A DNA stretch of 46,228 nt, from IMG/VR virus record IMGVR_UViG_3300043446_003463, positions 1-46,228 of that record; one strand, given 5' to 3'. Numbering within the stretch: the first letter of the stretch is position 1; each line of letters opens with the position of its first letter. The DNA is from a virus (lineage: Duplodnaviria; Caudoviricetes). The notes under the pieces were generated by a model. It had not been told where the DNA came from, ran no database searches, and saw only the letters and a list, made by a program, of their open reading frames with translations. A program made the translations under genes and the position numbers. Positions 1 through 46,228 of this stretch are shown one piece after another.

Positions 1-588
1 GACGTTCGCGCCGGCCGTGCTCTGACTGACGTTTGCCACACCATCTAATCCAATGTCAAACAAGTATAGCGTAGAACAAGTCGAATTGGCACCCGCGGCT
101 AAGGTGTCACCAAATCCGATGAACGCTTGCACGTTTGAAACGCGAGCGCCGGTGTTCGCAATCGAGAGTACACTGACATACGTGTTCCCGATGACCGAGG
201 TTGCGTTACTCACATCCAGTACAAACTTCGCAACGGCATGTTCCTTTCCAACCTTTGCCGCAGCGGCGGACAATTTACTATACGCCCGCACCGCATACTG
301 ATATTCGCTATTTGCGGATGTTGCGGTGGCGTTCGTAATAAACTCCGCGGCGACTAGTGTGTTTGCGGTGGCGGTATTGGCGTTCACGTTTGCGGTCAAT
401 ACGCTCCGAAGCACTACTGCGGCCGGATAGGTCGAAGTCGTGACATACGAAATACCATTACCAAAGATATCACTCGCTGCAATCTTTTTGGTAATAGGCG
501 TTCCTGTCGGATCGTCTACGACCACAAAGAGATCGTCTGATGAAAGGGTCGTTAACTGTGTGAGTTCGGTAATCTTTTTATCTGCCAT
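1..588 (-). CDS. Virion structural/fibre-like protein, 5' part (runs off the window)
   Basis: Not in the ORF track. My translation from ATG at 588: MADKKITELTQLTTLSSDDLFVVVDDPTGTPITKKIAASDIF..., open to position 1. The N-terminus is typical of phage fibre/structural proteins; Ala/Thr/Asn-rich. Confidence 0.7.
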   Translation of the reverse strand, partial: MADKKITELTQLTTLSSDDLFVVVDDPTGTPITKKIAASDIFGNGISYVTTSTYPAAVVLRSVLTANVNANTATANTLVAAEFITNATATSANSEYQYAVRAYSKLSAAAAKVGKEHAVAKFVLDVSNATSVIGNTYVSVLSIANTGARVSNVQAFIGFGDTLAAGANSTCSTLYLFDIGLDGVANVSQSTAGANV

Positions 589-591
589 ATG

Positions 592-807
592 TCATCCGTT
601 ATTATCTAAAGTTGATACTTCTGGTTGAGTTTCAACACCTGCGAGAAGCACATCGCAGGCTTGAATGGCACCGCTCAATTGAGCCAACTGCCCTTGTATC
701 GAGACCAACTCTTCATTTAATTCTTGCGTTCGTCGTTGTAATGCCGCGAAAATTTCGGTCCACTGGGTTTTCCGCTGTTCAACTACAGTCACATCAATCC
801 TACTCAT
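592..807 (-). CDS. Small coiled-coil hypothetical protein
   Basis: MSRIDVTVVEQRKTQW...LQRRTQELNEELVSIQGQLAQLSGAIQACDVLL heptad pattern; GGAGG SD; CTAAATA at 828-834. Confidence 0.65.
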   Translation of the reverse strand: MSRIDVTVVEQRKTQWTEIFAALQRRTQELNEELVSIQGQLAQLSGAIQACDVLLAGVETQPEVSTLDNNG

Positions 808-848
808 TATAGAACCTCCATAGTAACTATTTAGCAACCATCCTAATC

Positions 849-1697
849 CTAAATATTCTTCTTCGCTTTTGCTTCTTCTTCCGCTTTCTGGACTTTAACT
901 TTTGTGTCAAATTTCAAATGCCGACGTGGATGAATCACCACAACGGACTTGTTGGTGTCCGTATCTTCGGGGACGCGCTCATTCGGGTCGATATCTCCGT
1001 CATTATCAGGCTCATCAATAGTCACGTAAGGGGTATCGTCGGTGCGTAACCACGACGAATCGTTAACTAACGTGCTCACAACTCGACTAACTTGTGCTTC
1101 ATCCGATTCCGTGAGTCGGCGTTTACGTCCCATATACATCTCCTTCAACGGACCCAAGCGGTCCTGAATGACCTTCATAAATCGTTTCGCGACCGCATCT
1201 TGTTGTGCGCCCGAAATTAGAATCTTCTTGAGATTAGTCAAATCCCCTTGTTGTGCGTATCGACGGGCCACGGTACCACTAACTTTTGAGGCGTCCATAG
1301 ATCCCGTTCGGGGCAAGGCTTCAACGCGCACCAGCGCCCGCTGCTTTGGATCTTCTGCTTTTTGCCACGACCCCGCCATCTTTTCAAACCCCGCTTCGCG
1401 GTCTTCTCCGACAAGTAGGGTAATCGTACGATACCCCTTGTCGAGTGCCCATGTGAGCGCCTCGGCGGGTGTGCGTACGGACGCGGGGCCCATAATCAAC
1501 CCAGGCACACTCCGACGAATCACCGACACTTTATCGTCATACGATAGTGGGTTTTTACGATCTTGTGTGTGAGAGACAAAGACGGCGACATCCGCGTTGT
1601 CGCGCCGCGCACGAGTCAGCGCATTCTTGAATAGGAGTTCGTGCCCAATCGTGGGGGGCTGAAACCGACCGAAGATGAGAAAAATAGCCTTTGCCAT
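849..1697 (-). CDS. Cytidylyltransferase-like (HxGH-type) nucleotidyltransferase
   Basis: FGRFQPPTIGHELL motif, KNPL, VGEDR, SGTVAR; family common in T4-like phages; acidic C-terminal extension. Confidence 0.8.
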   Translation of the reverse strand: MAKAIFLIFGRFQPPTIGHELLFKNALTRARRDNADVAVFVSHTQDRKNPLSYDDKVSVIRRSVPGLIMGPASVRTPAEALTWALDKGYRTITLLVGEDREAGFEKMAGSWQKAEDPKQRALVRVEALPRTGSMDASKVSGTVARRYAQQGDLTNLKKILISGAQQDAVAKRFMKVIQDRLGPLKEMYMGRKRRLTESDEAQVSRVVSTLVNDSSWLRTDDTPYVTIDEPDNDGDIDPNERVPEDTDTNKSVVVIHPRRHLKFDTKVKVQKAEEEAKAKKNI

Positions 1698-1701
1698 ATA
1701 A

Positions 1702-2316
1702 CTAATTTAGGTAATTCAATAATTGGTGTAGGCTACTCATGGACGACGTGTGATGAATCCCCAACCCACCCGCCATCTCCCATTCGCGAATATTCTTGGG
1801 AAAGTCATCGATGAGGACTGGAGCGGGGGATCCAATTGCCCGCTGCGCTTTCGCGTACTTTTGTTTATCTTCTCGTCGCACCACTAATACATTCTTCGCG
1901 GGGACATTCTGAAAAAATCGGGTAATCCAATTAATCTTATCTTGCGTACTAACCTTTCGCATGACCGGATCACGATACCATTCATCGGGAATTGCGGTAA
2001 GGATGGATAACTTGATTTGCTTTTTATCGCGCAATTTGACGAGTCCAGCAATTAACCCTTTAGCATCGGGGAGTAACGGGAGAGTCGCAAATAGATGCGG
2101 TTTCTTTTTGGCAATAATAGCCCAACCATTCTTATTGACGAGAAAATTATTGACCTGCGCAGGTGCGACACCAAAATCGCGTTGCATTCCTTCGTAAAAA
2201 TTGGCCAACACGCCGTCAACATCGCAAAAGACATGCGGGATTTTTCCATCCGGAAATGGGGATTCGCCCAAGAGGGACGGAAAAAGAATGTCGAGCGAGG
2301 GATGGTGGATAGACAT
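1702..2316 (-). CDS. HAD-family 5'(3')-deoxyribonucleotidase-like protein
   Basis: FCDVDGVLANF (DxD motif I), ILTA, K, LIDDFPKNIREW..AGG.GIHH. Confidence 0.8.
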   Translation of the reverse strand: MSIHHPSLDILFPSLLGESPFPDGKIPHVFCDVDGVLANFYEGMQRDFGVAPAQVNNFLVNKNGWAIIAKKKPHLFATLPLLPDAKGLIAGLVKLRDKKQIKLSILTAIPDEWYRDPVMRKVSTQDKINWITRFFQNVPAKNVLVVRREDKQKYAKAQRAIGSPAPVLIDDFPKNIREWEMAGGLGIHHTSSMSSLHQLLNYLN

Positions 2317-2333
2317 GTTATAGTATTTAGGAA

Positions 2334-3146
2334 TTACACTAACCGCACATCACGTTTTAACCGTGCATTCCGTTTTACGTACGAGGGAGGTCCTGGCAAA
2401 TCAAATGAGACGGGATTGATAATCTCGTCCCAATCTTTGACCTTCCGAAAAAACCGCTTTACCGAAGGATGCGACTCATCCCCGAGAAACGTTTCGTGGT
2501 AGTATTGTACCGCAGGGAGTCGCCCCCCTTTATTACGAAATTCTTCTTTAATGGCGCGGGTCGTTAGGGGTGTGCGCGGATTCAAATAATACCATTCTTC
2601 GACGCAATCATGTGCATAGGCCTCTACTTCGTCCATATCGCCCAAATACGTTTGGGTTTGTAACACTCGCTTAGGTAAATTTGGCAACGCATGGGGTCGA
2701 AATATTAAGACGTTATCCAGTCGCCGTCCATTTTCAAATTGTGCCCGATGCACCAGTTCATGCGAAAGGCACTTCAAAAATCGATACTTGAAGTATTCCC
2801 ACGACTCTTTCGATAACTCTAGTCGGTTGGTACTCGGATGAATACACAAGATGATTTTAATTCGTGCTGGTTTTTTGGGTGTCGATTCATAGCAGTACCC
2901 ACCGATCGCGGGGTAGTATTGCCCATTATTTTCGACGGACGAACCAAACCGCTTTGTGATTTCTCGAACCACACGCACACGAGTCCCCTTTAATTGCTGG
3001 TTTAAGGTATCAATAAACGTCTTTACGTTGATAGACCGTCCATTCGTTATGGTACGCGTAATTACCGTGTCAAACACAGCGGTGACAATTGGATATAGTT
3101 CTTGCAAATTGCGGGACAATGACTGGTTTAAGATTTGAAGATTCAC
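2334..3146 (-). CDS. Hypothetical protein with HExxH zinc-metallopeptidase-like motif
   Basis: LSHELVHRAQ and downstream DEVEAYAH; GTG start with AGGAGG SD and CTAAATA at 3160-3166. Confidence 0.6.
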   Translation of the reverse strand: MNLQILNQSLSRNLQELYPIVTAVFDTVITRTITNGRSINVKTFIDTLNQQLKGTRVRVVREITKRFGSSVENNGQYYPAIGGYCYESTPKKPARIKIILCIHPSTNRLELSKESWEYFKYRFLKCLSHELVHRAQFENGRRLDNVLIFRPHALPNLPKRVLQTQTYLGDMDEVEAYAHDCVEEWYYLNPRTPLTTRAIKEEFRNKGGRLPAVQYYHETFLGDESHPSVKRFFRKVKDWDEIINPVSFDLPGPPSYVKRNARLKRDVRLV

Positions 3147-3204
3147 AATAGTAGCCTCCTATTTAGACCTTCACGTCCTATACCATAATGCGGTTCTTTT
3201 ATAT

Positions 3205-4677
3205 TTAGAACGTAATTTTTGTTTTATTACTGCCCTTTAAGGAAGACCGCAAATTTCCCCGTGAAAGTTCGGTGGTATCAGGAACATATGCCGTTGGCTG
3301 ACGAGACCCACTCGACGGTTTCATCTTTTTGCCACCCGACTTCTGTCGCGATTCCCCCGACTCAGGGGTTGGAATAGGATCAGAAAGATATTGTTGATAC
3401 TCGTCGTTGGAAAGCCGCATTTTGCTGCGGTCCACTTTAATGGTAAAGCGTCGATACTTAGAAGTATCCGCATACCGATTCTTCAACTGCTTGACCATTA
3501 GCAGACCATCTTGTTCCAGTTCTTCACTGGTGACCAACGCCACCTGTAAGTCTGCCGTTTGCGGCAAGCCAAACGATTCGCTGGTATTGGTCAACGACGG
3601 GTCGCTATTGTCAAATCCTTCTCGATTGAACTGAGTGGCCGTGAGACACGGAAGATTGTATTCGACCGCCAGCCCACGTAGTTCTTCCGCAATCGATTTC
3701 ACGTAGGTATAGGAGTTGGTCTGACCACCCGCCTTGAAGCGCACAGACGAACAGATATTGATATAATCCACAATGAGCAAGTCTGGAACGAACGACTTCT
3801 TGAGCGCGAGTTCATCCAGTAGCACACGGAAGTGACCCACGTTACCACCGCTCGTGGGGTATTCCTTGATAATCAATTTGCCAAACGCTTGGCGCTGATG
3901 GAGTTTCGCAAACGCGGACTCATACATCGACTTGGGCATCTGCTCCAACGTATCCATCGTCACATCAAGCAGATTCGCGTCGATACGCTGGGCGATGCGT
4001 TCTTCCGCCATTTCCATTGTTACATACAGCACTCGTTTCCCCTGCGCAATCGTGGCTGCGGCCACATGACACAGAAACAGCGACTTTCCGACGTTTGTGC
4101 CGGCAACAATAACGTTCAAGGTCTTGGGCGTCAACCCACCACCTGTAATCTTATTAAACAAATCGAGGTCAAACGGAATGCGCGTCTGTTCCTGATGATA
4201 CAGGTCATACCGACTGAGAATATCTTCGAAGTAATCATGCCCGATATGAGTACGAAACCCGACCGAGAGCGCATCTTTGAGCAGCGCCGGCACGGCGGCC
4301 GCTGAGGCAAAATCTTTATCAATCAGCGTAATCGATTCAGAAATGGCGAGATACAGCGCCCGCTGCTTACAGAACTCTTCCGTCTGATCAATCAACCACT
4401 GCCGACGACCACTATCGATACGAGCAATCGCCGCAACATCAGTCAGTAATGTAGACACATCGGTATACGCTCCACCAGACAGCGAGGCTTGGTCGAGGGA
4501 GAGTTTCAATGCGTCGATGGTGGGTGAGACCTTATATGACGATACAAACCCGTGAATCAAATCGTAGAGGGTTTGGGTGGGAGTGCTAGCGAAATACTCC
4601 TTCTTCAAAAACGGCAACACACGCCGGGTGTACTCTTCATCACGAATCAGATGTGCCAGAATCAATGGCTCGATCAT
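3205..4677 (-). CDS. gp41: Replicative DNA helicase (T4 gp41/DnaB family)
   Basis: Walker A AGTNVGKS, YVTMEMAEERIAQRIDAN, IIKEYPT, IVDYINI, TATQFNR, SESFGLPQTAD, KQLKNRY. Confidence 0.95.
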   Translation of the reverse strand: MIEPLILAHLIRDEEYTRRVLPFLKKEYFASTPTQTLYDLIHGFVSSYKVSPTIDALKLSLDQASLSGGAYTDVSTLLTDVAAIARIDSGRRQWLIDQTEEFCKQRALYLAISESITLIDKDFASAAAVPALLKDALSVGFRTHIGHDYFEDILSRYDLYHQEQTRIPFDLDLFNKITGGGLTPKTLNVIVAGTNVGKSLFLCHVAAATIAQGKRVLYVTMEMAEERIAQRIDANLLDVTMDTLEQMPKSMYESAFAKLHQRQAFGKLIIKEYPTSGGNVGHFRVLLDELALKKSFVPDLLIVDYINICSSVRFKAGGQTNSYTYVKSIAEELRGLAVEYNLPCLTATQFNREGFDNSDPSLTNTSESFGLPQTADLQVALVTSEELEQDGLLMVKQLKNRYADTSKYRRFTIKVDRSKMRLSNDEYQQYLSDPIPTPESGESRQKSGGKKMKPSSGSRQPTAYVPDTTELSRGNLRSSLKGSNKTKITF

Positions 4678-4846
4678 TCAATAACTCCTTGTGTGGGATG
4701 CGGGTCATGGTGGCTGTGCCCCATCGTTCTCCCCGCACCCACTCAATTACTTCGTCAACCAACACAATTCGCAAGTGCGTGACGTTGTTGCCCCACATAA
4801 TATCTTCAACCCACGAACGGCACGTCGCCAATTCACTCGGTCTCAT
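4640..4846 (-). CDS. Possible small hypothetical protein between uvsX-C and gp41
   Basis: ORF MRPSELATCRSWVEDIMWG... fills the gap and overlaps both neighbours; no motif. Confidence 0.3.
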   Translation of the reverse strand: MRPSELATCRSWVEDIMWGNNVTHLRIVLVDEVIEWVRGERWGTATMTRIPHKELLNDRAIDSGTSDS

Positions 4847-5390
4847 CGTCCAGTGTATCCGTGGTGGGTGCGGTGATTCCAATTCCTGCGCCATAACTAA
4901 ACTGCGCCCGCACATACTTCTCGTTCAGTTCGTTTAGGAAATCATCCGTGAAGAACTTCTCCGGTGCTTCTTGAATCTTTCCCATAAAGACGGGTTTCTG
5001 ATTGGGGAAGGTATATTTACCGCCGCTGTGTTCCACCATACCCGCATCAACCGCCATATCCAGCAGCCCATAATACTTGTCGAGCCCGCCCGAGTACGAG
5101 ATGCGCACTTCGACTTCGCTGTTCTCTCGCGACAACCGTGACTTGAACATCTTCGCGGTGACGATACTCCCAATGATATTCTTGTCCTTGTCACGATCCT
5201 TCGACTTCGACAGCATCGCAATGGAGTCGCTGACGTAAATCAGACCAGACCCACCGCTCATCGCCTTGGTGGGCACGTACGAGTTGTGCGTCACTACCCC
5301 GTTGTCCAACATATAATGATGCACATCTTTAACTGTAAAATCATAGACAGTTGTTGGGGCGTCGTTCTTTGTAATCTTGGCAATCTTCAT
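4833..5390 (-). CDS. uvsX: UvsX recombinase C-terminal part fused to split-intein IntC (first 36 aa, 5283-5390)
   Basis: MKIAKITKNDAPTTVYDFTVKDVHHYMLDNGVVTHN|SYVPTKAMSGGSGLIY...KSRLSREN...GLDKYYGLL; blocks F/G, terminal His-Asn, Ser+1; GAAAGGA SD. Confidence 0.93.
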   Translation of the reverse strand: MKIAKITKNDAPTTVYDFTVKDVHHYMLDNGVVTHNSYVPTKAMSGGSGLIYVSDSIAMLSKSKDRDKDKNIIGSIVTAKMFKSRLSRENSEVEVRISYSGGLDKYYGLLDMAVDAGMVEHSGGKYTFPNQKPVFMGKIQEAPEKFFTDDFLNELNEKYVRAQFSYGAGIGITAPTTDTLDDETE

Positions 5391-5451
5391 ATCATGTCCT
5401 TTCGTGAAAACTCAACAAATCATATATATAGAGAGATAGGTAAACGTTTTT

Positions 5452-6111
5452 ATGAAGCACAAGCATCATATTATACCACGGCACATGGGTGGCACAGACG
5501 ATCCGGCCAATCTTGTAGAACTGACCGTATTGGAACACGCGGATGCTCATCGCGTCTTATACGAGCAATACGGAAAAATTCAAGACAAAATCGCCTGGCT
5601 AATGCTATCAGGCAAAACCACTGAAGCCGAGAAATTGCGTATCGCGCTTGCAATCGACGCATTTCAAAAATTTGTGAAAGACCCCATTCGTAGTGAATCG
5701 TGGCGTCAAAAAATTTCTGAAAGTCTGCGCGGAAAACAGCATAGCGACGAAACCAAAAAGAAACGCTCGGAATCGTTACGAGACGCATATAAAAACAACC
5801 CCGAATTACGACAGCGACGTTCAATCGCTTCAGCACAACGCGCCGATCAATATCGCGAACGAATGAAAAATGGTCTCGCCGAAAAAATGTCGGCGGCGAG
5901 AAAAGCATCTGAGACGTGGCAAGCGGCCGTTCGTAGCCCTGAATGTCGTCAGAAAAAATCATTATCGGATCCTCGCCGCCGAGCAGTGATTGTTGAAGGG
6001 CATCTGTATCATGGATTGCGAGAAGCGGCTCGTCAAACAGGATACACCTACAACAAATTACGCTGGCACCTCGTCCATAACACCAACCCGGATTTCATCC
6101 GTTACGCTTAG
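5452..6111 (+). mobile_element. Free-standing HNH homing endonuclease gene (NUMOD-type DNA-binding repeats)
   Basis: HKHHIIPRHMGGTDDPANLVELTVLEHADAH HNH core; GKQHSDETKKKRSESL NUMOD3-like; C-terminal YHGLREAARQTG HTH; inserted antisense between the intein halves. Confidence 0.88.
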
Positions 6112-6963
6112 TTCATCAGCACGACGCCACCGACCATCGGTTGTCATAAACTTATGATTTGGGGTGGCCTGAACAATAGTGCCATCTTCAAATTCAATAT
6201 CATAGGTTTCATTCACATCATACTGATACAGGTCAGTGACTGGATGTGGCCCGTTGAGTGTTTGAACCATATCACCAACGGCAATATCCGTAATGTTCTT
6301 AACAGACCCATCTGACATAATGACATGTGCGGAATCTGACAGGCATCCGATGACATTATACACATGGTTCGTCGCAATCATCGGCACATTGAGTTTCGAC
6401 AGACGCAGCCGCAGCACACGGAAGGTGCCGCGAATCAGACCCGCCTTGGTCATGTCTCGCGTGTCCTTCTCCGAACGGATGTCTTCGACTTCCTTGGCGC
6501 TCGATAGATTGCCAAGCGAGTCGAGCACCATCAGCATCGGCTGACGACCCTTCTTCGGAGTCTCATCATAGCGGTCAAGAATCTGTAATGCCGTCTGCCG
6601 AAACTGCTCAATTGTTTCGGGCTCTGACTTGACGAGACGGGTAAGGTCAATCCCGCGCTCAGAGAGCATCTGGTTCGTGACTGCGCTTTCTGTGTCGAAG
6701 TAAATCACGCCGCCATCAGGATTATCTTCCATCCACTGTTTGACGACGCCCAAGACGAAGAAGGTTTTACCCGTTGCCGGGTCACCTGCGAATACGGTAA
6801 TCTTATTGTTCGGCATACCTCCAAACAACGACCCACTCAACGCCGCATTGAGGGCATAACTTCCCGTATTAATATACCCATCAAACTCAGACGAACTCAG
6901 TCCATCGGCGGCGACGGTAGTCATAGCGGGAAGGTCTTTAATCAGTGTGCGGAAAAATGACAT
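6058..6963 (-). CDS. uvsX: UvsX recombinase N-terminal part fused to split-intein IntN (last 95 aa, 6061-6345)
   Basis: Walker A GDPATGKT, YFDTESA, VLDSLGNL, DMTKA, NHVYNVIG|CLSDSAHVIMSDG (block A Cys1)...ATPNHKF (block B TxxH). Confidence 0.95.
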   Translation of the reverse strand: MSFFRTLIKDLPAMTTVAADGLSSSEFDGYINTGSYALNAALSGSLFGGMPNNKITVFAGDPATGKTFFVLGVVKQWMEDNPDGGVIYFDTESAVTNQMLSERGIDLTRLVKSEPETIEQFRQTALQILDRYDETPKKGRQPMLMVLDSLGNLSSAKEVEDIRSEKDTRDMTKAGLIRGTFRVLRLRLSKLNVPMIATNHVYNVIGCLSDSAHVIMSDGSVKNITDIAVGDMVQTLNGPHPVTDLYQYDVNETYDIEFEDGTIVQATPNHKFMTTDGRWRRADELSVTDEIRVGVMDEVPA

Positions 6964-6985
6964 AATGAAGGCTCCTTGAATGAAT

Positions 6986-7020
6986 AGTATATCACAACTT
7001 CCCGTACGGGAAATTGTGAT
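6986..7020 (-). promoter_or_regulatory. uvsX extended -10 promoter (TGaTATACT) overlapped by a 30-bp palindrome
   Basis: TATACT at 6986-6991 (minus); ATCACAACTTCCCGTACGGGAAATTGTGAT at 6991-7020 is self-complementary except one pair. Confidence 0.6.
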
Positions 7021-7092
7021 GACAGTAGGTTCAGATTAATAAAAATATTCCCGATCGGGTATGTTAGACAGCATCATGTTCTCCGTATTGTA

Positions 7093-8004
7093 TCACGACA
7101 ATGGAAGCGCAACAGATTCAATTCTTTGCTGGGCCAATACCGCATACTCAGGGTTCAATTCCACCCCGATACCATTACGACTAAGTTGTTTCGCGACGGC
7201 CAAGGTGGTGCCGGATCCCAAGAACGGATCGAGCACAGTATCTCCAGGCGCACTCCCTGCGAGAATACATGGCTCGACGAGGGCGGGTGGGAACGTCGCA
7301 AAATGTGCCCCCTTATAATTCGATGGAGAAATTGTCCAAACCGATCGCTTATTGGCAGTTGGATAAGATTTCGTTAAGCCTGAATGTGGCTGTAACCCAC
7401 TACCCTCATTGTGATACTTCCCGTTGCTTCGGTCTCGCGTACCCCAATCCTGTTTGGCGGGAGTCTTAATCGCCTCCGCATTAAAATAATACGTACGAGA
7501 TTTAGTGAGTAGAAAGAGATACTCGTGATTTTTAGTACACCGATCCTTCACACTCTCAGGCATACAGGTGGTCTTGTGCCAAATAATGTCTTGGCGCAAA
7601 TACCAGCCGTCTCTGCGTAACGCAAACGCCAGCATCCACGGAATGCCAATCAGGTCTTTCGGCTTCATCCCATCAGGAATAATACCCCCGTGCGTGGGCC
7701 CCACATTGCGATGGATTTCTCCCTTACCGATATTGCCTTCGGGGCCTTTACCACTGCCTGCATAGGAATCGCCAATGTTCACCCAGAGAGTACCGTCAGG
7801 TGTGAGCACTCGCCGCACTTCGCGAAAGACACCGACGAGCGTATCTATAAACGCATCGGGGTCGCGTTCTAGCCCAATCTGTTCAGACATGCCATAGTCA
7901 CGCAATCCAAAATACGGCGGACTTGTCACACAACAGCGCACAGTATTATCAGGAATGGTCGCCAACTGCGACCGTACATCACCCTGTAAAATGGTGTGAG
8001 TCAT
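7093..8004 (-). CDS. DNA methyltransferase, beta class (N4-C/N6-A)
   Basis: VTSPPYFGLRDY (motif IV) near the N-terminus, HFATFP and DPFLGSGTT (motif I) near the C-terminus; start placed 6 nt after TATACT. Confidence 0.92.
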   Translation of the reverse strand: MTHTILQGDVRSQLATIPDNTVRCCVTSPPYFGLRDYGMSEQIGLERDPDAFIDTLVGVFREVRRVLTPDGTLWVNIGDSYAGSGKGPEGNIGKGEIHRNVGPTHGGIIPDGMKPKDLIGIPWMLAFALRRDGWYLRQDIIWHKTTCMPESVKDRCTKNHEYLFLLTKSRTYYFNAEAIKTPAKQDWGTRDRSNGKYHNEGSGLQPHSGLTKSYPTANKRSVWTISPSNYKGAHFATFPPALVEPCILAGSAPGDTVLDPFLGSGTTLAVAKQLSRNGIGVELNPEYAVLAQQRIESVALPLS

Positions 8005-8021
8005 CGTCATAGTATAGCACA

Positions 8022-8900
8022 CTAAAATAATGCCGGCGCCAGACGTTCGGCATTAGTATCTAATCGGTCTTGTGCTAATTTCACATATTCAGGATTCAGT
8101 TCAATGCCAATATAGTTCCGACGTTCATTCTGTGCCGCAATACCTGTCGTCGCAGCGCCGTTGAACGGATCAAGAATCGTATCGCCTTGGTTGCTTCCCG
8201 CTTTGATACATAGCGTCGGGAGTTCTAACGGGAACGTCGCAAAGTGCGCGCCTTCAAAACTTTGTGTCGCAATTTTCCAGACCGACCGACGATTACGAAC
8301 GCCACGTTCTAGGACACCCTTTGCGGCACGGGTGAGCAATTCCATCGGGGATTGGACGCCTTCCGTATGCTTGTGCTTCGTGGGGTCGAACTGTTCGTTG
8401 GTATCGACCGCGTGTTGATACCGTTTCTTCGAACTCTCCGCAATCGGTTCCGCAATCGCATCCCCATTGAACAAATACTTCGGAGACTTCGAGAGCAGGA
8501 AGATGTATTCATGCGCTTTCGTACAACGGTCTTTCACCGACTCGGGCATTGGATTGGGTTTGTGCCAGATAATGTCTTGACGCAGATACCAGCCGTCCTC
8601 TTGCAGTGCGAAGGCGACCCGCCAAGGGATGCCTTGCAGTTGTTTCGCAATAATCGTATCCCCAAGATTAAGAAATAATGTCCCGTCATCTTTTAACACA
8701 CGACGAACCTCACGAAACACTTTCACGAGTTCCGCGACGAACTCCTGCGGACTCGGTTCTACGCCGATTTGCTCCGACATGCCATAATTGCGCAGTCCAA
8801 AATACGGCGGACTCGTCACACAGCACTGTATTGAGTTGTCGGGAAGTGTGGGGAGGATATCGCGAGTATCTCCAGTGAAAATTTTATATCGGTCGGTCAT
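8022..8900 (-). CDS. DNA methyltransferase, beta class (N4-C/N6-A), tandem paralog
   Basis: VTSPPYFGLRNY, GWYLRQDIIWHK, HFATFP, DPFNGAATT. Confidence 0.92.
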   Translation of the reverse strand: MTDRYKIFTGDTRDILPTLPDNSIQCCVTSPPYFGLRNYGMSEQIGVEPSPQEFVAELVKVFREVRRVLKDDGTLFLNLGDTIIAKQLQGIPWRVAFALQEDGWYLRQDIIWHKPNPMPESVKDRCTKAHEYIFLLSKSPKYLFNGDAIAEPIAESSKKRYQHAVDTNEQFDPTKHKHTEGVQSPMELLTRAAKGVLERGVRNRRSVWKIATQSFEGAHFATFPLELPTLCIKAGSNQGDTILDPFNGAATTGIAAQNERRNYIGIELNPEYVKLAQDRLDTNAERLAPALF

Positions 8901-8911
8901 GGAATATTAGC

Positions 8912-9475
8912 CTATTCAAACTGAGTATTAAAACTCAACGTGATTCGTAACTCCGATGCGTTTGCCGGCACATAATGTTGTAACCAACTCGGAAAGAGCA
9001 CCAGTTTACCGGTCTTTGACTCGACATGATGCGCATTTTCTGAATAGGGAGTATACGTCGCAAATCGGGTTGAATCCATCATACGATACCCATCCAACGG
9101 GCTGACAAAAATCAACGGCGCACTATTTGGAAGGACATGTGGGTAGTACGCGCCACTCACGATACTATCATGATGACGATGAATATCTACAGCCCCGCTA
9201 GTATGTAAAATATTTACCCAACTTGCCGCAATACGATTCGTGCGTAAACCAAGCTGTCGTGAATACTCATTCACACATTGCTGGAATACTTGATATAACG
9301 GGCCTAACTCCGGAAGATCGGCGGGATTTTTTGCCCCACGAATCCCACGCACTGCCGTATTGGTTGAGGCTTGCATGCCGAGAAGTGCGTTTGTAATTGT
9401 GGAATTGACAAACGGCGACAAATCAAATTCCATAATCGGGGTCGCGAACAGCCATCGCATTGTATGAGAGTCCAT
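8912..9475 (-). CDS. Putative 2OG-Fe(II) oxygenase (phage TIGR02466-like)
   Basis: LFATPI, SWVN, HRHHDSIVSGAYY, LVLFPSWLQHYV, RITLSFN. Confidence 0.8.
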   Translation of the reverse strand: MDSHTMRWLFATPIMEFDLSPFVNSTITNALLGMQASTNTAVRGIRGAKNPADLPELGPLYQVFQQCVNEYSRQLGLRTNRIAASWVNILHTSGAVDIHRHHDSIVSGAYYPHVLPNSAPLIFVSPLDGYRMMDSTRFATYTPYSENAHHVESKTGKLVLFPSWLQHYVPANASELRITLSFNTQFE

Positions 9476-9490
9476 CGTATTTACTCCATG

Positions 9491-12181
9491 CTAAAACAAC
9501 GTCACGGTCGGTCGAATCGACCATCCCGCATGTTTCACAATCGGTTCCAGCGGCGACAACAACGTCTTCTCAAACTGCTCTTGTCGGTCGAGGAACTGTT
9601 CCAACTTCCATTCCGGCGGTAACGTGTTGGGCGCCGCAATTACATTACAGCGTAACGGATTTTGCGGTTTCAAATAGCAGAACCGAATCTTTTCGCCCTC
9701 ACGAATCTTGGGATAGCGCATTGCCAAATGCGTCTCCTCCAAGTGTCTATTATACACCAACGACCCTTTCACTTGAATCGGAGTGCCGCTTGTGAATTGC
9801 CCACTCGGTAGCAACGGGTACTCTTTCATGCCGTTACACGAACGCGGGGACGCAATATCTTCAAACGGTCGCGTCAGATACCCTTGCTCGGCATCATCAA
9901 TGAGCGCATAAAATGACTCTTGGTCGCCCCGAATGAAATACTCCAGTGCCTTCTTAATGACCGTGCGGGCATACTTCGGTGTGGACGACCGCACGGCTTC
10001 GATGCCAACGGTTTTCAGTTTCGGGGGATCATACCGCACGCCTTCGTTGTCGTGAATCCACAACAGGTAGCGTTTCTTGGCCGTCCAGACGCCGTGTTCC
10101 GCAATTGCTTCCCGCTTCATCGCGAGAATGTTCTCCTGCGTATTGAACACCTCACCGATGGTGCGAAACGCCTTGTCAATAATCAACTGGAAATCTTTCT
10201 CGCAGTAGCGGTCGAGATATTCCACCGCATCTGACGTGGACATATTCCCGACCACGTTCGCGAGTTTGACATAGATAGAGTCGGTATCACTCGCCAGCAC
10301 ATAATCCGTGTTTGTGCCAAACTCGCTGTTGAGATATCGATTGACACAATCCGCCACATACCGAATAATCATCTGCCCCGTCATCGTGACCGCTTCGGCC
10401 TGACGCACATCGAAGAAACGGAAGTGCTCATTCCCGAATGCGCCGTAACAGGAGTTCAAATTAATCTTGCGGGTATTCTGTTGGAGCCCCCATTGTACCG
10501 CTTCCTGTAGGAGTTGATGCTTCTCCTCAGGCGTCTTGGCTTTCTCTGCGGCTTTTTTCGCCTTCGTTTCGAGACTCTTAGCCTTCTTCCGTTCTTCGTA
10601 CAGTCGTCCGAGAATCTCTGGGAGGAATCCAATAGCGTCCGTGCGGAAGGCTTGCTTGTTCGGTGTGAGACAGACCGACAAGACGCGCAACCACGGGAAG
10701 GGATCGGGCACATCCGTAATATCCCGAAGCGTCTGTTCGATGTCGGTGCGCTCCAGATACGCAAGGAGTTCGCGCAGCGCCCACGCAACGATCGCAACAT
10801 CATGCGCCGCAACATCAAACAACCATTCTCGCGGCGTACAGTCTCCAATTGACATCTGGGTGCCAATAGGATACGTACTCGCACCGACGAGGCACTCGAT
10901 ATCTTCCAATCGCGATTCTAACCATTCACGAGAGAGATGCCGATCGGGGCTGATGTTCCATTGCCGCATGATGGATGGATACAGGGAGTTCACGTCAAAC
11001 GACACAACCCACTCATGTTTGCCGGTAATCGGGTCTTTCACATACGCACCGGCATACTGTGCGCCCTTGTGCGTAGACCGCTTCATCGGAATCGCAATCT
11101 GTCGGTCATAGAGCGAATAGTACATCATCGCATCCCACAGACGCACTTGCTTAAACGTGTCCTGAAAGTTTACTCGCGCACCATAGGCAATTTGTGTACA
11201 CAAATCTAGATGATGGAGTTTGTTATTCAGTTCGCGCACCAACTGTACGTCGGTGATATTGTAGTCAATAAACTTTTGATAGTTCTCATCCGCAAGACGT
11301 TGTAGCGACCCATACTCGTCGTAGGCAACCTTTTTCTTGCCCAGTTCCACTTCCGCAATCGCATCGAGTCGATACGATTCTTGCTGTGTGAGGGAGAATT
11401 TACGATAGAGTTCGAGATAATCGAGAATGGGTACTCCGACAATATCGGGCAACTTCTGGTCGCGCCCCATCACATGTGCGATGCGATGACTAATCTTACG
11501 CCACGGAGATAACGCTTTCGATGTAATCTTAATCTGCTTATCGTCCGCCAACAAATCAATTCGATTGAGAATGTACGGAATGTCGTATGTGTGCGTGTTC
11601 CATCCCGTGATAATGTCGGGATAATCCGAAGTCCACCACCGCACGAATTCCGTGAGTAAATGCACCTCATCCCGACACTGTACGTATGTCACATCTTCTC
11701 GCACATTCTCATAGACACCGCACCCCCACACGTAGTGATGCCCCCATACTTCGGCTGTAATAGCGACAATGGGCTGAGTCGGATTTTCGGGTGGGGCGAA
11801 GCCACCTTCAGAGGCGACCTCGATATCGAGAAAGACCGTACGAATCGAGTCGAAGGATAGACCACAATCCACCGACACCTCTTCCGCAAAGAACTGCTGC
11901 GCCGGCGCAATCACACCATACGCAATTCGACCTTCATTCTCCACGGTATTGATAAATTGATGATACTGCGCGATCCCCGCATGACGCCGCTCTTTTAGCG
12001 CCCGTCCGTCCAATGTACGCCAATTATCCGTGGCATCGTTCGGTGCGCACGGATAAAAGGTATGCGGTTGATACGGCACCTTGAAATATGAGGCTTGCCG
12101 TGTGAGTGGATCGCGCAGTCTTACGCCGAGGTCGTCACGTAATGTTACAACACTCGTATAGTGGTCATAAGGACGAGTCAT
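9491..12181 (-). CDS. gp43: Family B DNA polymerase (T4 gp43)
   Basis: Exonuclease DIEV, GWN..YDIPY, YNITDV; polymerase SFDVNSLYPS, KINLNSCYG, SDTDS, KKRY. Confidence 0.97.
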   Translation of the reverse strand: MTRPYDHYTSVVTLRDDLGVRLRDPLTRQASYFKVPYQPHTFYPCAPNDATDNWRTLDGRALKERRHAGIAQYHQFINTVENEGRIAYGVIAPAQQFFAEEVSVDCGLSFDSIRTVFLDIEVASEGGFAPPENPTQPIVAITAEVWGHHYVWGCGVYENVREDVTYVQCRDEVHLLTEFVRWWTSDYPDIITGWNTHTYDIPYILNRIDLLADDKQIKITSKALSPWRKISHRIAHVMGRDQKLPDIVGVPILDYLELYRKFSLTQQESYRLDAIAEVELGKKKVAYDEYGSLQRLADENYQKFIDYNITDVQLVRELNNKLHHLDLCTQIAYGARVNFQDTFKQVRLWDAMMYYSLYDRQIAIPMKRSTHKGAQYAGAYVKDPITGKHEWVVSFDVNSLYPSIMRQWNISPDRHLSREWLESRLEDIECLVGASTYPIGTQMSIGDCTPREWLFDVAAHDVAIVAWALRELLAYLERTDIEQTLRDITDVPDPFPWLRVLSVCLTPNKQAFRTDAIGFLPEILGRLYEERKKAKSLETKAKKAAEKAKTPEEKHQLLQEAVQWGLQQNTRKINLNSCYGAFGNEHFRFFDVRQAEAVTMTGQMIIRYVADCVNRYLNSEFGTNTDYVLASDTDSIYVKLANVVGNMSTSDAVEYLDRYCEKDFQLIIDKAFRTIGEVFNTQENILAMKREAIAEHGVWTAKKRYLLWIHDNEGVRYDPPKLKTVGIEAVRSSTPKYARTVIKKALEYFIRGDQESFYALIDDAEQGYLTRPFEDIASPRSCNGMKEYPLLPSGQFTSGTPIQVKGSLVYNRHLEETHLAMRYPKIREGEKIRFCYLKPQNPLRCNVIAAPNTLPPEWKLEQFLDRQEQFEKTLLSPLEPIVKHAGWSIRPTVTLF

Positions 12182-12212
12182 AAGTCCTAGTATACTCCAT
12201 TATCGTGACGCA

Positions 12213-12254
12213 CACCAGTGCGATCACCAGTGCGATCACCAGTGCGATCACCAG
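12213..12254. repeat. Perfect 12-bp tandem repeat (CACCAGTGCGAT)x3.5
   Basis: Direct reading; intergenic, just upstream of the gp43 -10 element (12189-12194). Confidence 0.9.
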
Positions 12255-12257
12255 AGA

Positions 12258-12575
12258 CTAGGCTTCGGTTAGTGTAATTTTGGAAGATGGTCCCTGTGGT
12301 AAGGCAATCCCCGAGAGTGCGGCAAGATACTGCGTTTCGAGATCAGACTCAGGAGTCATGATACAGAGAATATGATCCCGATTGAGCGTGATGGGTTCGC
12401 GATTACTTCCCGCCCACGTAAAGGGCATCATACCGAGGGCCATTGACGCTTCTCCGCTGCGCATCGGTTGGATAGCCAGAGGGGACTGTACCGTAATGGT
12501 TGTTTTGCCTTCATCTACAATTTTGGCAATAATTTCACGGTCGCTTAGAAACTTCACAATCTTCACATGACTCAT
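12258..12575 (-). CDS. Conserved T4-like hypothetical protein (Sm-like fold suspected)
   Basis: VKIVKFLSDREIIA...MMPF...YLAALSGIALP pattern of the small gene often found next to gp43; AGGAG SD. Confidence 0.65.
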   Translation of the reverse strand: MSHVKIVKFLSDREIIAKIVDEGKTTITVQSPLAIQPMRSGEASMALGMMPFTWAGSNREPITLNRDHILCIMTPESDLETQYLAALSGIALPQGPSSKITLTEA

Positions 12576-12587
12576 ACAATACTCCTA

Positions 12588-13064
12588 TTAGAATTGCGTT
12601 TTAATCTGACCCGTTGAAAAGAGATAGTATTCGGACTTCCGCCGGCGGGTTAATCCCTTCGACTCTACTAATACCCCATGGCTATCTCGGACTTTATTCC
12701 ATGCGGTAAAGTTCTGTTCAGTAATTGATGCGATTGTGCCGGCCTTAATCTTCCGATAAATGGACGACGATAAAAATCCACCCGCTCCGATATTATACGA
12801 GAGACACACACAGGCGTCAAATTGGTGCTGGAGAATCGGGGTGGGAAGATTGCTGTTAATCGCCTGCTCGAATGTCTGAAGATCTTCTCGCAAATAATTT
12901 TCCGCCTCTTGGTGCGTACACGTCATGCCCTTTACGACTGGTTTTCCGTTAATGCGCGTCGTGCCGAATCCGATCGTCCAGACTCCAACAACATCCGGAT
13001 ACGCAATCAGTTTGCAGCCTTCAAATTCTTTAATGAGCGCAATTCCAGTTGGGCTTGTACGCAT
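12588..13064 (-). CDS. Lysozyme/endolysin, GH24
   Basis: LIKEFEGCKLIAYPDVVGVWTIGFGTT (E-D-T triad), QFDA..LSYNIG, GLTRRRKSE; real start MRTSPTG at 13064. Confidence 0.92.
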   Translation of the reverse strand: MRTSPTGIALIKEFEGCKLIAYPDVVGVWTIGFGTTRINGKPVVKGMTCTHQEAENYLREDLQTFEQAINSNLPTPILQHQFDACVCLSYNIGAGGFLSSSIYRKIKAGTIASITEQNFTAWNKVRDSHGVLVESKGLTRRRKSEYYLFSTGQIKTQF

Positions 13065-13065
13065 C

Positions 13066-13323
13066 TTATTTCCATTCCTTTGTTTTGACGTAAAACTTGT
13101 CATGCACGCCCTGCCAATATCGCGCAAAATGGTCATAAGACGATTCCCATCGCTTATCCATCGGGAGCCCCTGTGTGTCTGTTGGCCCTTTGACTGACGC
13201 ACGATAGACATCATTGCCAATTTTCCAAAACCCGCGGCCGTCGCCTTGGGTCGGGTGTTTCGGCACCGCAATCAATACTGCCTTGGCATTGGCTTCGTGG
13301 AGATACTCTTGAAATGTCCGCAT
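13066..13323 (-). CDS. Hypothetical protein with capsid-targeting-like N-terminus
   Basis: MRTFQEYLHEA; CTAAATA 5 nt upstream of the ATG. Confidence 0.7.
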   Translation of the reverse strand: MRTFQEYLHEANAKAVLIAVPKHPTQGDGRGFWKIGNDVYRASVKGPTDTQGLPMDKRWESSYDHFARYWQGVHDKFYVKTKEWK

Positions 13324-13331
13324 ACAGGTAT

Positions 13332-13730
13332 TTAGGGTTTAACGATGCCAAGTTTTTTCAACCGTTCGTCCCGCAGCACCCAAAACGATTTCTTGTAGGT
13401 GTCCGCGACGGCTTTATTGAGTTGGTCAAATCCGAGTGGTGTGTTGATGTTGAACGTCCACCGATGCTTCTTCATGAGTTCTTCCGCATAGGCATCAGTA
13501 ATGGCACGGACTTCATCCTGATATTGTTGTCGGCGTTCACGTTTGCGTTCGGCGGTTTCTTGTCGTTTCTTCTCGGCTGCCAAATCAATCATCTGATAGC
13601 CAGTGCCATGGCACCCGTAGCACATGGTGCCATGAATTAGATTGTAAGAAAAATGCCCACTTCCACCGCACCGACGACACGGCACTTTGGTTTTGACACC
13701 CTCACGAAGAAATGCCGTAAAAGAGTGCAT
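13332..13730 (-). CDS. DnaJ-type zinc-finger protein with capsid-targeting-like N-terminus
   Basis: MHSFTAFLREG; CRRCGGSG and CYGCHGTG (CxxCxGxG x2). Confidence 0.7.
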   Translation of the reverse strand: MHSFTAFLREGVKTKVPCRRCGGSGHFSYNLIHGTMCYGCHGTGYQMIDLAAEKKRQETAERKRERRQQYQDEVRAITDAYAEELMKKHRWTFNINTPLGFDQLNKAVADTYKKSFWVLRDERLKKLGIVKP

Positions 13731-13733
13731 ATG

Positions 13734-14195
13734 CTACTTTCGTGTTTTGCCAATTTCATATTTGGCAGATAAGTTCCAGTTCTGCTTATCCTTGAACGGA
13801 ATAATCTTAATCGTGTCAATCGGTGCTGCTGGCGGGGTCTGTACGCGCTCAGGATGCACGATCTCGATGAGCCCCCACTGCTGGAGTAGGAACGCAATCG
13901 CATTGCGTCTAGCCAAATCCTCTTCGGTCACAATGGTGCGCGATGCTTTGCCGTCAAGCAAAAACATTTCCTTAAAATGAACAAGGTAATACTTCTGCCG
14001 TTTATATAAAATATGGCATGATTGCCATAATGTTTTGCCAGGCGCATTCGGATCTTTACTGTACGCCGGCGCACCAATACGAGTCAAGGTTTCCTTCACC
14101 TTGAGGAAGTTGTCCGCCGGCGCTTTTGTGCCACGGTCATCCACTAGGGGGAACCGAATCTCGATAAATGATGCCTCATAGTCGTATAGAGACAT
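13734..14195 (-). CDS. regA: Translational repressor RegA
   Basis: DNFLKVKETLTRIG, LWQSCHIL, YYLVHFKEMFLLDGK, RRNAIAFLL..WGL; T4 synteny 45-44-62-regA. Confidence 0.95.
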   Translation of the reverse strand: MSLYDYEASFIEIRFPLVDDRGTKAPADNFLKVKETLTRIGAPAYSKDPNAPGKTLWQSCHILYKRQKYYLVHFKEMFLLDGKASRTIVTEEDLARRNAIAFLLQQWGLIEIVHPERVQTPPAAPIDTIKIIPFKDKQNWNLSAKYEIGKTRK

Positions 14196-14217
14196 GTCGT
14201 TTTCTCCACTCTACAAA

Positions 14218-14670
14218 TTAGCGAAACCGTGATGGTCGTGCCCCCTCTTCGAGCACACGTCGCATCGAATTTACTTGCTCTTTTGTATGTAGGCGGAGAT
14301 GAAGTTTGGCTTCTCGCAGACTCATTCCATAATAGTGCGAAATTACCTTAGCATCAGGGTCATCGAGTAACTTTGGCCACTTCTCAAAACGCCGGCGCGG
14401 GCGCAGCGCATGAACATAATATAACGCATGAACATCCTTATCGAGATACGGACGTTCATTCATCTGCGCAGCCGCCATGACGGTATCTTCGGACAATGAA
14501 AATGCCCGATTAATCATGAACGGCTCGTATGGAAGATTCTCCTCGACCAAATCTTGATAGATGAGGGGTCTGGTCGAAGAGAGCGCATTAATCGTATCGA
14601 AGATGGTCGGCTTCTTCGATTCGTTATTTGGGCGGTGTGTAGACGCGATGGGAGGTTTTCTTCCAGCCAT
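14218..14670 (-). CDS. gp62: Clamp loader small subunit (gp62)
   Basis: YEPFMINRAFS...MN...RRRFEKW...YYGMSLREA; synteny. Confidence 0.88.
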   Translation of the reverse strand: MAGRKPPIASTHRPNNESKKPTIFDTINALSSTRPLIYQDLVEENLPYEPFMINRAFSLSEDTVMAAAQMNERPYLDKDVHALYYVHALRPRRRFEKWPKLLDDPDAKVISHYYGMSLREAKLHLRLHTKEQVNSMRRVLEEGARPSRFR

Positions 14671-14676
14671 AGTGTC

Positions 14677-15618
14677 TCACTTATACTGCCCGTTATGCAT
14701 CAGTTCCAAGCAATACGCCGCAAGATGCACCTGTGGGTCTACGGCGTTGAGATGCCGATACTGATAATCTGCGGTGAGCACAATCAACGTCGCGAGACAA
14801 TTGGGTTCCGCGTGATCGTGCAGCCAGTCAAAGACCGCACGATAAAACTTTGGCGGGTCAATATCGGAGTACTGCCCAATCCACGTTCGCGCATCTTTGT
14901 AGTTTTTCGCCGTGATGGCTTTCCACAGTGCCTCAAACTGCACATCCGCGTGTTGGCCCAAGACGGCGGGGGTCAGCACTCCGTCAATACACGCCCGCTG
15001 CGTCTCGTTAATCATCCGTCGCAGGTCAGGCCACCACCGCTTGATAACCTGAATCAGCAAATCCTCACTCGCAGTTACCTGTTCTTGCGTGAGAATTGAC
15101 TGAAGCCGCTGAAGAGTCTGCACCATCAACGCTTTCTTTTCGGTCGTGGGAATCGCAAACGAGACGCCAGTACACCGAGAATGTAACGCGGGGATAATGC
15201 GATTGCTGTAGTTACAAGTCAGAATAAAGCCGCAGTTAATCGCGAACTCTTCCATCAACGCACGAAGCGCCGGCTGGGTGGAGTTCGGATTGAGATAGTC
15301 GGCTTCATCAAGGACGATATACCGTCGCTTCCCGTCAAACGACAGCGCCGCGGCGAAGTCCTTAATCTTGGTGCGCAGGGTATCAATGCCACCCTCTTCG
15401 GACCCGTTAATAAACATCGGGGTTGTGCCCAACTCTCGACACATCGCCATCGCCAGTGTGGTTTTCCCCATGCCTGGCCCACCCGCGAGAATCATATTCG
15501 GAAGGTCGCCTTGGGCGACAAAACTCTTCGCGGTGTTCTTGATATCCGCAGGAAGAATACAATCATCTATCGTACGGGGTCGATATTTTTCAACCCACAA
15601 AAACTGCTCAGTAGCCAT
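14677..15618 (-). CDS. gp44: Clamp loader AAA+ subunit (gp44)
   Basis: LWVEKYRP, GGPGMGKTT, LDEADYL, ALHSRC. Confidence 0.96.
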   Translation of the reverse strand: MATEQFLWVEKYRPRTIDDCILPADIKNTAKSFVAQGDLPNMILAGGPGMGKTTLAMAMCRELGTTPMFINGSEEGGIDTLRTKIKDFAAALSFDGKRRYIVLDEADYLNPNSTQPALRALMEEFAINCGFILTCNYSNRIIPALHSRCTGVSFAIPTTEKKALMVQTLQRLQSILTQEQVTASEDLLIQVIKRWWPDLRRMINETQRACIDGVLTPAVLGQHADVQFEALWKAITAKNYKDARTWIGQYSDIDPPKFYRAVFDWLHDHAEPNCLATLIVLTADYQYRHLNAVDPQVHLAAYCLELMHNGQYK

Positions 15619-15633
15619 AGGTCACCTGTTCAT

Positions 15634-15681
15634 AATAAAAAAGAAAAAAAGCGGGGTGTGTTGGCAGAAACACCCCTCGCG
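15634..15681 (-). terminator. Rho-independent terminator after gp45
   Basis: Minus strand GCGAGGGGTGT-loop-ACACACCCCGC followed by TTTTTTTCTTTTTT. Confidence 0.75.
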
Positions 15682-15779
15682 GGTTTATGTCCAACTCAGT
15701 GATCGAGTTCCACAGCCCGTCAGCCTCCCTCGTCACTAACGTCCCGCTTTCAGGTGGCGTCCCACCCGCAAGGGCGATC

Positions 15780-16517
15780 TTACGAACGCGACTTGACGAC
15801 GTGACCCGACGTGAGATAGGTGACCTTCTTGTTCGGATCGTTGAGACGGAAGAACATGCCAAAGAGCGTGGAGCTGTTCGTGTTGTTGCCGATTTCACCG
15901 ACTTCCACTGTGTAGTTACCCGGCAGGAGTTCGAGCGCATCAAACTTGACCGCCCACGTATTCTCGGTGGCCTCGCTCACGACGGTGTTCGGCATGTTGT
16001 AGGAGGCGGATCCCATCGCATCACCACCCTTGTCCTTCTCGTTCACCAGTTTCAGCACCAGTTCGCCCTGTGCGTTCACAATGATATGCAACGAAGTCGT
16101 CTGCAACACCGCCGCGGTGCGCTTGATGCGCGTCCAGAGTTCCTGTGGAAGATCGAACGACGCAATCGGCTTCTTGAGATGGAACTGCACGGCCGGCGGT
16201 GCCGCCACCACATCGGCGTGCGCATACGGAATCGTCACACTACCGTGGTCATGTTTCACGACCAACGCGGACGACCCAAAGTTAATCGTCGGGAGTTTAT
16301 CGGTCTTGCAGGTGTCGATGATGCCGAGGAGGCGATTCAGTTCATACAACGCGCATTCCTGTGGGAGTGCGTCGGGCAATTCTACGTCTGCGATAAAGTT
16401 GCGCGTGTCATTACAGGCGCGCTGAAGATTACCTTCCTTGAAAACTACCTGATTGTTAATACTAGCAAAGTTCTTCAAAATTTCAACGGTCGTGTCATTC
16501 AATACATACGAAGCCAT
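15780..16517 (-). CDS. gp45: Sliding clamp (gp45)
   Basis: TVEILKNFASIN..., ALYELNRLL, LLPGNYTV; synteny; GAGGA SD supports start MASYVL. Confidence 0.88.
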   Translation of the reverse strand: MASYVLNDTTVEILKNFASINNQVVFKEGNLQRACNDTRNFIADVELPDALPQECALYELNRLLGIIDTCKTDKLPTINFGSSALVVKHDHGSVTIPYAHADVVAAPPAVQFHLKKPIASFDLPQELWTRIKRTAAVLQTTSLHIIVNAQGELVLKLVNEKDKGGDAMGSASYNMPNTVVSEATENTWAVKFDALELLPGNYTVEVGEIGNNTNSSTLFGMFFRLNDPNKKVTYLTSGHVVKSRS

Positions 16518-16528
16518 AATTATCCTCA

Positions 16529-17209
16529 TTAAGAAACGTGCATGACCTCATGCACGGGAGTACTGTTCTGTGAACGATTATACCACCACTCATCAACGGC
16601 TGCATACAAATCATCATAACTGCCATGATTTAGAATCTCCGTATCGTTGGCTACGGTGGTGTCGCGGAGCCAATCCCATTCAGACGGGTGCAATCCATTC
16701 GTCGGCTCGATGCCGCGAATAGAAAACCCGCCACGCGCTGTTGACCATAACTGTTGGTGAAGTTGTGTAGGGAAGTCTTCGCGTCGGAGCAACACAAATG
16801 TGGCACCTTCTTTGCGAAGAGCCTCGCGTTCGTTGACGAATCGCACGTCATCAATCACAACGTTCGCATTGGAGCCAAGACTACGAATTTTTGCAACCAC
16901 TAAATCTGCCCAAATTGTTGGGAGTACATGATTCCGAAAGACATCTGTGCCGATATACTGAAGCGCATACCGAGGTGTGAAAGGTTTGCCCATACGCTCT
17001 GACCAGAACGCATCAGGAGTTTCTCGCCACGTTCGATCTTGTGGCGTTGCACCTTCTAATCGTTGTCGATCCCATGCAAATGCGGCGGCAGTAATGTCTT
17101 TCACCGCCGCGGCAAAACTGAGTCGCACAAAGCCATGCTGGCGAACGAGATATTCAGCGACCGTGGATTTACCAGCACCGGCAAATCCACTCAATCCGAT
17201 TACGCACAT
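16529..17209 (-). CDS. Deoxynucleoside monophosphate kinase (T4 gp1-like)
   Basis: IGLSGFAGAGKST, SFAAAVKD, TPRYALQYIGTD, DDVRFVNE, HPSE. Confidence 0.92.
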   Translation of the reverse strand: MCVIGLSGFAGAGKSTVAEYLVRQHGFVRLSFAAAVKDITAAAFAWDRQRLEGATPQDRTWRETPDAFWSERMGKPFTPRYALQYIGTDVFRNHVLPTIWADLVVAKIRSLGSNANVVIDDVRFVNEREALRKEGATFVLLRREDFPTQLHQQLWSTARGGFSIRGIEPTNGLHPSEWDWLRDTTVANDTEILNHGSYDDLYAAVDEWWYNRSQNSTPVHEVMHVS

Positions 17210-17303
17210 AATACTACACCTTATCCTTCATACTGACCATAATAATAAACGTAACGTCCCACGAATGAGACGTTACGGTCATTACGGTTTCATATGTGAA
17301 TCG

Positions 17304-18374
17304 TTACGCGGGTTTGTTGGGATTGATGTAATCTTCAATCGGCGCGTCACCGACATTCTTTACCCATTCCTCGCGGTTTGCTTTATAGTATGCAGCGAGT
17401 TCATCAGCAGGAATGTTTAGTTGTGCGGACCACTGTGTGAGCAATTCCTTGCGTTTGCTGGCCGACAGATTATAGAAGTTCTTCACCGTCAAGACACCAT
17501 GCGGCGCCGCACTCGGGGCCTTTCCTTGCGTTCCATCCATCTTCACGACGGACGGCACTGGGTCATTCCGCTGAATGCGTTCGTTGGAGACCGCGGCCAT
17601 GGCGGGAATGCTGCCGCTATAAATGTAGGTGCCGTGATGCTTGATGATCATCCACGGGGCGAACCACACACCCATACCCGCCTCACGCGACTTCTGACAG
17701 AACCAGTAATCTTCGCTGAGATACCGATTGTGATGCGGTTCAATCTCGGCCTGGAAATACTGATAAATCTTTCGCGAGCCATCAAACTGTGCGGCGCGAT
17801 TGTGATCGGGATTATACCAATACTGCGGATACTTTTCCGCGAACTTGGTAAAGACGCTACGTTCCACCATCATGAAGCCCGTGCCAATTTCCAACACTTC
17901 GACGGGTTCATTCAACTGAATCTCCGTTGTGCCAGGCACCGCATTAAACACGAAGTCGCCGGCAAAGTCGGCTAACTTGCCACGGTCATCATTCGGAACA
18001 AGTCCATACTTCACGGCGTCGTAAATGTTTTCCCATGCGAGGCACTTCTTCGGATAGGGGCCACCGGCGACAGGCTTATCCAACGCCAACAGTGCAATGA
18101 CATCCATCGGATTGAAGTCAATATCAGAGTCAATGAACATGAGATGCGTATGTTCGCTCCGCATAAATTCATCAACGAGATAATTTCGGGCGCGAGTAAT
18201 CAGAGATTCGTTGAAGATAAAGGAGAATTGCACCTGAATGCCATACGCCTGGCAAACTCGCGAAAGGTCGAGTAGACTTTTGGTATATGAGCCAAAACAT
18301 TGACCACCGTACATAGGGGTAGCCACGAACAACGATTTTTTCTGAAGGTCAGCGACGGGCACCTGTAAATTCAT
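17304..18374 (-). CDS. GT-A fold glycosyltransferase-like protein
   Basis: VATPMYGG, ESLITRARN, HLMFIDSDIDF (DxD), GTGFMM, LSEDYWFC. Confidence 0.7.
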   Translation of the reverse strand: MNLQVPVADLQKKSLFVATPMYGGQCFGSYTKSLLDLSRVCQAYGIQVQFSFIFNESLITRARNYLVDEFMRSEHTHLMFIDSDIDFNPMDVIALLALDKPVAGGPYPKKCLAWENIYDAVKYGLVPNDDRGKLADFAGDFVFNAVPGTTEIQLNEPVEVLEIGTGFMMVERSVFTKFAEKYPQYWYNPDHNRAAQFDGSRKIYQYFQAEIEPHHNRYLSEDYWFCQKSREAGMGVWFAPWMIIKHHGTYIYSGSIPAMAAVSNERIQRNDPVPSVVKMDGTQGKAPSAAPHGVLTVKNFYNLSASKRKELLTQWSAQLNIPADELAAYYKANREEWVKNVGDAPIEDYINPNKPA

Positions 18375-18440
18375 ATTTACTCCACGGGAAAATAATAAAC
18401 GAACTATTAGTATATAGTAACAAACTGGAATTGCACCCTA

Positions 18441-19115
18441 TTATTTTGCAGGCACTTCTAATACCAGCAGATTATCGATTAATCCATGCGTGGTATACAC
18501 ACCCTCCACTGCCCATCGATACCACCATACACGGTTTGCGGCATCGTGAAGAAGAACAATGGCGCCGGCCGGCAACTTTAATCGAAGAGTTGCAAGTACC
18601 GCCCCTCGTGCCACACCGTCCACTAACACACAATGAACCTTAGACCAGTCAATATTGGTGTCCGTCGCATGAATATATCCTTCTAATCCATGTGCAAGTT
18701 CTTCACTCGGCGATCCATAGACACGGAAATCTTTTTCCAAAATCTTATGTACCTCATCGCCAATTTTATACGCTAGAGTTTTTCCCTCGGCCGCCGGCTT
18801 CCAATACAGAGAGACATCGCCTGAGGTGGGGATATCACTTAAGACATGGCGAATGCGCAAAAACCAATCTTTGTCGTGCTCAATACTGTGAAGATGTTGA
18901 CCCGGCCGCATCTGCGTTGCAAATAGACAGGTCGAACCACCACACCCATATTCTACAAACACCGCATTATCGGGAGCGTCGGCGATAATCTGTTGTAATG
19001 TGCGTTGCTCGTCGTCGCTCATGAGAATGACGACATCATGCACAATGCTATGATTGATTTTGGCGCGAGGTGCGCCGATAATTTTGTATTGCGGGGTCGT
19101 CATGGGCTCACTCAT
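18441..19115 (-). CDS. Class I SAM-dependent methyltransferase-like protein
   Basis: FVEYGCGGST, SIEHDKDW, VLVDGVAR, LLHDA. Confidence 0.75.
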   Translation of the reverse strand: MSEPMTTPQYKIIGAPRAKINHSIVHDVVILMSDDEQRTLQQIIADAPDNAVFVEYGCGGSTCLFATQMRPGQHLHSIEHDKDWFLRIRHVLSDIPTSGDVSLYWKPAAEGKTLAYKIGDEVHKILEKDFRVYGSPSEELAHGLEGYIHATDTNIDWSKVHCVLVDGVARGAVLATLRLKLPAGAIVLLHDAANRVWWYRWAVEGVYTTHGLIDNLLVLEVPAK

Positions 19116-19134
19116 ACTAATAGTATATCACAGA

Positions 19135-19716
19135 TTATTTGTAGCCCTTCTGATACACAAGACGACTGAAAAAGCCTCGGGCCTCAGACATGCTATGGAA
19201 GACAAACTTATGCCCTTTGAATTTACTGTACATCTTACCGATAGTATTGGCATCCAACGAAAACGTGCCGATGGGTTCCAGTTTATTCGGGTTGCTCATA
19301 AATATCAGATAGGCCGTTGTCGTATTCCACGGTTTGAAGATGACCGCATCCTGCTGATACTTCGCGCCCGCTTTCTTGAGAAAGCCCTTGAGGTTTCCCG
19401 AGTCGTCCCCTTCACTTCCAATCACTAGGAACGATTCTTCCACCACCTGACGTTCTTCGGGGGTGCCTTCATTTTCGGGCCATGAACCTTGTACACGCAG
19501 ATAACCGAACCCCGCTTGACGAATATCGGTTTGTAGTTGTCGGTTACGCCCACGATTCTGGGCGACGGGAACGGAACTGCCGCCGCGGAATGCGGTGACG
19601 AACCCGATGTTGCGGTGTTGAATGTGCGAAAGAATCCGCGATAATCCGGCCTCATCGAGTTGCTGCCACTCAGCGGATGTTTCGTCGAGATATTCTAAAA
19701 AGGAAGGAACTGCCAT
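19135..19716 (-). CDS. Putative SAM lyase (T3 gp0.3/SAMase-like) with capsid-targeting-like N-terminus
   Basis: VTAFR...N..R...L...G.W.E...EES...QQDAVIFK..TTAYLI resembles T3 SAMase as I recall it (VSAFR, N..R, G.Y.E, EE, EQDCVLVY); N-terminus PSFLEYLDE. Confidence 0.6.
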   Translation of the reverse strand: MAVPSFLEYLDETSAEWQQLDEAGLSRILSHIQHRNIGFVTAFRGGSSVPVAQNRGRNRQLQTDIRQAGFGYLRVQGSWPENEGTPEERQVVEESFLVIGSEGDDSGNLKGFLKKAGAKYQQDAVIFKPWNTTTAYLIFMSNPNKLEPIGTFSLDANTIGKMYSKFKGHKFVFHSMSEARGFFSRLVYQKGYK

Positions 19717-19728
19717 ACTAAATTCAGA

Positions 19729-19953
19729 TTACTTGGTCGCGTTGCGAAACGCCGTTTGGTTGAAATTGGGATTATCTCGCTTGAACGCCACACCTAATTC
19801 ATCAATAAGCGAGTCCAATACCGTGTCGAGTTGGTCGGCGCGGGGATGTCCTGCGTGTTGATGCCGCACTTTCTTAATGGCATCCGCAATTGTGACGTAG
19901 TGCTGGCGCGTGAAGGCTTCCGACAAATGGGTAGTAAATGACTTAATGGGCAT
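19729..19953 (-). CDS. Small hypothetical protein with capsid-targeting-like N-terminus
   Basis: MPIKSFTTHLSEA; FKRDNPNFNQTAF; ATAAATA at 19970-19976 and AAGGAG SD. Confidence 0.7.
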   Translation of the reverse strand: MPIKSFTTHLSEAFTRQHYVTIADAIKKVRHQHAGHPRADQLDTVLDSLIDELGVAFKRDNPNFNQTAFRNATK

Positions 19954-19972
19954 AATAACTCCTTACACATAT

Positions 19973-20245
19973 TTATGAAGTGAAATAATTTGAGGACAAC
20001 CACAGTGCGACCTGCGCACCCAATGCCCCACCAAGCGCATACGCCCCCTGTTCCAGGCGTGTTTTTGCGTCAATGATTTGTTTAATAGAAGTGAACCCGA
20101 TGACCGCAATAAGGATATCCGTCACGAAGGTCAGCACATAATTTATCTCTGCCACGGCGCGCATATTGAACGTCACGATGAGAAAGCCAAAAAATTCTAG
20201 GATGAAGAGAAATGCGGCGCGGTGTAAGGAGGACTGTGTGTTCAT
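19973..20245 (-). CDS. Small multi-pass membrane protein
   Basis: Three hydrophobic segments; YALGGALG. Confidence 0.65.
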   Translation of the reverse strand: MNTQSSLHRAAFLFILEFFGFLIVTFNMRAVAEINYVLTFVTDILIAVIGFTSIKQIIDAKTRLEQGAYALGGALGAQVALWLSSNYFTS

Positions 20246-20259
20246 TGTGTGCGACCTGT

Positions 20260-20299
20260 AAAAACAAAACGCCACGGGAACTCGCGATTCCCGTGGCGT
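20260..20299 (-). terminator. Rho-independent terminator
   Basis: 12-bp stem (20269-20280 with 20288-20299) followed on the minus strand by TTTGTTTTT. Confidence 0.85.
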
Positions 20300-20715
20300 C
20301 GGTCCGTTACTAATATGTCAAGCGAGACCTTCTACGGACAAGTTTCCTCTCGCTTGGTCTACTCTCGTCGGTGTATCCGAATCCGAGTTACCACGGCTGG
20401 CGTCGTCGTGCGCTTCTGCCGAAACTTGGGGAGTGCAAGTTTCGTTCGTGGCCATGAGCGTCTCCACACTCACGTTTCGACGGTACGCATTCTCCTAGCG
20501 CGACGCATCATTCTAATAGGTTCTTGTTGAGTACAGAACCGTTCGTCCGCTACACGGCTTCGGAGTAATGCCGCACTGGGCCTAAAACGGTTTTACTTCG
20601 CCCAGTCGAAGTGCGTAGAATAGGAGTGCTAATCTACGCAAAGAGTACCCGTCTCTGCCCTAATGTCACGCTTACGGGTGAAAGGTGATCCTACCGCTAG
20701 GCAGTTCACGACCAG
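20260..20715 (-). ncRNA. Candidate large structured non-coding RNA (about 450 nt), family unknown
   Basis: No credible ORF; ATAAATA late promoter at 20720-20726, terminator at the far end, six clear hairpins and a 5' pseudoknot. Confidence 0.6.
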
Positions 20716-20800
20716 TCATTATTTATCCCACCGCACGTCAGACTGGCAATTAAGTGCGAGTGGGAGACGAGGGAGGACGATGCCTCCCCCGTCGTGAGGA

Positions 20801-21070
20801 TTACGCGAAGAGCGAAGCGCCGACGAGACGAGCCGCAGCGGCGACCATCGCACGGCTCGGCGTACCGAGACGATAGACCGGCGTGGACACACCGTTGATG
20901 GTCTTGTTGTTCTTGTAGATGGCATAGCCATCCTGACGCAGCTCCGTGATGAGGAACCGTGCCCGCGAATCACTCACGTTCAGACGATTGGCAATCTGAT
21001 TCGTGGTGAAGTCATAACCGCTGTTGAACGCAGTAACGAGACGATCCTTCTGAGACTTACGAGTAGCCAT
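20801..21070 (-). CDS. Winged-helix DNA-binding protein
   Basis: FTTNQIANRLNVSDSRARFLITELRQDGYAIY...YRLGTPSR; upstream TTGCAG-N16-TATACT promoter. Confidence 0.8.
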   Translation of the reverse strand: MATRKSQKDRLVTAFNSGYDFTTNQIANRLNVSDSRARFLITELRQDGYAIYKNNKTINGVSTPVYRLGTPSRAMVAAAARLVGASLFA

Positions 21071-21169
21071 AGTGTATTCTATACCCTGTTGTATTTCGCC
21101 TTTGTTTACGTTACTGCGACGGGCGAGAACGAACGCAGTAACGACTTACAAGAATAAGTATAGCACGGT

Positions 21170-21628
21170 TTAGCGAGACTGCAACATCTTTTTGTCGGCA
21201 AGTTCCTGCTTGAACACAATCTGACGGCGGTAGTATGCCATTGCGCACTCCAGACACTTGCCCGCCGCTGATGCCTGCGGACGATCTTTATGCTCACACT
21301 TGGTCGCCATCGGCACCATTGAGAGATTGGATGCTGGTGACTGCGGTACTGCCGGAGTGTATGCGACGGGCAAAAGCGGTGCCGACGAACCGCGTGAGGA
21401 CATGGGCAGACCAGAACGCATCCCTTTGCGGTCGCGGGATTGCAACCACCGATGCTGTGCCGGTGAGACGACTTGAAAGACGGGGGCCGTCTTGTGTTCC
21501 CACGTCATATACCCTTTGACGGGTTGCTCGGTCGAGCAGGCCACACAGGTCGTCGCGGCAGGAAGGGCTGCCACACGAGCCGGGGCAATGGGTTCGTGAC
21601 ACGTTTTACACCGTCGCATACGAGACAT
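21170..21628 (-). CDS. TraR/DksA-type C4 zinc-finger protein
   Basis: CKTCHEPIAPARVAALPAATTCVAC; second Cys cluster CEH...CLEC; start 21628 or 21619. Confidence 0.75.
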   Translation of the reverse strand: MSRMRRCKTCHEPIAPARVAALPAATTCVACSTEQPVKGYMTWEHKTAPVFQVVSPAQHRWLQSRDRKGMRSGLPMSSRGSSAPLLPVAYTPAVPQSPASNLSMVPMATKCEHKDRPQASAAGKCLECAMAYYRRQIVFKQELADKKMLQSR

Positions 21629-21787
21629 AGTATATCCGATGACCCGTCCAAACACAAGTCCTTCGTGGAACCGTGGCAGTTTGCTATATACTAATAGTAA
21701 TCGCCGGTAACTCGGCACCCTCCGTGCGCGGGTGGCGTACGAACTAATAACGGCAGCGATGCTCGTTGTATTTTAGGAGAAACGAAT

Positions 21788-22255
21788 ATGGCAAATTTCG
21801 TCTATAATTATGGCAAGTTCCTTTTGGCAAACGGTAGTTTAAACTTGCTCACCGACAACATCGCGCTGTTGTTAGTGACGCCGGGCTATGAAGCGTCGAA
21901 CACCATTGCGAACCTCGCGGACGCGAACACCGTCCATGAGATCGCATCATACGAACTCACGACGGGTACTGTGTCTGGGTACGCACGGTATGCGCTCGCT
22001 ACCAAGTCCGTGTCGGAAACGGATGACGGCGGTACCTCGAACGGCTTTGCGTTCTTCAAGGCGGCGAACGTGACGTTCTCGTCGCTCGGTACTGGTAACA
22101 CGGTGGGTGGTTGCGTCCTGATTCGTCAGGGTGCGGATAACAATGCTTGCCCGCTCATCGCGTTCTACGACGTGGTGGACACCCCGACCAACGGTGGTGA
22201 TATCACGATTCAGTGGGCGTCGGACGCCAACGGTGGCGTGCTGAAACTCGCGTAA
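21788..22255 (+). CDS. Putative high-copy fibre subunit
   Basis: LLLVT..Y...E....GYAR..L...A.NVTF...LIAFYD...PTNGGDITIQW...GVLKL pattern of small phage tail/fibre proteins; AGGAGA SD; own terminator. Confidence 0.65.
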   Translation: MANFVYNYGKFLLANGSLNLLTDNIALLLVTPGYEASNTIANLADANTVHEIASYELTTGTVSGYARYALATKSVSETDDGGTSNGFAFFKAANVTFSSLGTGNTVGGCVLIRQGADNNACPLIAFYDVVDTPTNGGDITIQWASDANGGVLKLA

Positions 22256-22282
22256 TAGTTGTCTCCCCTCTCGTAATATCCC

Positions 22283-22320
22283 AACGCGCCGGCGGTCCTC
22301 GTCGGCGCGTTTTTTCTTTC
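22283..22320 (+). terminator. Rho-independent terminator after the 155-aa gene
   Basis: AACGCGCCGGCG-loop-CGTCGGCGCGTT followed by TTTTCTTTC. Confidence 0.85.
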
Positions 22321-22333
22321 CCTAAATATCCGT

Positions 22334-23809
22334 ATGGCAGCATCATATCCGACCACCGCAAAATCGTTTACGACGAAAAACAATGTCACCGACACGGTGG
22401 ATGCGTCGCATATTAATGATATTCAGTCTGAAGTGACGGCGGTGGAGACCGATCTGTTGAGTGCGACTCCGACCTATATCACCAAAGTCACCACAGGAAT
22501 CAATGCGTCGGCTCTCTCAACGGGCACACTCCCAGACGCCCGCTTGTCGGGGTCGTATACCAACGTCACTGCCCTCACCAGTAGCAACGGCACCTTCACC
22601 AATGTGCTCACCATCAACGCGGCCGTCATAACCGGAACTTTCACCGCCAACGGCGCGAATGGGAGCAGTGGTCAAGTGCTCACCACGAACGGTAGTGGGC
22701 TGTACTGGTCTACAGTATCTGGCGGGGGTGGTGGTGAAACCTCCAATAGCACGGGTGGGTCAGGGTCAATTCAGTATTACAACGGCACGACGTTTGGATC
22801 GTCCGCTAACTTGGTTTTCACGGGCACGACGGTGTTTGTGGGAAATAGCACCGCGAACGGCATCTACGGGCAGCAATCGCTCACGGTGGCGAATAGCACC
22901 AGCAGCGCCACGTTGAATGCAGGCACCTTGGTACTAGGCACGGGGAGTATCAATAGCACCGCGTATACCGGCACGGCGAACAATAGCACCTATGCGTTTG
23001 GAAAATCCGAGAACCAACTCAACGTCAATAGTGCGACGCAAGCCACGAATGCGACTAATCTGAATAGTCAGCCTGCGAGTTACTACACGAACGCCAGCAA
23101 TCTGGCGACGGGCACCTTGGCGATTGCACGGCTTGATGCAAACGTTATTTTGACCACGAGCACTACCGGCATTAATGCTTCGGCGCTCTCCACGGGCACC
23201 GTACCCAACGCACGATTAGATAGTAACATCATCTATACGACAAGCACCACTGGTATTAATGCGTCAGCCTTGTCTACAGGCACCGTACCCAATGCACGGC
23301 TAGACAGCAACATTATCTACACTACCAGCACGACGGGCATCAACGCTTCCGCACTGTCAGTCGGCACCGTGCCCAATGCCCGCTTGTCCGGATCCTACAC
23401 GGGCATCACGGCGCTCACGGTGTCTAATACTGTGACGATGGCGCGAGCGATTGAAAACTTTCAAACCTACGTCAACACAATCTCGGGCACACCCACGGTC
23501 ACATTCGACTGTACGACAGGCAATATTTGGAACATCACAGGCACTATTTCGAGCAACTGGACGGCCAACTTCACGAACCTCGGCTTAGCCAATAGTTACA
23601 CCACGGGCGTCACGCTTATTGTGAATCAAAACACGACCGCGTATCTGCCTACCGCAGTACAGATCGAAGGGAATGCCGTGACCCTCAACTGGCAAGCCGG
23701 CACACAACCGACACCCAACGCCAATAAGAAAGATATCTTTGCGTTCAGTGTGCTTCAGACGGGCGCCAGCACCTATTTGGTGATGGGTCAACTCGTCTCC
23801 TTCGGATAA
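22334..23809 (+). CDS. Tail-fibre-like protein
   Basis: ASYPT...DASHINDIQSEV.AVE N-terminus; GQVLTTNGSG.YW; tandem TTGINASALSTGTVPNARL repeats; C-terminal VTLIVNQ...W.AG..PT...DIFAF domain. Confidence 0.75.
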   Translation: MAASYPTTAKSFTTKNNVTDTVDASHINDIQSEVTAVETDLLSATPTYITKVTTGINASALSTGTLPDARLSGSYTNVTALTSSNGTFTNVLTINAAVITGTFTANGANGSSGQVLTTNGSGLYWSTVSGGGGGETSNSTGGSGSIQYYNGTTFGSSANLVFTGTTVFVGNSTANGIYGQQSLTVANSTSSATLNAGTLVLGTGSINSTAYTGTANNSTYAFGKSENQLNVNSATQATNATNLNSQPASYYTNASNLATGTLAIARLDANVILTTSTTGINASALSTGTVPNARLDSNIIYTTSTTGINASALSTGTVPNARLDSNIIYTTSTTGINASALSVGTVPNARLSGSYTGITALTVSNTVTMARAIENFQTYVNTISGTPTVTFDCTTGNIWNITGTISSNWTANFTNLGLANSYTTGVTLIVNQNTTAYLPTAVQIEGNAVTLNWQAGTQPTPNANKKDIFAFSVLQTGASTYLVMGQLVSFG

Positions 23810-23810
23810 T

Positions 23811-24635
23811 ATGCCACTTGTTACCTCTAGTTACAATCGGTCGTTTTACGCAGGCAGCCGGCCGTTCGTGATTACGAGCCTCGCCCAACTCCCTAACCTT
23901 GAAGTCGGCTATTCCGCTGGCATTATTGATGCATCGACGTTCAATAACGGATTGATTACCAGTGGCACCGAAATTACGTCGTGGCATAACTCGGGGGGTC
24001 TCTCCTCACACGACTGGAACTCCACCGGTGGTCAACGACCTGAATGGTATAGCGGTCTACAAAATGGGCACGGTGCTGTGCGATTCAACAACACCACCGC
24101 CGGTACTCCAAGTGGTGAAGATGCCGACACAAATGAAAATCTCACCATCAATCCCGTCACCTATCTCCAATCGCTCAGTGGCGCCACACAAGTGATTGCG
24201 TTTCGCACCTTATCCACCGCCACGGGTACTCGCTATTGCTGCTCTTCTGATGTGAATGGCTTTCAGTGGGGACAAAACGGCACGACGTGGATTGGTGGGT
24301 TCGCGGGGGCGACGTTCACCGTGAATACGCTTGTTGCGGATACCAACTTTCATATTGTCTCGTTGTGGTATGACGGATCACAGACGGGTAATGCGAATCG
24401 CTTGAAAGTGCGATTGGATGGTGTGCCGACCACGCTCACCTTCACGGGCACGGTGGGCGCAGCGACTTCTGCTGCCGCCAAATATTTTTATGGGGGTGCG
24501 ACGGGCACCTCGTCTTCCAACCAGTCCAACTTCTGGATCGGAGATATTGGTGATTTGTTTATTTGGACCCGCACCCTCACGTCGCCCGAACTCTTGGCGG
24601 CCGAAGATTATTTGATGAACTATTGGGCGATTTAA
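23811..24635 (+). CDS. LamG/concanavalin-like beta-sandwich protein (putative adhesin)
   Basis: ITSWHNSGG, RPEW...NG..AVRF, FHIVSLWYDG, VRLDG, WIGDIGDLFIWTRTL...EDYLMNYW. Confidence 0.7.
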   Translation: MPLVTSSYNRSFYAGSRPFVITSLAQLPNLEVGYSAGIIDASTFNNGLITSGTEITSWHNSGGLSSHDWNSTGGQRPEWYSGLQNGHGAVRFNNTTAGTPSGEDADTNENLTINPVTYLQSLSGATQVIAFRTLSTATGTRYCCSSDVNGFQWGQNGTTWIGGFAGATFTVNTLVADTNFHIVSLWYDGSQTGNANRLKVRLDGVPTTLTFTGTVGAATSAAAKYFYGGATGTSSSNQSNFWIGDIGDLFIWTRTLTSPELLAAEDYLMNYWAI

Positions 24636-24665
24636 CCGGCATCCTAAATATACTGGGATACGACT

Positions 24666-26600
24666 ATGCCATTACCTGATTTACTATCAACGAGTAACAC
24701 ATTCCGTCAGTGGTTGGCCACGACGAATAATCTTATCAGCCACGTCGATAATACGAGCGTATATATTTTGGTGTCCCAAAACGCTACGCCTCGCGTGTCC
24801 ACGGGCAATGCTGCGATTAATGGCACATTGACGATTGGCGCCACGGTTGCAAATACCACGACGGTTAGTGCGACTAATCTTGCCGGTAATGGTGCATCGG
24901 TCACTTCTGTGAATGCTGTAGCGTTGGGTGGTAAAACCGAAGCCAATCTCAATGTGAATAGCGCGACACAGGCAACAAACGCAACGAATCTGAATAGTCA
25001 GCCTGGGTCATACTATACAAACGCCAGTAATTTGGGCACAGGAACAGTTGCCGATGCGCGTATTTCTGGAGCGTATACTGGCGTTACGTCGTTGGCGTTA
25101 GGCGCGAATGTCACTGCAAATCTTACAACCGTGTTTGTGGGGAACAGTACTGCGAATGCTAGTCATACCGCCACATCACTCTCTGTCGCGAATAGTACCA
25201 ACACGGCGACACTGACCCCGGTATCACTGACGATTGGCACACAGGTCGCGAATACGACGGGATTCTATGCTGGCGCGAATGTATATGCGAATACGACGAC
25301 GGTGTTCTTTGGAAACACTACAGCAAATACCGTCGCAACATCCACTTCGGTTGCGATTGCCAACAGCACAAATACCGCCACGTTGACGCCGATATCGTTG
25401 ACGATTGGTACGCAAGTCGCGAATACGATTGGATTTTATTCGGGTGCCAACGTCTATGCGAATACGACGACGGTGTTCCTCGGCAATAGTACGGCAAATA
25501 CGGTCGCGACCAGTACTTCATTTGCTGTTGCGAATAGTACGAATACCGCGACACTCACACCGATATCACTGACGATAGGCACCACTGTCGTTAACACCAC
25601 CGCAGTCACTATCGGTGGTGGTACAGCACTCACGACATTGAGCACAACGGGTATTAATGCGTCAGCTCTTTCCACCGGTACGGTACCTGATGGTCGTATT
25701 TCCGGTGCTTATACCGGCGTAACTTCATTAGCACTTGGCGCAAACGTCGTGGCCAATGTGACCACTGTATTTGTCGGGAACAGTACCGCCAACGTTAGTC
25801 ATACCGCCACATCACTCTCTGTGGCCAACAGCACAAATACCGCCACGTTGACGCCGATATCGTTGACGATTGGTACGCAAGTCGCGAACACCATCGGCTT
25901 CTACGCCGGCGCCAACGTCTATGCGAACACGACGACGGTGTTCTTTGGAAACTCAACGGTCAACTCTGTCCATACGGCGACTTCATTGTCAGTAGCCAAT
26001 AGTACAAACGCCGCAACGTTGACCCCGATATCTTTGACAATTGGTACACAAGTCGCAAATACCATCGGTTTTTACGCTGGTGCAAACGTTTATGCTAATA
26101 CCACGACCGTGTTCTTTGGGAACTCGACCGTTAACTCAGTGCATACCGCCACGTCATTATCTGTCGCGAATAGTACCAATACCGCCACGTTAACGCCGAT
26201 TTCTTTGACGATTGGCGGCACAGTTACAAATACAACAACGGTGTTCCTCGGAAACAGCACAGTTAATAGTGTGGCTACGGCAACGTCAATTGCAGTTGCC
26301 AACAGCACAAATACAGCGACCCTAACGCCCATCTCGTTGACGATTGGCACTCAGGTTACTAATACCGTTGGATTTTATGCGGGTGCGAACGTCTATGCGA
26401 ATACGACGACCGTATTCTTCGGAAACAGTACCGTCAACTCGGTCCATACCGCCACATCGTTGTCCGTGGCGAATAGTACCAACACCGCGACATTGACAGC
26501 GATTTCATTGTCCATCGGCTTACAAGTCATTAACACCGCCGGCGTATTCTCCAACTCGGCGCTCGTCATTCCAGTCGGGCTAAATAAGTACGCAACCTAA
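24666..26600 (+). CDS. Asn/Thr-rich repetitive fibre protein
   Basis: NTFRQWLATTNNLI N-terminus; recurring ~58-aa unit ANSTNTATLTPISLTIGTQVANTIGFYAGANVYANTTTVFFGNSTVNSVHTATSLSV. Confidence 0.75.
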   Translation: MPLPDLLSTSNTFRQWLATTNNLISHVDNTSVYILVSQNATPRVSTGNAAINGTLTIGATVANTTTVSATNLAGNGASVTSVNAVALGGKTEANLNVNSATQATNATNLNSQPGSYYTNASNLGTGTVADARISGAYTGVTSLALGANVTANLTTVFVGNSTANASHTATSLSVANSTNTATLTPVSLTIGTQVANTTGFYAGANVYANTTTVFFGNTTANTVATSTSVAIANSTNTATLTPISLTIGTQVANTIGFYSGANVYANTTTVFLGNSTANTVATSTSFAVANSTNTATLTPISLTIGTTVVNTTAVTIGGGTALTTLSTTGINASALSTGTVPDGRISGAYTGVTSLALGANVVANVTTVFVGNSTANVSHTATSLSVANSTNTATLTPISLTIGTQVANTIGFYAGANVYANTTTVFFGNSTVNSVHTATSLSVANSTNAATLTPISLTIGTQVANTIGFYAGANVYANTTTVFFGNSTVNSVHTATSLSVANSTNTATLTPISLTIGGTVTNTTTVFLGNSTVNSVATATSIAVANSTNTATLTPISLTIGTQVTNTVGFYAGANVYANTTTVFFGNSTVNSVHTATSLSVANSTNTATLTAISLSIGLQVINTAGVFSNSALVIPVGLNKYAT

Positions 26601-26621
26601 TAGTGTGAGGATGTATTCTGA

Positions 26622-27932
26622 ATGGCGAAACAAGCAGGCAGTTTATGGGTCTACAATACCGAATTACATTATGTGGACCAATTCAATCAAGAATGGTATT
26701 TTATCGGCACATCTGTCGGTACTCCTGCTGGCGCCAAAGTTGGTAGTCTGTGGATTGACGGTACCGATTTTCATTACATTGATAGCGCCGGCGCCGACCG
26801 CACACTGCCTGCATCTTTGATCGGTGCAGCAACAGCCCGTCAAGGATCTATTTGGATTCAAACGTCCGCAGCGAATAATTCATCCCTTCACTATATCGCA
26901 AATACCGCAAGCAACAACGAGTACGCTGCTCATAGTGACACCGCCCATACGGACGCACACACAGACACGGCGCACACAGACGCGCATACCGACACGGCGC
27001 ACACAGACGCGCATACCGACACGGCGCACACCGACGCACACACAGACACGGCCCATACGGACGCACACACAGACACGGCCCATACGGACGCACACACAGA
27101 CACGGCCCATACGGATGCGCACACGGACACCGCGCACACCGACGCGCACACCGATATTGCGCATACCGATGCCCATACGGACATTGCGCATTCGGACGCG
27201 CATTATGATGCTCCGTTCAGTAGTTCACATTCGAATGCGCATACCGATGCCCCGTTCAGTAGTTCACATTCGAATGCACATACCGATAACACTGATTATT
27301 CACCGGGGTTTGTAGGGCCTGGATATGCGATTCGTGGATGTAGTTGTTATTCCGAATATTATGTGGGGTATCAGCCATCACCACAAGCCTGTGCGAGTTA
27401 TTGTGTTGCAAACTATAACAATTGTTATCTCGCCGCGGAATGGTATCAGGACGGGTCTTGTTGGTGCGAGCCAAACTGCGGGGATTGTTATGCAGCAGAC
27501 GGATATGGCGGCTGGACTGCGCTGCTACTTACATGCTATACCACCCCAATATATACCAATAGTCATAGCAATGCACATTATGATGCCCCGTTCAGTAGTT
27601 CACATTCAAACGCACATTATGATGCCCCGTTCAGTAGTTCGCACACCAATGTGGCACGAAATATATCACACAGTGACGTGTCCAGAGTTGCCACTCATAA
27701 TGATATTTCATTTGTAAATAGTCACAATGACGTGTCATTCGTGAATAGTCACAATGACGTGTCATTCGTGAATAGCCATAGTGACGTATCGTTTGTAAAT
27801 AGTCACAATGATGTCTCGTTCGTGAATAGTCATAGTGACGTATCGTTTGGAAACAGTCATAATGATGTCTCATTCGTAAACAGTCATAGTGACGTATCCC
27901 ACGTTGATCAACCCACGTTTGTTGGAGTATAA
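26622..27932 (+). CDS. His-rich repeat protein with central Cys-rich domain (putative metal-binding needle adhesin)
   Basis: Three GS(L/I)W..T..HY(I/V) units; (HTDTAHTDA)n; Cys-rich core; (HNDVSFVNS)n. Confidence 0.8.
   Translation: MAKQAGSLWVYNTELHYVDQFNQEWYFIGTSVGTPAGAKVGSLWIDGTDFHYIDSAGADRTLPASLIGAATARQGSIWIQTSAANNSSLHYIANTASNNEYAAHSDTAHTDAHTDTAHTDAHTDTAHTDAHTDTAHTDAHTDTAHTDAHTDTAHTDAHTDTAHTDAHTDTAHTDAHTDIAHTDAHTDIAHSDAHYDAPFSSSHSNAHTDAPFSSSHSNAHTDNTDYSPGFVGPGYAIRGCSCYSEYYVGYQPSPQACASYCVANYNNCYLAAEWYQDGSCWCEPNCGDCYAADGYGGWTALLLTCYTTPIYTNSHSNAHYDAPFSSSHSNAHYDAPFSSSHTNVARNISHSDVSRVATHNDISFVNSHNDVSFVNSHNDVSFVNSHSDVSFVNSHNDVSFVNSHSDVSFGNSHNDVSFVNSHSDVSHVDQPTFVGV
26932..27200 (+). repeat. 27-bp coding tandem repeat (HTDTAHTDA), about 10 units
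   Basis: e.g. CACACAGACACGGCCCATACGGACGCA repeated with synonymous variation. Confidence 0.85.
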
Positions 27933-27935
27933 CGT

Positions 27936-28217
27936 ATGCCACAACTTCCACAAAATTTTCAATGGCCGGGAAATGTTATATTGGCAAGTACGCTTGGTCT
28001 AACGGGAGAGTTTCCCGACACGCTCACGTATGAGAACCGAGCATATCGCAAAATTGGCCCCACGTATTATCTCGACCCTACATTATTAAGGGCAAATAAT
28101 ACCATTGTTGAGGCCAACCGCATAGTGATTGGCTACGTATATGAGACCTCACCTCAACTTGGTAGCGTCGAAAAACTTCGAATTGGCGACGATTCATTAA
28201 CGGCATCCGCTAACTAA
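27936..28217 (+). CDS. Hypothetical protein
   Basis: 93-aa ORF starting 3 nt after the His-rich gene; GGAG SD. Confidence 0.6.
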   Translation: MPQLPQNFQWPGNVILASTLGLTGEFPDTLTYENRAYRKIGPTYYLDPTLLRANNTIVEANRIVIGYVYETSPQLGSVEKLRIGDDSLTASAN

Positions 28218-28238
28218 AGAATTTTCCTAAATACCAGT

Positions 28239-28592
28239 ATGGTTCATCACGAGCACCGCTGCGACTCTGTAGAGGTTGCAACCGTTACACCGGGGAACGC
28301 TAGTATTCTTCCTGGCACGGTAGTCGTGTGTCTTGAATCCATTGTCGTAGACGTGCCGGTGCTTGTGTATGCGACGCCCCACCAGTGGGGAGAAATCCAA
28401 GAAGACAATTTATTTGACGGGTATGCTAAAACATTTAATGGTCGAGGGCCGCCTCAGCAGATATGGAACGATACCCGCCAGATATCCCCCCTCAGTATTA
28501 CAACGTACCCGATCCTAACGGGTATTATTTCGACAGTTCCGTCATTTTCTCTCACCAGCATTGACCCATGCGGAGGTATAGCGCATGGCTAG
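28239..28592 (+). CDS. Hypothetical protein
   Basis: CTAAATA 5 nt before the ATG; overlaps the start of the giant gene. Confidence 0.5.
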   Translation: MVHHEHRCDSVEVATVTPGNASILPGTVVVCLESIVVDVPVLVYATPHQWGEIQEDNLFDGYAKTFNGRGPPQQIWNDTRQISPLSITTYPILTGIISTVPSFSLTSIDPCGGIAHG

Positions 28593-31500
28593 CGATCGTG
28601 TATTTTATTATGCGGAATTCGTCAATGCGATCAGTAATATCTCAACGACGGATAATACCGCCGTCACCGTAACATTTACTCCCAATCCGAGTAAATCGTA
28701 TGCGTATATTTGGTCGGCGCAAGCGGAAGCGGGCAGCACTAACTTTGACGTTAACGTCAAACTGAAAAAAGATGGCACGGCGATTGCGTCGGTCAATATC
28801 GAAGATAAAGATACAGCAGACTGGCATCCGGTTTCGGGTGTCTATGCGGAAACCTTTAATGCGACTCCTGCGCAAGTCAGTCTGACGATTACTGCGGCAA
28901 GTGAATCGGGAAGTTCAGCGGATATTCGAGAAGCCCGTATCCTTGTCCTAGAGCTGGGCAGTAATGATACGTTTGGAGGAAACACCAGCACATCCAACAC
29001 TACCAGCACCGCGTTTAGCACAGCGGTCGGAGTCACATGGACACCGGGAAGTGCTGAAGATTACATCGTCTTAGGATCACAGGAAGCCACGTTTAGTGCG
29101 GCCGGTGAATTCATTACTCGTATTAATCACGGCGGCACGGCGTATGGAACCGCCACACCACGACCAAAAGATTCCACGAATTTTTATGGGGGTATGCACG
29201 CCGTATACCTGTCCAGTCTGAGCGGCGCGCAGACGGCCAACATTGAATTTGCGCGAAGCGCGACGGCTACAGGAACAGCATCATGTCGTAACGCACAAGT
29301 CGTCGTCTTACGTGTATCAGATTTCCCTGCGGTGTGGCAGGCCAGTAACAGAACCCGCGCCACAACAACCGCCGCCACAGCAACAGTCCGATCGAACGCC
29401 GCAACGACGGTAGTGACTACGGCTCGTGTCGCCGTTATTGGTGCGTCTGTTCGGGATCACAACGCAACCAATGAATCGGCGCTGTCTGATATTGCGGAAA
29501 ACGGTACCGCTCTTGTAGGCACCACGTCGCAGGAAGCACAGGTTGCCTCGACCACCATCGACGTACCGTCAAGTCCGTGGGGACAAGTAGTCGTCAAATA
29601 TCCTGTCGCAGCAAGCGCCTCGTATACGACGCGGTATTGGTCAGAAGTGAGCGGAACCTCGACTGGTATTAGCGATTCACAAATTGTTGTGATGCGGCTG
29701 GAATACCCAAACCAGACAGTTTCCGCTGGAACAAATACAATTACAGCAACAGATGCCACTGCGACTCGATCGACCACAACAAATAAGTCGGCCGGAACAA
29801 ATACGATTACGGAGACTGCCGGTGCGGCAACGAGGTCCGCGTCGAAGAACCTTGCGGCCGGAACCAATACGATTGCGATAACCGATGCGACTGTCACTCA
29901 AACGAGCGGCGCCACAAATAAGTCGGCCGGAACCAATACAATTACCGTGACCGCGGCCGAAGAAACCATTGCTGAACAAATAACGGTATCGACTGGCACA
30001 AATACCATTACAAGTTCCGCACCAACGGTAATACTCTCGGCATCACAAACAGTCGTTCTATCTACAAATCCGCAGACAAGCGATATTACTGCGCCGATGG
30101 TTACGCAAAGTTTTGGTATTACTCTTGCCGTTAATACCAACGAAGTATATACCCCCTATCTTGATGTTCCCGTCGAGACCTATGGGGATACGCCCGTTCA
30201 AGAGTTTCTCGAACCACACCCCGATATTCTAAACGTTGAAGCGGGGCCCGCAGAAATTCCGGGAACCCGTTTAGTTGTTTCAAATAATACACTCACACTG
30301 GTTGCTTCTACTATTAGCACATCGGTGAATCGCCCGTATCTGGTCGCCGGCAATAGTATCACGCTCACGGCCGCGGAAGAAACCACGCATCTAGTTATTC
30401 CGATCACCGCCAGTATCATCACCCTAACGGCGCCGACCGAAACGGTTCATCTTGCGATTTCAGTCGCCAGCAATACGCTGCGAATTATTGCGTCCGAGGA
30501 AACCACCCATCGCGATGTGCCGGTGGCCACGAATACGATTACGCTCACAGCTGGCGAAGAAACCACGCATCTGGTTATTCCAGTCGCCATTAATATACTC
30601 ACGCTCACGGCCGCTGAAGAGACCACGCATCGTGTGGTATTGGCCGCGACGAGTACCATTATCACCTCCGCCCAAGCAATCACCGGACATCTCTTTGTGC
30701 CGGTCGCCACGAATACAATAACACTACGTGCGGGTGAAGAAACTGAACACGTTGTCATTCCGGTCGCCACCAATACAGTGACACTAACTGCGGCCGAAGA
30801 GACGACACATCGGGTGATACCGGTCGCGACCAATACGATTACACTCCAGGCAACGGCAACGACCACACATCTCGTTATTCCCGTATTCGTGAATACGCTC
30901 ACCCTGACGGCCGCCGAAGAGACCGAGCACGTTATCATTCCCGTCACGACCAATAGCATCGTTGCGGTAGCATCGGCGCTCACGCTCCATCAGGGTGCGT
31001 TAGTAACCAGTAGCACGATTACGACTGTTGCAAATGGCGTCACACCGCATCTGTTCATTTCCGTTGCCACCAACACGCTCACGCTCACGGCCGCCGAAGA
31101 AACGGAATATGTAACTATTCCGGTAGCCACAAACAGCATGACGCTATCGGGTGGGAATGTTACAGTACATCAAGTCGCGTTGGTAGATACCAATACCATT
31201 ACTCTAACTGCAAATACCGCCACAGCAGTGAGTGCCGCCGCGGTGATTAATGTAAATGCAGCCGTAATTGATACGTCAAATGGTGCCTTACGCCTTGGTC
31301 TTGTTCTCAAAGTCAATACCAACGAAGTGATTCTGCCGTTCAATACGGTGCCGATTGCCGGCTACGAAGACGTACCGATTAGCGACTTTTACAATCCGGC
31401 GCCCGATGTGCTGTCTCCGAACGGGCCGACGGCCATACTGGCGGCAGGCGCAGTGTCTCGCGGCACAAATGTTAATATTTTCACCGTCACCGCAAACACC

Positions 31501-34500
31501 GCGACGCTTGCATTTGGATTATCCACTAACGTCAACACGATCACGCTCAGTGCGGAAGAAGCTCGCATTGCTGAAACTCTACTAGAGACCGACACCGCAA
31601 GTATTGGTAGTAGTGCGCCGGCGGCGACACGCATCGCGACACTCTCTCGCGCCGCAGCAACCACGACACTCACCGTCACCGCACAAACCGTGACGCTGCA
31701 TCAAGGGGTTCTTGTTGCCGCGGGAACAATTACTGCCTCGGTCGGTGCGATTACTCCGCATCTATTCGTACCGGTAGCCACCAATACGATTATCGTTCGT
31801 GCCGGTGAAGAAACCGAGCACGTCGTTACTCCTGTGGCCACGGCGACTATCCGCCTCTCGGCCCAAACGGTCACACTCCATCAAGTTATACTGGTTGCGA
31901 CCGCTACGATTCGAATTACCGCAAGTGAAGAAACCGCATACGTGGTCATTCCTGTCGCCACGAATACCATCACACTGACGGCAGCGGAAGAAACCACGGC
32001 AATTGATACACCGGTTTCGGTGAATACGCTCACCGCATCGGCACCAAACGTCACGACGCACTTGGTCGTCCCCGTGGCGACGAACACCATCACGTTCACG
32101 GCGGCAGAAGAAACCGAATATGTGTTTGTGCCGGTCACCGCCGCAACAGTCGTCAGCAGTGTATCGTCAGTGACGATGCATGTGAGTATTCCGGTTACGG
32201 TTAACACGCTCACACTCACGGCAGCGGAACAAACCGAGCATCTCGTCATACCAGTGACGACCAACACGCTCACGCTCACCGTGGGAGCCGTTACAGCACA
32301 TCTATTTGTGCCCATTACGCACAATGACGTAACCATTACGTCAAATACCATAACGGTGCATCTGGTTGTACCCGTTGCGACCAACCGCATTATTGTGACG
32401 GCACAAGATGAAACCATCCATCTGGCCATCCCTGTTGCGACAAACACCGTGACGTTGACGGCCGCCGAAGAAACCGAGCATCTGGTTATTCCGGTGGCGA
32501 CAAATACCATTATCGTCACGGCGGAAAATCAAACGACCCATCTGGTTCTCCCCGTCGCGGTCAATACGATTATCGTGACCGCAGAAGAAGAAACGTCACA
32601 TCTCGTCATTCCGGTCGCAACAAATAGTATCACACTGACGGCCGCCGAAGAGACCGAGCACGTTGTCATTCCCGTGGCCACGAATACGCTCACGCTCACG
32701 GCCGCGGAAGAGACGGCGCACCTCATGGTGCCCGTGACCGTCAACATCATTGGAGTATCCGCACAAGAGATCACCGAGCATCTCACCGTGCCGATTGCTA
32801 CAAATACAATCGTTCTGACCGCAGCGGAGGAAACGACCGTCCTCGTTGTGCCTGTCGCAACCAATGAAATAACGGTCACCTCGAATGATGTAACATCACA
32901 TCTGTTCGTACCGGCCGCGACCAATACGATTACACTCACGGCGGCCGAAGAGACCGAACATGTATTTGTGCCGGTGTCGGTCGCAACGGTGGCGATTACC
33001 GCACAGAATGTCACTGAGCATCAAGTCATTCTCGTTGCCGTGAACACGATCACACTCACCGCGGCCGAAGAAACCGAGCATGTGTTTATGCCGGTGGCGA
33101 CGAACGTGATTGTGGCGGTCGCACAGAATGTCACCGAGCATCTGGTCATCCCTGTCGCAACCAACCGTATTCGTGTATCGGCGGAAGAAGCAACCACGCC
33201 TCTGGTGATTCCGGTCGCCACCAACACGATCACATTAACGGCGGCGGAAGAAACCACTGTCCTTATCGTTCCTGCCGCAACCAATACGCTGACGATTACC
33301 GCCGGTGAGGTGACCGAACATCAAGGCATTCTGGTCGCCACCAGTACGATTACACTCACCGCAGCCGAAGAGACCACGCATCGCGTCGTGCCCGTGGCGA
33401 CAAACACCCTCACGCTCACCGCCGCAGAGGAAACAGAGCACGTCGCGATTCCTGTGGCGACCAACACGATTGTGCTATCGGCTGATGCCGTCACTGAGCA
33501 TCAAGGTCTCTTGGTCGTCACCAACACAATCGCCCTCATCGGTAATGCAATCACCGAGCACCTCTTCGTACCGGTCGCGACCAACACGGTGACACTGACG
33601 GCGGCGGAAGAAACGACGGCTATATTTGTTCCCGTCGCCGTTAACACGCTCACGCTCACGACCAACGCCGTCACGATGCATCTGGCGATTCCTGTCGCCA
33701 CCAATACGATTACGCTCACCGCCGCAGAGGAAACCGAGCATCTGGTCGTACCAGTTAACACGGCAACCCTCACGAGCAGCGTGTCTGCAATCACCGTGCA
33801 TCAGGGTATCCTTGTTGCCACCAATACGATTACGCTGACGGCGTCGGAAGAGACGACACATCGGGTGGTACCGGTAACGACGAACACGGTGACATTCACG
33901 GCCGCGGAAGAGACCGAACATCTGTTCGTGCCGGTCGCCACCAACATACTCACACTTACCGCTGAAGAAGAGACCGAACATCTCGTCATTCCTGTCGCCA
34001 CCAATACCCTCACGTTGACGGCCGCCGAAGAGACGGAACATGTGTTTGTACCGGTCGCGACGAATACGATTACGCTCACGGCCGCGGAAGAGACCGAACA
34101 TCTGTTCGTGCCGGTCGCAACAAATACCGTTGATATAGTTGTGCCGACGGTGACGGAACATCAAGGCATTCTGGTCGTGGCCGCGACGATTCGTATTACC
34201 GCCGAAGAAGAAACTGAACATCTTGTGATACCGGTCGCCGTGAATACGATTACGCTCACGGCCGCAGAAGAAACCACGCATCTGGTCGTGCCGGTTACCG
34301 CGGCGACGATCATTGTTATCGCAAACGCCATCACCCTACATCAAGTCGTGCTTGTGTCCACGAATACGGTAGATCTCTCAGCATCTGCCGTGACGCTGCA
34401 TCAGGGTGCGTTAATAGCAACTAATCCGATTGTGATGAGTGCAAGTGCGACCACGACGCATCTGTTCGTGCCTGTCGCGGCCAACGCCCTCACGCTCACG

Positions 34501-37500
34501 GCGGCCGAAGAAACCGAACATCTCGTTATTCCTGTCGCGACCAACATCATCGCGGTCACCGCCGGAGAAGAAACTACGCATGTGTTCATGCCGGTGGCGA
34601 CGAATACGATTACGCTCACGGCCGCCGAAGAGTCCTTAGTGTTCATTATGCCGGTCGCGACGGGCCCGATAATCATATCCGCACAGGATATCGTCGAACA
34701 TCAAGGCATTCTGGTTGCGACGAGTACGCTCACCCTCACTGCCGCCGAAGAGACCGAACATGTGTTCATGCCGGTGGCGACGAATCGACTGGACCTCACC
34801 GCACAAGATACAACCGTCTTCGTGTTCGTACCGGTCAACACCAATAGTATCACAGTTGTGGCAGGAGCAGTCACCGAGCATCAGGGTCTCTTGGTCGCCA
34901 CGAATACGATTACGCTCACGGCTGCGGAAGAAACTGAACATCCGGTCGTACCCGTGGCAACAAATGCGATTGGGATGTCGGCAAACGCAGTCACGGAACA
35001 TCTGACGATTCCCGTTGCGACCAACACGATTGACGTAATCAGCAATACGATAACCGAACATCTAACGATCCCTGTCGCCACCAATACGATTACGCTCACC
35101 GCGGCTGAAGAGACCGAGCATCTGTTTGTGCCGGTGGCGACGAACACCATCATCGTCACGGCTGAAAACGAAACGACGCATCTGAGTATTCCTGTTGCGG
35201 CGACGACGATTATTATCTCCGCACAAGACGTGACTACACATCTCGTTGTGCCGGTGGCCACCAATACGATTACGCTGACGGCGTCGGAAGAGACCGAACA
35301 TGTGTTCATGCCGGTCGCAACGAATATTATTACACTCACCGCCGGCGAAGAAACCGAACATCTGTTCGTGCCCGTGGCGACCAATACGATTACGCTCACT
35401 GCCGCCGAAGAGACCGAACATGTGTTCATGCCGGTGACGATGAATCAGATCGACGTGACGGCGCAAGATACCACGGTATTCCTCTCGATGCCCGTCGCAG
35501 CCACCACACTGACCCTCACGGCCAATGACGTGACGGAACATCAGGGCATTCTGGTGGCCACCGCAACGATTGCTATTACGGCCGCCGAAGAGACCGAACA
35601 TGTGTTCATGCCGGTGGCGACGAATACCATTACGACCTCGGTGAATGCGGTCACCGTGCATCAGGGTATACTGGTCGCGACCAATAGTATCACACTGTTT
35701 GCCGATGCCGTCACGGAACATCAAGGCATACTGGTCGCAACGAATACGCTCACGCTCACCGCGGCGGAAGAAGCCGCCTATCTGTTCATACCGGTGGCGG
35801 TGGCAACACTCATTATCACCGCACAGGAGAGCACTACACATCTCTTCGTGCCCGTCACCACCAATACACTGACACTGACGGCCGCCGAAGAAACCGAGCA
35901 TGTGTTTATGCCGGTGGCGACGAACACGCTGGTAATCAGTGCTCAGACAGTGACGACGCATCTGTTCGTGCCGGTGGCCACCAATACGATTACGCTCACC
36001 GCAGCGGAAGAAACTCAACATCTCTTCATGCCGGTGGCGACGAATACAATCACGTTCACCGCCGCCGAAGAAACCGAACATCTGTTCGTGCCGGTGGCCA
36101 CCAATACACTGACGGTGACCGCAGGTGAGGTGACTGAGCATCAGGGCATTCTGGTTGCGACGAACACCATTACGATTACGGCCGCTGAAGAAACCGAGCA
36201 TCTAGTCGTACCCGTCGCCACGAATATGCTGACCGTTTCGGGTGGAGCGGTCACCGAGCATCTCACGATACCGGCTGGATTCAATACAATCAATATTGTT
36301 ACAGGTAGCGTGACCTCTACCAGTCTGTTTGTGGTAGAGACCAACCTTATCAACGTCACAACCGCCGAAGGTAGTGTGTGTAGTGTGTATGGTGACTTTA
36401 ACTATGGGTCGCAACCATATGGCTGTACGGCAGAAGAGGCGGGGGTTCTTATTCACCTCACCATGCCGATGGCGACCAATATTCTATATCTGTCGGCACC
36501 AGAAGAAACGACACACCTGAATGTCTCTGTCGCAACGGGGGCGATTGATATTACGGCGCCCGCAACAACCGAGCATCTCGCGATTCCGGTGGCGACTAAT
36601 ATTATTACCGTGAGCGCCGGCGACGAAACCCTCACGGTCGTCATTCCGGTCGAGCCGGCCACCTTGACGGTAAGTGCGGGCGAAATCAGTACCGCATTAA
36701 CGATGCCCGTGTCCATTAACACACTCGATATTACCGCCGAGGTGGTTACTGAGCATCAGGGTATTCTCCTCGACCCTGCCGCAATTACGGTGACAGCGGA
36801 ACCTGTCGCCGCGTATATCATCATTCGCGTTGACACTAATATTCTGACCGTGACGGCGGCGGAAGAAACCGAGCATCTGTTTGTGCCCGTCAGTGTCAAT
36901 GCTGTGACGCTGACGAATGGTGCGGTGACAATGCACCTTGCGGTGCCGATCGCGACCAATACACTCATCCTCACCGCCGCCGAAGAAACCGAACATCTCT
37001 TCGTGCCCGTCGCCACCAATACACTGACACTGACGGCCGCCGAAGAAACCGAGCATGTGTTTATGCCGGTGGCCACGAATACGATTATGCTCACGGCGGC
37101 GGAAGAAACGACACATCTGTTCGTGCCCGTGGCGACCAATACGCTCATTCTCATCGCGGGTGAAACGACATCACATCTCTTTGTGCCTGTCGCGACCAAC
37201 ATCATCACGTTTACCGCTGGAGAAGAAACTGAGCATGTGTTTGTGCCGGTGGCGACGAATATTATTATACTCACGGCCGCCGAAGAGACCGAACATCTGT
37301 TCGTGCCGGTCGCAACAAATACCGTTGATATAGTTGTGCCGACGGTGACGGAACATCAAGGCATTTTGGTGGCGACCGCGCCGATTCGTATTACCGCCGA
37401 AGAAGAAACTCAACATCTCTTCATGCCGGTCGCGACCAATACAATCTCACTCACGGCGGGTGAGGAAACCGAGCATCAGGGCATTCTGGTTGAATCAAAT

Positions 37501-37920
37501 AGGATTGACCTGACGAACGGTGCGGTCGTGGCACATCAAGTGCAGTTGGTGGACACGAACCGCATCACGCTCATCCCGACTGATACCTCAATCTTCGTGT
37601 CTGGTGTGATTGATGAGTCGGCGGTTATTGTGGTTATTGCTGGTGATGTGGTTGCGTACTACAATGCTCGTCGCGACGTAGATACGAATACCATCACACT
37701 TACGGCGGCGGAAGAACGTACCAATCTCGTCATATTAGTTGAATCGAATACCATCCGTCTAGAGATTGGTGGTATCGATATGACAGTGGTAGCACCAGCA
37801 GAGTCGATGATCGACGCGCAACTCTTTGTCGTGGAACCGAACTTCGATACGTATCTTGTGCCATCGTATTCAGAAACGACCTTTGCGGTGGAACCAAACG
37901 ACGACACCTTTTACATCTAA
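28585..37920 (+). CDS. Giant 3111-aa repeat protein (putative fibre rope/ruler)
   Basis: Uninterrupted ORF with GGAGG SD; ~370-aa beta-rich N-domain, then about 130 x 20-aa repeats (HLxVPVATNTITLTAAEETE). Confidence 0.9.
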   Translation: MASDRVFYYAEFVNAISNISTTDNTAVTVTFTPNPSKSYAYIWSAQAEAGSTNFDVNVKLKKDGTAIASVNIEDKDTADWHPVSGVYAETFNATPAQVSLTITAASESGSSADIREARILVLELGSNDTFGGNTSTSNTTSTAFSTAVGVTWTPGSAEDYIVLGSQEATFSAAGEFITRINHGGTAYGTATPRPKDSTNFYGGMHAVYLSSLSGAQTANIEFARSATATGTASCRNAQVVVLRVSDFPAVWQASNRTRATTTAATATVRSNAATTVVTTARVAVIGASVRDHNATNESALSDIAENGTALVGTTSQEAQVASTTIDVPSSPWGQVVVKYPVAASASYTTRYWSEVSGTSTGISDSQIVVMRLEYPNQTVSAGTNTITATDATATRSTTTNKSAGTNTITETAGAATRSASKNLAAGTNTIAITDATVTQTSGATNKSAGTNTITVTAAEETIAEQITVSTGTNTITSSAPTVILSASQTVVLSTNPQTSDITAPMVTQSFGITLAVNTNEVYTPYLDVPVETYGDTPVQEFLEPHPDILNVEAGPAEIPGTRLVVSNNTLTLVASTISTSVNRPYLVAGNSITLTAAEETTHLVIPITASIITLTAPTETVHLAISVASNTLRIIASEETTHRDVPVATNTITLTAGEETTHLVIPVAINILTLTAAEETTHRVVLAATSTIITSAQAITGHLFVPVATNTITLRAGEETEHVVIPVATNTVTLTAAEETTHRVIPVATNTITLQATATTTHLVIPVFVNTLTLTAAEETEHVIIPVTTNSIVAVASALTLHQGALVTSSTITTVANGVTPHLFISVATNTLTLTAAEETEYVTIPVATNSMTLSGGNVTVHQVALVDTNTITLTANTATAVSAAAVINVNAAVIDTSNGALRLGLVLKVNTNEVILPFNTVPIAGYEDVPISDFYNPAPDVLSPNGPTAILAAGAVSRGTNVNIFTVTANTATLAFGLSTNVNTITLSAEEARIAETLLETDTASIGSSAPAATRIATLSRAAATTTLTVTAQTVTLHQGVLVAAGTITASVGAITPHLFVPVATNTIIVRAGEETEHVVTPVATATIRLSAQTVTLHQVILVATATIRITASEETAYVVIPVATNTITLTAAEETTAIDTPVSVNTLTASAPNVTTHLVVPVATNTITFTAAEETEYVFVPVTAATVVSSVSSVTMHVSIPVTVNTLTLTAAEQTEHLVIPVTTNTLTLTVGAVTAHLFVPITHNDVTITSNTITVHLVVPVATNRIIVTAQDETIHLAIPVATNTVTLTAAEETEHLVIPVATNTIIVTAENQTTHLVLPVAVNTIIVTAEEETSHLVIPVATNSITLTAAEETEHVVIPVATNTLTLTAAEETAHLMVPVTVNIIGVSAQEITEHLTVPIATNTIVLTAAEETTVLVVPVATNEITVTSNDVTSHLFVPAATNTITLTAAEETEHVFVPVSVATVAITAQNVTEHQVILVAVNTITLTAAEETEHVFMPVATNVIVAVAQNVTEHLVIPVATNRIRVSAEEATTPLVIPVATNTITLTAAEETTVLIVPAATNTLTITAGEVTEHQGILVATSTITLTAAEETTHRVVPVATNTLTLTAAEETEHVAIPVATNTIVLSADAVTEHQGLLVVTNTIALIGNAITEHLFVPVATNTVTLTAAEETTAIFVPVAVNTLTLTTNAVTMHLAIPVATNTITLTAAEETEHLVVPVNTATLTSSVSAITVHQGILVATNTITLTASEETTHRVVPVTTNTVTFTAAEETEHLFVPVATNILTLTAEEETEHLVIPVATNTLTLTAAEETEHVFVPVATNTITLTAAEETEHLFVPVATNTVDIVVPTVTEHQGILVVAATIRITAEEETEHLVIPVAVNTITLTAAEETTHLVVPVTAATIIVIANAITLHQVVLVSTNTVDLSASAVTLHQGALIATNPIVMSASATTTHLFVPVAANALTLTAAEETEHLVIPVATNIIAVTAGEETTHVFMPVATNTITLTAAEESLVFIMPVATGPIIISAQDIVEHQGILVATSTLTLTAAEETEHVFMPVATNRLDLTAQDTTVFVFVPVNTNSITVVAGAVTEHQGLLVATNTITLTAAEETEHPVVPVATNAIGMSANAVTEHLTIPVATNTIDVISNTITEHLTIPVATNTITLTAAEETEHLFVPVATNTIIVTAENETTHLSIPVAATTIIISAQDVTTHLVVPVATNTITLTASEETEHVFMPVATNIITLTAGEETEHLFVPVATNTITLTAAEETEHVFMPVTMNQIDVTAQDTTVFLSMPVAATTLTLTANDVTEHQGILVATATIAITAAEETEHVFMPVATNTITTSVNAVTVHQGILVATNSITLFADAVTEHQGILVATNTLTLTAAEEAAYLFIPVAVATLIITAQESTTHLFVPVTTNTLTLTAAEETEHVFMPVATNTLVISAQTVTTHLFVPVATNTITLTAAEETQHLFMPVATNTITFTAAEETEHLFVPVATNTLTVTAGEVTEHQGILVATNTITITAAEETEHLVVPVATNMLTVSGGAVTEHLTIPAGFNTINIVTGSVTSTSLFVVETNLINVTTAEGSVCSVYGDFNYGSQPYGCTAEEAGVLIHLTMPMATNILYLSAPEETTHLNVSVATGAIDITAPATTEHLAIPVATNIITVSAGDETLTVVIPVEPATLTVSAGEISTALTMPVSINTLDITAEVVTEHQGILLDPAAITVTAEPVAAYIIIRVDTNILTVTAAEETEHLFVPVSVNAVTLTNGAVTMHLAVPIATNTLILTAAEETEHLFVPVATNTLTLTAAEETEHVFMPVATNTIMLTAAEETTHLFVPVATNTLILIAGETTSHLFVPVATNIITFTAGEETEHVFVPVATNIIILTAAEETEHLFVPVATNTVDIVVPTVTEHQGILVATAPIRITAEEETQHLFMPVATNTISLTAGEETEHQGILVESNRIDLTNGAVVAHQVQLVDTNRITLIPTDTSIFVSGVIDESAVIVVIAGDVVAYYNARRDVDTNTITLTAAEERTNLVILVESNTIRLEIGGIDMTVVAPAESMIDAQLFVVEPNFDTYLVPSYSETTFAVEPNDDTFYI
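29710..37790 (+). repeat. 60-bp-period degenerate coding tandem array
   Basis: Consensus close to CATCTGTTCGTGCCGGTCGCGACCAATACGATTACGCTCACGGCCGCCGAAGAAACCGAG; three non-repeat interruptions. Confidence 0.9.
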
Positions 37921-37944
37921 CGGGTAGGAAGGATAAATACGCAT

Positions 37945-38226
37945 ATGGCATTTATTGTTGGCACACTCACCAAAGACCCTGACGAAACCCGTCTCTACAA
38001 GATGGATTGGTCCGCGCATTTAGGGCAAGAGACAATTGCAAATTCCGCATGGGCGATTCCTGCGGGGTTGACACTTGTCGCGAACGGGATTGTTGAAGGG
38101 AACAATAAGACCTATGTCACGCTTGCCGGTGGCGAAACCGGCAAGACCTACGTCATTACCAACACGGTCTATACCAGCAACAGCCAAATTTGGCAACGCA
38201 GCGGTCGTCTTGACGTGCGGTCATAA
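37945..38226 (+). CDS. Putative fibre-tail adaptor protein (Ig-like)
   Basis: KDPDE...Y..DW...L..ETI..S.W..P.GLT...V.L.GG..G..Y...N.V......RS pattern; ATAAATA 5 nt upstream. Confidence 0.7.
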   Translation: MAFIVGTLTKDPDETRLYKMDWSAHLGQETIANSAWAIPAGLTLVANGIVEGNNKTYVTLAGGETGKTYVITNTVYTSNSQIWQRSGRLDVRS

Positions 38227-39072
38227 TTAGTCCTCGATGGGATGCCCGTCTCGCGAGAACTTCGACATCACCTTATCATAAAATCGCCCAAGTGCGCCAT
38301 GGGCGCGTCGATACCCCGATGCGGCAAATAGTCTTTGCGACTCATAAAATGCTCGTTCTTCAGCCGTCACCCCACGTACAACCGTATTCCACTTATATGC
38401 CAACGGAATTGGAATTATTCGCATCAACGGAGTACCTGCTTTAATCAACGTTTCTCCGCGTAGCACATGCCAATACACGATGGGATTAATCTGCTGAGAA
38501 ATTCGCGGGTTAATGACGCCTACCGCGGCCGTAAATCGATGCTCTTTAATATACTCTAATGGAAGGGTGAGAAGACCCCACCCCGGTGTCAGTCGAAACA
38601 CCCACGGAAGATGGATTTTAATAACAGACTTCAGCGTATTTGGTGGAAGTGCCGTAGAGGGAAGACTCCCATACACCGAGGGGGGAAAAACTCCAACAGG
38701 TCGAGTGGCCGCACCGCTCGGAAGCGCCGGAAACACTTTGTCAGGTAATGCGGTGCGAGACTTAAAGGATGAGCCATCCCCATTGGTTTCAATCACAATA
38801 TCACACCACGATGACACAATCCAGCCACGTTGATGCAATCCCACAATCCCAGAACACTTTGACGTGACACCTCCCTGTCGATTACTCGAATAATCTCGTA
38901 ATCTAGATTCTCCTTCACGATCGGATTCCGCCATCCACGGAAGCGTAAGTTCCGTTGATGGATAGATGGGATGTATACTCTCTAAATGTGGTAGGAGCGA
39001 AATAAACGTGGCCTCGGGCACGTCCGACACGGACTTCTTAAAAGGCCACCATGACATTGGGCACGTTTGCAT
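38227..39072 (-). CDS. Hypothetical protein, dUTPase-like beta-clip family often found near fibre genes
   Basis: KCSGI...GWIV..WCD, KIHLPW...TPGWGLL, GVI, LIKAGTPLMRIIP. Confidence 0.6.
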   Translation of the reverse strand: MQTCPMSWWPFKKSVSDVPEATFISLLPHLESIHPIYPSTELTLPWMAESDREGESRLRDYSSNRQGGVTSKCSGIVGLHQRGWIVSSWCDIVIETNGDGSSFKSRTALPDKVFPALPSGAATRPVGVFPPSVYGSLPSTALPPNTLKSVIKIHLPWVFRLTPGWGLLTLPLEYIKEHRFTAAVGVINPRISQQINPIVYWHVLRGETLIKAGTPLMRIIPIPLAYKWNTVVRGVTAEERAFYESQRLFAASGYRRAHGALGRFYDKVMSKFSRDGHPIED

Positions 39073-39094
39073 TCTCTACTCCTATCAACAATTC

Positions 39095-39622
39095 TTATTT
39101 TACGCCCGTCGAACCAAACCCACCCGTGCGTTCCGTGGTAAACCATTCCGCATCAGAAGTTACTACTTCCGTGAATAACGACACGCGGTTGCCAGGCGAC
39201 GAGACAAATTCACCCTGACAGATACGCATTCCGTGGTCAATCTCTGCGGAGCAGCGGGACATATTCATGAACAGCACACAGACCTCATGACGATAATCCT
39301 CGTCAATAATACCAACACCGTTCACCAAGAGCAGCCCCTGCTTGAGTGACAGGCCCGAGCGACTATACAAGCGTAACGACTGCCCTTCAGGACACTCGAC
39401 CGCCCAACCCGTTGGAATGAGATAGCGTTCGCCAGGATAGATAATAATCTTAGGCTCCGTCAACACTTTCTCGACCGTTTCATTCTTGGTGCTGTAGGCG
39501 CGCACCTTTGTGCCAATCGGAAGACATGCCGAGACATCAAAACAGGCCGATTGTGGGGTCGCATAAGTCGGAAGTTTGGCGTCGGGAGACAGAATGCGAA
39601 AACGCACATGCAACGGGCTCAT
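39095..39622 (-). CDS. dut: dUTPase (trimeric)
   Basis: SACFDV, IPTG, RSGLS, GIIDEDYR, RICQGE, RTGGFGSTG. Confidence 0.95.
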   Translation of the reverse strand: MSPLHVRFRILSPDAKLPTYATPQSACFDVSACLPIGTKVRAYSTKNETVEKVLTEPKIIIYPGERYLIPTGWAVECPEGQSLRLYSRSGLSLKQGLLLVNGVGIIDEDYRHEVCVLFMNMSRCSAEIDHGMRICQGEFVSSPGNRVSLFTEVVTSDAEWFTTERTGGFGSTGVK

Positions 39623-39624
39623 AC

Positions 39625-39909
39625 TTAAAACTCCACTCGGTTACGACAATAGGACACATGCTCACGAACTTTGGAGGTAATTTTTTCTCCACGCTCCACA
39701 TACGGAATCATTTCTTTCCAAAACCGCTGGCGCTCTCGCACAATCGGTAGAGAAGACTCCATATACACCGGCACGTCGGCGGCCGGACGTGTCGAAATCT
39801 CCTTCATGTAATAGCGTTCCGCATCCTCGAAGTGTGTAATGATACCGTGAATATCCGTCACAGTCAAACCATTCCAATCAATTACGGGACGTGCTTTTCG
39901 TTTTGCCAT
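39625..39909 (-). CDS. Hypothetical protein
   Basis: 94-aa ORF ending 2 nt before dut. Confidence 0.6.
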   Translation of the reverse strand: MAKRKARPVIDWNGLTVTDIHGIITHFEDAERYYMKEISTRPAADVPVYMESSLPIVRERQRFWKEMIPYVERGEKITSKVREHVSYCRNRVEF

Positions 39910-39950
39910 AATATACTGTATTCACCGTCAACAAATTAACTAAACAAGTA

Positions 39951-40118
39951 TTACGTGGTAAACAAGACCCAGCCACCAACCGCACATGCGGTTATCAGCG
40001 CGAGCATCACCAATGTGATACCCACTCGCTTAATACGACGACGAAAGCGATACCAAAAAATTTGTCGGAGAAATTGGCGTTCGTCACATGCTGATGGTGT
40101 GTAATTTGGATAGTGCAT
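39951..40118 (-). CDS. Small membrane protein (55 aa, not in ORF track)
   Basis: MHYPNY...RFRRRIKRVGITLVMLALITACAVGGWVLFTT; GGAGG SD. Confidence 0.55.
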   Translation of the reverse strand: MHYPNYTPSACDERQFLRQIFWYRFRRRIKRVGITLVMLALITACAVGGWVLFTT

Positions 40119-40146
40119 CGGCGGCCTCCACGCCTATGTAGGCGAT

Positions 40147-40359
40147 TTACTCGATTGAAAATACGTCAGTCCAATCGCCATGACGAATATTTTGCACCAT
40201 CCATCGGACAATCCAAAACAATAGCCAAAAGGCTACGAATGTCTTTACGGTATATGCCACAGGAGTCGAGGGGCTTAACACCTGAATCGACCAGAACGTC
40301 GCATAGGGAAGCCCAAGAAACCAGACAAGTCGTCGGAGTACATCAAACGCGAATTTCAT
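40147..40359 (-). CDS. Small membrane protein
   Basis: Two hydrophobic segments; start overlaps the upstream stop. Confidence 0.6.
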   Translation of the reverse strand: MKFAFDVLRRLVWFLGLPYATFWSIQVLSPSTPVAYTVKTFVAFWLLFWIVRWMVQNIRHGDWTDVFSIE

Positions 40360-40589
40360 TATGCTTCGTCGTCAATCACTTCGTTTTCTACCGAGGCCAA
40401 AAGCGCCGACCATTCTTCTTCGGACATCGATTCCATGGCCGTTTCCTGCCACTTCTCTTCTTCCGTGAGCGGTCGAGCATACTTTCCGCGAATCCATCCA
40501 TACATACGCAGACCCGCCGTCAGGGCGAGATACATCACCCCCGTGATCACGCCCGCCACCATCACCAATGCTGTCGCTGTTGCTACCAT
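40359..40589 (-). CDS. Small membrane-anchored protein
   Basis: MVATATALVMVAGVITGVMYLAL then acidic tail; GGAGGAG upstream. Confidence 0.55.
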   Translation of the reverse strand: MVATATALVMVAGVITGVMYLALTAGLRMYGWIRGKYARPLTEEEKWQETAMESMSEEEWSALLASVENEVIDDEA

Positions 40590-40591
40590 AC

Positions 40592-40990
40592 TTATACCAT
40601 CTCCTCCATAATATCCGTATCTTCTCGTCGTAGTGTCTGATTCGTGCGCTCCCGCCATGCTAGGTCGGGTCGCACAGTTCGCGCCGCATCTTCACGCACT
40701 ACACTGAGCGAACCGTCATCCTCGGGGGTGACAGGATCGTCCTGTGCCGTATCGTAGGTACTCAAGTCGCGCACAAAGTTTGGAAGGTATTCATTAGCGG
40801 GGGTTCCTACGGGAAGCGTATATCCGTCAATCGCAATCACGGGCGCATACATCAAGGCTCCCTGCGCCGTCTTTGTGGGGCAGCGAGTAATACGACCGCC
40901 GCGAGCAAGAAACATCTCGACGGTCTCCTTTACAATCGGGGCGTCTACAGCAGATGCTGAGTCGCGACGGGTGGTCGTGTGTCTCATCAT
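40592..40990 (-). CDS. Hypothetical protein
   Basis: VEMFLARGGRITRCP motif common in small phage proteins; TGtTATAAT 6 nt before the ATG. Confidence 0.65.
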   Translation of the reverse strand: MMRHTTTRRDSASAVDAPIVKETVEMFLARGGRITRCPTKTAQGALMYAPVIAIDGYTLPVGTPANEYLPNFVRDLSTYDTAQDDPVTPEDDGSLSVVREDAARTVRPDLAWRERTNQTLRREDTDIMEEMV

Positions 40991-41042
40991 GGACTAATTA
41001 TAACACACGACCACCCGACACAGGTCGGATTTTTACAGGCAG

Positions 41043-41135
41043 TTAGCGCGATTCTTCGGTCTTACCCCGCCCGCCAACCTTGAGGGTGACGTTCGTTGGC
41101 TTTTGTGGCTCTGGGGTGGGATTCTCTTCAGGCAT
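41043..41135 (-). CDS. 30-aa microprotein
   Basis: MPEENPTPEPQKPTNVTLKVGGRGKTEESR; AAGGAG SD. Confidence 0.45.
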   Translation of the reverse strand: MPEENPTPEPQKPTNVTLKVGGRGKTEESR

Positions 41136-41147
41136 AACGGACTCCTT

Positions 41148-41297
41148 TTACTTGGACGCAGACGACAACATTGAGGTCAGCCATAGCCACACACGCTTCA
41201 CTTGACCAGTGGCAACGGCACTCGCCGCAGACCATGACCCCGACTTAGTAACGAATTTTCCTACAAAATACCCGAGAATGAAACTAAGAATTTTCAT
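41148..41297 (-). CDS. 49-aa late hydrophobic microprotein
   Basis: MKILSFILGYFVGKFVTK...; AAGGAG SD; CTAAATA at 41314-41320. Confidence 0.55.
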   Translation of the reverse strand: MKILSFILGYFVGKFVTKSGSWSAASAVATGQVKRVWLWLTSMLSSASK

Positions 41298-41332
41298 AGG
41301 ATCTCCTTACGGGTATTTAGGCATCGGGAGTG

Positions 41333-41503
41333 CTATTGCGATACCGTGGGAGGTTTTGACGCAATCGCATCCCACGCAAACCCCACATTCGCTAACGCAT
41401 AGCACAGAAACGCCACCGCCATGCCCCATCGACGTTCTCGTACAAATCCATATGCGACCCATGCATAAATGCCGCTAGTCGCGAGAAGTAATCCACTTGC
41501 CAT
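41333..41503 (-). CDS. 56-aa two-TM membrane protein (not in ORF track)
   Basis: MASGLLLATSGIYAWVAYGFVRERRWGMAVAFLCYALANVGFAW...; AGGTGA SD. Confidence 0.6.
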   Translation of the reverse strand: MASGLLLATSGIYAWVAYGFVRERRWGMAVAFLCYALANVGFAWDAIASKPPTVSQ

Positions 41504-41510
41504 ATATCAC

Positions 41511-41759
41511 CTATGAAATAGAATCCGACGTGGGCAAAGCATACCACCGTCGCAATTGGTCCACTTCCTCTTTTGTCTGCGTCAAATGCGCCGCCATAAA
41601 CAACGGCACATAATACGACCATGTAGTCAGGCGCAGTTCCTGTCGATCATCCGCCGACAATGCCGGCAACGTTTCGATGACTGACATCAACTGCTGTAAG
41701 CTCTCCAACACGGCAACCGTATCAGTACTCGGTACAAGGGCGTCAAGAGGATGCATCAT
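41511..41759 (-). CDS. Hypothetical protein
   Basis: MMHPLDALVP...; TATACT 6 nt upstream. Confidence 0.55.
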   Translation of the reverse strand: MMHPLDALVPSTDTVAVLESLQQLMSVIETLPALSADDRQELRLTTWSYYVPLFMAAHLTQTKEEVDQLRRWYALPTSDSIS

Positions 41760-41790
41760 GTCATTAGTATACTCGATACGACGCGCACGG

Positions 41791-42552
41791 TCAAGCCGCA
41801 CGAGTCTGCGATTCGGTCGCCAATCGCGCAATCAAATATTCTTTGACGAGCGGCGACCGCACGATATCATCGATACCAAATTCAATCTGCGCGACGAATT
41901 TTTTTGGCATTCGATTCAATGTCTCCATGAACGGTCGCAGTCCACTGCCACTTTTTGCTCCACCGGCGGCTTTCATGACATCAGTCTGACGAAAATCGCC
42001 GCACCAGATAACACGACTCTTCGCGCCAAACCGCGTCATGATGGAATGCAGTTCCATGTCGGTCATGTTCTGACATTCATCCACGACGACCACCGCATTG
42101 TCGAGGGTGACGCCCCGAATAAACGACGTAGACCAGAACTCGACGGTGTTCTGATCCAGTAATTTTTTAAAGCCGTCGGGATGCTGCACCAATCGCGCAC
42201 ACATATCCCCATAGGGAAGTTGATACGCCGCCATTTTCTCCTCTTCCGCACCGGGTAAAAACCCGATGTCCCGAGTCGGCACGGCCGACCGCATCAACAC
42301 GACCCGACGTTTGGGCACCATCAAGGCCTCTTGTAAGGCTTTGAACATCGCAATGAAGGTTTTTCCGGTCCCCGCCATGCCGTGTAACATAATACACGGC
42401 ACCCCCGCATCAAACGCGGTACAGAACGTGCGCTGTGCGTCGGTAAGGGGTTGAATGGGCGCAAGATGTGACGAGTGAACGGCACCTTTGTAGGGAGTAG
42501 GAGGAACGGCATCCGATGAATGCTCTGCGGCTTTCTTGGTCTTTTTGGACAT
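41791..42552 (-). CDS. phoH: PhoH-family ATPase
   Basis: GMAGTGKT, RSAVPTRDIGFLPG, FIRGVTL, VDECQN, GDFRQTD, DIVRS.LVKEY. Confidence 0.95.
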   Translation of the reverse strand: MSKKTKKAAEHSSDAVPPTPYKGAVHSSHLAPIQPLTDAQRTFCTAFDAGVPCIMLHGMAGTGKTFIAMFKALQEALMVPKRRVVLMRSAVPTRDIGFLPGAEEEKMAAYQLPYGDMCARLVQHPDGFKKLLDQNTVEFWSTSFIRGVTLDNAVVVVDECQNMTDMELHSIMTRFGAKSRVIWCGDFRQTDVMKAAGGAKSGSGLRPFMETLNRMPKKFVAQIEFGIDDIVRSPLVKEYLIARLATESQTRAA

Positions 42553-42643
42553 GAACAGCCTTTCGCGCTAAATTATACACCATCACGGTGGGTTCATGCT
42601 CTTACTCATATTTATTCGGCGCCGACCAGACGGGAGAATTTTC

Positions 42644-42739
42644 TTACGACGGTCGCGGTGTCACACACGCGCAGGTGCGGGCTTTCAGATCCATATACGT
42701 CTGACAATCTTCACAATAGGGGCGAAGGATGATGGGCAT
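42644..42739 (-). CDS. Possible 31-aa Cys-motif microprotein
   Basis: MPIILRPYCEDCQTYMDLKARTCACVTPRPS; CxxC...CxC. Confidence 0.3.
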   Translation of the reverse strand: MPIILRPYCEDCQTYMDLKARTCACVTPRPS

Positions 42740-42761
42740 AAACGTCTCTCTCTGAATACGA

Positions 42762-43589
42762 TTAGGCGCCGACGTTCCAAATCAGCGCGGGGGTGGTGGG
42801 ATGATCACGACGCCAGTCACGAAAGAACGGCCAGAGTTTGGCGTCATACTCGGCCGCGGACGGATACGGGGGTGCCTCCGAAGTCTTGATGCGATTTCGA
42901 AATGCATAGGGGGACTGATACAGCAGGGCCCGACCGGCTTGCTCAGGGGTCGGTTGGTGCCCGACGATGACACCGTGGACGGTCGCCTGAGGAAACGTGG
43001 TCTGTAAGGCCCGACTCAATGTGCCGGAACTGATGACCGACCAGATATGCAGGTCGTCGGTAGCGGGAAGATGTAGCGCGGTCATCACCTGTACCAGACT
43101 CGCCAACGCCTCGGGAGTGTTCCCGCCCATCGGTAGCAATGCGCGTGTCTCAGAAGACTCAGCCACATAATCCCGTGCGCGTTTCTCTGTGACTGATAAC
43201 ATGCCGTTGGGCACCCATCGATAGTCGCCTCCCGCCAGCAGTCCGGCGTGTTGCAACGGATGTCGCGTGGAGGTGTCGCGATCCGCCATGAACAGCACGG
43301 CCTGTTTGCCATAGTGACGACAAACCAGCGAGAGCGCCACTTGCGCATAGCCGTGTGCGGGTGAACTGCCATAGACCCATTCGGTAATGGACGTATAGCG
43401 CGGATGATGCCCAATCAGATAGTCGAGCGCCCGACGTTTGGTGCCGCCAGGGAGCAGGTCATCCCGCACGACGAGCGTATGCGCATCGTCATCGAGGGGT
43501 TCGATCACGGGGGCGGGGTTGGGATCTTGCCAGCCTGACAACGACGGGAGAACGGATGTGGGGCGTGTGAGCGCGGGAAAGAGTTCCAT
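42762..43589 (-). CDS. PLP-dependent enzyme, fold type II (cysteine desulfhydrase/ACC deaminase-like phage family)
   Basis: VVRDDLLPGGTKRR (PLP lysine), GYAQVAL, SSGTLSRAL phosphate loop, YDAKLW, LIWNVG. Confidence 0.8.
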   Translation of the reverse strand: MELFPALTRPTSVLPSLSGWQDPNPAPVIEPLDDDAHTLVVRDDLLPGGTKRRALDYLIGHHPRYTSITEWVYGSSPAHGYAQVALSLVCRHYGKQAVLFMADRDTSTRHPLQHAGLLAGGDYRWVPNGMLSVTEKRARDYVAESSETRALLPMGGNTPEALASLVQVMTALHLPATDDLHIWSVISSGTLSRALQTTFPQATVHGVIVGHQPTPEQAGRALLYQSPYAFRNRIKTSEAPPYPSAAEYDAKLWPFFRDWRRDHPTTPALIWNVGA

Positions 43590-43613
43590 GTAGACTAGTA
43601 TAGCACATTGGTC

Positions 43614-44246
43614 TCACCGAATGGACGCATTATAGCGATCCATCTGCGCACGGAGTTCATCGAACCAGCGCGGCGTCATCTCAACCGCATTTACGAAATG
43701 CAGCCGATGCGCCCGATCTCGCTGCGCCTCGGTCGCGGGTTGTTCACCGGTCCGCACCTGTCGCGTGAACTCGCGCAACAGGCGCTGCCATCCGGAATAC
43801 TGCTTCTTTCCGACAAACGCCATGAGTCGATGCACCGGACGCCACGTATCCAGCAGACTCGTCGGTCGAGGTTCGTCGCCCCAGCCATGCATGATAAAAG
43901 CCGTGCCTGACGTATAAAACTTCTGATCGATGCTATCCGTTTCTTTGCCTTGTCCCGATTTCACTTCGACATGTAGCCGCAACGACGGAACATAGCCATC
44001 CGAGATACAGCGCGTGAAGCCTTTCGCGATATTGCAAATTTCCTCGGACAACAGCACCGTGCGGGAAGGAATGTCGGTCAAATAGGTGACGTTCGCGGCG
44101 CGCATGAGATCTTCGATGAGGTCTTCTCCAGATTTGCCAGATTCTTCGCCCGCCAGTAATGCGGCCCGACTCATCTGATACTGGTCCTCTAGTGGACTGG
44201 TGCTCATTGGAAACAAATATGGGAGGTTCTGTGTGTTAGTGGGCAT
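43614..44246 (-). CDS. Putative PD-(D/E)xK endonuclease
   Basis: SG...EDLI helix, ISDGY...HVEVKS, SIDQK; start uncertain (44246 or 44207). Confidence 0.6.
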   Translation of the reverse strand: MPTNTQNLPYLFPMSTSPLEDQYQMSRAALLAGEESGKSGEDLIEDLMRAANVTYLTDIPSRTVLLSEEICNIAKGFTRCISDGYVPSLRLHVEVKSGQGKETDSIDQKFYTSGTAFIMHGWGDEPRPTSLLDTWRPVHRLMAFVGKKQYSGWQRLLREFTRQVRTGEQPATEAQRDRAHRLHFVNAVEMTPRWFDELRAQMDRYNASIR

Positions 44247-44256
44247 GACGGTAATC

Positions 44257-45681
44257 TCACAGCGTTTCTGTCTGGACTTCGACGGCACCACCTGATTTTT
44301 CAATCAGATTTCCGGCCGCATACTGCAATTCCTGCCGGTGCTTATCCAGCACCGTAGAGACCTTACATTTCGTGCCCGACTGACCTGCGTTTTCCCAATC
44401 AAACTGGTTCAGTCGTGTTGTCGCAATAAACACGGACTTCCAATTCTCTTCCACGGCGACTAACACAAACATTCCTTCACGCACTCCATGACCGCCTGAC
44501 CACTGTGTACTGCCAGCATTATACGTAGCAAACTTGACTTCCGCCTTATCCCACTCCAGCCCGTCCTTTCCGCTGAACTCAAAACTGAGATCAAAGTCGC
44601 ACGCCGTATTCGTCTTAGGCGTCTTGACGCTAAATCCATCATTCCGCAGTACCTCCGCTAAAATAACATTGAAGGCATGCGAATAGACCGGAATCACTCC
44701 CGACTGTTCAAACGAGGGAAACGGAGGAAAGTTGGTGGTCGTGCGGCGTCCCGTAACGGTCAGGGACAGGTTCGACAACGACGCGATATACTCTCGCGTC
44801 AATTCCGCGGCTTTACGCAGCCGCTCCTTCGTGAAAATGACCGACCAATCGCGATTTGGAAACTTATCCGGCACCACGTTGCCGCCGGTGTGCTTTCCTG
44901 TGACCAAGTTATGATAGTATTCAAATCCCTTTTTCTTGCCAATAAGGGACTGCCAATTTCCATTATCATAATCCTTCGGGAACTGGTTCTTCAGAATGTC
45001 TTCGTGTCGAAGAATGGTATCCAACATGACCATATTGGTCCACGACAACGCCATTCCGGTCAATTCTTCGTAGATCCCCTTGACGGACGCCAACTGAGAG
45101 CCGGTCAACTTCGCCAGCGGCCACACGCGGATCGTTGACGTTTCCGACACCTCATGCTCATCGCACCACGCTTCACGATACTGGTTAAACCGCCGAAGTT
45201 TTTGCATTGGCGTTTCCTGTCGCGTAATGTTGGACGCCTGCAACTCCTTCATGCGCTCATACGGCGACAGGGGCTGCTGCTCTTTCCGTTTCGGTGAGGC
45301 CCACACCCACGGTTCAAGTCCGTGCTGTGCGGCAAACATGCGCCAGGCTAACGTTCGGGTATTCCCTGTATCCACCAAGCCGTCCTCATAGACAATCGCC
45401 GGCTGTAACTGTACCGCAAACTGATTCTGCTTGATTGCGAAGGATTCTTCGAACTGGGGCAGTAGATCCCATACGCTCGTCGCCCAGTTTGCCGTGCCGG
45501 CGGTACCGTAGATTTGTTCATTTTCTACGCTGTGATATAAGTCATCCGCATGGTAAAACATTTTGCCATCGACTTCTTTGGTGCGCAGGGGACCAACACA
45601 GGGTTCTTTAGGAAAGGGAATTTCCGGTAGGGAATACTTCTCGTGGATCTTCGTCGGGGTCGCCTGGGTCGTACGTGCCAT
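44257..45681 (-). CDS. ParB/Srx-like N-domain fused to putative PD-(D/E)xK nuclease C-domain
   Basis: FEES.....QLQPAIVYEDGLVDTGNTRTLA...ASNITR; C-terminal DFDL...AEVKF; AAGGAG SD. Confidence 0.55.
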   Translation of the reverse strand: MARTTQATPTKIHEKYSLPEIPFPKEPCVGPLRTKEVDGKMFYHADDLYHSVENEQIYGTAGTANWATSVWDLLPQFEESFAIKQNQFAVQLQPAIVYEDGLVDTGNTRTLAWRMFAAQHGLEPWVWASPKRKEQQPLSPYERMKELQASNITRQETPMQKLRRFNQYREAWCDEHEVSETSTIRVWPLAKLTGSQLASVKGIYEELTGMALSWTNMVMLDTILRHEDILKNQFPKDYDNGNWQSLIGKKKGFEYYHNLVTGKHTGGNVVPDKFPNRDWSVIFTKERLRKAAELTREYIASLSNLSLTVTGRRTTTNFPPFPSFEQSGVIPVYSHAFNVILAEVLRNDGFSVKTPKTNTACDFDLSFEFSGKDGLEWDKAEVKFATYNAGSTQWSGGHGVREGMFVLVAVEENWKSVFIATTRLNQFDWENAGQSGTKCKVSTVLDKHRQELQYAAGNLIEKSGGAVEVQTETL

Positions 45682-45791
45682 AATTATTGCTCCTTGTGTA
45701 TATGTGTATTAGACCTCTTGGGATATCTCACCGGCGATGAATCGCTCGCCTCGATTTAGGATGGTCTAGGTCTCCGCCTCGAATGACTACT

Positions 45792-45820
45792 ATTATAGGG
45801 GATGCGGTACGGTGATGCAA
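45792..45820 (-). promoter_or_regulatory. Near-consensus sigma70 (early) promoter
   Basis: TTGCAT-N17-TATAAT on the minus strand upstream of the 474-aa gene. Confidence 0.75.
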
Positions 45821-45949
45821 GCCCTATTTGACGGCAGGTGGGCACGGTGACACCCCTAGAGAGATTTTGATAGGGGGATTACCGTGGGGTGTGCGAGGCG
45901 TGGGTGGGTTTCGTCTACCCCTCCCCCTCAGACCCATCCACGGATCGCG

Positions 45950-46228
45950 TTAGTGAAGTTGAATGGAGATTTGCGTAAACTGATGATAGGGATCGTGGCC
46001 CTGCGGATTCGGGTCTGTCACCTTGACGATGCGCCCCTGTGCGCGATTCGGCAGCAGGACTTCGTATTCATCTTCATCACGCGCCATTCCAAAAATGGGA
46101 ATCGCCGGATAGCCGCGGGGCACCAGAAATTCCAGAATAGTTGGCACTCTCGCTTCTTCACTATGTTCGACCGCGACCCATGGCTTGAGGGAGGCAGACG
46201 AATATCCCGCGAAGGTTAGTTGGCGACC
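45950..46228 (-). CDS. ADP-ribosyltransferase C-terminus (Alt/VIP2-like, R-S-E clade), 5'-truncated by the window
   Basis: Frame is open to the window end: GRQLTFAGYSSASL (STS-like motif)...ILEFLVPRG...EYEVLLP (ExE). Confidence 0.75.
   Translation of the reverse strand, partial: GRQLTFAGYSSASLKPWVAVEHSEEARVPTILEFLVPRGYPAIPIFGMARDEDEYEVLLPNRAQGRIVKVTDPNPQGHDPYHQFTQISIQLH

Follow-up and report, generated by a model that had tools for sequence, protein, structure and literature searches.

A candidate giant chain fiber with about 130 rope repeats in a T4-like phage genome

In the window analyzed here, a whole viral record of 46,228 nucleotides (46 kb), the island at positions 21788 to 38226 probably encodes a chain fiber of the GP4/A1002/Bas63 type, with about 130 docking sites, probably one bead dimer per repeat, and a length of 0.35 to 0.87 µm. 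A beads-on-rope fiber is likely because the repeat protein is accompanied by two small proteins that resemble a known bead and a known anchor. The fiber is likely to exceed every solved one in length about 10-fold, and its length is likely set by the number of repeats. We observed directly the repeats, a Gp77 match, a predicted gp80 fold, linkage of the genes, and changes of rope length by whole repeats.

Genomic setting, bead, and adaptor

The three key open reading frames (ORFs) lie on the plus strand and encode proteins of 155 residues (21788 to 22255, the bead), 3111 residues (28585 to 37920, the rope), and 93 residues (37945 to 38226, the adaptor), with six further plus-strand genes between them. 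The T4-like replication genes flanking the island are on the minus strand, which together with the ORF calls confirms the opposite orientation of the island that had been noted initially. A T4-type replication module (polymerase, clamp, clamp loaders, RegA, helicase, and UvsX) was identified with Pfam, and the polymerase shares 36 to 40% identity with its counterparts in T4-like cyanophages and Methylophilales phages; judged on this module, the source phage appears to be T4-like. Pfam detected no head, neck, or tail genes in the window, a search for tRNA genes found none, and a sigma-70 promoter scan of the region stayed at chance (19 sites versus 18.1). Five island genes carry a TAAATA motif, which we take to be a T4-type late promoter.

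Two of the intervening genes encode probable fibers, a 491-residue protein with 28-residue repeats (22334 to 23809; TAAATA 11 nucleotides upstream) and a 644-residue Thr/Asn-rich protein with repeats of about 44 residues (24666 to 26600). The former had no match in Pfam, PHROG, or NCBIfam, nor had the 274-residue product of the ORF called at 23811 to 24635, and the latter gave nothing above the curated cutoffs of Pfam and NCBIfam. The 436-residue protein at 26622 to 27932 has two arrays of a 9-residue His-x-Asp repeat flanking a Cys-rich middle; it contains 43 His and 10 Cys, carries a charge of −43, and yielded no usable match in an Atlas search. The remaining two are a 93-residue gene (27936 to 28217), left unassigned by Pfam and PHROG, and a 117-residue gene (28239 to 28592), which has TAAATA 11 nucleotides upstream and a stop that overlaps the rope start. 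Apart from the rope, no island gene has a period of 19 to 24 residues.

The bead belongs to PHROG 644 (profile match to phrog_644, E value of 6e-15), and its AlphaFold2 model, with a pLDDT of 95, has an N-terminal helix (residues 7 to 15) like that described for the Bas63 whisker. Subunits of GP4-type fibers dimerize through this helix together with their first residues. Residues 4 to 154 of the model match GP4 gp80 (8jou_a) at Z 9.7, with a root mean square deviation of 2.8 over 120 aligned residues and 11% sequence identity. The model also matches KP1 chain 9f4a_AY (Z 12.3, the top score given), Bxb1 gp31 (Z 10.3; PDB 9D93, a short tail-tip arm going by its name, "tail wing arm"), and a 108-residue Sf14 neck chain that is probably the Sf14 whisker (Z 7.1). 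Z 8 was reached by only 3 of the 48,161 chains compared. Among the Foldseek matches listed, GP4 gp80 had the highest query TM-score (0.53, at an E value of 1.7). The gp80-like fold proposed for the 155-residue protein is therefore borne out by the match to gp80 itself and to other rope-binding beads. At the sequence level, a profile search of PDB sequences returned only Bxb1 gp31 (E value of 0.0023), and a single-sequence search of the same set returned nothing; Pfam Gp80 did not match the bead and matched only 4 of its 113 homologues, weakly (best E value of 0.028), and tblastn found no match among 50,697 cultured phage records. Every close structural match of the bead is a component of the virion. 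Baseplates and garlands also use this fold (a KP1/T4 wedge-size chain, the phi812 arm segment at Z 5.8, and the 7-7-1 garland), so that the fold leaves the site and partner of the bead unfixed.

The initial annotation had assigned the bead gene a strong Shine-Dalgarno sequence and its own terminator. A Shine-Dalgarno-like AGGAG was found 8 nucleotides before the start (21775 to 21779, plus strand), and a hairpin of 13 pairs (9 G-C) with a T run lies 3′ of the gene (22283 to 22321, plus strand). This hairpin is the strongest among 24 terminator-like sites of the region, but it is a consensus match only, and the number of such sites is not significant by count alone because shuffled sequences give 18.4 ± 5.3.

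The adaptor gene, with TAAATA 11 nucleotides upstream, matches Pfam Gp77, the family of the GP4 fiber-tail adaptor, well over the cutoff (PF23148; E value of 1.9e-17, 64 bits against a cutoff of 27), and the same family was found in all 28 of its homologues, which upholds the role first suggested for it. A single-sequence search of PDB sequences and a search of viral_contigs with the adaptor returned nothing.

Architecture of the rope

Identity of the rope with itself at a lag of 20 residues is 0.369, compared with 0.100 ± 0.005 in 200 shuffles. The 112 gap-free 20-mers fall into three blocks, all like the other rope features on the plus strand: 15 repeats at residues 586 to 885 (30340 to 31239), 79 repeats without an indel at residues 1023 to 2602 (31651 to 36390), and 18 repeats at residues 2628 to 2987 (36466 to 37545). 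A profile gave 120 sites and tiling about 132 units, and the original count of about 130 repeats of 20 residues is fair once degenerate and 22-residue copies are included; four repeats of 22 or 23 residues lie at 29722 to 29988. The longest exact DNA repeat in the array is 84 nucleotides, and where copies share an amino acid, 64% of the third codon positions are different, so we regard the array as old and real. An assembly artifact was rejected on the basis of the diverged DNA copies and flat read coverage (depth of about 10 to 18 in run X1, which may be the source sample). Diverged rope pieces are also present in runs of three other studies.

Within the repeat, T15 (105 of 112 copies) and H17 (94 of 112) are conserved, and positions 18, 20, and 2 are hydrophobic in 73 to 96%; because both of its faces are conserved, the second strand fits an enclosed strand. 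Positions 7, 9, and 11 alternate hydrophobic, Glu occurs at positions 13, 14, and 16, and the net charge is −1.7 per repeat. The first 378 residues form a head of three paralogous nonrepeat domains of about 125 residues each (28585 to 29718; E values of 2e-8, 5e-5, and 3e-3 by blastp among them), for which the N-terminal TNF-like lectin domain of BC2L-C is a lead (Atlas score of 0.93, with recognition below the Atlas bar). Two nonrepeat inserts (30100 to 30279 and 31285 to 31470) are 46% identical over 41 residues and may be docking loops; the first is also present in L198 and L199. A Tyr-Gly insert (36388 to 36465) is like the N-terminal motif of short ropes, since this motif lies within the chain in L199 and at the N terminus in L201 to L203, L117, and P0123. 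Near the C terminus are two copies of a 12-residue motif (37825 to 37917), which is a probable adaptor-binding anchor; one to three copies end each of the 15 related ropes, and none occur in rope bodies.

Close relatives retain the adaptor and the C-terminal rope motif, while rope length ranges from 592 to at least 3324 residues. Ropes that are 93 to 98% identical differ by 102 (4 × 20 + 22) and 60 (3 × 20) residues, that is, by whole repeat units, as expected if repeat number is the length variable. In the L199 rope, whose sequence lacks its 5′ end, 20-mer and 22-mer blocks are mixed in one chain. Searches of viral_contigs and of proteins of 1711 to 5445 residues with the rope, and of metagenome_contigs with its head, are weak on low-complexity sequence and found no relative; a repeat profile, likewise weakened by low complexity, gave only 12 matches among 1.84 billion representatives, two of which (P0128 and P0130) look unrelated. 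Giant relatives exist despite these failed searches, since L199 was found.

Linkage of the genes across phages

A periodic ORF (period of 19 to 24) lies near the bead in 50 of 86 bead loci versus 2 of 51 chance loci (Fisher p of 2e-11, with kinship ignored). Where at least 5 kb of downstream sequence was available, 34 of 48 bead loci had a periodic ORF and 14 had none. In the reverse test, 8 of 15 records chosen because they have a periodic ORF contained the bead, versus 3 of 34 without one, and bead similarity correlates with repeat similarity (Spearman coefficient of 0.61, n = 40). When only the repeat motif was used for a scan, four podovirus-like contigs (L117, L122, L142, and L156) came up with the gene order bead-rope-Gp77; two cultured Microcystis phages, Mwe-JY26 (PP438418.1: XAI96038, XAI96042, and XAI96043) and Mae-JY04 (PP395637.1: WWT39679, WWT39678, and WWT39677), have the same order, and homologous modules sit inside head-neck-tail clusters. 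Minus-strand ORFs were rejected as a linkage control, being antisense shadows of the repeats.

A rope of this kind lies directly upstream of the adaptor in 12 of 13 loci of the close family; the bead is visible in only one of the 13 (L209), the remaining loci being mostly incomplete. The relatives are fragments 6 to 31% complete, and the five closest contigs with a bead stop short of the place where the rope would lie. Among 50 more distant bead records, only 2 contain Gp77, so the set of bead, rope, and Gp77 is not general. Of the co-occurrence predicted for the three genes, the linkage of bead and periodic protein thus held, whereas that of Gp77 did not extend to the distant records.

The proposed fiber, its alternatives, and its length

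In the proposed fiber, the 3111-residue protein would form a largely extended rope, with each of its approximately 130 repeats clamped by a dimer of the gp80-fold bead. By analogy with solved homologues, the two short strands of each repeat (positions 5 to 11 and 14 to 20) would complete the open β-sandwich of both monomers of a dimer. The C-terminal motif would anchor the rope to a ring of the Gp77 adaptor, the three domains of the head would make up, within one chain, a pseudo-trimeric lectin at the far tip, and the nonrepeat inserts may offer loops on which side proteins dock, for example the products of the intervening cargo genes.

Fiber I of the Ralstonia podophage GP4 consists of gp80 dimers, a separate rope protein, and the gp77 fiber-tail adaptor (PDB 8JOU; as described in PMC13730344 and PMC12609058). 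The gp80-fold small subunit, the Gp77 adaptor, and a separately encoded candidate rope are common to both systems; GP4, however, is a podophage with 5 dimers, compared with about 130 docking repeats in a T4-like genome here, and unlike the GP4 rope in those accounts, the present rope carries a three-domain head and internal inserts. The chain fiber of the Pseudomonas podophage A1002, gp40/gp41 dimers on the nozzle-rope gp39, is similar in its period of about 20 to 24 residues per dimer (226 to 268 rope residues for 11 dimers), its C-terminal anchor, and its N-terminal globular domain, but it is about 30 nm long and has a rope fused to the nozzle and two bead types (PMC13730344). Because of this spacing, one 20-mer probably holds two subunits, and not one as initially supposed, which would give about 260 beads per rope instead of 100 to 130. 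In the collar whiskers of the myophages Bas63 and Sf14, the rope completes the incomplete β-sandwich of bead dimers, as proposed here, but there are only two dimers per rope, and the collar protein supplies the rope as its own N-terminal arm (PMC12609058). In the baseplate arm of Staphylococcus phage 812, strands of the scaffold gp117 fill gaps between six arm-segment dimers and bear the loops on which receptor-binding trimers dock; this arm is short and lacks a long tandem array, and the accessible part of the report describes no Gp77 adaptor (PMC13433997). The neck fiber of cyanophage A-1(L) is beaded, about 100 nm long, and encoded by an operon remote from other structural genes, but it consists of trimeric beads arranged head to tail with no rope, and its fold, absent from the structural matches of the bead, is apparently a different one (PMC10966104). 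No giant form of the rope-and-dimer fiber was found in the literature searched.

Folding of the repeats alone as a β-solenoid had been named beforehand as evidence against a chain fiber. AlphaFold2 modeling of eight repeats gave a regular β-solenoid with two strands per repeat (best pLDDT of 75, pTM of 0.64; the other four models at 61, 59, 56, and 36), in modeling limited to the present rope and based on aligning the array with shifted copies of itself, a setup that favors periodic contacts. One of five models thus speaks partly against the chain fiber. It has no Foldseek match at an E value of ≤0.001 and resembles generic β-helices and β-rolls, many of them unrelated (Z 10 to 13.6, 3 to 14% identity). 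Accordingly, the repeats might self-fold, alone or as oligomers, into a rigid shaft of about 130 rungs, about 60 nm long at 0.48 nm per rung, with a lectin-like head and with the bead coating the outside or binding elsewhere; the strict period and the alternating hydrophobic positions speak for such a shaft, and the whole-repeat indels fit it equally well. We nevertheless consider it unlikely, since the shifted alignment left four models at 61 or below, the three Glu residues of each repeat would stack at its net negative charge, conserved hydrophobics of the second strand would lie exposed on one of its faces, 20- and 22-mer blocks share one chain in L199, and both the linkage and the co-divergence with the bead would be left unexplained.

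Less probable still is a bead that forms a garland or baseplate-arm polymer, alone or on another scaffold, with the coat of the rope supplied by another subunit whose gene lies elsewhere in the genome. Such a separation would accord with the 6.3 kb between the bead and rope genes, with the missing majority of the genome, and with the use of the bead fold by the 7-7-1 garland and by the arm segment of phi812 (PMC12796354, PMC13433997). Across unrelated phages, however, repeat type tracks bead subfamily, the rope directly follows the bead gene in many phages, and the rope is the only island gene with the 19-to-24 period. A filament produced inside the infected cell or on its surface, suggested by the location of the island among replication genes and away from any structural cluster, is very improbable given that the close matches of the bead are all virion parts, that homologous modules lie within head-neck-tail clusters, that five island genes carry the presumed late promoter motif, and that the A-1(L) neck-fiber genes are similarly remote.

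For the rope-and-dimer fiber, repeat number would set a length of about 0.35 µm at A1002 packing and at most about 0.87 µm fully extended; the earlier figure of about 0.9 µm therefore stands as an upper bound, but not at A1002 packing. Most probably, it would serve to capture glycans or appendages on the host surface, reversibly and at long range, in dilute water. More tentatively, and with slightly less than an even chance in our estimation, a mostly freshwater T4-like family builds sub-micrometer templated filaments with a length of several head diameters, where one rope counts about 130 to 150 dimers, the tip is a pseudo-trimeric lectin, side branches attach at docking loops, and length is retuned at least 5-fold by whole units of 20 or 22 residues, making the rope a second tunable tape measure, for a nontail appendage. 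If the proposal is true, a design with 2 to 11 dimers in solved fibers reaches about 130 to 150 units and 0.35 to 0.9 µm, uncultured aquatic phages gain a long capture line, and fiber length is encoded one repeat at a time, readable from the gene as a genetically programmable filament. It would also offer a candidate composition for long flexible phage fibers of unknown protein, as is stated of the 7-7-1 capsid fibers (PMC12796354). The ruler idea can be tested directly on the natural series of repeat numbers, which runs 28, 33, 36, 41, 50, 132, and at least 146.

Setting and identity of the bead and adaptor genes

The adaptor gene (37945 to 38226, plus strand) encodes a 93-aa protein that matches the Pfam family Gp77, "podophage GP4 fiber-tail adaptor" (E = 1.9e-17), which bears out the initial annotation of a GP4-like adaptor. 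The 155-aa bead (21788 to 22255, plus strand) matches phrog_644; a Pfam scan of it gave no match, and weak Gp80 matches were found in 4 of 113 aligned bead homologues. An AlphaFold2 model of the bead (pLDDT 95) was structurally aligned to 48,161 PDB representatives, nine of which reached Z ≥ 5, eight of them virion parts: a KP1 baseplate chain (Z 12.3), Bxb1 gp31 (Z 10.3), GP4 gp80 (Z 9.7, rmsd 2.8, 120 residues), the HFTV1 tail (Z 7.6), an Sf14 neck chain (Z 7.1), the phi812 baseplate (Z 5.8), phiKZ gp139 (Z 5.4), and a 7-7-1 tail-fibre-entry chain (Z 5.0). The expected likeness to the GP4 bead was thus recovered by structural alignment. Foldseek gave no match at E ≤ 0.001; it placed Bxb1 gp31 in first rank and gave GP4 gp80 a query TM-score of 0.53, the best among the matches listed. 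The window system shares two GP4-type features, the predicted bead fold and the adaptor family. The best bead match, PDB 9f4a_AY, comes from the baseplate of Klebsiella phage KP1, where it is a chain of 1031 aa (residues 114 to 623 aligned), and the matching HFTV1 tail chain has 953 aa; from these two matches, the modelled bead fold seems to be built into large baseplate proteins.

Both genes lie in an island of nine plus-strand genes (21788 to 38226). By Pfam matches, the minus strand of the window, a virus record of 46,228 bases, carries a T4-type replication module of family B polymerase, clamp, clamp loaders, RegA, DnaB-like helicase, intein-bearing UvsX, dUTPase, and PhoH; the polymerase shares 36 to 40% identity with its counterparts in T4-like cyanophages and in Methylophilales phages. 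TAAATA, which we take to be the T4-type late promoter motif, has nine copies on the plus strand, seven within the island, and five of these seven stand 11 to 41 nt upstream of gene starts; the minus strand has 13 copies, none within the island. No exact TAAATA copy was found for the bead gene, which has a Shine-Dalgarno-like AGGAG 8 nt 5' of its start and, on its 3' side, the strongest terminator-like hairpin in the region. The rope gene (28585 to 37920, plus strand) lacks a TAAATA of its own, and its start overlaps the stop of a 117-aa gene.

In the UvsX/RecA gene (4833 to 6963, minus strand), intein fragments lie on two ORFs (6058 to 6963 and 4833 to 5390) separated by a 163-aa ORF, and the intein reads as split or interrupted. 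A 193-aa protein (19135 to 19716, minus strand) matches S-adenosylmethionine lyase (PF23780, E = 3e-13), and the same genome has two neighbouring N6/N4 DNA methylases at 7093 to 8900. The 436-aa protein at 26622 to 27932, with no family match and no usable Atlas match, carries two 9-residue His-x-Asp repeat arrays, one on either side of a Cys-rich middle, and has three Trp-containing repeats at its N terminus; judged by this pattern, a metal-stitched hairpin needle is a possible structure.

The rope array and its length among relatives

The lag-20 identity of the 3111-aa rope is 0.369, against 0.100 ± 0.005 in 200 shuffles. Gap-free 20-mers number 112, in blocks of 15, 79, and 18 preceded by four 22/23-mers; the total is 120 units by profile sites and about 132 by tiling. 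Each repeat consists of two strand-like halves (positions 5 to 11 and 14 to 20, the latter continuing into position 2), with hydrophobic positions 7, 9, and 11, proline at position 1 in 84 of 112 repeats, and a net charge of –1.7. Compared pairwise, the repeats average 48% identity as protein and 55% as DNA; third codon positions differ in 64% of cases with the same residue, and exact DNA repeats extend to at most 84 nt. The rope was compared with 4 of 12 listed sequencing runs: X1, which may be the source sample, has flat depth over the gene, with contig breaks near exact repeats, and X3, X4, and X9, which come from three further studies, contain diverged pieces. Repeat divergence, flat depth, and these pieces together establish that the array is old and real. 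Residues 1 to 378 form three paralogous domains, and this head gives a lead, below the recognition bar of the tool, to the BC2L-C N-terminal lectin family. The array is interrupted or terminated by two inserts related to each other, by a Tyr-Gly insert, and by a C-terminal motif present in two copies. In a related-strain contig (X3 record 11), window position 32084 is rejoined to 30601 via 187 other letters, by reading a 1671-nt unit of 557 codons, in frame, an arrangement suggestive of duplicated or reordered blocks within the rope.

Alignment of the adaptor retrieved 13 metagenome loci; the gene directly upstream belongs to the rope family of the window in 12, and in the thirteenth it encodes a Ser-rich repeat with the rope C-terminal motif at its end. 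At locus L207 (3 to 452), a Ser-rich protein of 10-residue repeats with the rope C-terminal motif at its end stands before a Gp77 gene, and hence the anchor can carry another repeat type. Complete relative ropes have 592, 694, 754, 1026 (two loci), and 1132 aa. The rope of locus L199 (2 to 9976) has at least 3324 aa, its 5' end being open on a contig with 1.9 kb more, and at least 146 units in alternating 22-mer and 20-mer blocks; the window rope is therefore neither unique nor the longest. Ropes of 93 to 98% identity differ by 102 residues (4 × 20 + 22) and 60 residues (3 × 20) and keep their termini, which indicates, at the level of sequence, that rope length changes by whole units with the ends retained.

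Linkage of bead, rope, and Gp77

The initial annotation proposed co-occurrence of the three genes as a check; the pairing of bead and rope was borne out more widely than that with Gp77. An ORF of period 19 to 24 on the same strand as the bead occurs in 50 of 86 bead-carrying loci, a set in which some phages are represented more than once, and in 34 of 48 when only loci with ≥5 kb of downstream sequence are counted. The background set comprised 80 motif-scan loci with listed match positions (31 unlisted loci left out), less 29 in which the motif match fell inside the periodic ORF itself; a periodic ORF of this kind is present in 2 of the 51 loci left (Fisher p = 2e-11, kinship not corrected). 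In the reverse comparison, 8 of the 15 records that carry a periodic ORF contain the bead, versus 3 of the 34 that do not. Over 40 bead-rope pairs, similarity to the window bead and similarity to the window repeat gave a Spearman coefficient of 0.61, and rope length correlated with repeat score at 0.37. The order bead-rope-Gp77 occurs in four podovirus-like contigs recovered by repeat motif alone and in two cultured phages of Microcystis, Mwe-JY26 and Mae-JY04, the Mae-JY04 bead being assigned by position and reading of its sequence, as the bead profile gave no score. However, only 2 of the 50 bead records examined for Gp77 yielded it, which counts against the generality of the three-gene set; among the 13 adaptor loci, the bead is also present at only L209, most other contigs ending short. 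Small genes other than Gp77 often follow the rope in bead records and are presumably BppU-like adaptors. Mwe-JY26 (L211, 4671 to 5750; PP438418.1) carries two genes that are candidate beads, and in its rope a 23-mer block precedes a 20-mer-like one, an arrangement reminiscent of A1002 with its two bead types. At locus L034 (2488 to 3323), two equally scoring bead genes form an inverted pair that may be an artefact of assembly.

A proposed chain fibre

Assemblies of dimers on a rope or scaffold are described in three sources. In GP4, five dimers are strung on a separate rope; in A1002, 11 dimers sit on a rope of ~300 Å made up of residues 243 to 468 and two further short segments, and every dimer builds an augmented sheet together with the rope (PMC13730344). 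In Bas63, each collar rope holds two whisker dimers and completes their incomplete sandwiches (PMC12609058), and phi812 has an arm scaffold with six dimers and docking loops for trimers (PMC13433997). A1002 thus uses 226 to 268 residues for 11 dimers, or 20 to 24 per dimer, and by this analogy one 20-aa window repeat probably holds a bead dimer rather than the single subunit first proposed. A literature search that lacked most subscription journals turned up no account of ropes whose repeats number in the tens to hundreds.

We consider it likely that the window system, known here from genes and predicted folds, works like the fibres of GP4, A1002, and Bas63. The rope would be threaded through ~130 dimers of the predicted gp80-fold bead, its C-terminal motifs would anchor it on a ring of Gp77, a putative pseudo-trimeric lectin-like head would form the tip, and the inserts may carry side proteins. 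The AlphaFold2 prediction of eight repeats alone counts against this reading: its best model is a regular β-solenoid (pLDDT 75, pTM 0.64; the other four models, pLDDT 61, 59, 56, and 36) resembling many unrelated β-helices and none specifically, and folding of the repeats by themselves into a β-solenoid had been named beforehand as speaking against a threaded rope. We discount this prediction in part because its alignment was built from shifted copies of one array with no known rope folded as control, glutamates would stack in the solenoid, and the bead linkage would be left unexplained. We consider the rival fibre, a solenoid ~60 nm long, unlikely. With the rope threaded through dimers, the fibre would be about 0.35 µm long at A1002 packing (27 Å per dimer), and the ~0.9 µm first estimated survives as a ceiling of at most ~0.87 µm (2650 residues × 0.33 nm).
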